From the NCBI GenBank assembly GCA_977030845.1, contig OZ365111.1:27466001-27530000 (forward strand): a stretch of DNA of 64,000 nucleotides, read 5' to 3'. The translations under genes and the position numbers were made by a program. This DNA is from Fimbriosthenelais zetlandica (lineage: Eukaryota). Below, in pieces: positions 1 through 64,000 of this stretch; position 1 is the first letter of the stretch, and every line of letters starts with the position of its first letter. The notes below the pieces were generated by a model, which was not told the origin of the DNA, ran no database searches, and saw nothing but the letters and a program-made list of their open reading frames with translations.

Positions 1-780
1 GAATAGTTAGGATAATGAACAAAGTGTGTCAATACCCCTGCAGGCTTTCCTGAGCGGGGAGGCACCCGGCCCTGACCAAGGTGGAAGGTACACTGTGGTG
101 TAGTGGGTCGGGTAAAACCAAACACTATACCAAAAAACATATATTTACAAAATCTTAACCAACGCCCCCCCCCCCCCCCCTGCCAAACTAATCCAATCTA
201 AAAAGCGGATAACGAATTTACCTACATCATACAGATTCTAGACAATTATATTTTCATACTTTAACTGACATGTACAGGGATACTATGAGACACCTAATGA
301 GACACTGACAATTGTGAAAATCTAGGGGTGGGGAAGGCTAGATGACTTGGATAAGCCAAATGACATTCAAAATCAAAAGGCCAAATATTATAAAGCACAA
401 ATTTACCAGATATTGAAGAAGAAAGTTAAAAATAGGAAGTCAGAACTCCTTAAGTATTGCGAGAATCCTGCGAGAAACTATACAAAATTACAGCTTAATT
501 AAAAACGAAAACAAGTTCGGGTTAATTGAAGCGTAGTATACTCTAGTCTCCTTTGGCTTTACGCAAATCAAGTAGAGAACACAACCGTCCACAACCGCCC
601 GCCAGCCCGCCCCCACCCCGCCGTCATTGATGTCCAGACTATTGTCTTTAAGGGCGACGCTTTGTTGTCTGAGGGTCTGGTCTGAGTTGTCTCTGGCTTC
701 ATTTGGAATAGCACAGGCATTATTTCATGCCTTTATTAATTCTTAAGCTGATAATAATACTTTCTTTGATCCATCATTAA

Positions 781-1715
781 CCCTTTCGAGGCGCGTATTG
801 CCTCAAGGCATTCCCGTACTATAGGCGCGTATTGCCTCAAGGCATTCCCGTACTATAGGCGCGTATTGCCTCAAGGCATCATGTGACAGGGATTTTTTCA
901 GGTTTTTGACACACTGAGTTACCCTTAAAAACATTTCTTTCACTTTCATATCAGCTATATTATTATTCACCTTGATCCACTCAATGTAACAAAGTAAATA
1001 GTATATCAGTGCCATATTCCAGACAAAAGCTAGGGCCCGACGAACTTTCAGAATTTTTACACAAAATTAGCCACCTTTATCATAATATTTACGGGAAAAT
1101 GAAAAAAAACATGTTAAAAGTATTTTAAAAAATCTTAAAACCCCCTCTATGATTTTTTCCCGCCAATTCAAATATATTATTTTTGGGCCAAAATAATAAT
1201 TTGGAAATTGGGAATTTTCGTTACCATGGCAACAGGATTTTCAGTAAAATAAAAGATTTGTGTGTTTCATTGTTACCATGGAAACGGTCAAAAAGCGAAA
1301 TTCTGAAATATCACTAACTTCCCTAAGAAAATAATCTGAGCTTCTGAATAAACTTTACTTTGTATAAATTGGATCAGAAATAAGGAAACTGTGAAAGAAT
1401 ACATTATATTATTCATTTTCCTCAAGTAATATGTTTCCCAACTTTAGGCCCCCTTTTCCCATGTATATCTCAAGCACCAGGGAAATCAATATTCCCAAAC
1501 AAAATCGAGATCACCCAATCTACAAGGCAGTATCTCAGCTTCTACTTGGAATTTTGAGACAAGGTTTATACCAAAATGTTGCAAATTTCTCTTTCTATGT
1601 TGATCAAAAACAGTTAATAATAAATAAATACATTCCCCGTCCACTGAATGGCAGCATTAATGCATTCGCCGTTCACTGCATGGAAGTATTAGATGCATTG
1701 CCCGCCTCGAAAGGG
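781..1715. mobile_element. Non-autonomous piggyBac-like DNA transposon (935 bp)
   Basis: TTAA at 777-780 and 1716-1719; 13-bp TIR CCCTTTCGAGGCG / CGCCTCGAAAGGG; 34-bp subterminal tandem repeat on the left; no transposase ORF. Confidence 0.88.
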
Positions 1716-4539
1716 TTAAACAAAGGATAATGATTTATTTGGTGACCGTGAACTTTTAACCTGTTATTAGTCTTGTCGGCCTAATTGTGTTGTATTGAAC
1801 TAGAGCTGAACATGTATTTTAAATGTTTCTGATATCCTTTTGAACTCAAAAAGTTATATTTTTAATAATCCTGCATATTGCTATTCAGCAGAATGGCTAA
1901 ATTTAAAATTATAATATTGGTTTATGGCAAGATTTTGTGGGGTTGGGAGAGAGGGGATAGGATAACAGCTGAGAGACGCCATTGTTTGCATGAGACCTAA
2001 CTTAAAGGGTCTGCATTGATAGAAAGATAGAGATTAAAAATATCAATTACTACAAGGACTTTTAAAAGCCAACTTTCGTATGTATGTATGTACATGTATA
2101 CATTGCGCCTGCTTTCCTCCCGAACCCCTCGCCATTCAAAGGGTAGTTAGGCCTATAACAAAGCTTAAACCCCCAGAGCCAAGTGTCGGGATTACCACCA
2201 GCATGACATGTTTTTGAAGGTGGATATAAAAGTACGTAATCCATATTTAATAAGATTTCATTGCATAAACACAGACAATGATACCAGACTGGAAAATTCC
2301 CCAAATTTGCCCCGTGTAAATTGAAGAGCAGATACCCAGGAGTCGCAGTGCACTTTATTTCACGAGGAGAAAATCATGACATAACATGTGTACACTCATA
2401 CTAAATTCTACACACTTATTAGTACATAATATTTAGGCATTAAGACATAATATTTGAGATATATGGTGGGATGTAATATGGAAGATTGTATATGGGACAT
2501 AATAAAGCCTCATTTTATATATGCAATGCTATTTTTGCCAAGATTTGTTTCCCCGAGAATTCCATCTTGTCGATGCAAAAGTGAGGGCTTGCATATCCAG
2601 ATGGGCATCAATTCCGTCTCATAACTAGGTACCACCAATCTGTATCAAACAAACAAATCAGAGAAAACATTATTTAATAAGTAAAAATGTCTTAGAAAAT
2701 TGGCACAAATACTGCCGTCATAAATTTCCATCATGAACTCATAATTATACATAGTTTTCTGTTGATGTCTTATAGTAGAGGACATAGATTTCATTACATT
2801 ATAACCATATTCGTAGACAGTTAATTCAGGAGCGTTTTATTTCACACCTATGAGGGGAGAAAGCTTGACCTCTCTTTAGGCTACAGATTTAAAACAAAAT
2901 GTTCGTTAGGGTTTAATACGTGTGGTAGCGTGACCTAATTCACACAAACACCCCGTTTTTACACCTATAAATTATTGTAAATTCTCCCTTATATAAGTGT
3001 GACTGAAAGTGTGATCAATAGAATTGACATTAATACCCTTAAAATACTCGCATGAAAAACTTACGACTCTTGCTCCTGTGCCTTTAGCACCCACACACTC
3101 GCCCCACGGACATAATATTATAATATTAGGACCTATGCTGAACGATAGAGTGCCTTCTTTGTTTCCTATTTAAAAAACCAAAACCGAATATTACAATTTG
3201 ATAGTTAAAAAACAACGATAATTACATTAATAATTACGATAATTATGAATCCATATTTGATCGATAAATCAAATTTCTTTCCATATAATTCAAAGCAACA
3301 TTTCTCGAGCTATACTCCCCGGCGTCCACATGTAGGGCTTATAGGCGGATTTTCTAACACGTCTTGCAAAAAGCTCATACAATTACATTAAATAGGCTAC
3401 AGGTTGTCATATCAACCAATAAAATATAATATTAAATAATAATTATGTGTATTTACCTTATAAAACTTCTTGGACTTGTACTTGAGTTGACTTTTGGCGA
3501 CGAGCGATTCTGACTGAAAATGTCTATATGTAGGCCTACTACATGTATACGTGTTGTCTCTTTGCTTGCCAGTTTGCATGTGAGGTTTTAAATATGGCTG
3601 CTATCGCGCGGCTGGGGTCACTTCCGGTTCAAGGGGGTTAGTACCCATAAACTCTCTTTCGTACGTTGCTGTATCCAGCTTTCCCGCGCTGGATATTACA
3701 GTTAAAATATACTTAGAGAAATGTAATAAAATTATAAATACACCCAGGGAAACCAATAATTTATTATGCTTGAGCTTAAGCCGAAGTCAAAGAAATGGAC
3801 CTAAAAGCATGATTAGACCAATCAAGTTTTTAATATATTTAAAGATTTGTTAGTAATTGTAAACCACTTGGGTTATCAAATAGCCTATATATGGGCCAAA
3901 CTAAATTTTATATTCGGAAAAAGCGCACGGCATTTTGTTACAAAAAATATCACTGAAGGTTATGTTCTCACAATATTATCCTAGCCTAAATGTAGGTGTT
4001 TGCGATTGGAATGAGTGGCGTTATGCCTACTATCGTCCAATGGAAATAGGCTACCTAGTATAGGCCTATCACATTTGTCTAATCCTGATAAAAAAAACAG
4101 TTTACATGCATCAAATAGCATTATAGTGGACTTATTGAGGATTTTAATCGTTAGTTCGCAAGTCATGGGGAAATTTTTCAAAATCTAACAGTAGATTTAG
4201 CTGTGAGAGACCCTAGTAATTAGGCCTAACATTTTGTCCTTAACTCATTTTTTTCAAACTGTGAACAATTTTACCTTCATTCATTTTCTTTTGCATTGGA
4301 CGATAACCTAGGTCTACGTCGGGGATAGTTCATGCCAGAGTATATTTGTATGCCTATTATAGGCCTACCCGGCATGGCAATATTTTAATGACCAAAAATA
4401 GGCCTAAGTAGGCCTACGCATGAGGGAACATGATGTAACATTTGTCGATAGTAATATAGCCTACCTCCAGGCATGCCTGCAACCGTACCTGCTAATTTCT
4501 CTTTACATCTTTATAGGAGTCTGGGGTATACCTGCCACT

Positions 4540-4800
4540 ATACCCGCTACTGTACCCGCTGTTTTGGAAAGATGTAGGGAAAAAATCATCTGGGTGTGGA
4601 CGGTCCTACCCGCTATTATTAAGTTATGAGAAAAATATGTGATTTGGGTTTTGCAGGTACCCTTTAGTGTACCCGGGGTATGGTATTGAAGATTTTGGGT
4701 TTTTTTTCGTAATTAATTAAAAATGTTTGACGTGGAAAACAGCGGGTAGCCTGATGGTATGGACGGGGTTATGGACGCTAATCTAGAAATAGCGGGTAGG
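4540..4800. repeat. Cluster of TACCCGCT motifs in direct and inverted orientation (probable transposon subterminal region)
   Basis: tacccgctgtttt (4553) vs aaaacagcgggta (4736); cctacccgctatt (4605) vs aatagcgggtagg (4788). Confidence 0.55.
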
Positions 4801-4847
4801 GGACGCTGTTTCTCCCGTGAATACTAGTCGGCGATTGTTGACTATAC

Positions 4848-5215
4848 TGGGCTGGGTAGGGTGGGTCGTGTTGGTAGGGATGGGTTTGGATGGGTTGGGA
4901 CGGGTTGGGATGGGATGGGATGGGATGGGTTGGGATGGGTGACTCAATGGATTAAGGAAGTTATATAGATTTGTAGATGGATAGGTGGGTTGCGTGAGAA
5001 GGGTGGATATGTTTGGATTGGTAGGCCGCTTGTTGGATAGGTGGATGGATTTCTGGATGGGTGGATGAATTGGGCGATTGGTAGATGGATAGATGGGCAG
5101 GATAATGGGAAGAAGGGAGCTTGGCTGCAGATGGATGGATTGATTTCTGGGTGGATGGATGTGTGGATGGATGGATTGGAGCTTGGCTGAGATAGATGAA
5201 TGGATGAGTGACTAA
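4848..5215 (+). repeat. G-rich (GGGAT/GGGTT)n tract grading into degenerate (GGAT)n microsatellite
   Basis: Directly visible; explains the low-complexity ORF 4944-5237. Confidence 0.85.
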
Positions 5216-5336
5216 TTAAAGAGCCAGATCTGTGCATTTAAGTTCGATGGATTTGACCTTTCAAATTGATATGGATTTTAAAGTATAATGTACGATAATA
5301 TTATTTAACATTGTGGTTAATATCCGTCTATTTCAG

Positions 5337-6666
5337 GTGTTCTATGTGGTCCTCCAGTTCTACAGCCCGCCACCTAAGAAGGTAACCATAGAGAGGAAGA
5401 AGGACGCGACCTCTCCATGGCGACCATGGCAGATGTATGCTGATGATTGTACTCAACAGTTTGACATGCCTAACAATGGACCGCTCCTGGAACCTGACTC
5501 TGTCAACTGTATACAGTTCGGAACGTGGGTCCTTTACCAAGTTTTTCGATCGATTTCCATCTCAAAACTATGAAAATAGTCCCTTATCAGCTAAATTGAA
5601 CCCTTAGGATTGATTTTAAAATGTGCTCACTACTAGAATGTCCCTTTTAAATCCAAGGAAGTTGTCTGCAAACTTGGGTCCGTGAAAAAGTGATCACTAT
5701 ACTTGTTCCCTAATATCGGGGAGCTGTATACAACACCTCAAGTACAGGTTAGGACTGTGATGAAGTGTTCACTATATGGAGGCGTTCTTTATGTATTTTG
5801 TTCACTCATGTAGGTTATTAATAAATTATGATATTATATTTAGGAATGGGGATGAGGTAGCCTACTCTAAAGGTAACATCACCTTCAGTATCCTGTCACC
5901 TGAGCCTGTCGCCAGACCGGGTCACAATGATTTCTACAGTACCCCAGCTCTCGCTGAATTTGTCAAGGCCTCCTATGTCAGAGTGAGACTAGAGGTAAGA
6001 ACTTTCTATATTTCTTCAAAAATATTTCCCCCTAAAAATTGTCCATACTGAGTTGCCAACAAGCAGTGAGTACCTGAAAATGTGTCAGTGCCCTGACTGG
6101 GATTTGAACCTGGAATGAAAATGCCTTGGTCGTCCCGGTGGATTGAACCCTCTGAATGAGTGTGTGCTCTAACCTGTGAGCTAACTCCCTGAAAGAGCTG
6201 GTCTTCTCTTACTAAGCTAAATCTGCTGCACCACTGCCTTGCTGAAACATGTAAAATTAAGCCAGGACTCCACTCTTGCGATTTGTTTGCGACACTATAC
6301 TGCGACAAAGGTGATGCTTGTGTTGCAATACAATTAATATATTGTTGTCGAAGCGTCCAAGGCCGTCTGCCACTGGTATATGTTTCATTGCAACGCAAAC
6401 GTTACCTTTGTCATAGTAGTGTCACAAGGAGTATCGCAGCAGTGGAGTACTGTTGTAAAATAATGAATGATGCAGTGTATTGAATGTATGAGTTTTTCTT
6501 GTAGTTTCATTTCTACGTGGATCATGTTCGTCACCAGTATTATGGGATCTATGAGTATGTGGTGACTGGCCGGTGTAACTGTAACGGTCACGGGGAGAGC
6601 TGTGACCTCACATCACGTCCATACACCTGTCACTGTCTACCATCCAGCCATACCCAGGGTCTCCAG
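5337..6666 (+). CDS. USH2A: USH2A segment: C-terminal part of laminin N-terminal domain and start of EGF-Lam 1
   Basis: Exons 5337-5524, 5844-5994, 6505-6666. VFYVVLQFYSPPPKKVTIERKK..., ...YEYVVTGRCNCNGHGESC. The first donor (AC|gtgggt) is the weakest but the phase fits. Confidence 0.92.
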
Positions 6667-9600
6667 GTCAGTACTAAATCATTAATTATAATCGATTTGT
6701 AGTTTGTGTGACAAGCATGGTTCCTCAGATGGTCACCCACAGAAAGCCTTGTAGTCTAGAGAAGGGGAAGGAAGCATGGAAAGTGAAAGTATTCTGCCGT
6801 CCAAAGCTAAAACGCAGTATGTATCTATACATAATAGTATAGTATACTGCGTTTTAGCTTTGGACGGCAGTTAATTGATTGAAGATTGAACCTATCAGGG
6901 TAGTACACCATTGCCTTGTTCGACTGAAGAATTGGTGGTTTTGTGGTTTGGGGTTGTAGACCTGTTCTGACAAACGAAGAGTATTAATATGCCGATGACC
7001 AGAAATCCAGTCCACACTTTGTCAAGTTCAGTACATAGTCATATTACTTCAGCCATATTTAGACTATATTATTGACTATATTATTTCCACTGCAGTGCGA
7101 GGAATGTGCACCTCTGTACAACAATAAACCGTTTCGAGCCAGTGACCAGCTAAACGCCTACGACTGCCAAGCCTGTGAGTGCTACAACCATGCCGACTCC
7201 TGTGTCTATGACAGGACGCTGGATCCATTCCCCAGTCAACATGACCAGGGTGGAGGCGGCAGGTGTGTTAACTGCCAACATAACACCCAGGGCCCCAGGT
7301 GTGATGTCTGTGTAGACCTGTACTATAGACCACAAGGCAAGAGTCTGTATGCTGAAGATGTCTGTCAACTGTGTGACTGTCATGCACCAGGTGTCAAGGA
7401 TGAGGAACTCCTATGTGAAAAGGTAAGTTCGTCAACTTACATCGTAACTTCAAACTACCGGTGTACCCCGCATCCATGCCAAGGGCCGCGCGTCCATTCT
7501 AAGGGCCCCGCGTACATTCTAAGGACCGCGCGTCCAATCTCATGGCCGCGCGTCCATTCTAAGGGCCACGCGTCCAATCTAAGAGCCCCACGTCCAATCT
7601 AAGGGCCGCGCGTCCATTCTAAGAGCAGAGCGTCAAATCTAAGGGCCGCGTATCCAATCTAAGAGCCCCGCGTCAAATCTAAGAGCCCCGCGTCCATTCT
7701 TATGGCCCCGCGTCCATTCTTATGGCTCCGCGTCCATTCTAATGGCCCCGCGTCCATTCTTATGGCCCCGCGTCCATTCTTATGGCCCAGCGTCCATTCT
7801 AATGGCCCCTCGTCCATTCTAATGGCCCCGCGTCCAATCTAAAGGCTGCGCGTCCAATCTAAAGGCTGCACGTCCATTCTAAGGATCCAGCGTCCATTCT
7901 AAGGGCCTCGCGTCCATTCTAAGGGCCTCGCGACCATTCTAAAGGCCGCGCGTCCATTCTAAGAGCAGAGCGTCAAATCTAAGGGCCGCGCGTCAAATCT
8001 AAGAGCCCCGCGTCCATTCTTATGGCCCCGCGTCAAGTATCATGGCCCCGCGTCAAGTATCATGGCCGCGCGTCCATTCTAAGGATCCAGCGTCCAATCT
8101 AAGGGCCACGCGTCCAATCTAAGAGCCCCACGTCCAATCTAAGAGCCCCGCGTCCATTCTAAGAGCCCCGCGTCCAATCTAAGAGCCCCGCGTCCAATCT
8201 AAGAGCCCCGCGTCCATTCTTATGGCCCCGCATCCATTCTTATGGCTCCGCGTCCATTCTAATGGCCCCGCGTCCATTCTTATGGCCCCGCGTCCATTCT
8301 TATGGCCCAGCGTCCATTCTAATGGCCCCGCGTCCATTCTGATGGCCCCGCGTCCAATCTAAAGGCCGCGCGTCCATTCTAAAGGCCGCGCGTTCATTCT
8401 AAGGATCCAGCGTCCAATCTCAGGGTCCCGCATCCATTCTAAGGACCTCGCGACCATTCTAAAGGCCCCGCGTCAAATCTAAGGACCGCGTGTCCATTCT
8501 AAAGGCCGCGCGTCCATTGTAAGGATCCAGCGTCCAATCTCAGGGTCCCGCGTCCAGGCCGCGCGTCCATTCTAATTGCCGCGTCCGTTCTAAGGGCCGC
8601 GCGTCCATTCTAAGGGCCCCGCGTCCAATCTAAAGGCCCCGCGTCCATTCAAATGTTTGGGGTGCATTCCTGGGGGTGAACATGAATGTGGGGGGATTTG
8701 AAATCGTTACACACCTGTATGCATACAAGGGCCCCGCGTCCATTCTAAGGGCCGCACGTCCAATCCCAGGGCCGCACGTCCATTATACAGGCCCCGCGTA
8801 CATTCTAAAGGCTGCGCGTCCATTCTAAGGGCCGCGCGTACATTCTAAAGGCCGCACGTCCAATCCCAGGGTCGCGCGTCCATTATACGGGCCCCGCGTC
8901 CATTGTAAATGCCCCGCTTCCATTCTAAAGGCCGCGCGTCTATTCTAAAGGCCGCGCGTCCATTCTAAATGCCCGCGTCCATTCTAAGGGCCCCGCGTCC
9001 AATCTAAAAGCCGCGCGTCCATTCTAAAGGCCCCGCGTCCATTCAAATTTTTGTGGCGCATTCCTGGGCGTGAAGATGAATGTGGGGGAATTTGAAATCG
9101 TTACACCTGTATGCATACAATTTTATGTGACTTGTATCAATGTGTCAATGCTTATAATGTACAGACACAGGCCCTGATCAGCTGTAGATAAAACACTTAA
9201 TCTCTTTAAGGGCTCTCTTAAAGCTCTTTCTTTAATAAAGGTTTTGCCAGAAAATAGTCATAGAGCCAGTTATCTCTTCCTACTCGCAATAAATGGCCTT
9301 GGTCGTTGCTGCGACTCTAACAAATGTAATCTACTTTCCAGGAGGGAGGCCAGTGTCAGTGTAAGCAGTTTGTGACTGGTCGTCAGTGTATGGAGTGTGT
9401 AGGAGGCTACTATAACATGCAGCTGACTAACCCTAATGGTTGTGAGGCGTGTGGGTGTGACACGGCTGGTACGATAGCTGCTGATATCACCTGCCATGCT
9501 TCAACTGGTCAGTGTAACTGTAAAACGGCCGTCACAGGTACGTGCAATATCTTTTGTCTTATGTCTTGGCCAAAAGTTTGTGGATCACCAGGAAATGTAG

Positions 9601-12600
9601 CTGCAGTTTTCAAGCAAATGGCAGGAGTTTGTTTGAAAATCGCTAGCCATTTCTGGTCAATTGATGTCTGGTGAAATTTCACTAATTTACTTCATCAGCG
9701 AAAATGGCTGCTGAAGAAAACGGCGGTCATTTTGTCAGAACATCAGACAATTTAGCCTGTTGGCCTTCAACTTTTGGCGAATTCTGTCATTGTATACCAA
9801 ACTTCTCACGGCACTTCATGAACTTCTATAACTTAACTAATCCACTAACCATCAACTGTGTCTCTTGCTTTCAGGGCGTCAGTGTGACCGATGTAAGCCT
9901 GGCTTCTATAACCTCGCCTCTGACAATGAACAAGGCTGCCGGCCATGCGGCTGTAAGCCTGAAGGTGCTCTGAATGCCTTCTGTAACCCAACCACAGGCC
10001 AGTGTCAATGTAAGCCTAGCATGCTCGGCCGGGACTGCAGCTCATGCAGTGAGGGCTTCTGGGGCTTTGAGAGTGGGTGCAGCCCATGTGACTGTCACGT
10101 GGACGGCTCAGAACCAGGCACAACCTGCGATACAATCACCGGGCAATGTGTGTGCAAGCCAAACGTCCAGGGACAGAGATGTAACGAGTGTGTCGGTGGA
10201 CATTATGGTCTTGGGTTGTCTGCCGAGGAGGGATGTCTCCCCTGTGGTTGTAACCAAGCAGGAACATTGGAAGGTTTAGAAGTGTGTGATGTGTTAACAG
10301 GACAGTGTAACTGTAAAGCTAATGTAGAAGGTGAGAGATGTCAGCTGTGTAAGCCGGCTACCTATAATCTAAAGGTGGAGAACCCGGATGGGTGTGAAGC
10401 CTGTAGTTGTGATCTGACAGGGACAGTCGGCGGTGATTCGATGGATGTTGAGCAGCTGCTCTGTGATCAGACAACTGGGCAGTGTACGTGTCTGGCCAAC
10501 AGGATGGGCAGGACCTGTGATGATTGTCAACCAGGTAAGTTGTTCTTGCCATCTTAAACCCGTCTAGGTTGTTATTCTTGTAGTTGGACTGACTTAAAAT
10601 ATGTCAAGAAAATGGCTCAGTGGATTTGGGTCTTTAAGCTTTTACTCAGAAAAATCCAAGGACAGTTACTCAATTTATGCTAAAACGTTCTTAACAATAA
10701 ACTCACATAATAGGTTCATGCAACTCCTGGAAATACCTCGAAATCTAAAAGCTGTTTATAAGTGGAAATTCCTAAGATTTTTTGCCAAGATCCTAGTTAA
10801 TTGTCAGACTTTTGTGGCCCTAATTGGAATTTTAGTGAAGGAAACTGCAAAACTGTGTATCAAAAATCTAAATAAACCATTTGTTGCCAGGTTCATTTTT
10901 GAGTAAGGATCCTGGGGGAGGTTGCTTGCCGTGTCAGTGTGTGCCCGGTGGGTCTATACCCTTCACGTTCTGTGACAGTCAGTCAGGACAGTGTGTCTGT
11001 TACGGCGGTAACTCAGGTATCACTGGACGACGATGTAACATGTGTAAACCAGGATATTACAACTTTCGCTTCGATACCAGAAGGTAGGAACTTAAACACT
11101 TTATTTCATATCTGGTGTAACCATCAACTTCAAATAACATTAGGCCTTCATTTTCATGTATCCATGTGTTGAATCCAAATCAGATGAGAAGGAATGTGGC
11201 TTGGGAGGTGCGCGGGAAAGGGCAGGTTTTAGTTCCTGCTCAGAAACAGCTCACTTAAATAAAGAAGGAAGAATTTCAATGTTATAGTTTATGGTTTTGA
11301 AAATGGATATCTATACTTGTTGGCTCACTATTTCTGTAGCGTTCTTGTAATTTGTCTCATTTTGTGTGTAAAATCTGTCTTGAATATGTAAGTACATGTA
11401 TAATACGTGATTTCTCGTTACAGTTGTAGCCAGTGTGATTGTGATGTGTCCGGCAGTAGTAACACCACCTGTGATCCTAACACTGGTCAGTGTCAGTGTA
11501 AGACTCACACCATGGGTCAGCGATGTAATCTTTGTATAGCGGGTACCAGTAATCTAGACGAGGCTAATCCATTTGGCTGCAGTAAAGGTATGTATAATAC
11601 AATGCACACTTTGGTATGCTTTAGCTCACTGAATCGCCATCTCAGTAGAGAGGCTATCTCACTATGTTCTTAAAGTTCCTACTACTTCAATATTGTCTGA
11701 CCTCGAAATCAGGACCACAATCCCCACAGGGTTCCCACAAGTAATTAAATTGATGACACATACAACTGTGTTAACCTGGATCATGTTTTTAACACCACAA
11801 TTGCAAGAATACCTGCTAAAACGACCATATGATTATGTGACTATTGCCACGACCCAAAGCACCACAAAGACATGCCGAATGTGTTCCTGTGACAAATGAA
11901 CTGTTTTCCTAACGAATGTGAACTACTCTTTAATCAATGTTTTGGACTTTTTTCAGCGCCATCTCAGCAGCCTCCACCCGAGCATATCCCTCTGTCGCCG
12001 ACCGCCCTAATGCTGTTCTGGGATGAGCCGGATTATCCTAATGGTATCTTACTGAGCTATACCCTGTACAGGAACGGTACAGAGAGGACTGTACTGCAAC
12101 CGTCAGGTAGGCATTGTATGATCGACCTACAGACAGATAGGAATTGACTGAATTTGAGGACGACTTTCAAATTGAGATCAAATGTCATGCTGGCCCCCTC
12201 CCGATATTGATTGGTCATGTGTAAATTGCTATTCCCTAATATGGAGTGGTCCTTCCTTTTAAGTCGAACTGTGGTGTTTGCCAAATGATCTTATGAATTC
12301 CTGAACTAACAAATGCAATGGTAGAAATCAGCTTTCATCATTTTACTTGTAAAACTCAGTACATAGTTCAATATCTGTAAATTTCAGAATTACAGTTCAA
12401 TGACACTGGACTGCGCCCTTTCACTGTGTACGCCTACAAAATCCGCGCCAGCAACTCTCATGGATCAACTGAAAGCCGTGAGGTGACCTTCCGTACGCCT
12501 GCCGACCGACCTTCAGGTCAAATCCTGCTGCACGCCACCATCATCAACACCGACATAACCCTCCAGTGGAACCAGCCAGATGCTCTCAACGGCTTCATTG

Positions 12601-15600
12601 TGAATTACGAACTCTTCTCAGTTAATAATTATGACAATACTGAAGTGGGACATTATTCTGGGCGTTCTCTGAGTGCGTTGGTGGACACGTCGCGTCTCCG
12701 GCCGTATGCGTTGTACACGTTTAACGTAAGGGCTTGTACGTCAGGTGGATGTCTCCTCAGTGAGCCGTATACCGTACAGACCAACATGTCAGCTCCTGAA
12801 GAGCAGGGACCGCCGGTAGTGCTGGCCGTGTCAGAGAGTCAGTTTGATGTGAGCTGGCAGCCACCAGTAAAACCTAACGGTAAGTTGATGAAAGCTTCCT
12901 ATTATGACCACTAGGGGGACTTGTGACGTGTGTGGTCTCATTAGGAGGTGGTCCCCCTTTCTTTACTTCCAACCCCAAACTTCCCTATTGTTCAGTTCTG
13001 CCTTCTGACATTGAGACTTTGGATTTGCTAAACTAAGAATTCTGTCCACTTAGATGTACAATTTACATAAGTCTTTGGTACTTCACCAAGGCCTAATTTG
13101 GATGATCTCTTACTAACTGCCTCCTTGAATCAACCTGTTACCTACCTACCTATTACCTCTTAACTATTATGAGAAAACTTATAAGGAAGTACATCAGCAG
13201 CCGTCCTTACCTTCTTAAATCATTCCAACCTCTGAGGCCGTTTGTTGTAGGCCTATTGTCATACATCTCCTGAATAAATATAGATTATTTTTAAAACAAC
13301 TTTAATATATTTTTTATTATTTTCTCCCAGGAGTGATCATCTTCTATGAGTTGTACATCCGGGGCCTGCCTGATGAGTCAGGTAGACGTGATCCTATAGA
13401 GACCTTGATATTCCGCCCGGCTGGCAGCTACGATCCCTGGCCTAATAAACCCCCCGGTGAGAGCGTGCTACCCCCGCCCGCCACTAGCTTCCTGGTGGAG
13501 CGCCTCTCAGCTTATACACTGTATGAACTGAGGGTGGCATGTAAAAGTGTGGCAGGCCGGGCCACCAGTGTCTGGGTACAGGCACGCACACTGGCTGGAC
13601 GTAAGTATTCCTTATCCTTGTTTTATACTTGCTTATTTTATTATTAGTTTTTATTAGTTTTTCCATGGATTCTGTGAAATTTGGGGCCCTTGTCCCTCTT
13701 TCTGATTATCCCTAAGAGCTTGGTACTCAAATTTTTACTTGCGGTTGTGATGAGTTTAGGGCGAAGAAAACTCAATATATAAGCATGCCTTAGATAATTA
13801 TGTTCACCCAAATCTTTCATGGAAGATCGATAGGCAGTTTTTTGTGGCAAGAACTAATCAGTTCGGTCCATTGAATTGGCCCCAAAATGTCCTTTTTGGT
13901 GAGTAATCTTTAAGGATTTTTAAGCACTGTGTAAAAGTGAAGGAGTAACACCAAGTGTTTGTTTGCAGGACCGCTCTTTATGCCACCTCCCCGTCTTATT
14001 CCCGTCTCACCGTCTCAGCTCATGATTGAGATACAGACACCGACTGATTCTGAGATCCGCGGGGAGGTCACAAAATACAGAATTTACCATTACCTGAAAT
14101 CAAACCTCGCCGAGACGCCGTTTGCTCCAGAATACATGTGGACCGTAAGTTAACTTTAAATGATCCAAAACTGGACTATATTCAAAATGATACAAAATGT
14201 CTATGATACAATGATAGGCATAAGATGACCCCTGTGGTCTTGATGGGCCATGATGTCCTGTTAAAATGTTATTCACTGCCTTTACCTTGCAGGGGGATGG
14301 TTATGCAAAATGGGTTGTAAGTATTCAAATGCTTGTGGTGGACAATTTCTATCCTAAAATGGTTGATACTCACTTAAAAATTACTGCAAAAACACTTTCA
14401 TAAGGCTTCACTGAGTTTGTTATTAACTGACTAAGGAGTGCTGACTTTGTTCTGTGGCTTTGTTCTTAGATATAATGAATATAATAAATGAAACTTAACT
14501 TCATTTAACTCCAAAAAGCATACAATCACTCTTTTTCAAAGCTGGATGTCTATCTAAGTACTGGATGTAGTCACCTAGTTCCCCTATTCGAACACTTTTT
14601 CTGAAAAAAAATTCACGTTGGTCAAAAGTTTCGTCAATACACATTTAACTGATAGAAGTCTTGCGAATATGTCCATTTTAAGGTTGATCAAATTTATTTC
14701 AAATAAAGTGGTTTCTTAACAAGTACTGGTTTAATATCTTTTGTAGTAATCACTTTACATACTAATTACATAGATAAAAATGTCATAACAAGATTTGTAT
14801 ATGACTAATTCTTTCTATATCTTTAATTTAACCCGATATTCTATTTTTTCCTCAGCATACAAGAAGGGCCCTGCAGTCAGATATTTAATATATCTTGAAT
14901 CTTGAAATGAACCAAATTTTAAAATCTGTCTCTTCCAGTTGTTGGTGGAGCTGGCACCAGCAGAGAGCCGGTACACGGCTGGAGGGTTCACGCCGTACAT
15001 GAATCAGACGTTTAGAGTAGAGGCCTGTAATGAGATCGGCTGTATTAACAGTACAGATGTTACAGAGGCTACTGATATAGGAGGTAAGTCTTCTACTGTC
15101 TCATTTCTNNNNNNNNNNNNNNNNNNNNNNNNNNNNNNNNNNNNNNNNNNNNNNNNNNNNNNNNNNNNNNNNNNNNNNNNNNNNNNNNNNNNNNNNNNNN
15201 NNNNNNNNNNNNNNNNNNNNNNNNNNNNNNNNNNNNNNNNNNNNNGCCTTTCTCTCATGTTCCTCCAATCTCTCTCTCACTTAGGTCTCTTAAAGTCTCG
15301 CTTAAATTGCTCTTTGGATGTCTCTCCTTTTCCCTCCCATCTCTGCCTTTCTCTTAAGTCTCTTGAACTGTCTCTCTCGCTCTCTGGATGTCTGTCTTTT
15401 ACTCTCTTACTCTCTTTTACTCTCTTGCTCGTTTTCTCACTTGATGACAATCATGCACCTTCTTTCTATGGCTGAACCATAACCTTCACTATTGTCTCTC
15501 CCAGCCCTCTTTCTCTCTCAATATTCCGAGCAACCAATCCTCCCTTACCTTTCTTCATTCGTACCAAATCCAATTATATGTCTAATGCATTTGTTAATTT

Positions 15601-18600
15601 AAAAGGTATTTTAAATTTACAGCACCAGCTGATGTGCCAGTACCGGCACTGAGGGCAGTGAACGGGTCGACTATCTCCATCTCGTGGAGTCCGCCTGGAG
15701 ATCTGAACGGTCCGAGTCCGTCCTACATTTTACGGCGTACCAACACAGCCTTTAACAACCCCCCGCCCCAGGTGTCCGCCGGCGTACGGTTCCCTGGTCA
15801 TTCCTACTATATGTTCGACCCTGATACAATACCACAGGGCGTAGGCTTCACAGGTAAGTCACGGATAGTGTTAAAGCGGCTCTATCACTCTATCTACATA
15901 ACTTGGTAACTATAAGAAATCTGCAGAGATCCACTGCTGTGATTTCTAGCAGTTTCATGCTGTTTTCAGCCAATGCCCAGTCAGGGACATAGGTCATACA
16001 ACTTGAATCTAGGTCAACCTGAAATAGATAGACCTGTACATGGAAAGTTAAGGCTCAATGCAGATAGGTGACAGTGCCACTTTAATGTATTTATTACATA
16101 AAGACTAGGGCTCAAGAGATATGGTGTTGAATTTGGGAACTCCTGGGTTGCATTGCATGGTCGCGGCAACAACCAAGGCAATATATTGCCTTGGTTTTTG
16201 CCTTGGTTGTTGCCGCGACTATGGCCGTAATTGGTAGATTAATGAATAAGTCAAGGTTTATTTTAAAATTGAATATATTACCGATGTTACAGGTATCCAG
16301 CTGTGGTTTAAGACGACCACCAGGGATGGTCTACTCATGTACTCGGCGTCAGAAGGTCAGGTAGAGTTTATAGCTCTACAGCTGCGCTCAGGACGGCCCT
16401 GGTTCCTCTTCGACCCTCAAGGTAAGGTGATATTATTCACACAGTGCCTCCAACAGTCATTTCGACCATTCCCTGAATATCTAGACATGTATTTGAAAAT
16501 AAAGAGTAATTTTTTATCAGCTGTCTTTACTTTTAGTAGGCATTAGAATTGAGCATAAAAATAATTATTTAAAAAAACCCAAAAACGAAATGATTTTGTT
16601 AATACTTTTTATCATACTAAGTTGTTCCAATGTTCCAAATTAATCTTTGGGAAGTGGACTACTGTCATACAGATTTCTATACATGTCTATTGTTAGAAGA
16701 TTCCGTATAATGTTTCTTGTATAATTACAAATATAGGATGATATTCTTGACCACTGCTCCTCCTAAAAATGAAATTTCTCATTTCAAGAAGTATTTGAAG
16801 TCTGTAAAGAGTATAAGTTACTAAGGACCTATTTAGACTTAAGACACATTTTGGCACAGACTGCACGAATTGTCTAAATACTTGTTTTTTAATTGTCACA
16901 AATAGCATGATTGTTAATGCATGAATTTCTACACAGTTAGAAAAAACAATTGAGTTTCCAATAATTAAAATGAAACATCTAAATAAATAACATCTAACAA
17001 TACTTTTTTCTGCACTATTTATGTTCATATCTCATTGATATTTCAACATTGGTACCATCCATATAGTAAGTAACGGCCTCTAGGTCGATGGGAGGTTGTC
17101 CTGCTGATTATCACTAAATCCTATAATCTTATTACAAAACATTACAGCTAGGGTGATGGTGGGCGCTGTCCTCTCAATGGCCAAATGGTATTACATACTA
17201 TATGCATGGTCCACCTCTAAAGGCAATACCATACTTCTGTCATCTCAATTGCAACACTACTAGCTGTTCCAAAGGTGATGCTTATCACAATAAAATGTAT
17301 AAATTGTGACCGAAGTATCCGAGCCTTTAAGGCTGGTGTCAAGGCTTTAAGGCCATCCTCCGCTGGTTCATTATGGTGCATTTATCATTGCGATGCTGGC
17401 ATCACATTTGTCGCAGTAGTATTGCAAGTAAAATGGCAGCAGTGGAGTACTGCCCTTAACCATTGAATGTTCTTTTCTGCATGGTGTGTGCTGCATGTAG
17501 GTTGCCCCACGGCCGTCGACACTTCCAACACGGATCGCACTTATAACGATAACAAGTGGCACCACGTGTATGTCCGCCGCTGGGCCACGTACGCCGAAAT
17601 CACTGTGGACTTCACACAAAAAGGTACTCACAAAATTCACACATCTTTGTTCCCATAGAGGAGAGAAAGGTCCTGATCAATTTTGGTTAATTTCCATGCA
17701 TATTCAATACCTTCACAAGAGCATTCCAGTTGTTTTAACTCGGCTTGAATGTTCTGGGATTTAGCGCAGTTGGTTAGCTCAAGGGGCTCGTCCAAGGGGT
17801 GGGTTGGCGGTTCAATCGTCGAACTGTCCAAAGTTCATACCCCCACTTTCCAATTGGGATGATGTTGTATAATAGTACTAACTTATAGATGCATAATTTA
17901 TATAAGGTCTCGATCAAATGTACCTGGAAGATGTCTTATGAAGTCATATCTGCATGGAACTTGACTATGATTGGGTCAGAACAAGCTGCCAGTACCAAAG
18001 CTTGAAACATTGGGTGTTCTCCACCAGTCTTACTAAGGTTACAGTACTATTGAAGTCAATAAAAATGTTAGAAAGCCCTAAAATATGTATAGAAGTCAAT
18101 ACAAACACCTTATGCTTCATTTCTTTGGCACTGGACATGTTTCTTGATGTTTTGGGATGAGTTTGTCTATCAGTTAAGGATGGAATCACCTGCACACACA
18201 TTTTCAGACAAAAAGGTACGTTTTATTTTCATTAACAGCACCACTATTACACATCAAACATGTTTTAGTGTGAAAAATCCATGTGCACCAAATCAGGAAC
18301 AAAGAGTGACGCACACTTATTGCACATATTTGGGTCCTTAGCAAATCATCGAGGTTCAGTGGTCAACAGAAAACCATGTCATTGAGAAGATTTTCCTGTT
18401 AAATTCAACTTGAAAACGCCTTTACTCTTCCTTTTGTTAATCGAAGACAGTTCTTCTTTAAAAACTAATATAACTTTCACACTCATTCCCCCTTTCAATT
18501 TTGTCTACTGCCCTCTTTTTGCTTTCTAATAATTCCTATGCACCATTCATTTTCCTCTTTATTACCCCTTACCCCTTACTAAACCCTTGCTTAAATGTAT

Positions 18601-21600
18601 TGACCTGCGTCTTTTACATCAAAGTTCTCCATAATCCTGAGGGATATATTCTTGGACATAAGTAGAAACAAGGAAAGCCCTCGATACATTATAAAACCCA
18701 ACTGACTTCCGATTAAAATTTTGAATCTGTTGTGATTCTCCTTGCCTCTGATGACAGCAGACTATTGGATTTGCCCTCAATAGCTCCAATACAGTAGCTC
18801 CCCACTTGAGGCAAGATTCAAGCTTGATTTTTTTCTTTTTAAAAAGAAAATTTCCATCCCTTATATATAAAGGAATAGAACAGATTGTTTAAAAGATTCA
18901 AGCATTGATTCCGGAGTAACTGGGTCTTACAATGTATAGCGGCCTAACCTGCCTGCCTTGCCTATAACCTGCCTGCCTTGCCAATAACCTTGCTTGCTGC
19001 TGAATCCATGTTAGGTTGTACCGTTGTGGTCACCAGTACTGACGATGTGGGTGTGAATTACGCAGACAATGAATGGCATCATATGAAAGCCGTCCGAGCG
19101 GGCAAAATAGGCCTCATAATCATAGATAACATATACACAGGTAGTATTAAAGACATAGGTTACATCAAACCATGAAGGTCAGACGCTTATTTTCAACATT
19201 TTTCAGTTCGAAATTCTATTTGGGATGTCCATTTCATCGTTGATTTATTCCTACGAAAATAACCTTTGACCTTCATCGGACACAACATAATTATAATCTC
19301 AAGGTCACTTAAGGCTTAAGGTCATGCCCCACTACGTTTCACACTGGTCCACGATCGCTGGTGGTTAAGGACTTCTTCTTCAGCAGCTGCAAAAGTACTC
19401 TGGTACAAAATCATTAGGCGCTGCAGATTCTTATCGGTGTTGTACATACCAAATGCTTATGGTGATAGCGCTGTTTTCTGGTCCATCGCATGGTCTCTCT
19501 CTCACAAGTCTCTTTTGGAAATACTGATTATACAGTATTCTGTGACAGCTAGGGTTCCTTTCCAAAATATATTCTATTCATTTTAGGATCATCAAGCAGC
19601 ACTTTTGCAGATAGGTGATGATTGTTAGACTCCTACTTCATCTAGTTCAGTTGGCCTAACACTCATTGCAAATCTGTGAAAGTCTCGCTTTAAATATGAG
19701 TTATTCCAATGAAAAATGACTTGAAAATGAAAGTCAAATCTAATATTCCTTTTAGTTAGATCCTGAAGTGTATTACTATCTACCCAACCTTCCTCATCTA
19801 GTCTAAATCCATCACAATTTTATCATTTTCACCATTATTTCCATTCCACACTAAGTTCCATACAACTATCAAACATTTTCTCATTCCCACAACAATCCAC
19901 CCTCAAACACAGAACAAACAACCAAATTATCTCTTCGCACTTTACACACTTTTCAAACATAAATGAAACCAATATGGATGGGAAATCTTCGTCAATGCCA
20001 GGTTTATCCTGCCAGGTAACGCCCTAGGTGATCTATTAATTAATAACTGAACCCGAACTGGTGTAAAAATAGGTTGTACGACCATCGTCACCACCACTGA
20101 CGATGAAGGGTGGACCTATACGGATGGCGAATGGCACCATATCAAAGTCTTTCGAGATGAGAAAAAAGGAACAATTATAATAGATAACCGATTCACAGGT
20201 AATATAATTATATTATTGATTAAAGGCATGCCGGAACATACTGCAAGGGCAATACGCTCACACAGAACTCACCTATATAGAAAGTCAAATTACGCTGTTA
20301 GCTGCTGGGTGCTTTTAAACAGGCCTAGTAGAATTCCAGAGCAATTTTACTTTCACTTTTATCTCACATATATTATTAATATTAGACCTTTTCTGCAGTG
20401 TTTATACATCAATTGGTCCAAATGCGTACATGGGCAATTGCTGGGCCAAGGATGTATTTGTATTGCATTTGTATCATTGTATTATTTATGTATACGTATC
20501 TCCTTGTCCTCATTGGATCTGGGGATATTGACAAATGTGTACATGGAAATTGTTAATAACTGAAGCATCTTTTCAAGGAAAAAATAGGTCAGGATTCTTA
20601 TTTTAAAGGCCTAGGTATAACTCACAATTCTGCAATCGCAGTAGTATAGGGCCATCTATACATACGTACACTGAAGGGTTTACTGACTTATAGGAGATCT
20701 TCTGTATGTAACCTACCATTAATTTTATTCTATTCATCAGCTTTAGTAACTCATTGATGTAACATTTCAGGGACCAATATAAGAGGCGGTGAGCTCTCAA
20801 TACAAACTAATTAAGACCCCTATACCTGTCCACACTACTGTCCAATGTAACCCGATATAATTATTGTCTTTCTGTATTATATTAAAATCAAGATTTAGCA
20901 TGTACATATCCCACAGAAATCGTTATAACTTCAGCTACATTCCCATGTGCTAGAAATAATAAAATTGTAGAATAACTTGGGAAATGATGCCCAAGATGCA
21001 TGGATGGAAGTCTACATGGTATTTGATATTGTGAGGGGTATATCTACGTAGTAATGATGTATGAGTGAAGCATGATTATAGAAATTAGGATCCACAAAGT
21101 AGATTATCCTCTGCAGAACCATTGGTTTATTTTAATAAAATTCGGTCATCCCTCACTATAGTATGGCCGTTGGAAATCCTTGGATTTTGAAATAATTTAC
21201 TACCAAGTCTTGTTTCTTTTTTGGCTTTTATTTACCATACCATCACTGATATTTTTCCAAATGTTTTCATTCAATTTATAAAAAGATATTTGAGGACAAT
21301 TCTACATTGTGGACCCTAAACCTAGACATGAAGTGAATAAAATTAAGGCATGATATATTTAAGTCTAAACTTAGAGTAAATCATTTACTCTAAGTTCTAA
21401 CACGGTAGTGTTGATTTTAAGTATGATACAACAGCACAGCGTGCCCAGTATTTGGTGACGGTTTTTTTTCTATAATTATATACAAAAGCAAGAGAATATT
21501 CTTTGAAAGACAACGACCTTCTGACATATAGTAGTATTGACACAGCTTCTCAGTAGCCTAATTTTGAACTTAGAATATTTGATATTATATGGTAGACATT

Positions 21601-24600
21601 TGGAATAAATATGCAATGAATTCTGAGGACTTAATACGAATGATTTCATTATTTTTTAGGCTCGAAAGAAGCAGGGAGCTGTGCTACTGGTAATATTATA
21701 GGCAGCAATACGGGACTGTATGTTGGGGGTCTCCCCAAAAATTATATTATACAACGAGATGAGGTGGACTCACGGGCTGAGGTTCGTTCACTTTTGTTCT
21801 CACTTTTCTTCATTTCTCATTACAAAGTTCTAAAGAATGAATAAAATATTGTATTTAATATTTTATATTCAGCTTCAACCCGACTTCATTGGATGCATTC
21901 GGGATGTTCAAGTATTGCGGCAGCAATCGCCCACAGAAGAATGGCTGGATGTTGAGTGGGAGGAGGCAAACGAACGCAACCATGCTCCGCCATCTTGGGA
22001 AGGATGCCCGACCAACCTGCAAGACGGTGCACACTTTCTGGGCACTGGTTGGTTTCCAATTCCTTGGATTTCCTTTCTGAATTAAACAAATATACTGTTT
22101 TTGTGAATCTGGCTCGTTATGTGTTCGATCATTTTTAGCGAAGTCAATCACTGATTGCTCAACCAGTGGTGTAGTGGTTAGAAAGTCTGTTGAAGGTCCC
22201 AGGTTCGAACCCGGGCCGGGTCAAACCAAAAACTTAAAAAATGGTATCTGGCGCTCAATAAACCAATTAATATATTTTTTCAGGTTTTCTGTCTTTCCGG
22301 GAAAACCGGTTCCAAGGCGGTAACAGTTTCGGTGTGAGCATGTTCTTCAAGACTGAGACTAGGAATGGTTTGTTGATGTTTGTACACGGTGGACCGAAGA
22401 ATTACTTCATGGTTCAGATGATAGATGGCAGTCTGACATTCTCCTACGGCTCTGTTCAAAACCGGGACACCTTAATCTACTCTGGCGGCAATATAGTCCT
22501 GTGTGACGGACGATGGCACTATTTCGAGTTTACAAAGGTAACATTGACAAATGCCTCCGAACTTCCACCCACCTCAGACCACCCCCAACATCATCATTTG
22601 AATCTCCTGATGTCGTTAAAATCCATAGTCTGAAATCCAGTGGTTTTAATATGGTCCCTGTATGGTTCTAATACTAAATTTTCTGAAGTACCATCCCTTA
22701 GGCGGTGATCCAGAGTCTGAATCCCCAGATGTTTCTGAACTTCCTGTACATATGGTTCTGATACTATACTACATGCTCTGAAATACCAACGACTGGGAGC
22801 TTGTCTATATTCTGAATCCCCGGGCGATTCTGCCCCATTGGAAATCAGTATAAAACACCAAACAGTGTATTAACATAGTTATGATTTCTTATATAGATGA
22901 GTTTTGTGCTGGCTGCCCAGGTGGATGACGGACCGAGGGTGACGTTAGGTACTGACAGGAGGAGTAACAATATCGTCTTTATCGCGTCTAAAGTCTACCT
23001 TGGTGGCATCGACCCTCAATCTACTGCTTTATCATTCATCAAGGATAATAACATAGACAATGTCCAGGACAGTGAGTATAGACATTAGTCATTCAGATTA
23101 ACCTATTGATTCACTAATCCAGGTGTTAGAGGAATCTAGTTAAGTTCTACATGTCTCCCATTGTCTGTGGTGAGAGGCATGTAAAAGGTCAGCCCTGTCT
23201 CCCACTGTCTGTGGTGAGAGACATGTAAAGACAAGCCATGTCTCCCACAGATTTTGATGAGAGGCATGTAAAGGCCAGCCATGTCTCCCACTGTCTGTGG
23301 TGAGAGGCATGTAAAAGGTCAGCCCTGTCTCCCACTGTCTGTGGTGAGAGACATGTAAAGACAAGCCATGTCTCCCACTGTCTGTGGTGAGAGGCATTTA
23401 AAGGCCAGCCATGTATGCCACTGTCTGTGGTGAGAGGCATATAAAGGCCAGCCATGCCTCCCAATGTTTATGTCAGGTCAATGTCTAATGAATAAATATT
23501 TACATATTTCATGAACTGAAAAACTCCTAAATAATGATCCAGAACTATATATTGGGATATAATTGGGTTAAAGACCTAATAATGTTAACATTTATCCAGG
23601 TTATGGAGGTTGTCTGAGGGAGGTGAGAATCCAGCGCGTGGAGTATAAATGGTTCCAGTCTGACAATGCTGTCAATGTCAAGGTTGACGGGTGTCCAGCT
23701 GACACTGAGACCTTACTACCATGTCAGGACTACCTCATGTCTGTACTCTATAACGGATCAGATACCAGCTACATAGACAACGACCTCCTCCCATTCACAG
23801 GTGAGAACACTTAAAGCTCCTCTATCACCTTTTTTAGCATATATATAAGCCTTCTCTTCAATCTCTATGTTTGCTTTACTGCACTTAATTTCGGCAGCAA
23901 CTAGATAAAACTGGAACTTTCAAAGGTTTCTCGGCCAATTTTCAACTTAGAATCTGAGTCAAACCGTATGAATCTAGGCCTCCAGCTGTAGACCCCTGGA
24001 AGGAATGTGCTGTTCAAAACAACCACTTTTTAAATGAATATTTTCAATTTTTAATGTTATTATTCTTTCAGATTATGTATACCAAATCGAAGCCTACAAC
24101 CCAGCTGGTGGAACCACAAGTGTGTGGAACTCTGGTAGAACAAGGGAAGCACGTAAGTCTTTCATTTGTGGTAGAATATAATAACTATTTTGTTTTATAA
24201 GCTTTATCAAAATATATAGGGAATAAAGATGACAAAAGTATTCTTTTTTTAATTACAGCTCCGTTTTCTGTGCCTGCCCTACTGTCTGCCTCTATCATTA
24301 ATGGCTACACCATTGCCGCTACATGGACCATCCCATTCGTGCGTACAGGAATGCTCAGTGAGCTCCAGATAGTCGCTATTAGTGAAACAAAACCATCTGA
24401 TCCCCATGTAATAGCCAGCTTTATAAACGAGACTGTGACGTCTGGAGCCATCACTAACGCTGTACCTAATACTAACTATAGCGTACATTTCGGGGCGTGT
24501 ACGTGGGGTGGATGTACCATCAGCACGGAGGGCATCAAACTTACCACCCCTGAAGAACGTGAGTGTTTTCTATTCATCATTTAATTTGCAAGTTTGTTCT

Positions 24601-27600
24601 CGATCTTGTAAACGTAAGAAATAACTGGGAGAGAAAAGGTCATGAATTCATTTGGAAAATCCCGCTCATTTTGTTGCTGGATCTCCCATACGCAGCCCCT
24701 GAGAACTTGAGCGCCCCCTACATCATCGAGGCCTCCTCATCCTGGCTGCTGATTGGTTGGGGCCCGCCTGGACGAGCTAACGGTGAAATCACTGGTTATA
24801 CGCTGTATCGTGATGGGCCAGAGGCGTACAATGGTATACAGGAACAGTTCAACGTCACACAACTTAACGTAAGCTATTCTATCTTAAATTTCGTGCACGT
24901 TTATGATCATTTTACTACTTAGGAGGATGGAAATTGCTGGAAAGGCCAGCCAATTCGTCACTGTCTGTGGCGGGAGGTGTGTAAAATGCCATCCATATCC
25001 TTACTCTATTTGGTGAGAGACATGTTAAGGGCCAGCCATGTCTCCTACTGTATTTTCTGCGAGGCATGTAAAAGGCCAGCCAGAAAGTTCTGTGGTTTTG
25101 GACATTACTGCCTATTGAGAAGAGCTTGTAGCATCCTCGATGCCATATGACTGGATGTAGCTGCAGACCAAGAAATCGGCAATTCCGTTGATTGTAATAA
25201 GTTGTTGTGTGACTGTTACAGGTGTACACGTTCTATGTGTTCAGGGTACGGGCCTGTACACGGGTCGGGTGTATAGAGAGCCCTAACAACACACTGGGTA
25301 CCAATCAGCTACCGCCCGGGTTTGTGGCACCTCCACAACTTACTGTCAAAGGTACGTAGCATTTTGTCTTCGCCTTATCCTCAGTCTTCTCCCTTCTGTT
25401 TGCAGTTTATTTTGTCTGTTTTCTTCTACATTTGCTACATGGAGCATTCGTCATTGTGCTCCATCCATGTATCCGCCCATTTTAGCATCTATTCATCCAT
25501 TGATGCATCCACTTTCCGTCTATCCTTAATGTTTCCCTCGGCTTTTCTACCTATTCATTCATGATTCCATCCAGACAACTCTTTGCTCCTTGCTTCATTG
25601 CATCCCCGCTTCTGTCCTTGCTTTCTTGCTTCTTTCCCTGCTCCCTTCCTTCCGTCCTTCCTTCAATCCTTACTAATGGCATTTCTGTTCAAATATCATC
25701 GAGGTTTCTATCACATACCTCTGTTGTCTGTTGACCAGGTACACGTCGTATCACAGTGAACTGGGACGCGCCTGATCCGTCTGTACTGAATGGTGTGTTA
25801 GAACTCTACCAGATCTACCTGTCTACTGTCACACCTGATGATATAGGTAGACTAGTGTATAACAGTAGTGACTTCTACCTGGAATACACTCTCAAAGACC
25901 TCCAACCCGGCACCACCTACCACATCAGACTCGGGGTAAGCTGCGACAATTATCTTGCATCAAATTTGATCCAATGTCGACCAAATTTGGGGCCAGCTTC
26001 AATACCCAAAGCTCAATGTCCATTCCTGGTGAAAAGCATGTCAAAAGTCAGCCATGTCTCACACTGTCTTTGGTGAGAGGCATGTAAATGACCAGCCACG
26101 TCTCCCACTGTCTCTGGTGAAAGGCATGTTAAAGGCCAGTCATGTCTTCCAATGTCATTGGTTAAAGGCCAACCATGTCTGAGGTGAGAGACAAGCCATG
26201 TCTTACAGTGTCTAATAAGAGGCATGATAATGAGTTGTTTCTTGATGATTAATTTAATCTTTCTCTGGTCCTCCAGGCATGTACAGGAGGTGGGTGCAGC
26301 CTGAGTGCCCCCACCACGGCAGCCGCCGTGGAGAGTGCTCCAGAGGGGGTGGAACCCCCCACCATCCATTCACCGTCCAGCAGCCAGCTCAATGCGACAT
26401 GGGACATCCCAACCTACCCTAATGGTAGAGTATAGAGTTTCTGTACTAGTTATTTACATTCATAGAAATAGAAACCTAATACAGAACTTCTACAAACGTA
26501 CAAGAACAAAATTTGTACCACATTCATAATATATTGACCACATAATATAGGGTGGCCCTGTGAAATATTTAAGTACATTTTAATAATTAACATGCACAAA
26601 CAAATTCATGTTTTTTAAATTTTCTGATATTCTTTGTGTAGGGGTAATTATTCGGTACAGACTGACTGTTAACAACATACTGGTGTATACATCTGATGGG
26701 AGTCGGCGGTGGTACCTTATAGACGGCCTCACACCCTGGTCACTACACACGCTCAGTATAGAGGCTTGTACTCTCAGAGGATGCACCTCCAGCGATGACA
26801 TCCAGGTAAGATTCTCCTCAATCAATAGGCAAGTTTGAGACAATCAGTCTTAAACTTGACGGTATTTAGACAAGCTCCGCTTATGAGAATCGCTGCAAGA
26901 ATGACCACGCAATGATCCCTGTTGAGGGCCGGATTAGAGTACAAGTTCATTATAAATATCCACAAGATATTCATGACTTGCAATTCATACAAAGGTTCTG
27001 AATTTACCTCCCATGTCTTCCTACATGAGAGGGAGGGTTCAAGGGTTATACATGGACTTGGGGGATATAGTCCACATTCTAATTTTCTAATTGGAGCTCT
27101 AGATATCTAATTTTTGGCAGCAATTGATGCACTTTTCGTTAATAATCTTGTAGACAAGCTCCACCTGCAAGAATCACTGCAAGAATCACCAGGCAATGAT
27201 CCCTGGTAGGGGCCGGATTAGAGTACAAGGTTATAATAAATATCGCCTCCATATTCATGATTTGCAATTCATACAAAGTTTCCAACCTTTCCCCCCAATG
27301 TGCCCCTACATAGGAGGAAGGGTTTCTATGGTTCTACCAGTCACCTACGAGGACTTGGGGGATGGGGTCCACTCTCTAATTTTCTGATTCGAGCACTTTC
27401 TGATTTTAGGCAGCAATTCAAGCTCTTTTCGTTAATGGTCTTGTAGACAAGTTCCACCTGCAAGAATCACTGCAAGAATCACCAGGCAATGACCCCTGCT
27501 AAGGGCCGGATTAGAATACAAAGTTATTATAAATATCCCCTCCATATTCATGATTTGCAATTCAAGCTCTTTTCGTTAATGGTCTTGTAGACAAGCTCCA

Positions 27601-30600
27601 CCTGCAAGAATCACTGTAAGAATCACCAGGCAATAATCCCTGATGAGGGCCGGATTAAAGTACAAGGTTATTATAAATATCCACTAGATATTAATGATTT
27701 GCAATTCATACAAAGTTTCCACTCTTCCCTCCAATGTCTCCCTACATAGGAGGGAGGGTTCAAGGGTTATACCAGTCACCCACATGGACTTGGGGGATGG
27801 GATCCACCCTCTAATTATCTGATTGAAGCACCATGTAATTTCTGGCAGCAATTGATGCACTTTTGGTTAATGGTCCACCTGCAAGAATCACTGCAAGAAT
27901 CACCAGGCAATGATCCCTGGTGGGGGCCGGATTAGAATACAAGGTTATTATAAATGTCCCCTCCATATTGATCATTTGCAATTCATACAAAGTTTCTACA
28001 CTTTCCCTCCAATGTCTCTCTACATAGGAGGAAGGTTTTCTAGGGTTATACCAGTAACCCACATGGACTTGGGGGATAGGGTCCACCCTCTAATGATCTG
28101 ATTCGAGCATTTTCTAATTTATGGCTGCAATTCAAGCACTTTTCGTTAATGGTCTTGTAGATAAGCTCCACCTGCAAGAATTACTGCAAGAATCACCAGG
28201 CAAAGATCCCTGGTGCTGGCCGGAGTAGAGTACAAGGTTATAATAAATATCCGCTCCATATTCATGATTTGCAATTCATACAAAATTTCTACCCTTTACC
28301 TCCAATCTCTCCCTACACAGGAGGGCGCGTTCAAGGGTTATGACAGTCACCCACATGGACTAGAGGGATGGGATCCACCCTCTAATGATCTGATTCTAGC
28401 ACTTTCTAATTTTTGATGGCAATTCAAGCACTTTTGGTCAATGGTCTTGTAGACAAGCTCCATCTGCAAGAATCACTCCAAGAATCACCAGGCAATGACC
28501 CCTGGTGGGGGCCGTATTAGAGTTCAAGGTTATTCTAAATATTCACAAGATATTTTTTATTTACTATTCTTTTCTGCCCTTTCCCTCCAATGTTTCCCTA
28601 CACAGAATCCCTTTATGGCCCCAATAATAACTATTGACCATTCATTTTTTTTCAGGTACGGACCCAGGAATCCCCACCACGAGGTCGGGTAGGACTACGG
28701 GTGTCCGCGTCTGGACCCAGGACTGTTGAAGTGATGTGGAACGTGAATGAAGGACTGGTGGTAGTAAACAGTTACAGACCTAACGGTAACGTTTCCTTTA
28801 ACATCTACCTGGAAGGCAACTTCTACTACGACCCAGGTATGTCAGCTATCCTTCTCTCAAAACATTTCAACATTTTAAAGCCACACTTTCACTAAACCTT
28901 CTTGGTAGAGAGCTTTAAAACTGCTGTCTCTTTCTATTGTAACTTATTGGAGTTCTTTTCTATTTTATAAAGAACTATGACTGCAGTGTTTTCTATGGTA
29001 ACTTATTAGTGTTGTTTTCTATTTTATAGAGAACTATGACAACAGTGTTTTCTATGGTAACTTATTGGTGTTGTGTTCTATTTTATAGAGAATAATGACT
29101 ACAGTGTTTTCTATGGTAACGTATTGGTGTTGTTTTGTATTTTCTAGAGAACTCCGACTATAGCCTGGTGTATGGTAGGAGGAGTCTATACAGTACTTTA
29201 GACACGAGTGGTGATGCCATGGTGGGCCCAGTTATCCCACTGCTCACCTACATGGTACAAGTTAACGCTTCTAACACCGCAGGCTTCCTCCTCTCCAACA
29301 TCATGAATGTCACCATGCCAGCTGGAAGTAAGTCATAATTATTTTTATTTTAATAATTATTCACGTGCTGTTTCTTTGTAAACCCTTATGATGGCCTTTC
29401 AGTTTGCCTTTCTTTCAGGTTTTTCCTCTCGATCTTTTAACCAGTTCGGACCTTCTTTTAGCCATTGCTCATTCTCCTTTTGACTTGTAATGCCCATTAT
29501 GTCACTATGTAATTATCTAAATTCGGTCCTGTAATACCCTTTCATGTTCATAAAATGATCTTTTGTCACCTTATGATGACCTTTATTTGTAATGTTCTTT
29601 TAATGTTCTTGTAATGACCTTGTAATGCCCTTTTAATGACCTTTTTCACCTTGTAATGCCCTTTTAATGACCTTTTTCACCTTGTAATGACCTTTTAATG
29701 ATCTTTTTCACCTTGTTATGACCTTTTAATGACCTTTACCTTAGGTCCTGATGGATTAATACCTCCTGTCGTATCCTCCCCGTCGTCTGATTCTATTCGC
29801 GTCGTGTGGCAAGCTGCAAAAAGGCGTAATGCTGACCATGAGCCCGTCTACCAAATACAGTTCAGATTTGAAAACGGAACCATTGAAGAGTTAGTATAGA
29901 CATTTACTGTTTAAAGAATATCATTAAACAAATTGTTCTTGTTCTTTCAATAACATTTCTTTGCACTTTGCCTGGGACAATTTAGCTTAAGAGTTGAACA
30001 CCACTCTAAGAGCAGTGTAGCAGAGATAAAAGCACAAAGAACAGATACTAGAGCCACTTTAACTTTTATAACTAATAGTTGATTTGATTTTCCAGTCAAT
30101 TTAGAGCTCCTACAACAGCCCAGACACTGTTTAAACAAGGTCTACAGCCGTTCACCTTCTACGAGGTCCGACTGATTGCCAGCAATCAGCTGGGTGAGAC
30201 GCGCACAGAGTGGATCCCCATCACCACGAGACAAGACAGTAAGTCAAACTCCATTAACAAATTACAGTAAAACCTTCATTGATGAGTCAGAGTAGTGGAC
30301 ACTTTCACAGTCCCATGGTTCTTGAGCTTGTATATGGTATCTCTGATTATTAAGAAACCTCTTCATAATAATCACCCTTTTCTCTGAATATTTCTTTCCC
30401 ATCAGAAGTCCTAAAGCTTCCTTCAAATACTAAGGTTTTACTGTAAAGATATTACAACTTAATCTAAGAAATGCTTTCCCAAAGAACATCATTCAGTCTA
30501 TACGGAAGTCTGTTATACATATTATGTTCAACTATGACTTATTCTCTGATAATTCGATGTTCAATATTTTCCTCCAGAACCGTCGGCGATAGATCCGCCG

Positions 30601-33600
30601 TTGTTGTCTAACATCAGGGACCGGTCTGTGTTGGTACAGTGGCAGGCTCCGTTAGAAGCTAATGGTATCATATCACAGTACCGGCTCTACATTAACAACA
30701 CCTTCCGACTCGCTGTAAGTACTAGACTTTATTTTAATCAGGCCCTACCAGGCCCTATATCTTGGAGTCACCCCCGCATAGGTTAACAACATAGGGAATA
30801 TCAAAATGGTTATGGAATATTGTAATACAGGGACATAAAGCACTTATATTGAGTAGAATGTTTCTTGTATATTATTTGTACCAGAGATGAACTAAGGGCC
30901 TTATGTATACACAGGAGAAGACCATTATGTTGCATCAAGATTTATTGGTGCTTCTGTTCACACTGAACCATCAGTTAGTCGATCGTAGGTCGCAGATGCC
31001 ATGCCATTTGGATGGATGTGTCTGCTTGCTTAGATGTGTCATTGAATGATTCCATCATTAGAGCTTAGTATATAACTCATTTATCTTGTTACAGACGTTA
31101 TCTAACATGACGTATGTAGAGTTGGAGGACCTGCTGCCTTTCTCATGGTACATGTTTAGGATAGAAGCCTGTACAGTGGCTGGATGCACCATCAGTGCTG
31201 CCTCCCAGGTCATCAAAACTCTCGGTGCAGGTATGTTACTTTAGAAACCGTTTCTTAAACTTATTTTACAGCTTTTGAAACTATTTTGCTTTGCTCTTTA
31301 ACAACTTCTCCTGCCCCATTCTAGGCCAACAATTCTAAGCGATGTTGGTCCTGAGTATCCCACCTTCCTGAACAGTATATGATTTTGCAGTGAGCCATTT
31401 CTTTTGTCTCCGCATCCGCGATTTTTCATCAACATAATTATTTAACATATAATTATATATATTCAATACATATTTAGACCACGTCACCACTTTCATGTCT
31501 GACCATAATAATGTATTATTATAACATGTGTCTGCCCTTGCTACAAAATGAAACACCACTCTCATGAAGTTTATCAATTTTTGTATCTTTGTTTTTTCAG
31601 CACCTGAGGGTCTGTCACCCCCATCTGTAGCCTCCCCCACCCCCACCTCTATATTGATAGTATGGAGAGCCCCGGAGTTCTCTAATGGAGAGATTACGTC
31701 ATACCGATTAGAGCGGCGATCTGAACCTGAAGCTCCCATCACCCTGCTACAAACCTTCACCGGCACGGACGACAAAAGGTATGCTATTAAATAATATAGA
31801 TTATTATTGGCTAATAGGCCGTGGACCAAAGCTTTCTAAGAGGCCTAGCAAAATGGCATAGTGCTGCAGTCAAAGGGATGAAGGTACAATTTGCACTCAA
31901 AGCATGATAATGAGTTATGTATGTAGTATGAATTTCTAGCTGAAAAAGGTGCAAAGCTGGTTAGGCTGGCTTGCATGGAGACATAAGAAAAAGGTTAAAA
32001 GTGTGAATCAGAAATGTGTAGAATGGAGATTTAGATGATTGACAAGCATCGTATTTCAGGTACTCTGACGCCTCGCCTGCTATACGGCCCTACACCACGT
32101 ACCAGTACAGACTAATAGCCGTCAACCCTGCCGGAGAGACTGTCAGTGACTGGGTCAATATCACCACCAAGTCTGCCAGTATGTATACTTAATCATAGAC
32201 ATTTTTGCGGTACGTCTTCCCAATTGCAATTATCCAAGCATTCTTGAAATATGTCATTGTGCTTCTCCCAGTATTGCTTGCTAACTGGGATGTCCCACTG
32301 TCTGCGGTGAGAGGCATGTAAAAGGTCTACCACGTCTCCCACTGATTGAATAGTGAGAGGCTTGAAGAAGGCCAGCCATATCTCCCACTGTCTGTAATGA
32401 GAGGCATATAAAAGACCACACACATCTCCAACTAGTTGTCTTTAGTGAGAGGCCAGCCATGTCTGCCACTGTCTATGGGGTCATTACATACCCTTTGCTG
32501 GTTTCGTTTGGTTTCCATTATCATTAAACAATACTCTGTCTATAGGGCCTGGCGGTGTCCAGGCACCGCGTGTTGAAGTAACGAGCGCCACGTCCATGGT
32601 CATACAGTGGTTACCTCCACGTCAACCTAACGGCCGGCTAGAGTCCTACATTATACGTCTCCCCGTACCCCGAGTAGAGATACGTAATACAAGCCAGACA
32701 AGACTGGAGCTACAGAACCTCCGACCATTTACTGTCTACTCCATCACAGTCACCGCATGCACGGGTAAGAAACATTCACATTATGTATTCTTATTATTAT
32801 CTGCTTTTTGTTGAATGGCTGGTAAGAAAATATAAAAGCTATTTTCGCTGCATTGATGCTGAGGGCATTGGGGCATTGCAGTTTGTATTAGTGATAGTGA
32901 ACAAATCAAAATGTGACGATGCGTTCATTTTTTCATCACTTGAGGATTTGAATGAAATTCATTGGACTTGTTTATTTGCCAACCTAAATAGAAGGTCACA
33001 GAACCATTGCTCTCAAACATAGGTCATACTACAATAGGTCATACTACAATATGCCCCTGGCTGTTCCAGTGAATCAGGTTTTATCTTTTGAGCTTTTGAA
33101 CCAAATCCAGTGATCTTATTTTACAGACGGTGGCTGTACAGAGAGTGTAGCGACGAAAGTGACCACCGAGCCGTCTGTACCGTCTGGTCTCTCACCCCCC
33201 AGCCCCACCCCTCACTCACAGAGGTATATCTCTATAACATGGGAGGCCCCGACACAACCTAATGGTCCAGAACTAGAGTATGAGCTCTCCAGGATCAAGA
33301 TTAGACAACCCTTAGACCGTGAGTAACTTCTCATTCATTTATATTTAAATATATTCTATATTCTAAACTATTTGGAGCACTTCAGAAATATATTTTTCCG
33401 GATGAAATAATTTGAGAATTGTCCAATGTTACTTATACTTCACTCGACAAATAAAGTGCATTTGGCTAAAAAAAAACACCTTTGGTCAACACTTGGTAAA
33501 GAATTATGAAAGTGACCACCTCATATATAAACTGGATTCAATGGGTCAGATCAATAGTCAGAATATGACCAAATTATCAGCTTATGTAAACATGCCAAAT

Positions 33601-36600
33601 TTCGATCTTACAGTCTAATCATACAATATTGTTAGGGACACAAATAGATTGACAACTGAGCAACATTTAAAAATTCTGTACATTTTTCTCAGCGACTGCT
33701 CGAGACTTTGGATCATGGGAGAGCATCTACCGCGGTGATGACACATATTATGATGACCGAGGTCTGACCATCTTCACCACATACCGTTACCGATTCACCG
33801 TCTATAATGAGTACGGTCAGGTGACGTCAGACGCGTCACCTGACGTCACGACGTACGGTGGGACGCCGACAGAGGCGGCGTCTGTCATAGCGTCCACTGT
33901 CAACCATACATCTGTCATTGTGGAATGGACGACTCCAAGTAAGACATTGTTATGCTTATCTACTTTGAAAAACACCCTTTGTGAGCTTGGATATTGCTGT
34001 GGCCAGTGTCCAATTTTGAGGTTGGACATTGCTGTGGCCAGTCCCCAATTCTGTGCTTGCTGGTTGCTGTGGTCAGTCCCCAATTCTGTGCTTCCTGGTT
34101 GCTGTGGTCAGTCCCCAATTCAGTGCTTGGTGGTTGCTGTGGCCAGCGCCCAATTCTGGGCTCGGTCTTGCTGTGGCCAGCGCCCAATTATGGGCTTGGA
34201 CATTGCTGTGGCCAGTCCACAATTATGAGCTTGGTCATTGCTGTGGCCAGCCCCCATTTCTGAGCTTGGCCACTGATGTAGCCAGGACCCACTTATCTAC
34301 ATTTTTAGCAGTAGAAACAACAATTATATAGATTAGCTATATATAGATTTTTGCCCCTTGGCCCCAAGATCCCTCTGATCCTGTTGTATTTATAACCATG
34401 TTAAATAAATAACATTACATTCATTCATTTTGTTGAATAGAAATGCCCCCCAAAATAACCCGGACATTTACTTTCAGGTATTGCAGCTCTACAGGGTGGA
34501 GTGAGTCAGTATGAGGTCTCTATCAGGTCGGCTGACTTGTCCCTGATTGAGACATCCGCCAGTAACACGTCATCTATCATCATTTCTGGTCTTGATCCTA
34601 ACACCGAGTATGAGATCCATGTCACTATAGTGGTTCATGGGGGCGAGTCTATCACCAGTGACCCGGTGTATGTCACCACGCGAGATGGAGGTAGGCAATA
34701 GATATATTACTAAAGGCAGAATACTATTGGTAAAGGTATAAAGGCTGGAGCACATATTATAGGTGATTCTCCAAGCAACAGCTATATATTTCTAGTCACA
34801 TCCAACGTTTGTCATTATGTCAGTGGTTAGCCTTAGCTAGGTATATATTCATTCTCAAAATTTAAGCATTAATAACATTTTGCCAATAAGTTAATAACAT
34901 CCAGTTTAATATCTAAAGTGGAGTCTCACTTGGTCTTACAGTCTGGACAAATTCCAGCAAAATCTACTCTTTTTGACAGGAGTAAGAGATAAAGCGACCA
35001 CCCCATTGTTTGACCACCATTAGTTTAATCCCAAGGTAGACTTTATTCAATTTTTGAAATATTAATTCACTGCATTATTCTCACAGCGCCTGAGGGTGTT
35101 CGGCCACCTCAGTTGGTCGTTGTAAACACCACCGCCCTCCGTGTGGTATGGATGGCCCCTGATAAACCTAACGGTCAAGTTATAGGCTACAACATTCACT
35201 TTGATGGTCAGAAAATACCCACCGGCTTAGTGACCTCTGGTTCCTATATCATAAGTGGCTTACAGCCCTACACTATCTACACATTCAAGGTAGGCCATTG
35301 CATAACTCATTGCATAATAATTACCAACTATAGATGCCTGCTGCAGGTTTGAGGATCTTGCTACTTGTTCATACCTTTTGGAATACAAAATGTATCCCCA
35401 AATGCCCCCCAAATTATGCCCTGTTAAGCTCTCGTAAAACCTCGGAATAGAGGACATTTTGGGCACTGAAAGGTCCTTCACTGTAACTATAAAGGTTATT
35501 TTCTCTAACCAGAAAAAGTTATTATGACACCTTCAGAACCTTTCCTGGGTCTGTCACTATTTGTGGAGGTGTTGTCGAATGAGAAAGCCATTTCCCCATC
35601 CATTGACCCATAGTTTTTATTAGTTTTTATTACTCTACATTTTCTAAAATTCTTAGCTGGATTCTGATTAAATAATTAAATCAATACTTTCCACAGATGG
35701 AGGTATGTACCATCTATGACTGTGTACAGTCTACGGAAGTGAAGGGCACCACAGCTGAGGCCATACCGTACGGTGTCACCAGACCTAACCTCTACGTCCA
35801 ATCACCTTCCTCTATTCGTGTCACATGGTCTGCCCCCACTCAGCCTAATGGTATAATATTGCGATATGACCTCTACAGGCGTGACCACGTACCCTGCCAA
35901 CAAAAGTAAGACTCACTTTAGTCTCTGTTCCCTTAGAAAATTTTATATTTACCATTCTAAACTAAGATTTTGACGGTATGATTCCGTTCATTTTATTTAG
36001 TAAAGTATATATGTCTGTCTGTCTGCCTTTTCTATAAATAATTATCTTTGTTTAGGGAAGTGGTGACTGATGAGCCCCCTTCAGGAAAGTGCCGATACTA
36101 TGAGTGTGGAATTTTGGAGTCATTCTGTGGATCCCAATGTTACTCAGGCCCTAAGGTAATTAAATAATTACTACAGTACATTTTATCAAATGATTATAAA
36201 TTCTTATCTTAAAAGGGAGTTAACTACAGAAAGTGTAATATATTTTATAAAGATGTTATAGGAAACAATTGTGTTCTTGTGTCTCGCTTAGTGATATGGG
36301 TGTAAAAAGGAACTTTCATTAAAGTTATATAATAATTATTTACCCTTGTTTCCCTTGTTTGCCTGTTAACAGACGTGCTGTAGCGGTCAGCTGTATGATA
36401 ATAAGGTGGGGTATGAATGTTGTGGTCAGCATTACGTCCCCAGACGTCTACGACCTACTGACATGTGCTGTGGTGGAAAGTTCTACCCTCCTCTACGTAA
36501 TCACCAATGCTGCGCCCAAAGGTCAGAAAAATCGTCAATATTATCATCATTCAGCTGAATCATGTTAATGTGGGAGGGGGACTGGTGGGCTGGGTAGACA

Positions 36601-39600
36601 GTGGTGGCATTGTATAATCACATTAGCCTTGCTTTTCGAGAATCCGAGAATCCTTTATTGAAAAATTCAGAGAGATGCAGTAAAACCTACACACAATATT
36701 ACATCTGAGCTTATTTAATATGCGTTATCTTGTTGTAGGTATGTGGAGATACAGGACGGGTCTATCTGCTGCCCGGACCCGGACCAGGACCGTGTGGCTG
36801 TAGGTGTGGGGAACCGCTGCTGTGAAGCTCTACCATACCGCTCATCAGGCTCACAACTCTGCTGTAATGGTGAGGATTACTCTATTATTATATTCATACA
36901 CGACCAATATTCATCATGTAAGAGCAAAATATTGAGGGTTAATTATTTTGGCATGGCCTTGGACATTCCTGTGGCCAGTGCCCCATATTTATGGACTTGG
37001 ACATTGCTGTGGCCCCTCCACCCTATGGGCCTGACCAGTACCCCACTTCTGATCTTGGACATTGCTGTGACTAGTGTCCCCTTTTTGGTCTTGGACATTG
37101 CTGTGGCCAGTGCCCTCCTTCTGGCCTTGGTAATTGCTGTAGCCAGTGCCCTCCTTCTGGCCTTGGTCATTGCTGTGACTAGTGTCCCCTTTTTGGTCTT
37201 GGACATTGCTGTGGCCAGTGCCCTCCTTCTGGCCTTGGTCATTGCTGTGTTCAGTGCCCTCCTTCTGGCCTTGGTCATTGCTGTAGCCAGTGCCCTCCTT
37301 CTGGCCTTGGTCATTGCTGTAGCCAGTGCCCTCCTTCTGGTCTTGGATAGTGCTGTGTAGAGTGCCCTTCTTCTGGTCTTGGACAGTGCTCTGGCAAGTG
37401 CCTCATTCTAAGCTTAGACGTTGCTGTGGCCAGTGCCTCATTCTGGTATTGGACATTTCTGTGGCCAGTGCCCTCCTTCTGGTCTTGGTCATTGCTGTCA
37501 TTCGCCTCTATCTTTCTGGAAAATGGATGTGAACCCTTGAAATTTATGTCACATTTGCGATAAAAAAAAACTAAGTATCCCCCTTTCTTGTCTGCAGGTA
37601 AGCTGCATGATAAGTACGAGTCACAGTGCTGTGGAGGTGAGGTGGTGGCTAACTCTCTCATCTGTTGTGGTAACACCACCCACGGTCAGGCCTACGATCC
37701 GGACGTCAGCCTCTACTGCTGCGGTGACGAGTATGTCAGCCGAGAAACAACCGTCTGCTGCACCAACGAGATCGGCCAGTCAAAGGTGAGTGCTTACCTA
37801 ATCCATTCATTGGTTTTAGAGTATCCTGCAGATTGATTTATTGATATAGTGTTGACTGATATACTTTTTGGGCGAAGCTCAGGGATAATATCGACGTAAT
37901 GATACTCAAGCTAGAGCGTTCCTTATGCCCATTTATTGAATGAATAAATCAATGAATTAATCAATGGTGGTTTTATGTCTTTCTAGCTATTAAGGCTATC
38001 TTTAATGCATGGTATTAAGAGCATTCCTTTTTCGTCTTTAATACTATCCTAATGTGATTGATGTGTTACAGGTACATAGTTTCGCCAGTGTGGCCGCCCT
38101 GGCAGCGTCTAACACTAAATGTTGCGGTACTGAGAGGATCTCTGCTGGCCTCAGCTGCTGTAACGGTGTAGGCTTCTCATCATTCTCACAGACCTGCGCT
38201 GACGTCTCAGACGTCCTCAATGGTAGGTTAATTAATAATATAAACAATCATTGTGTCTTAAAGCGGCTCTATCACTGATTCTGTCCCTGTACAGAGAGTT
38301 TATCAGGGATAAGATCAAAGTGACTCTATCACTGATATTTTACTGGTTCAGAGTCACATTTTTAGTTCATTCCCAATGCAATTAAAGTGACTCAATCACT
38401 GATATTTCTTGGTCAAATTGCATGAATCTTGGTCCGACGAACCTAGGGATATTTAACCATTATTTAATCATCATCTTCAGGATGTGGTACGGGAGTGGTC
38501 TGCCCTGTCAGCCAATCAGCAACAGCCTTCTGTAATCGTTGTAATTTCCGTCGTCAAACGACCAAATGTGGCGCCACTGAGCCGCGCGCTGTAGTCAAAG
38601 AAACACCTCCCTCACTAGAGGGCCTATGCTGGACGGATCCTGTGAGAATCTACAGAGGCCAGCAACTGGCTTACTTAGGTCAGTCAATCTTGCTGTATTG
38701 TTTTAAAATGATTTTTTTTTGTCTCAAAATTCTACTTTTAAAATTGCGTTTACTTAGTTCCCAGTCAATGAACCAGAAAATTGTATACAAGTTTGTACTC
38801 TTTGCCTTGCAATACTTGTGAGTAAATAAATATTGCGAAATTCATTGCAGTTTTCTTTTCTGCAATGAAAAGTTGCAATGTACGTGGCTGCAATGTACAA
38901 GGCTGCAAATTTGCAATGAAAACTTACCAAATAAAGGCTGAATAAAACTTTTCATTATAATTCATTTAACCTCATTTGAATGGTGTTTATTTAAAACAAT
39001 ATTTTTAAAAATCTGTTACAGATGAGGATCTGTCACCATTCACGGAGTATGAGTACTCTATCCTGGCAGTGAATGGAGCTGGTAGTCAGACTAGCCCTGC
39101 TAACTCAGCCCTCACCTCACAATCTCCACCACAAGACCTCTCCCCACCTACAGCTACAGTACAGGCCAACCAGCTGGATACCATCTACCTCTCCTGGCAG
39201 GAGCCTGCCAAACCTAATGGTCAGTCTACCTACAGAGACCCCTCAGCTGGGGTGGCACTTTAAACCAAAAGTTGTGCTTTATTAGAACATTTCTCTCTTG
39301 ATATGAAATCAAGATTGTCTTCCAGAGTGTAGTTGTTATTAAGTTATCTGTTTAAACGTCTAACTAAAGTTGAAACTTATTTTAAAACTCAAGTTTAAAA
39401 ATTGTCGAGGATCGAGTGTTAACCAATGGACAAAAAGATATATGTTCTTTACAAATATTTTCTGGATTAAGGTTGACTCTAAATGACAAGTTTTTATGCT
39501 AATAGTTGAAGAGGGAAATTGCTACTTTATCAATATTGTGGTTGATTACTTTTATCATTAATTTGATACAGGGGAGATTATTCAGTACATATTATTCCGG

Positions 39601-42600
39601 GATGATATTGAGATATACCGGGATCCGCTGGGTCGTGAGTTTAAGGATAATAATGCTATACAGCCCTACCAGACATACTCCTATAGTCTGAGAGCATGTA
39701 ACTCAGCCGGCTGTGTCAGCAGCCCTACTGTAAGTATTACCTTTACTGCTATGTTATGTATAGTTATAACACTGGTCTTGGAACAAAAGGGAAGTGCAAG
39801 GGGCTAAGACCACCCCAACCCCCTCTGATTTCAGGGATGATATTGCGTAGGCACTCTAATAATAAAGGCTGGACCCTACACAATTTTTCTTATAACTTCT
39901 AAAATACTTCAGTAATCTTGCTGTATTGAGAATACTTTTGGGCCTGAAATAAAATGATGTATATGGAGGTGTTCCCTTATAAGAGCGAGCTGTATACGAC
40001 ACCTCAAGACCCTCAAGAACCTGATTAGGATTTTCCTAATTAAAAGTTGGAGGTTTTGCTAGGTATCCACTATATGGAGGTGTATTCTAATCAAAAAAAT
40101 AATAATCCTGTTTCCCGTCCACAGGTATCAGTGGCGACCCTACAAGCGATGCCGGAGGAAGTTCAAGCCCCCACGGTTGACCCTATAGACTCGACCAGTC
40201 TGTACGTGACCTGGGTGTTACCTGGCCGACCTAACGGTATTATCACCAAGTACGTCATAGTCATCCTCACGACAGATGAGGCTATCACCCTCAGCGGGGA
40301 CGCCTCCAGCTATATCCTCTCAGGTAAGTTGTATTCTTCATTCATTACCTTAACCTTTGATAGTGATTCAAGATGTTTGCAGTGTAACTCCTGGCTTGGA
40401 CTTGGAGGACACTAAACGGATTGGGAAAAGTGTTCACTATGATATGGAAGGTAAAACGTCTCTATATGCAGGTGTTTTCTAATCACTAAATATTGCTGCC
40501 ATTGCCTCAAAAGAGTTTAAGGGGTTTTTCTGCAGCCCAGTTCAGCATTTTCTCAGTTTGTTTCTCCAATATTATCAGTTTTGCACATCATTTTACAAAT
40601 GACAGATATTGTTTTGTTATTTCTAGGTCTAGAGAAGTTTGGTGAATATGAGTTATTGTTGACAGCCTGTTCTGAGGCTGGATGTACCAACAGTACAACA
40701 GTCACAGCCAGCACCGACCAGGACAAACCTGAAGGTAACTTTATTATCCATTCATCCCTGTCAATTTCTTAAACAAACTGTGAAGGCCTTGCTGGCTCTT
40801 GGGCATTTGATTCACACAAAACAGTTGTCTAAATAGCCAATTTTAGCTGAGATTGGCACCACCTTATTGAAAGAACTGCAAAATTTGAATAGGATAAATA
40901 AGTTATAAGTTCAGCAAAAACACTTATTATTAAGTTTCAAATTAACTCTCATGATCTAAACATAAGGACTCTGGACTTAGGATATTTGCAGTAGATGGGC
41001 AATGGACATTATCAACTTCTGATCTCATTATCTTGTGCAATAGTCCCTGTATATCGTTTGGAATATGAATTGACATCATTTCCATTTATCCTTGACCAGG
41101 TGTGACACCGCCACGTTTGGTAGTCACCAGCCCCACCAGTCTTGAGGTATACTGGAGCGCCCCTAGCGCCCCTAACGGCCTCCTGTCCTCCTACCGCCTC
41201 CTCCGGGGCTCCCTGGCCGGTCCCATGGAGACCGTCCACACCGGGTCAGCCGAGGTTACCATGGTTACCCAGAACAACCAGATCCCCGGTGCTGCCTACA
41301 CGTACATCCTGGAGGCCAGTACTGGAGGTGGACGGACCAACAGTTCCAGGGTGGCCGTTACCATGCCAACACAAGCCCCAGAAGGTATCCAGGCCCCAGT
41401 CAATGTGACGGCTCTGGGCCCCAGACATATCTATGTGGTATGGAACATGCCTGGTTTGGGAGCTGTTATTGACCAGTTCAGGATAGTATTAAACGCAGGC
41501 TCTGGGGATGATATTGAGAGGGGTGTAGGGCTCACATCTAATGCTGTGATTGATAATTTAAAACCATACACTTGGTATAATGTACGGATTAAGGCATGTC
41601 TTCGTGGGGTGCCTAACGGCTGTGGATTGGGACCAGGGGTTGGGACGCGGACCTTGGAAGCACCGCCTGTCAACCAACCACCACCTACACTCCAAGCCAC
41701 TGGATCATCTGCAATGGTCATCTCATGGGAAGAACCCGAAGAAGCGAATGGTCTTATACTTCAGTACAGAATCCACAGGAGGCGTCAAGGTGTCAATAAT
41801 TTTGGTCTCCTGATCAATGTTGTTCAGGGTGGTGTCAGGTCGTTTACAAACATAGGTCCAGAGCTGTCACCTTATACAATGTATGAGTACAGAATTACTG
41901 CTGTCAACTCACAAGGTGAGACTGTCAGTCACTGGGCTTCTGAGCGGACACTAGAAGCGCCACCAGAAGATATCCCGACCCCTGATATAGTCTCAGCTGA
42001 TGCTTATTCAATGATGGTTGCCTGGCAACCACCAAGGCAACCAAACGGTCTTGTGGTGACGTATCATGTTGAATTTAGACAACTGTCAACTGATCCAACA
42101 TTCAATTACCCAACAGAGACTGTCACTTTAAGCCCTAACACCAGGGCTACTTTGGTCAGTGGGCTAGTGCCTTATACCCACTATGAAGTCAGGGTTGTGG
42201 TCAAGAATTCCGCTGGTCAAGCAATGAGTAGGTGGCGTGAGACTGCCACTGGTCAAGGGTCCCCCTCTGAGATCCAACCCTTCTCTATAGAGAAGATTAG
42301 TTCAGGAATGTCGGTTATTTTGAGGTGGGATTCTCCTGGGGAACCAAACGGAGTCATCATTAACTATTTAGTGTATGAACGAGGCAATGTGAATCCAATC
42401 TTTCAGGGTTTGAGTCGGGAGTTTGAGTACAGACGTCTTGTACCATCAGAGGAGTATTGGGCCCAGCTTGAGGCATGTACAATCGCTGGATGCACGCGAT
42501 CTGCAGACCAAAAATTCACAACCGCTGAGATAGCTCCCTCTGATCAACCCACCCCCTCTATTGGTCATTATAATTCCACCCATATTACTATTGTGTGGTC

Positions 42601-45600
42601 TGAGCCTGTCAACCCGAATGGTAAAATACTCCAGTACCAGGTCTTACGAAGAGTGGAACAACGGCGAAAGAAACGTGCCCTCTCAGACCCTGTGGTTATA
42701 TTTGAAACAGAACAAACTGACAAAGATGAGTATGTCTATGTGGATAGTGACTTGAAACCGTACACTACTTATGAATATGCAATAAAAGCTACAAACTCTA
42801 AAGGTTTTACACAGAGTCCTTGGTTGAGCATACAAACCGACCAAGCAGCACCTGAAGGTCTGGAACAACCCATAGTGTCACAAGTCACAAACGAACAGGA
42901 CAAGTTAAAGATCATCTGGGCCGCTCCAAGACAAGCTAATGGTATCATACAATCATATCAACTCCAGCGGAATCTTTCTGTACCTTGGAGCTTCACCCCT
43001 AGTGACCCTAAAGAATACATTGACTCAGGTCTAACTGCCTATACAGTTTATTCCTACAAAGTAACTGTTTGTACATCTGGGGGTTGTATAACCAGTCCCT
43101 CAGCTGTTATAAGAACCCAGGAATCTGCTCCCTACTTCGTCCCTCCACCCACCCTCTCCACAGTCAGTGACACAGCCATTCAAGCTTCCTGGGTTGAACC
43201 CCAGATCACCAATGGCCGCATTCGGGAATACCGACTTTTAGTCAATAACAGGACTCAGTACGTTGGATTAGACACTGAGTATATAGTCTCAGGTTTGGTT
43301 CCTTATGAACCATATGAGTTCCTGCTCTCTGCTTGCACTTATGGCGGTTGTTCACTGAGTAGTGGAGTGGTTGCCCGACCACAAGAAGCACCACCGCTTG
43401 AGATGATACCTCCAGTCCTCCGAGTGACTTCTTCAACATCCATAGAGATCAGCTGGTCCTCTCCAACATATCCTAATGGTGTTATAACCTCATATGAAGT
43501 CCGCAGAGATGGTGTTTTAATAGATACAACAAACACATTAAGTTATATCGATTATGAAGTTGTCCCAGGGAGGGAATACAGCTATAGAGTGACTGCCTTT
43601 AATAGTAAGGGGAGTGTTGAAAGCCCGCCCTCTCTTGCCACGACATTTAGCTCTTCCCCATCTGGCCTACCTCCACCCACTCTCAAAGCCCTCAGCTCCG
43701 CCTCCATCCAAGCCAACTGGGAACCACCCGCCTTACCCAATGGTAGGATATATAATTATACCTTGTATAAGAACAATGATGTGGTGTATTCAGCCCAGGG
43801 TTTCCAGACTGTGGTTGGTGGTTTGATAGCATGGACTCAGTACACGTTCAGTGTTGTAGCTTGTACTAGTAATGGATGTACAACAAGTGAGCCAGCTCAG
43901 ATCAGGACTTTAGAAGCTGCTCCGCTAGGTATGAGGGTTCCCAGGCTCAGGGCATTCGCTGATGCCGCAGGAAGACATGATGGGGTGTTGGTGGAGTGGG
44001 GGCCACCGACTCGACCAAACGGAATCATCACCAGATACGAGGTTTACAGGAAGCTAGCTTCAGATTTTGGTAGAGGTAAGTCAATGACATTCACTATAAA
44101 ATTCTCCTATATAATCAAACAAATATACAATCTTTAAAATGCTATTCAGCATTTGGCGACATTTTAAGTACATATATATATACCTTCTGTGAAAACAATA
44201 TTTCTTAGGTGAGGGGGGCAGTAGAAATGTCTTGGACATTTCTGTAGATATACCCGTAGTAGATTTGATTTGCACATGGCTTGTCTAGCACTCAAGCTTT
44301 ATTTGGCTGCAGGTACAGAAAATAAAGCTTAGGTGCAGAGCTATGCAACATATGTATAGTTCTAGCAGTTCCTTGGTTAGCTTGTGTAAATTGGAAATTG
44401 AACTTCTTCCGTTGGTCTTTGCATATTTGGTGCTCTGAATATCTGACCACTGCGAGTCCCTAAATTATCTGTTCTAAGCTACTAATCTCCCTAGTAATAA
44501 ATGAAGTGTTTTATTTCAGGAGTTGAGAGTATAGAGAGAGTTTTGGTGTACCAGGGAGGTCTGGAATCACACCATGATCGTGATGATGACCTGCGTCCCT
44601 TCACCCAGTATGAATACTCAGTGACTGTCTATAATAAAGTAGGCAGTCAACCCAGTGACTGGGAGAGAGTCACAACCAAGGAGGCACCTCCTGTAGGCAT
44701 ACCTGCTCCTCAAATCAGGGTAAGCTCAGAGTTACTTTATTCATACTGTGCTGACATTTAAGTTGGGACTTCACTGCTGTAAATTTTCTGGCGACACAAC
44801 TGTGACAAAGGTGATGCTTGTCTCACAATAAAACATATGGTTGTAGTGCCCAAGGCTTTAAGTCCGTCAAGTCCTCTGCTGATATACTTTTCATTGTAAC
44901 AGCATCGCCCTTGCAGCAATAGTTTCTCAATAGAAATCGCAACAGTGGATTACCACCTTTATTTATTTGTTAAATTTGTTAAATTATCAGTCTGATATAT
45001 CCAGCATACTATAAAATAATTTGTTAAAACAAAGTACAAAACTCGAATCTGTAACAAAGGTATTTCCTTTCTGTCAGGGAGTGAGTGAAAACAGCATAAC
45101 GATAGAGATTGGTGAACCGGTTACCGCTAATGGCCACATCAAAAACTACACCGTCTTTGTCAATAACAGGCCTGTGAGTACATTTTACTCTTCATTTTCC
45201 ATTACAAAATAATGAGCCTCATTGTTATAACATTTTATAAAGTGTTTCTTCTAGCTTTGTTGGACATAACTATTCATGGCCCTGACGCGCCTGTCTGGTC
45301 CTAACTTTAATGCAGCAGTCTTTTGCCTTGTGACTTGTCTTTTGTCAAGTTTTGTCCATGTACAGCTTGTCTTGTATCATAATATTTGTGATTACGTTTC
45401 TCAGGAAATATTTGTGAATTTTGAACTGTGAATTTGTCATTGTTACTTGCTATTGTACTGTTAGTACTACTAGGTACTCGTACCATCTCTTGATGTACTG
45501 TCAAATATTAATTTTATATCATACTTACTTGTGCACTACAGACTGTGGTAAGCTTTGTAATTTATAGTTCATTATTGCCATGTGTTTGCTTGCTCGGAAC

Positions 45601-48600
45601 ATCATAAATTGCCTGAAGAAAAATAATGCTTATCCGTGATATTTCTTAATCGCTTATTGTCAGCTATGACTTTTTGTGTGGCACAAATATAAACTTTTTG
45701 AAATTTTAATTTTTGTGATTTAAACCTTATTGTTTTTGCGACCACTGCCTTGCAAATTTTTAGTTTCGTTTTTTCCAGTTGTTTTGCCTTTGTTTCCATG
45801 TTTTTCTTTTCCACATGTTTATGATCATGGCATGTCATGAAGTCATTGACATTTTCAGTCTATGCATGATTTTGTTTCACATTCTACAAATTGTCTTTCA
45901 TGATATACTGAGCATGATGAAAACGTTATCTTTCGAAAAGAGTCTACTATACAAAAGTTTTTCCAATCACAAGTGTTCACTACTGGATGCTTAATGCACA
46001 TACAGTCAGACCTCGTTAATCCGGACGCATTGGTTCCCAGCAAATTCCGTCCGGATGTCGAAACATCCAGATTGATGAATAACCTATTATCGTCCAATTA
46101 AAATTGACTAAGACAAAAGTATTCTACTGGAACCTTACAATTAAGACATTAAGAGTAGCGAAAATTATTTGCCTCAAAAGAAACCTATTTAAACACACAG
46201 GTTTAATCCAGATTTAAATTGAGTAAGACTAATGTCATTTAAAGCTAAGACCAGAGTTTTGTGAGATGAAAATATAGTTTTAATATGAATTCACAGTTTG
46301 TGCCGCCATAGCTTTATTTCCGCCCCACCCCGTCCGCACGCTACAACACCTTCCAGCCAAGGAAGCCAGTCCCCTACACCTCCTGCTACACACCAGGTCC
46401 TTTGAAGTCAAACCGACTGGTCTCAACACCCACCCACCCACACCCGCCGCCCAAGGAACAAAAACAAAGACAAAATTCCCGTGTGTCATTAAAAAGTCCT
46501 TAAAAGTTTTGAATTTGTTCTGAAAAATTTAAGGCCTTACAAAAGTATTAAATTTCGGCCTTTTAAATGTTTTTAAAAGGTCTTAAATTTGTTGACGTCA
46601 TTGCCGACGATTCTACTGAAGATTTTCTGATCATTTTTATCTGGCGATTTTGCCAACTATTCATTGTCAGAAAATCTTTACAAAAAGTTTCAAATTCTAG
46701 CATCTCAGAACAGCAGGAATCCGGAACGATTCCCATTGTTTTCCTTCCCAAACATTACTCCCCATAAGAAAGCTTAATACGGTCAGACTTGACAGGTCTA
46801 ACTCAAAGGTGGTGTTAGTTGAAATGTGTGAAATGAAGCCAGACTGAAAAAAGCTTCTGATCTACCAGCTGGCTCTGTCCAGATTAATGAGACATTTTCA
46901 ATGCTAAATAGTAGATTTGTCCCCCATTTGGGCTGTCCGGATCCGGAAACCGAAAATCCGGATTCAAGTATACAAAATGAGTTGATTAATTCCGTTCCCA
47001 AGGAAAATCGTCCGGATGTCGAGTAATCCGGACTAATGAGGTCCGGATTCACGAGGTCTGACTGTATCTGTACTCATAAATTTTGAGAAATTGAGCCAAA
47101 CAATAGACAAAACTTGAGCCAAAACTTGAGCCAAAAAATACTCCCAAATCCTTAAAATAGCTAATTAAGGTTAACATGAGCTAGACTTTGTTATTATTGC
47201 AGAATATAAAGAGGTTTTTATCTGTATTTTAACATATTTTACTAAAATATTTTAACGTTTTAACATATTTTAAAACCTTCAGTTTTAAGTGTATCTAACA
47301 TTGTATCATCAGGTACTACAGAGCCGGTCACCATATATAGAGATCATAGAGGTGGGTAACAAGCCTTTAGAGCCTTACACCAACTACAGGATCTCTGTAG
47401 CTGTCTGTACAGCTGGTGGCTGTACCAGGAGCCCTGTAACGTCTGTACAGACCAAGCCTCGTGTACCGAGCGGCCAGCGACCTGTACGAGCTGTCAATGT
47501 GACCACCACATCCATGGCTGCTGTGTGGGAACAACCAGACAAACCCAACGGTCCCATCCAAGAGTAAGTACTTACAATATTGGTCTAGATCACGAACACA
47601 CCTCGATAATTTAATGAAAGAACAGACAGTTACTGAATGCCATCCCTCATTGTTTAAGGCATTTGTATTGAGGTTAGATGCACGGCTCCTTAATAGTCTT
47701 GCCACCTCTTGGCTATTGTATTTGTGAGTCTACCATTCTGATAATTCTCTCGCTGTGGCAACATATCGACCAGTAAGCATTATCAAAGGCCAGTGTTGTT
47801 TGCAGTTGCATGTGGTGGGAGCCTTGTATAATGCTCTTGGTTGTTGCAGTGGCATTGTTCATACTCTAACCAAACCAATAAGAAAGCCCTGGTGTTTTTG
47901 GTTGTTGCTGTGGCCTTAGCTCCACTCTAACCAAACCAATAAGAAAGGCCCTGGTGCTCCTGATTGTTGTTGAGGTGGGAGCCACGTATGAGGCCAACCA
48001 TATCTTCCACATGTTTCCCAGTGCTCTTGGTTGTTGCTATGGCGTTAGCCCACACTCTAACCAAACCATTAAGAACACCTGCTGATCATGTTTGTTGCTG
48101 CGGTAAGAGCCATGTAGCCTAACCATGTCCCCAAATTGAATCAAACCAATAAGAAAGGCCCTGATGATATTGGCTGTTGTGGTGGCTTTACCCCCGACTC
48201 ATTAAGACAGCCTATATTGTTACAGGTACGTTCTGGCCATGCGTCCTGCCTGCCCTCAGCCCTACTCTGATGACGATGATGAGGTAGACCTACCCTGTGA
48301 GACGCAGCTCTGGATCATCGTGGCTCGAGGTATCGTCTTCTCTCATCAGTTTGATAATCTCCAGGCCTATACCAACTACGAGCTGAGAATAGACGTGTCT
48401 AATGAAGCGGGGAGTCTATCACAACCTCCCATTACTGTAGCCACCACCAAACCTACCGGTAAGTCAAGTTATAAGGAAGCTACTCCTTGGAGGTTTGATT
48501 TCAGTTTCTGTTTTGCTTCTCTTTCTCTCCATCCCTCATCGCATTTCATTCCCTCTCGTACCCTTTCCTTCTATATTTATGTCTCTCCTGTTCCCTATTA

Positions 48601-51600
48601 TTCTATCTTTTTTGAAAAATAAAGGAGCTAAGATATTAAGATACACAACACTATCATGATAGTGTCGTGTTGTGTTATCTTTACTTTTGTTTCTGCCGCT
48701 CCCTTGCTCTTACCTTCTTTTGTCAATTCATGCACTCTTTCTGTCTCTCTCCCTGTCCCCCTTTACCCCATCATTGTCACACTTTCGCTCCCTCCTAATC
48801 TTTGTTTCTTCCTTCTTCTTAAAAAGCTCCATTTTTTTTACTAAGGATAAACTTACCTTAATTTCACTCAAGTTACCATACAATTTCACTAAAAGTTACT
48901 TCACCATTTCAGCGCCTGAGTACCGCAAAGAGAACCCTATCCGTTGGTCGTTGCCGGGTAACAACATCCGGGTCACGTGGACTGACTCGTTTTATATTAA
49001 CGGTGAGGTACAGGACTTCCTGCTGTATGTGGATGATAGGCTGGAGTACAAGGGTCCCAGGACGAGCGCCAACGTCTTCAGAGACAACAAATACAAACGT
49101 TAGTATCCTTTCATCAACTTTGGTGTGAAAGAAGAACTAACCCGAGGTTGTTATCTAAGTTTATTTCGTATACGGACCGACGGTAGTAAAAATCAATATG
49201 GCGGACGGAAGTGGACAGTTTTGTATGGATGCGCATTGTTCACTTCCTCACAAGAACATCCGCTTAGTGAGAGGAGTGCAAATTATGAGGTCATGATTGT
49301 GTATCTTAATGGGATAGCTCCAATTGGGGTTCTCTTACCTTATAAACGAATCTTGCGATTCTCTCAGGTGTGGGGTGGTGGGCCCATTTTCAGGGCCCCA
49401 GGAACTATTATGTCCTTTATCTTTATTATTTGTTTTCATTGTCCTTTCAGGATACACGTTTAAGGTGAAGTTACAGACAGATCATGGAGAGGCAGAGACG
49501 CCGCCTATTACATTCGATCCCTTCCAACCAGACAGTCCATGTAAGTTATTAACTTTAAACAGTCGATGTTGCTGCAACGTAAGAGCCCATTTGAGGCATC
49601 TGCTGTAACTAAAGGGGGGGTGGCAAATTAGGGCAATAGCAAGCCCCAGCAAGGAGAGTTACTCTGGCTGCAATTTAGGCTTTTGAAAGTGCTGGCTACA
49701 AGAGAATTTTCAAGAAGTGGAAGCTGTGAAAAGCTCAAGGATTTAAGCTGCAAATACATTCAAAAGGGCTATGTACTGTAGTTCCTATGTATAACGTTTT
49801 TTTACTCTTCTGTATGTCCTATACTGCTGAAATGGGGCATCCTTTTGAAGTTGCTTCCTAAATTTATGTCATAATTTAAATATTTTTATTATCAACATTT
49901 TCAGCGCCAGAGACAGGTACAGTGTTGCTTGCTGTGTGCGGATGCTTGTTACTTGTAGCATGAACTTTTAGGTCAAAATTTAAAAAGTGAAAAATTATGC
50001 ATTGACCTTGATTTTAGACAATTTCAAAATATCACCAAAAGAACTTTAGGCAAAAAGATAAACCAAATTGATTTGAATAACCGTGCCAATAATTATAACA
50101 GGTTTTTGTTTTTGATTTGTTTTGCATGTAATAAAATAATTCATTGCCATGTGGATGAAATTTTATTTTCACCAAAATTTGTTTAAGGATTCACTCTTGC
50201 CTGAAAAAAAATAAACCACTGACTCGTTCAAAATGAAGATTGAATTTTCTTTAACTAGAATGAATGTAGTCATATAACTTGTAGCCTTTTTATTTCCTTA
50301 ACACACAACTTAACAATGATCAATAATAATTACATGGAATTATCCAATGTATTTTGACTGTTCAAAAATTTAAGGGAACATACTTTCAAGGGAAAAACAC
50401 AACTTATCAACCTAACGAATCCTTAGAAATCTTACAATTACAATCTCACAGATTTAATACATTTTCTTCCCATTGTTACAGACACTCCACCCACTACAGA
50501 ACTCACATTAGTCGGAGCTGAGACGAGTCCCCCAGTTTACCAGGAAGTCTGGTTTATAGCTCTTATAGCTATCATAGTACTGGTGGTGCTCTTTATCGGA
50601 CTGGCGTGCTGTCTGCGAACTACCGGCCGTAAATTACCTTACATACGTGAACGTATGCCACTACAACCCAAACAAGCCAAGGCTAACGGCCTCTACGCCA
50701 TAGACCCTTACAACGGTAGCGTTATATCAACTGTAAGTACTATTATTAATTTCTAATTGTTTTAAATGCAATGTATATTATAGCACTGTACGATATGGAC
50801 ATTTATTGCATCTTGCTTTGTTATTTTTGATGATAATGTTTTGCATGAGCTTTATGCTGTATATATATGATCCTGCACGTTATGTACCCAAAGACCATTT
50901 GTAATTTTATCATCACAAATTTTTAAATATGGGGAGCCGGAATCATAATTATAGAGATTTCTGCGCCAGAAGATTCTGGTTGTATGAATGTGTGCTTTTA
51001 GGCAGATCTGATCTTGAGGAAATTTGCCTTCTTGTCCTTCCTTTATTCAAATTCATAAAGAAGGCAATAAACATTAGGAAAGAATAAAATTTATCAATAT
51101 CTGATATGTATGAATTCAGCTTCCCATAAATGTACATATACCATACAAACACCAGCACTTTGATTCAACCAGCATGCTTGCTTTCTTCTCTTTCTTCCCA
51201 TCCACCCACCAATTTTTCCCTCACCAAAATCTATGCATCCATCCNNNNNNNNNNNNNNNNNNNNNNNNNNNNNNNNNNNNNNNNNNNNNNNNNNNNNNNN
51301 NNNNNNNNNNNNNNNNNNNNNNNNNNNNNNNNNNNNNNNNNNNNNNNNNNNNNNNNNNNNNNNNNNNNNNNNNNNNNNNNNNNNNNNNNNNNNNNNNNNN
51401 NNNNCTCACCCACAGCTACCCAATGGTCATCTGAACGACACAGCTCCCAGCATAAGCCAATCAGTCCCCAGTACCCCTTACCTATCCTCCCCATCCCACC
51501 GCCCATACTACCCCAACCCCACCTACGCGACCCTCACCCTCCCCCGGCGTCCCCACAAAACCCTATCTCACCGTACCTCCAGCATGGCTAGCCTGAACCA

Positions 51601-53702
51601 ACTCAGGAGCAAATCAAACAGCCTCAGCAACCTGCATCATAGTAGTACCCCACTGTATGCACGGAGGGGCAGTGTGTCCAGCCATCATACAGTCATTGGT
51701 CACTACGGTCATCATCAGGATAGTCTACCATCACTCAGTCTACCGGGCAGTCTGGTCAACCTGAATATGGCCACAGAGAATGAGGCTAGTCGACACAGCA
51801 GCATGGCCGACCTCGCCGATCTCAGTCTTCAATTGGTAAAATAAACGATAGTGAAGGGTTTTAGTTTTAGTTGCTTCAGGGCTCGAACAATGCTATGGAC
51901 AATGTTGCTCTTGAAGTGTATTCGAAAAGTTTTGGGGGCATCAGCCATTTTGGCCCATGTAAGGGTATGCTACACCGGCCATTTTGGCCCATGTAAGCCA
52001 TTTTGGGCTATGCAAGGGAATGCTACACCGGCCATTTTGGGCTATGCAAGGGAATGCTACACCGGCCATTTTGGGCTATGCAAGGGAATGCTACACCGGC
52101 CATTTTGGGCTATGTAATGGAATGCTACACCGGCCATTTTGGGCTATGTAAGGGAATGCTACACCGGCCATTTTGGGCTATGTAAGGGAATGCTACACCG
52201 GCCATTTGGGGCTATGTAAGGGAATGCTACACCGGCCATTTTGGGCTATGTAAGGGAGGGCTACACCGGCCATTTTGGGCTATGTAAGGGAGGGCTACAC
52301 CAGCTTTGCTGTCATAACTGGAACTTTTCGAATATACTTCTCTCGCAAGATCGCATGTTCCAGCAAGTATTGAGCCCTGTTGCTTTATAAGGTCTTAAAA
52401 TTTTTATTACTCACTGACTTACTCACTTTCTCACTCACCTTCTCACTAACTCACTCACACAAGTACTCCCCCAAATAATCATAAGTTATTATACCTTTGT
52501 AACGTTTATAATTTGTTTCAGTTAGCAACATGTATTTATAATTATGGACAATATTATGTAAAATGTATTAGCCTTAACAACAGATTAATATTGTAGACAA
52601 TAGTGGGATACGGTATAACGTTTATTCCCTTCTAACGTTCTAAAGTTCTATAATTATAGACTAATAACAATAGTTACTTAATAGTTCTACTTTTAGTCAT
52701 TCTTCCTCTTCGAAATAACTTGATCTCCATTCTGGGAAATTAGTTTTTGTCAACTTTGACTCTTTTCAATCAATTTAATAACAAAAATTAAAGTTCTTTT
52801 ATATCACTATGACTTTTGGGATTCTATCATATCTCATAATTGCAATAATAAATATTTTAAAATTTTTAATAAATAATTATTATTTGCCAAGTTTAAATAT
52901 CTTTTTTTACTTTCTTCATCAGGAGATCCCTCCACCTGTCAATCACCTTCCACCTCAGGCTGTGATTGGTCACCCGGGTTATGTAAACCCCGCCTACTCC
53001 CACATGTCATTACCTAGCCGGGCAGGGAGCCTGGCCGACCTAAACCTGGACAAAGTATCCCACAAATCATCCAAGTGGGGAGATGATGATGATGATGAAA
53101 TAGATGATACAGGGAGCCGGGTGTGGGCGGGACATCATGGTCCCACTGATAGCGGACTCCATAGTCTAGTGGTAAGATCAATATTTCATGAGATAGCGTT
53201 CCCATAGTCATCAAAAAGTCATGAAATTTCACGTATTTTCTGAAAAGTGTTTTTGACATAGATTGAATATGTCCAAAGAAAGTTTGATTGTCCGAAAGGC
53301 ATGAAAAAAGGCCAGTCGTGTCTACCACTTCTATCTGGTCTGAGACATGCAGTCTGCAACTTTCTGTGATAAGAGGCATGTAAAGGCCAGCCATGTCTTC
53401 CACTGTCTACAGTGAGAGGCATGTAAAAGGTCAGCCATGTCTCCCACTGCATTGAGATCCAAAATCTTAGGTTCCTTTTTTGCACACTAGATGCCAGCAA
53501 CTGCCGCAGGGCAAATTGCCATATATTTCTTCACCTTTCAAAGCTTTGATAACGATTCGAAATATGTTTAAATGTTCCTATTATATTTTGATGTTAATTT
53601 TGTGATGTTTTTTTTCAGTATGGAGAAGAATATGACACAGGCAGCGAACGACCAGTGAGCGTGCTAAAAGAACACACAATGTTTACCGACACACATTTAT
53701 AG
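5337..53702 (+). CDS. USH2A: Usherin (USH2A orthologue), multi-exon, 5'-truncated by the window; about 5000 aa encoded here
   Basis: 63 exon positions with AG/GT boundaries, all phase-compatible. Domain order LamNT - laminin EGF - FN3 - 2x LamG - FN3 - Cys-rich - FN3 - TM - cytoplasmic tail. Diagnostic peptides: PDSVNCIQF, SKGNITFSILSPEPVARPGHNDFY, PYIRERMPL after the TM, and C-terminal KEHTMFTDTHL-stop (human usherin, as recalled, ends KERTTFTDTHL). Exon coordinates are given in the segment features below. Confidence 0.97.
6050..6190 (-). mobile_element. tRNA-derived SINE head
   Basis: Minus strand reads ggagttagctcacaggttagagcac (A-box-like) followed by GGTTCAATCC and GGTTCAAATCC (B-box-like); no cloverleaf acceptor stem. 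Confidence 0.55.
6230..6450. mobile_element. Dispersed ~200-bp MITE-like family, copy 1
   Basis: Shares gcgacaaaggtgatgcttg and gcagcagtggagtactg with 17240-17452 and 44770-44952; imperfect ccactgc/gcagtgg ends. Confidence 0.6.
6794..6870. repeat. Perfect 27-bp inverted repeat with 23-nt spacer
   Basis: ctgccgtccaaagctaaaacgcagtat (6794-6820) / atactgcgttttagctttggacggcag (6844-6870). Confidence 0.9.
7096..11587 (+). CDS. USH2A: USH2A segment: laminin-type EGF repeats
   Basis: Exons 7096-7422, 9342-9537, 9875-10534, 10891-11083, 11424-11587. Repeated C-x-C...TGQCxCK..V.GR.CD.C..G pattern. Confidence 0.95.
7470..9120 (+). repeat. 20-bp minisatellite array (cgcgtccattctaagggccc-like) with two copies of a ~75-bp non-repeat block
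   Basis: Three units per 60-nt line; blocks at about 8651-8728 and 9046-9120. Confidence 0.95.
11957..15853 (+). CDS. USH2A: USH2A segment: first FN3 block leading into LamG1
   Basis: Exons 11957-12106, 12388-12879, 13331-13600, 13969-14144, 14939-15083, 15623-15853. W..P..PNG, L.PY..Y and ACT.GGC motifs. Confidence 0.93.
15109..15245. other. N run (137 nt) in CT-rich intron
   Basis: Visible Ns flanked by pyrimidine-rich low-complexity sequence. Confidence 0.99.
16156..16223. repeat. 26-bp inverted repeat with an internal perfect palindrome
   Basis: catggtcgcggcaacaaccaaggcaa / ttgccttggttgttgccgcgactatg (1 mismatch); aaccaaggcaatatattgccttggtt at 16171-16196 is palindromic. Confidence 0.85.
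16293..16421 (+). CDS. USH2A: USH2A LamG1 constitutive exon upstream of the duplicated cassette
   Basis: GIQLWFKTTTRDGLLMYSASEGQVEFIALQLRSGRPWFLFDPQG; 129 nt, phase 1-1; ttacag|...|gtaagg. Confidence 0.93.
17095..17222 (+). pseudogene. Possible decayed fourth copy of the LamG1 alternative exon
   Basis: ag|GTTGTCCT start, AAAG|gc end, 128 nt, collinear patches of similarity, in-frame stops. Confidence 0.35.
17240..17452. mobile_element. Dispersed ~200-bp MITE-like family, copy 2
   Basis: caaaggtgatgcttatcacaataaaa ... gcagcagtggagtactg, shared with 6230-6450 and 44770-44952. Confidence 0.6.
17501..17623 (+). CDS. USH2A: USH2A LamG1 alternative exon copy A
   Basis: tgtag|GTTGCCCC...CAAAAAG|gtactc; 123 nt, phase 1-1, no stops; GCPTAVDTSNTDRTYNDNKWHHVYVRRWATYAEITVDFTQK. 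Confidence 0.88.
19015..19140 (+). CDS. USH2A: USH2A LamG1 alternative exon copy B
   Basis: gttag|GTTGTACC...TACACAG|gtagta; 126 nt, phase 1-1, no stops; GCTVVVTSTDDVGVNYADNEWHHMKAVRAGKIGLIIIDNIYT. Confidence 0.88.
20073..20198 (+). CDS. USH2A: USH2A LamG1 alternative exon copy C
   Basis: aatag|GTTGTACG...TTCACAG|gtaata; 126 nt, phase 1-1, no stops; GCTTIVTTTDDEGWTYTDGEWHHIKVFRDEKKGTIIIDNRFT. Not in the supplied ORF track; read directly. Confidence 0.86.
21660..23800 (+). CDS. USH2A: USH2A segment: end of LamG1, LamG2 and start of next FN3
   Basis: Exons 21660-21781, 21873-22047, 22284-22537, 22897-23071, 23600-23800. NTGLYVGGLP, DFIGCIRDV, LCDGRWH, VYLGGID and YGGCLREV motifs. Confidence 0.93.
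22163..22260 (+). mobile_element. Truncated tRNA-derived SINE
   Basis: A box TGGTGTAGTGG (22167-22177), B box GGTTCGAACCC (22202-22212), then ccgggtcaaaccaaaaacttaaaaaatggtat, a typical post-tRNA SINE segment. Confidence 0.65.
23150..23465 (+). repeat. 43-44-bp minisatellite family (gagaggcatgtaaaggccagccatgtctcccactgtctgtggt), locus 1 of 5
   Basis: About 7 units; other loci at about 24940-25085, 26040-26230, 32285-32480 and 53300-53455. Confidence 0.9.
24072..35905 (+). CDS. USH2A: USH2A segment: central FN3 array
   Basis: Exons 24072-24152, 24259-24558, 24696-24868, 25222-25351, 25739-25935, 26277-26424, 26642-26805, 28656-28836, 29148-29327, 29745-29889, 30096-30238, 30578-30714, 31095-31230, 31601-31778, 32060-32178, 32546-32764, 33127-33318, 33693-33938, 34478-34690, 35087-35289, 35697-35905. 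All phases chain correctly. Confidence 0.92.
26865..28560 (+). repeat. ~290-bp tandem repeat (about 6 units)
   Basis: Recurrent tagacaagctccacctgcaagaatcactgcaagaatcaccaggcaatgatccctg at about 26867, 27151, 27444, 27589 (partial unit), 27875, 28158 and 28449. Confidence 0.92.
28905..29153 (+). repeat. 59-bp tandem repeat containing the 3' splice site of exon 29148
   Basis: ttttatag|AGAACT repeated with AG ending at 29029, 29088 and 29147. Confidence 0.85.
29560..29742 (+). repeat. ~31-bp pyrimidine-rich tandem repeat upstream of an acceptor
   Basis: ccttgtaatgcccttttaatgacctttttca units. Confidence 0.8.
33985..34290 (+). repeat. 36-bp minisatellite (cttggacattgctgtggccagt...), locus 1
   Basis: About 8 degenerate units; explains the overlapping spurious ORFs. 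Confidence 0.85.
36056..38678 (+). CDS. USH2A: USH2A segment: usherin-type cysteine-rich (CC-dipeptide) region
   Basis: Exons 36056-36155, 36373-36521, 36739-36869, 37598-37785, 38072-38222, 38481-38678. Repeated CCG/CCxG...Y motifs (ECCGQHY, MCCGGKFY, QCCGGEVV). Confidence 0.92.
36945..37505 (+). repeat. 36-bp minisatellite, locus 2
   Basis: cttggtcattgctgtagccagtgccctccttctggc units; gives 12-aa repeat pseudo-ORFs (LALVIAVASALL / TKARRRALATAM). Confidence 0.92.
39022..40734 (+). CDS. USH2A: USH2A segment: FN3 exons after the Cys-rich region
   Basis: Exons 39022-39219, 39572-39729, 40125-40323, 40627-40734. Confidence 0.92.
41100..44075 (+). CDS. USH2A: USH2A giant exon (2976 nt, about 10 FN3 repeats)
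   Basis: gaccag|GTGTG...GGTAGAG|gtaagt; matches the 1011-aa ORF; phase 1-1. Confidence 0.95.
44520..49540 (+). CDS. USH2A: USH2A segment: distal FN3 repeats and juxtamembrane region
   Basis: Exons 44520-44719, 45078-45173, 47313-47563, 48226-48458, 48913-49098, 49451-49540. Confidence 0.92.
44770..44952. mobile_element. Dispersed ~200-bp MITE-like family, copy 3
   Basis: cactgctg...gtgacaaaggtgatgcttgtctcacaataaaa...gcaacagtgga. Confidence 0.6.
46003..47064. mobile_element. Non-autonomous Tc1/mariner (pogo/Tigger-like) element
   Basis: TA at 46001-46002 and 47065-47066; 24-bp TIR CAGTCAGACCTCGTTAATCCGGAC / GTCCGGATTCACGAGGTCTGACTG (1 mismatch); internal tccggatgtcga repeats near both ends. 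Confidence 0.88.
47800..48190 (+). repeat. Degenerate tandem repeat (ttggttgttgctgtggc...ctctaaccaaaccaataagaaaggccctg)
   Basis: About 4-5 imperfect units of roughly 60 bp. Confidence 0.7.
49905..49916 (+). CDS. USH2A: Candidate 12-nt USH2A microexon (encodes S-P-E-T across junctions)
   Basis: tatttttattatcaacattttcag|CGCCAGAGACAG|gtacag; frame-preserving, phase 1-1 like its neighbours. Confidence 0.45.
50482..50732 (+). CDS. USH2A: USH2A transmembrane exon
   Basis: VYQEVWFIALIAIIVLVVLFIGLACCLRTTGRKLPYIRERMPL; hydrophobic helix followed by basic residues. Confidence 0.95.
51245..51404. other. N run (160 nt) preceded by (CATC)n-like sequence
   Basis: Visible Ns after catccatcc. Confidence 0.99.
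51416..51835 (+). CDS. USH2A: USH2A cytoplasmic Ser/Pro/His-rich exon (possibly a cassette exon)
   Basis: cccacag|CTACCC...CAATTG|gtaaaa; 420 nt, phase 0-0, open frame with coding-like GC. The acceptor lies only 11 nt after an N run, so the 5' edge is less certain. Confidence 0.7.
51943..52302 (+). repeat. 34-bp minisatellite (gctacaccggccattttgggctatgtaagggaat), about 10 units
   Basis: Near-identical units visible. Confidence 0.93.
52923..53702 (+). CDS. USH2A: USH2A last two exons with PDZ-binding motif
   Basis: Exons 52923-53171 and 53619-53702; YGEEYDTGSERPVSVLKEHTMFTDTHL then TAG at 53700-53702. Confidence 0.94.
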
Positions 53703-55398
53703 TAAATAAAACGCCACTTATCACCCTCATAACTAATGTATCATAATTATATCATGTAGCAAAAATGACAACACATTTTTATACTTACCTCTTTGGGTAT
53801 GTTTACATTTATATGGCCAAATACCAGTTGGTACTCTTCCAAAATGCTCATGTTTCATCCAAATTGTTTTTCACAAAATGTAACTAGGATATGGATCAAG
53901 CAATGTATATAGTTCAGGCATGCAGTATATGAGGGAAGTGCGGTTTGATATTTTGACACAAGATAATAGTGAAAATTAGCGACTATTACTGAAGGTTTAC
54001 TAGGATGCAATGTGTTACATTTGCAGTGAAAATATACTGTGTTTCTATGCAAAAGGAAGTGTTTGCAATGAGATTTATAATTGCTGGTAATTTATATGAA
54101 AATTAAATCTAGTTTTTATATGAAAATCTAGTAGTTAACTTATATGAAATTGCTTCTTCTAATAATTACCGCAGATAGCCTCTTCTTTAGAAACTGATAT
54201 AAAAGTCTGGATGGCGTCTAATAAAATAGAAAGAAGTGATTTTAAATTTTATATTTTCGGTGTTTGTGCAAAAGGTAAGATTCGAGGTAGGAGGTGAAGC
54301 ATATTGAATGATTTAGTTAGGTCGCTGGCAGTATTCCCTGATGTTTTTCCCGATTATATTATAATAATATCTATTATATCTATATGAAATATGAATCAGG
54401 CTGGATCCCCTGGTAAAAAAATCAATAATTGTCAAGAGTTCATTCCTACTGCTGGTGGTAGTAGGGAAGCGATAATGGTGCTAAACTGTATGATATCATA
54501 TTATGTAGTTTGTGAATCGTTAGATTTCTAAACGAGTCTCTCATTGATATTTATGTGTATGAACTAATCCTTGTCAAAAAGCTTTTGGCATGAGACAGCA
54601 ACCTTTTTCTTTATTAAAGTTGTATTACATTTCATCCATATGCTCAACAAAGTTTTGAGAAATTTGATTTTAACTTCTTGTACCATGGCTTAGTGACATA
54701 TCCACTCAGTTATTACATTTTAATTTGATAAATGTTATAAAATTTCATATCTAACATTTATGTTTTATAATCCAGGAATTTCAATCAATTATCTAAATGA
54801 TATTTTATGTTATATGTAGTTGTATTCTATAAGTCTTATACAGTCAAATTTTATAAGACTAACATTATGTTAACCTCAAATTTAATGGTTATAATAATTA
54901 TTTATTAATGGTTATTTATTTACTTTCAATAAGACAGATTTATGCTCGTCCTTGTGAATATTTTGAAGTCTCCCATTTTATTTGAAGGTGTTCAAGGTGT
55001 ATATATTGAACTGCATATTCCCAAGCTCTTAAGATCCGTTGTTGGCATTTTGCCCTAATGTTCACTTGACCTACTTTAATTAGAATTGTGAATAATCTAA
55101 ATGGCCATGCTCCATTTTTGCCAATGGCGATTTTATAAGGATCTTCTCTATCATATGAAGCAAGACTCGAATCTCTGATCTGCTCGGGTCAATAACGGTC
55201 CATTGTTATGTTTGTTTAAAAGTATCTAGGTCAAGGTCGACTTTGGTTACGGAATGATATATGATTTCAATTTGTTTGTCATGCTATACAATTTCCAGAT
55301 ATATATTGTACTCTGTATATAAAGTGTATTTTGCATCGAGTGCCTTGGAATCAGATTTATCAAATACTTATTCCAAGGGTCAAATTGTAAATGTATTA

Positions 55399-55404
55399 AA
55401 TAAA
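55399..55404 (+). terminator. Possible USH2A polyadenylation signal
   Basis: AATAAA followed about 35 nt later by a GT/T-rich tract (tgtgaattttgtgttttttcc); other AATAAA candidates exist. Confidence 0.3.
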
Positions 55405-57484
55405 ATATACTTCAGTCTAAAATATAAATATAAAAGTATGTGAATTTTGTGTTTTTTCCGATATATTGATGTTTTAAATTGATACTAAAATGGACACTTG
55501 TGGATGTTCCAAACCGATGACAGTTAGTCAATGATTGTCATCCTGATTAAGTGTCCTAAATTTTAAGAGGGTTCGAACTGAAAATTCAAAACGCCCTTTT
55601 CTAGTACAGGAGATTCCTGCCAAATGTCATGGGAAAATAATTAAATTTATTTATCCAACAAACTCAAAACATTGTCTAAGGCTTGTTTAAGCCAAGAAGA
55701 AAATGACATTTATACTTTTGGAAATGTTTGATCGTCACTACCACTATACGAACACTGTTAAAGTCGTTGTCTCGTATTTGCCATAGTGCGATGAAAATTG
55801 ATTAAAAAATATGGATTGGTTTACTTTTTGATGTTCATGACATTCAAAAGTACTTTATGTAATAACTTGGTTATATGATCTCAATATTATTACATTTCAT
55901 AACTTGCATTTATTGACACAATAACAACAAAAATGGGACAAATAAAATGCACAACACAAAGCTAGGGCTCTGCATGGGCAGAGCAGAAAAAAATGGTCAG
56001 CAGGACATATTAGTTATTACTAACAATCACTTAATCTATAGATTACATTTAATATACATAAACATGGATTTAGCATTCTGGATTACATTGATATGCATTT
56101 TAAACCTTTTCTCTAATGCTGCAAAAACACAATATTAAACATTCAGAAGTGCTGCACTGTGCAGTTTCTTTAGAATCGGACAGTTTCAGATTCATTTTAG
56201 ACATTCTGAAGAAATATAGCTCAGATTAAGGAATGTTTGAGGGACATTATTTTCCTACTCTACTCTGCTAAGGAAACGAAGTGCGCTCACTATTGACGTT
56301 TTCTGCATTGCATGTGTTCTCTTGTTTTAAGAACTACTAAAGGTGTCCACAAACTGATCCGATTCTCCAATCCGTCGCCGTCCGATTCCCCATTTCTAAT
56401 GACATCCAATGATTGAAATTGTACCAGTGGTTACTCTTAGCTTGGTGTAACGGACTGATCAAATGCCAAGCATTGAATTTCAACAGAAATATATTATCGG
56501 ACAGTTATCGGATGGAGATTCGGTTTAGTGTTTTGGCCCATTTAGTTATTAAAGTGGCACAGTGCTTGTAGTGTTGGGGTTCAGGTACTGATGTGAACCT
56601 CATTTGTTCAATTAATTTTAGACATTCTTGAGACATTCCTCTCACATTGAGGACTGCTTTGAGGCAGGGTATATAAGTTAGATAAGAGGTTTCACAGTCT
56701 GGACCTTCAATCACCGAGCATATTTGTATAGTTAGAGGAATGTCTGTACAAGTGGGCCTGGATTGTAGCCAGCTGTGGAACATCAAAGTTAATGACCCTA
56801 TCTTTTGTCTGGTCATAAAATGTAAGCTAAAGACTAGCAACTACAGGCAGGGCTGTAACTAGCATGAAATAGCTGAAATTACCATTTAAAAATATAGAAA
56901 AAGTCCTAGATCTTTTTAATGGGGAAAGGGGCAATTCTACTTGAAAATTTATTACTCGAATTGGACAGGAATCTGGCTTCAATGTAGCTCACAATGAAAA
57001 TATCCATATCCGCGTATACATACGAAACTACCATAAGATTAGAACTATAGCAAGTGATCGTATTCGCATGTGAATCTGAATAGATATCTTTGTGTACAGT
57101 AAAGAACTAGTGAGATCTCCCTATTATAGGGAAAAGGATTCTTTTGGGATACAAGCAAGAAAAACAATACAACATAATGCTAATTGTTATATATCATTTG
57201 ATAACACTTCGAGCCTCATTTTCATGAATAGATCATCTCCATGGCAACTGGTAATAGGTCTCGTTTATAAGCAAAACAAGGAACAAAAACTAGGACAATA
57301 AATCAATAAATTCAGGAATAGTTAATGAGGCCAGTTGTATATACATACATGTACATCAGAGATATATATTATATATACTTTGCATTGTATTAGTGTTATG
57401 TACAGTTTCAGGCCTTTCCCTGCGTCCATCCAGGCCCTGCTCTATTAAGTTCTTGGTAAGTACCACATGCCCTCATAACTTATA

Positions 57485-57620
57485 TACAGTGGAGTCTCAC
57501 TTGACAACCACCTAACTAAATCGACCATCTCATTTTTCTACCACTAAAAGTTAATGGTAAAAGGACTAAGTCATACTCACTAAAACAGCCATCGCTAAAT
57601 GGTCAGATGAACTCTTCAAA
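57485..57620 (+). mobile_element. Tigger/pogo-like terminal fragment
   Basis: TA-CAGTGGAGTCTCACTTG start; a related taaagtggagtctcacttgg lies at 34914; no matching right TIR found. Confidence 0.45.
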
Positions 57621-58653
57621 ACCACTCAGTAAAGTAACGACGGTCACACTATGTGGTCACTAATTTATAAGTTCCCATTGTCAAACATTGAGACATACTT
57701 GTAAAGCAACTATCTTACTATCGCCTCACTATGTGGCAACTTAAAGTTCAGAACCAGTTTTCAAAACCGAAACTTACTCAATAAAGCAACCGTCCTTCTA
57801 TGCAACATTAGTTCTGTCTCAAGGGTGGTTGAATAAGTGTGACTTAACTGCAAATTTGTCGAGCAATGCTTTAAAAATATCATGGCAAATTTCACTCTAA
57901 CATGTATGATATGCAGCCTGTATTTAAGATCTATAATTTCATTCTTTTTCAACATAATTTTATGAGCCACAGACTTAAAGCCTTTCATGTCCCATCTGTC
58001 CCTCCTTTGACATGTACACTACTTCCAGTAGCCATCAATACACAAAATAAAGGTTAGTTCAATATATAACTCTGTATATATGTAAAAGATACAATTTAAC
58101 ATAAAAATGTTTTTACAACGTAATCTTAGAACAGATCTCCCTTCGTCCATCGTCAAATGTAATATAGAAAGTCAAAACAGATACAAAAATATATATCCAT
58201 CAGATCTGATTATTTCTTATAAAACCGGTATTATAATAAATCAAATATTATATTTTATATATACTTAATTATTCAAAGCCATTCTATACACATCAACATG
58301 CTTGAATAAAAATAAAATAAGCTTCAAGTCACCGACCAGCCTGCTGGGGCCAACTTTATAATCTACATATCAATGACAGTGTATTGGAAAAGTTACCCAG
58401 GCCATGTTTGCCTTGCCTTGCACCAGCCAAGTAAGTTTAAGTAACAATACCAATGGTCTTACTTGTAATAATGATAGAGAAACAATTTTAAAAACACATA
58501 CAATTCTTGGGACATGCTAACCATTTTGGCATGGAGAATCATACGCGCCAGCCATTTTTTGTTTTACGCCTTTTTCGCCCTTTTTTAATACACAGAATTG
58601 AATTATGTAATGTCCCCAGCAGCCTAACAAACGGTTCATATCGGTGACCTCTT

Positions 58654-61047
58654 TTAACAGTCGCATGAATCAAAAGCCAGGGAGCATGTTCTAGAATATC
58701 TCGGCCATCCATCTGATTCATCATCGTCTGCGTCTTCTTGTTTCTGTAGCATTTGCGCATGGTCGATAGTTGCTCTAATATTGATCATCCTCCTCCAGCG
58801 ACCTCGTGTGTAATCCACACAATATATGGTGTTTCTAGGGATGTACACACTGCTAAACACCGGTATCTTAAAACCAGTGAGAAGCAATGTGCTCCCTTCC
58901 TGTTTACCCAGTATCAGAATACCACTGTCTTCTTGTAGCGGACACAGAAGTGTTCCTTCATCTTGGAAACGTAAACAAGCTGGTCGTTCCTGTTGGTCGC
59001 AACTTGCTTGGGCCAGTTCACCGAATAAGGCTGAGCCATGTTGGTAGATGAGGGAGGTGTCTATCTGCGTCTGGTCAGCTAAACGCGCGCCGTAAAAAAA
59101 TAGTTCCTCTTGTGTTGTCTTGCCCATGAATATGTTGCCATCAAAATCACGGGGGAAGAGAGCTATCCCCAGCTTGCCCTCCACACTGGGTCGCTTCCAC
59201 CTAAAGTTGTATATGACACAATGCTGTGGGACTGAGGGTAGTATATCTGTGTAGCAGACGATATCAAGTAGGGACCGGTCTTGAGCTATGCGGTTTGGAT
59301 GCTTTTCTGGAGCACTTTTCTCTGGATACTCGTCCCACTTTTGGTGTAGATACTGGGAGAGGACATTGGGGTCCATCTTCATCTGTGAATATAAAGTTTC
59401 CAGGTCCTGGGCTTTCTCAGCGTCAGGGGAGTCGAGGATGGTTCCCAGAATGGACTGCTCCCTGGAGAAAGCCTGGCGAATGAGGGTTATAGTGTCCTCA
59501 GCGTCGCCATCTTGATTATTGAGCACCTCGTTCAGAAGCCGGACGTAGTGCACACGCTGACGGTTCCAAACAGAGTCAATAAACACATCAAACTGACCCA
59601 GGTTACGGCTGAATCCAGACCCGATCGCAAGGATGGCACACAGGAATCGACGAGCAGCTGGCTCTGATGGCACATCCTCAAGCAATATGAGACGGAGAAC
59701 AAACTGGACATAGTCAGTAATAGCCAAGTGATCGTCAGTGCCTCCTGACTGCATCTGACTGAACAGCTGAATCATCTCATCCTCTGATATATCCAGGTTA
59801 AGCTGGTTGAAGAATGTTCTGAAGGACGCCAGAGTGAATGATTCCTGGTGACCACACGCTGCTCGTGCATCCTCCCAGATCCTACCAATGGTTGATATAA
59901 TGAGGCAGTAGACCATCTTAGAGTCATCTGATGAGGAGCTCCTAGCGCTACCATTCTCACCCTGACCTGAACCACCAGATCTCCTCTGACCATCTAATTC
60001 ATCTTCATCATCATCCTCGCCATCGCTTCGTCGTACTCGGGTCGTACGGTTAGAACTATCATCATTCGTGTAATTTTCAATTGCATATTGTTTTCTGGTG
60101 TCGGCCAGTTTAACCTGGGATGGGGACGTACCCAGTTTAGCGGCCCGTATCACTAACAGCACCGACGACATCCAGCGATCTTTGGCTATCATATCCTCAG
60201 ATGAAAGTTCAATTTCAATGAAGGGTGCATTAGTGATACGGAACCTATTTGGGTAATGGCGAAGCAAAGTTTTTAAATCACAAAGGTCTTCAACTGTTGA
60301 CTTATTGTTCAGGGTGATGTCACCCTTTTTAACACTGAGCGTTGCATCGGTGTAGTAAGTGAGTAAGCCGGGTTTGAGCACGAACCACCTTTTCTGCCAT
60401 GTTGTCCAGTTGGCTTGTTTGCGGGTACGTTTACTCATCCAGCCTGTTTGACACACTTCCCTGACTAACCAGGAATGGACGCTCGACACCACCCGCTCCA
60501 CATCACCATGATTCAAGCTCTTAAAACACATAGCGTCAAGGTCACCCAGAAACTCCATGAAGGTCAACTGGCCGTCATGCAGCGCCGACCAACGCTGTTT
60601 GGAGGACGAGGCAAACTTGAGCCCGAGCCACTGAACATCATCAAAATGTATAACAGGTGGCATAGACCCGGGGATGCAGAGCTTATTAAATATCTGCCAG
60701 AGTTTGAAGACATCACACTCCATGACAGAGCAATGGTGGAGGCTGTAGTATTCCTTACACATCTCCCATGACAGGATCTCAAAGTCTTCTTCAACGCGAG
60801 CAAACGGGACGCTGTGATCTCGTAAACAGACCTTCACATAGTTCACAAAGTCGTTGAAGTTGACCACAGAGTTGGGGAAGTTGTCCTGGAAGATTCTCTG
60901 TGAGTAGTGGACTAGTCTGGAGTCTCGGGACAGGCTGGCTGTGATCTCCTGGACGGTGACTTTACGAGCTGTACCGTGAGACGCGGAGTGATCCGGGTCT
61001 TGGAGGTCCACGGTCTGCCACACACACATCAACCGCTGGTCAGCCAT
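58654..61047 (-). CDS. Single-exon SWAP-70/DEF6-like protein (degenerate EF-hand N-terminus + PH domain) with a non-canonical C-terminus; 797 aa
   Basis: Uninterrupted ORF, ATG at 61047. An acceptor-like ttttttttgcag ending at 61066 suggests a preceding 5' UTR intron. W...D.DHS, SWEMC, DVFKLWQIFNKL and the PH motif QTGWMSKR...WQKRWFVLKPGLLTYY...KKGDITL...IELS...W match SWAP-70/DEF6. No coiled-coil tail. Confidence 0.88.
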   Translation of the reverse strand: MADQRLMCVWQTVDLQDPDHSASHGTARKVTVQEITASLSRDSRLVHYSQRIFQDNFPNSVVNFNDFVNYVKVCLRDHSVPFARVEEDFEILSWEMCKEYYSLHHCSVMECDVFKLWQIFNKLCIPGSMPPVIHFDDVQWLGLKFASSSKQRWSALHDGQLTFMEFLGDLDAMCFKSLNHGDVERVVSSVHSWLVREVCQTGWMSKRTRKQANWTTWQKRWFVLKPGLLTYYTDATLSVKKGDITLNNKSTVEDLCDLKTLLRHYPNRFRITNAPFIEIELSSEDMIAKDRWMSSVLLVIRAAKLGTSPSQVKLADTRKQYAIENYTNDDSSNRTTRVRRSDGEDDDEDELDGQRRSGGSGQGENGSARSSSSDDSKMVYCLIISTIGRIWEDARAACGHQESFTLASFRTFFNQLNLDISEDEMIQLFSQMQSGGTDDHLAITDYVQFVLRLILLEDVPSEPAARRFLCAILAIGSGFSRNLGQFDVFIDSVWNRQRVHYVRLLNEVLNNQDGDAEDTITLIRQAFSREQSILGTILDSPDAEKAQDLETLYSQMKMDPNVLSQYLHQKWDEYPEKSAPEKHPNRIAQDRSLLDIVCYTDILPSVPQHCVIYNFRWKRPSVEGKLGIALFPRDFDGNIFMGKTTQEELFFYGARLADQTQIDTSLIYQHGSALFGELAQASCDQQERPACLRFQDEGTLLCPLQEDSGILILGKQEGSTLLLTGFKIPVFSSVYIPRNTIYCVDYTRGRWRRMINIRATIDHAQMLQKQEDADDDESDGWPRYSRTCSLAFDSCDC

Positions 61048-63239
61048 CCGCCCGCCAGAATTCCTCTGCAAAAAAAATTATAAAATTTCCAATTAAAAAT
61101 CTTCATAATTCCCGTGCAAATATAATGAGAGCATCAAATATTGAATTTGAAAACCGTTACTTGCTTCCAGCTACATAATGAAATAAATAGCGAAGATCTT
61201 TATGATATTATATAAAGTACCAATTCTATTAATCAGACTTGTTCTAATAGAAAATGATCCCCGAACTACAAATCTTATAAACAGGTACCTCATAATTGCA
61301 TATATGTATATTCGTACAAATCTGTTAAGGGAATATTTAATCATTTTATTGCGAAGTACTTTGGCTCCACACTACCTGGTGCATATATATTTTGTCGGCC
61401 CTATTTTGTCTGATAGTTTCAGTTTAGACTACATATCAATCTAACACGTTCCGCATCACTGGCATGTACCTTACTTAGTTGCTACTAGTAATCTAATACC
61501 TTCTTAAGAAGACTAACTTGAAATGACAAAAACAAAATCATTAAAAAGTCATAAAATCAGACGTGTTTTTTAACTTGAATAACTGGTTAGATTCTGCATA
61601 TATTATAAAATGATTTGGGTTTATTAACCTCCGCATTGCACTCTCAGAGTGCACGCTTCTAGTTTTACTTTACTTTCAAATAAACAATCCATTGCTTGTG
61701 AAACACTAGATACAAAACACTCTATGTCCACACACAGTAGGAAGTGAGTTTCAGTAAAAACTCGAGACTAGAAAGTAAGTGTGAGAACTGTACCTGTCCC
61801 AACATGACACAACATTGACTTGTGTCAATAAACGTTTATCTCTCCTGATTGAGCTTAACACAGGAGATTTATCATGACATTACAGGGTATTAAAGGCCTG
61901 ACTAACGGCTCTGGTCAGCATTTTCTCATTTTCACTCTCATATTCTCATCCTGGAGTTACTTACTTTCGGCCTCAGTTTCCATGAGAAAAAATATCAGAC
62001 GGTCAGAGTTCATAAAGTACAGGGTGGGAATTTTCCAGGGTTCCCACAAATCCTGTAAAGGGAAAATCCCATTTTAAGGCCACTGTACATGTCCTTAGGT
62101 TTGTTCTCCAGGCTGAGAAAGTCCCGAATTGTATACATTATCTATAAGACTTTTGCATGACCTATCTTCATAAACTGGATTTTCATCAGAATTATACAAT
62201 TTTATAAATAAATATCTTGTGTGGTCAATATAGACTTGTTTTACAGTTGTATCTGTTCATTGGATATGGGCGTATACTGTACAAATATTTTCAATTATGT
62301 GGTAAGATAATTTTATATCAATTATATCAAATATCAGAGCAAGTATAGTACATGCTTACAAAAGCAGTCGCAAAATCAAGTCTACAATGATTGGACTCAA
62401 AGGTTTCTGGAACATAGGTTCCTAAAACGTTTCTGGGAAATGGTTTGTTAAATCCCCTAATAATGATTTACATACACTTCTGTCATGGTAGATACACATA
62501 CTGGTTCTGTTGGTTTTGCTATAGACGAGTCCACTACAGCCAGGCAAACAGTGCATATCGCATCTTTATCCATCTTATTATAGGTCAGATGGGAACAAAT
62601 GGTTAAAACAGATGATGCAGGTCCATGCAGTAAAACCTAAACATAGTGAAAATACTGCTAACCCGGAGGCTGTACAACATTTTATCAAGCACCTAAAATT
62701 AAGAATAATAAAAGTCATATGAAAATTATTAAACAATTTCCATTGAGTGTTTTAATGATAATGTCGTCTAAAACATTATCCAGCTGTATAGTGATGTAGA
62801 TTCTGATGGGACGTCTAATTATCTCATGTTTCAAAAACATCTAAACTGGTAATGTTTTGTGCACAAAAGTCCAGAAAACATAGTTTACATGCAGCTGCCT
62901 ACAGAAGACACACAGAAAACCAAAGTACATGATGCAAGCCAACTAGACATAATAGTTTCATGTAGTTGTCCAAAGGTCAGGAAATAATAATTCTGGGAAA
63001 TTCTAAATAAACCCAAAAGAAAACGCATGAACCAAGCCATATTCCAAAACAATACAAGTGTCAGACACATTCCAGGTCCGGAGTAACATTAGCCAGACAT
63101 GTACATGCACTTCAAAATATTTATGGAAAATTTATGAAATATGAAAATTAATGTAGAATAGAGGTTCCATTATGTAGCTGTAGTGTTTAGACCTGGCTCG
63201 GGTGTATATCATCAGGATATGACATCAGTTTAATGTCAC

Positions 63240-63780
63240 TCAGAATGGTGTACATTACAGGATATCCTCTCTCCATCTCCCTCCCCTGCATATCTCTCCC
63301 AAACCTTATCCTTACTTCTATAGATACCCTAACCATATACATTATGAGTGTATTTTCCCAAAAATGTGGCCAAATATTTTCCAAAAACTATGGCAAAAAC
63401 GGGTTCTGCGGCTTATACAAACTATCAGAAACGGCATAATTTACATGTACTCCTCAAGCTTTTTATCCTTGCTTCTATAGATACCTTAACCATATATTGT
63501 GAGTGTATTTTCCCAAAAATGTGGCCAAAGGTGTATTGCAAATATTTTCCAAAAACTATGGCCAAAAGCGGGTTCTGCGGCTTATACTCAGAAACGGCAT
63601 ATAGGCTGTACTCCTAGCTGATGGACTATTATATGGCACCTCTCTCACCTACATCTCTCTCCTAAGCTTTATCCTTGCCTCTATAGATACCCTAACTATA
63701 GATTTTTAGTGTTTTGCAAACATTTTTGCAAAAATGTAGCCAAAAGCGCGGTCTGCGGCTTATACACTGAAACGACATTA
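63240..63780 (+). repeat. Degenerate ~160-200-bp tandem repeat (3 units)
   Basis: cttctatagataccctaacc...caaaaatgtggccaaa...ggttctgcggcttatac repeated at about 63315, 63472 and 63680. Confidence 0.8.
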
Positions 63781-64000
63781 TACTGTACTGCTTGGTGATT
63801 ATAAATCATGGACTATGTTTGGCTGGACCAAGCATTTCAGTGGGTAAAACCGGAGATCATAATATCTCACTATAGTGTCTCACAATATGGTAAAACCAAG
63901 GGTTGGATCCATCATGGGGTATGTCCAGGGGGCCAGGACCCCTACCCTCATGATTTGCCCCTAAAAACCATGGCAAGGAGATGTATGTGTGATAAAGCAC

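What the first reader, a model, noticed from the sequence alone, without database searches (positions are those of the whole stretch)
17501..20198. Triplicated, probably mutually exclusive exon in laminin-G domain 1 of usherin
Seen: between constitutive exons 16293-16421 and 21660-21781 lie three intact paralogous exons (123, 126, 126 nt). All are phase 1-1, begin GT TG(C/T) (Gly-Cys), contain Y-x-D-x-[KE]-W-H-H and end before a GT donor. B vs C are 25/42 identical; A vs C about 15/42. All three acceptors lack a good polypyrimidine tract, unlike most constitutive exons here. Known: vertebrate USH2A has one such segment (recalled as GSPVEVTTTNDHGKQYSDGKWHEIIAIR...DGIYT), and alternative splicing in LamG/LNS domains tunes ligand binding in neurexin (SS4) and agrin (z insert). 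Inference: joining two copies would duplicate strands within one beta-sandwich, so they are likely used one at a time (Dscam-style), giving three usherin isoforms with different LamG1 surfaces. Copy A is basic/aromatic (YVRRWATY), C is charged (FRDEKK). The intervening introns (1391 and 932 nt) are too long for steric exclusion and double inclusion keeps the frame, so another mechanism such as competing RNA pairing would be needed. I am not aware of a described MXE cassette in usherin, but could not search the literature.
Basis: partly seen in the sequence, partly recalled or inferred. Interest (0 to 1): 0.9.

Follow-up and report, generated by a model that had tools for sequence, protein, structure and literature searches.

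The report
Ancient alternative-exon switch in usherin
An invertebrate (probably worm) version of the Usher-syndrome protein usherin carries three interchangeable copies of one coding piece in its first laminin-G domain. Two versions of this piece are kept side by side in the molluscs and the annelid examined, so the protein most likely comes in alternative forms with different binding surfaces.

Summary
Three intact paralogous exons lie between the two constant LamG1 exons: A 17501-17623, B 19015-19140 and C 20073-20198. All are phase 1-1 with AG/GT sites, and each matches the same Laminin_G_2 profile positions.

The gene is a lophotrochozoan usherin. Two exon classes are kept side by side, intact, in all seven other lophotrochozoan loci I fetched (six molluscs and the annelid Owenia):
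- Class alpha corresponds to exon A.
- Class beta corresponds to exons B and C and resembles the single deuterostome form.

The hemichordate Saccoglossus has one copy, fused to the upstream exon. Oyster (Saccostrea cucullata) RefSeq isoforms X1 and X2 differ only by alpha versus beta. An exon tree gives the alpha clade 95/96 support, and B-C dN/dS is about 0.16. AlphaFold gives a complete LamG fold with either exon.

Mutually exclusive use is therefore well supported by comparison, but I found no RNA data for this species.

Docking/selector RNA pairing was not found above shuffled controls. Steric, U12 and NMD mechanisms are excluded by the sequence. Instead, exon A's acceptor carries UGCAUGGUGUG followed by a second UGCAUG, matching the C. 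elegans egl-15 Rbfox/SUP-12 element.

The scan had not noted this cluster elsewhere, though it flags many other candidate exon pairs in this genome. This is a new member of a known kind.

The parts
16293..16421 (+). Constant LamG1 exon upstream of the cluster. It ends in phase 1 with ...FDPQ followed by the first base of the Gly codon.
   Evidence: Open frame and splice sites. Pfam Laminin_G_2 positions 1-35. Homologous in all usherins.
17478..17497 (+). UGCAUGGUGUGUGCUGCAUG, lying between the pyrimidine run and the AG of exon A. It is a candidate Rbfox plus SUP-12/RBM24-type repressor element.
   Evidence: The 11-mer TGCATGGTGTG occurs once in 64 kb (0.03 expected). It equals the first 11 nt of the egl-15 element UGCAUGGUGUGC (PMC5558909 and bioRxiv 10.1101/2024.07.12.603345). 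TGCATG occurs 6 times in the cluster introns against 1.2 expected from the gene's other introns.
17501..17623 (+). Variable exon A (123 nt), the alpha-class copy.
   Evidence: Falls in the alpha clade with mollusc and Owenia alpha exons, support 95/96.
18185..18219 (+). Possible relic of the 3' end of exon A plus its donor (AATCAC...TTCAGACAAAAAG|GTAC). It is not an intact exon.
   Evidence: 16/17 match to 17611-17627 (D12) and local alignment. In the matching phase the open stretch is only 18 codons.
19015..19140 (+). Variable exon B (126 nt), a beta-class copy.
   Evidence: Falls in the beta clade, support 89/83. dN/dS against C is about 0.16.
20073..20198 (+). Variable exon C (126 nt), a beta-class copy. 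It is closest to the Owenia beta exon (51% identity).
21660..21781 (+). Constant LamG1 exon downstream of the cluster. It starts in phase 1 and carries the Cys (SC.TG) that co-occurs with the Cys at position 2 of every variable exon.

Best explanation
This is a conserved cluster of alternative, homologous exons in the first laminin-G domain of a lophotrochozoan usherin. Each mRNA most likely takes one of A (alpha class), B or C (beta class).

The exon starts two residues after the position that aligns with a Ca2+-ligand backbone residue of neurexin LNS domains. It encodes one short strand, a 14-15-residue loop and about three core strands of the beta-sandwich. Swapping it gives three usherin ectodomains that differ in part of the LamG1 surface while the fold is kept.

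The alpha/beta split arose before molluscs and annelids diverged. The B/C split is later but also old.

The choice is probably made by tissue-specific RNA-binding proteins rather than by docking/selector RNA pairing. In this species an Rbfox-type site fused to a GU-rich site, plus a second Rbfox site, sits between the pyrimidine tract and the AG of exon A. Where those proteins are present this should block exon A and pass splicing on to B or C, as in C. elegans egl-15.

Shown:
- the exon anatomy;
- the homology of the copies;
- deep conservation of both classes;
- alternative RefSeq isoforms in an oyster;
- foldability of LamG1 with either exon;
- the presence of the motif.

Inferred:
- one-at-a-time use in this species;
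- the functional difference between isoforms;
- the regulator.

I put about 0.8 on substitution-type alternative use and about 0.35 on the Rbfox/SUP-12-type control of exon A.
For: - Anatomy and homology of the three exons.
- Alpha and beta exons are both intact, with AG/GT, phase 1-1 and lengths that are multiples of 3, in Saccostrea, Argopecten, Pinctada, Lottia, Biomphalaria, Plakobranchus and the annelid Owenia. Two of these exons are unannotated.
- Saccoglossus has a single copy with no intron before it.
- S. cucullata XP_062584554 and XP_062584555 differ only by alpha versus beta.
- Mizuhopecten XP_021347323 has alpha and OWF53397 has beta.
- Tree: alpha clade including exon A at 95/96; lophotrochozoan beta clade including B and C at 89/83.
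- B-C: pN 0.24, pS 0.68.
- AF2 models of oyster LamG1 with alpha (pLDDT 84.7) and with beta (83.5) are both complete LamG folds. Best PDB matches are pikachurin LG3, perlecan LG3, laminin alpha2 LG5, neurexin LNS2 and agrin.
- The profile alignment to neurexin places the exon start right after the FN-V-G loop.
- Motif. TGCATG is the top hexamer when enrichment in the window and Owenia clusters is combined.
- Literature on the egl-15 element.
Against: - No transcript evidence for this species was reachable.
- Double inclusion and complete skipping both keep the reading frame. Four gene models elsewhere contain alpha and beta in tandem (Saccostrea echinata RefSeq, Pecten maximus, a Biomphalaria GenBank model, an old Aplysia model). 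Co-inclusion is therefore not excluded by sequence alone.
- Nothing found explains why A and B, or B and C, would not be joined when no repressor is present.
- The three-copy state is seen only in this window.
- The composite Rbfox/GU element is absent from the seven other, distantly related loci, and the motif was noticed post hoc.
- Three of Owenia's ten TGCATG lie in one 61-nt tandem repeat.
Confidence: 0.75

Rival explanations
1. Choice among A, B and C is enforced by competing RNA secondary structures, with one docking site pairing with one of three selector sites as in Dscam1 exon 6 or 14-3-3 zeta. The exons are still mutually exclusive; only the mechanism differs.
For: The intervening introns are long (1391 and 932 nt) and double inclusion keeps the frame, so some active mechanism is needed. 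This mechanism is common in arthropod clusters (PMC6071210, listed).
Against: A scan asked whether any 10-16-nt window in the first or last cluster intron is complementary to a site in each of three introns. Values lay inside the dinucleotide-shuffle distribution, with 23-95% of shuffles reaching the observed value. The best pairwise helices between all intron pairs were also at the shuffle mean. An RNAduplex scan gave only G-rich windows of about -20 kcal/mol. No three-copy direct repeat family exists in the introns. Limits: only ungapped helices were scored, and no close relative was available for covariation.
Confidence: 0.1
2. Only one copy (or only A plus one beta copy) is really used. 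The remaining copy is a pseudo-exon that happens to stay open.
For: No RNA data are available for this species. The B/C duplication is not seen in the other loci. C has a poor pyrimidine tract. A decayed fragment of an exon-A copy at 18185-18219 shows that copies can die here.
Against: B and C differ at 68% of synonymous sites but only 24% of non-synonymous sites, and both keep the frame, AG/GT sites, the Cys and the Y-x-D-x-x-W-H and I-D motifs. Alpha and beta have both stayed intact since before the mollusc-annelid split. Each copy scores as LamG on its own.
Confidence: 0.08
3. Two or three copies are spliced together, giving an enlarged or repeated LamG1 rather than alternative isoforms.
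For: All exons are multiples of 3 in phase 1-1, so tandem inclusion stays in frame. Several gene models in other species, including one RefSeq model, contain alpha and beta in tandem.
Against: A single copy already completes the LamG sandwich (13 strands). Deuterostome usherins have one copy. Where two RefSeq isoforms exist, each has one exon. Newer RefSeq models of Aplysia and Biomphalaria dropped the second copy. A second copy would add an unpaired Cys and duplicate core strands. The Pecten model reads through intron sequence between the copies, which is a prediction artefact.
Confidence: 0.05
4. The copies are an assembly artefact or a very recent duplication.
For: None beyond the tandem arrangement.
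Against: Exon identity is 67% or lower at the DNA level (85/126 for B-C). The flanks cannot be aligned. The same arrangement occurs in independent assemblies of seven other species.
Confidence: 0.01

Closest known systems
FGFR2 exons IIIb/IIIc and C. elegans egl-15 exons 5B/5A
   Same: Tandem homologous exons replace part of an extracellular beta-sandwich domain and so change ligand specificity. Choice is made by tissue-specific RNA-binding proteins. In egl-15 the upstream exon is repressed through UGCAUGGUGUGC in its upstream intron flank, bound by ASD-1/FOX-1 and SUP-12 (PMC2777236, PMC5558909). Exon A here has UGCAUGGUGUG at -22..-12 and a second UGCAUG at -8.
   Different: The domain is different (LamG, not Ig) and so is the gene. 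There are three exons rather than two. Binding of any protein to the element is untested, and the element is not seen in the other species' loci.
Dscam1 exon 4/6/9, 14-3-3 zeta and Mhc clusters (docking/selector RNA pairing)
   Same: Arrays of tandemly duplicated exons of the same length and phase, used one at a time.
   Different: No docking/selector complementarity above chance. Only two or three variants. The cluster is conserved in Lophotrochozoa, not arthropods.
Neurexin SS2/SS3/SS4 and agrin y/z splice sites in LNS/LamG domains
   Same: Alternative splicing alters a LamG/LNS domain next to its Ca2+/ligand-binding rim. The LamG1 model here matches these structures, and the variable exon starts right after the loop aligned to a neurexin Ca2+-ligand position (the identity of that ligand is from my memory of the neurexin-1 beta literature).
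   Different: Those are short cassette inserts in loops. Here about 42 residues, including about three core strands, are exchanged for a homologous segment.
Vertebrate and other deuterostome usherin (USH2A)
   Same: Orthologous gene and domain order: laminin EGF repeats, FN3, two LamG, then a long FN3 array. The beta class resembles the single deuterostome segment (T-P-T-N-D-G-G..Y-D-D-G-x-W-H-H).
   Different: The deuterostome proteins examined have one copy. In Saccoglossus the segment is not even a separate exon. No mutually exclusive cassette in USH2A turned up in the literature searched.
Saccostrea cucullata usherin-like isoforms X1/X2 (RefSeq XP_062584554/XP_062584555)
   Same: Orthologous alpha/beta pair at the same position, annotated as two isoforms that differ only by this exon. 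The genomic exons are at L001 25400-25528 and 28070-28195.
   Different: Two copies, not three. This is a database annotation only; no publication was found.

Membership tests
Mutually exclusive exon cluster from tandem exon duplication | Adjacent exons of near-equal length and identical splice phase between two constant exons | tested here: met
   123/126/126 nt, all phase 1-1, all with AG/GT sites.
Mutually exclusive exon cluster from tandem exon duplication | The exons are homologous and encode the same part of the protein | tested here: met
   Pairwise E 1e-15 to 6e-4. All map to Laminin_G_2 positions about 43-74.
Mutually exclusive exon cluster from tandem exon duplication | All copies are kept by selection | tested here: met
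   Alpha and beta are intact in 7 of 7 other lophotrochozoan loci. B-C dN/dS is about 0.16 with saturated dS. Clade supports are 95/96 and 89/83.
Mutually exclusive exon cluster from tandem exon duplication | Mature transcripts contain exactly one copy | not testable with these tools
   No RNA data for this species. Indirect support: oyster RefSeq isoforms each carry one copy. Counter-examples are gene models with both copies.
Docking/selector (competing RNA structure) clusters | One intronic docking site is complementary to a selector site next to each variable exon | tested here: not met
   Triple-complementarity statistic lies within shuffles for k = 10-16 in both possible docking introns. 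Pairwise helices are at the shuffle mean. Only ungapped helices were scored and no covariation test was possible.
Mutual exclusion by steric hindrance, U2/U12 incompatibility or NMD | A very short intervening intron, mixed U12/U2 splice sites, or a frameshift on double inclusion | tested here: not met
   Introns are 1391 and 932 nt. Donors are GTACTC, GTAGTA, GTAATA and GTAAGG, none U12-type. All exon lengths are multiples of 3.
Rbfox (Fox-1) / SUP-12-regulated exon, egl-15 type | UGCAUG directly followed by GUGUG in the upstream intron flank of the repressed exon | tested here: met
   UGCAUGGUGUGUGCUGCAUG at 17478-17497, ending 4 nt before exon A. The 11-mer is unique in the window, with 0.03 expected. 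TGCATG is enriched in the cluster, 6 against 1.2.
Rbfox (Fox-1) / SUP-12-regulated exon, egl-15 type | The proteins bind the element, and exon choice depends on them | not testable with these tools
   Needs binding and knock-down or minigene experiments.
Usherin (USH2A) orthologue | Laminin-type EGF repeats, FN3, two LamG domains and a long FN3 array, with best hits being usherins | tested here: met
   Pfam hits along the window. The 1011-aa exon finds usherins of scallops, echinoderms and vertebrates at E = 0.

The most novel reading that the evidence does not exclude
Usherin may carry a splice code that is more than 500 million years old, comparable to neurexin SS4. Cell-type-specific RNA-binding proteins (Rbfox with an RBM24/38-type partner) would choose among alpha, beta and beta' versions of the LamG1 rim. 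That choice would set which extracellular partner the usherin of a given sensory or ciliated cell binds. Deuterostomes kept only the beta-like form.
Probability: 0.15. Interest if true: 0.7.

Novelty: new member of a known kind. Interest (0 to 1): 0.55.

Why it matters
Usherin is the most frequently mutated Usher-syndrome and retinitis pigmentosa protein, yet the ligands and roles of its two LamG domains are poorly known.

A switch confined to LamG1 has been kept in molluscs and annelids since before those phyla split. This points to that part of the domain as a functional, probably ligand-contacting, surface. It also supplies natural variants to test in binding assays.

The finding adds a deeply conserved case to the short list of exon-substitution events in extracellular adhesion proteins.

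Practically, it shows that several public gene models (Pecten, Saccostrea echinata, one Biomphalaria model and an old Aplysia model) wrongly join both copies, and that the Owenia and Lottia models miss one copy.

The near-identity of exon A's acceptor element to the structurally solved egl-15 Rbfox/SUP-12 site gives a directly testable regulatory hypothesis outside nematodes.

Tried and rejected
- Docking/selector search in two forms: RNAduplex windows, and an ungapped triple-complementarity statistic with dinucleotide shuffles. Pairwise intron helices were also scored. Nothing exceeded chance.
- Direct and inverted repeats in the cluster gave only short two-copy matches, apart from the exon-A 3' relic and a 20-nt tandem repeat before exon B.
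- ARAGORN on the cluster found no tRNA.
- The first homologous-protein search used a shark usherin and returned only vertebrates. It was useful only as an outgroup.
It had no record for Mya X2 or Patiria X1, so Mizuhopecten, Haliotis, Mya and an echinoderm could not be checked at the DNA level.
I removed that row and did not send it elsewhere.
- Model coordinates are not exposed, so solvent exposure of the variable residues and the distance between the two lophotrochozoan-specific cysteines could not be measured.
- Identifying the species by per-cent identity in the FN3/LamG region was uninformative because of off-diagonal FN3 hits.
- The composite Rbfox/GU element was looked for in the other loci and is absent.
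- Literature searches found no paper on an usherin exon-substitution event.


Full report
**Observation**

Between the constant exons 16293-16421 and 21660-21781 lie three exons: A 17501-17623 (123 nt), B 19015-19140 (126 nt) and C 20073-20198 (126 nt). Each has an AG acceptor, a GT donor and phase 1-1. Joined to the two constant exons, each gives one open reading frame.

Each exon alone matches Pfam Laminin_G_2 at profile positions about 43-74, and the upstream exon matches positions 1-35. The three therefore encode the same piece of one domain.

tblastn of the three peptides against the whole 64-kb window finds only these copies. B-C is 26/43 identical (E 1e-15), A-C 15/38 (E 9e-6) and A-B 13/38 (E 6e-4). 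The intron flanks do not align.

**What the gene is**

Pfam hits along the + strand give laminin-type EGF repeats (7072-10557), FN3 (12426-15909), LamG1, LamG2 (from 22334) and a long FN3 array that includes a 1011-codon exon (41102-44137).

That large exon finds usherins at E = 0. The named best hits are usherin-like proteins of a crinoid, lamprey, Ciona and amphioxus. The closest of all are scallop usherins, at about 47% over the large exon and 53-56% in LamG1.

Consistent with that, exon C's nearest relative is the beta exon of the annelid Owenia at 51%. I did not establish the species.

**The comparative result**

Lophotrochozoan usherin proteins show two classes of this segment.
- The alpha class has a longer, variable loop and motifs such as D-R-T-Y-N-D-N-x-W-H. 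Exon A belongs here.
- The beta class has T-x-T-N-D-E-G-x-x-Y-N-D-x-x-W-H. Exons B and C belong here. It resembles the single deuterostome form.

Three lines show that the two classes are alternatives at one position.
- In Saccostrea cucullata, RefSeq isoforms X1 and X2 are identical except that X1 has alpha and X2 has beta.
- In Mizuhopecten, the RefSeq model has alpha and the genome paper's model has beta.
- Models of Saccostrea echinata, Pecten maximus, one Biomphalaria annotation and an old Aplysia entry contain alpha followed by beta. The Pecten model reads through intron sequence between them, and newer RefSeq models of Aplysia and Biomphalaria contain beta only.

At the DNA level I fetched eight loci.
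- Saccostrea, Owenia, Biomphalaria, Argopecten, Lottia, Pinctada and Plakobranchus each have one alpha exon followed 0.8-2.5 kb later by one beta exon.
- All of these exons are open, have AG/GT sites, are in phase 1-1 and have lengths that are multiples of three.
- The Owenia beta and Lottia alpha exons are not in the annotated proteins.
- The hemichordate Saccoglossus has one copy, contiguous with the upstream exon and with no intron at this position.

A maximum-likelihood tree of 33 exon peptides gives three results.
- All 13 alpha exons, including A, fall in one clade (95/96).
- All 12 lophotrochozoan beta exons, including B and C, fall in another (89/83).
- Deuterostome forms lie outside both.

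With only 45 columns the inner branches are weak, and B and C are each other's nearest neighbours without being resolved as sisters.

B and C differ at 68% of synonymous but only 24% of non-synonymous sites (dN/dS about 0.16).

Together these results show three things.
- The alpha/beta duplication predates the mollusc-annelid split.
- Both classes have been kept under selection.
- The B/C duplication is also old.

**Structure**

AlphaFold2 was run on alignments of 44 usherin LamG1 segments, with the oyster alpha or beta isoform as the target.
- Both runs give complete LamG sandwiches (mean pLDDT 84.7 and 83.5; pTM 0.82 and 0.81) with the same strand order.
- The variable exon (model residues 86-129) covers a short strand (89-92), a 14-15-residue loop, strands at about 108-116 and 119-124, and the start of the next strand.
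- Foldseek places the model with pikachurin LG3, perlecan LG3, laminin alpha2 LG5, neurexin LNS2 and agrin LG domains.

In the profile alignment to neurexin-1, usherin F-D-P-Q aligns with F-N-V-G of LNS6. From my memory of the neurexin-1 beta structures, that Val carbonyl is a Ca2+ ligand. If so, the exon begins two residues after a rim position.

Every lophotrochozoan alpha and beta exon has a Cys at its second or third codon, and the downstream constant exon has a Cys in S-C-x-T-G. The deuterostome sequences in the alignment lack both. I infer a disulfide that each variant forms singly, but without coordinates I could not test it.

**How exclusivity and choice might work**

- Steric hindrance is excluded, because the introns are 1391 and 932 nt.
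- U2/U12 incompatibility is excluded, because all donors are GT-A/G type and none is GTATCC.
- NMD is excluded, because all exon lengths are multiples of three.

A docking/selector arrangement was tested by asking whether any 10-16-nt window of the first or last cluster intron is complementary to a site in each of three introns. Observed values lay within dinucleotide shuffles. The best helices between every intron pair were also at the shuffle mean. This is a limited test, with ungapped helices and no related genome for covariation. It gives no support to RNA pairing.

Looking at the splice-site flanks, I saw that exon A's acceptor reads ...ttcttttc UGCAUGGUGUGUGCUGCAUG uag|GU.
- TGCATG occurs 6 times on the sense strand in the 5.2-kb cluster.
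- About 1.2 are expected from the gene's other introns (P about 0.002) and about 1.7 from shuffles.
- Owenia's cluster has 10 against 2.2 expected. Three of these lie in a 61-nt tandem repeat that abuts the alpha acceptor.
- In an unbiased ranking of all hexamers, TGCATG is 16th of 2457 in the window and 4th of 2023 in Owenia. It is first when the two enrichments are combined.

The 11-mer TGCATGGTGTG is unique in the window, with 0.03 expected. It equals the first 11 nt of UGCAUGGUGUGC. That is the C. elegans egl-15 element, where an Rbfox protein (ASD-1/FOX-1) and SUP-12 bind side by side in the upstream flank. They repress the upstream exon of a mutually exclusive pair (PMC2777236, PMC5558909, bioRxiv 10.1101/2024.07.12.603345).

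The composite element is not present in the seven other loci, which are all very distant, and I found it post hoc. I therefore treat Rbfox/SUP-12-type repression of exon A as the best current lead (about 0.35), not as a finding. It would explain A versus B/C. It would not explain B versus C, nor why two copies are not joined.

**Other details**

- The claim that all three acceptors lack a pyrimidine tract is only partly true. By a rough homology-based exon model, the pyrimidine fraction at -23..-4 is 0.50, 0.60 and 0.35 for A, B and C, against a mean of 0.60 (sd 0.12) for 37 other exons. A has a 9-nt pyrimidine run just upstream of the Rbfox-like element.
- A fragment at 18185-18219 repeats the last 30 nt or so of exon A with its donor, but it is not an open exon.

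**Comparison with what is known, and novelty**

Tandem exon duplication with substitution-type splicing is a well-known kind of system.
- The closest functional parallels are FGFR2 IIIb/IIIc and egl-15 5B/5A, where half of an extracellular beta-sandwich is swapped under RNA-binding-protein control.
- Neurexin and agrin LamG splice sites affect the same fold but use loop inserts.
- Dscam-type clusters share the anatomy but not, as far as I can see, the RNA mechanism.

I found no paper describing this event in usherin. It exists implicitly in one oyster RefSeq annotation. The scan has flagged many other candidate exon pairs in this genome but not this one.

I rate it a new member of a known kind. 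The added points of interest are its age, its position in a disease-gene orthologue and the egl-15-like element.

**Verdict**

- Mutually exclusive use is well supported by comparison but not shown by RNA in this species (0.75-0.8).
- RNA pairing is not supported.
- Regulation by Rbfox-type proteins is a testable lead.

Noticed in passing
window 18945-18984: A 20-nt unit (TAACCTGCCTGCCTTGCC..) is repeated twice in tandem 31-70 nt upstream of exon B's acceptor. It is rich in UGCC/UGCU (YGCY-type) motifs and could be a regulatory element for exon B.
   Followed up: no
L002 23782-24062 (Owenia fusiformis): A 61-nt tandem repeat (4.5 copies, 87% matches) runs right up to the acceptor of the alpha exon. 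Three units carry UUGCAUG and two carry UUACAUG. Two more UGCAUG overlap 38-42 nt downstream of the beta exon.
   Followed up: partly
L002 25378-25503 and L005 12802-12930: The Owenia beta exon and the Lottia alpha exon are intact in the genome but absent from the deposited protein models. The Pecten maximus, Saccostrea echinata, Biomphalaria KAI8788726 and old Aplysia models join both copies.
   Followed up: yes
L006 17729-17950 (Saccoglossus kowalevskii): In the hemichordate, the segment homologous to the variable exon is contiguous with the upstream LamG1 exon. The phase-1 intron that frames the lophotrochozoan cassette is therefore absent there.
   Followed up: partly
proteins P0304/P0305, P0311/P0312, P0303/P0284 (Asterias, Acanthaster, Antedon): Echinoderm usherin RefSeq isoforms share two other alternative events. 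One is a 20-residue Cys-rich segment (GSFFDKTQGLCCQMTFV..-type) that is skipped in one isoform in both sea stars and the crinoid. The other is a 5-residue insert near the C-terminus in the two sea stars.
   Followed up: no
window 58654-61071 (- strand): An intronless 805-codon ORF with a PH domain lies downstream of the usherin gene on the opposite strand.
   Followed up: partly
window 36743-37360: Long ORFs on both strands are made of a repeated unit of about 15 codons (..LDIAVASALLLALVIAV..). This is probably an intronic minisatellite inside the usherin gene, not coding sequence.
   Followed up: no
window 17040-17230 and 17760-17830: A 20-nt inverted repeat (17054-17073 / 17191-17210, 90% complementary) and a GC-rich segment interrupt the AT-rich cluster introns. 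They may be transposon remnants. ARAGORN finds no tRNA there.
   Followed up: partly
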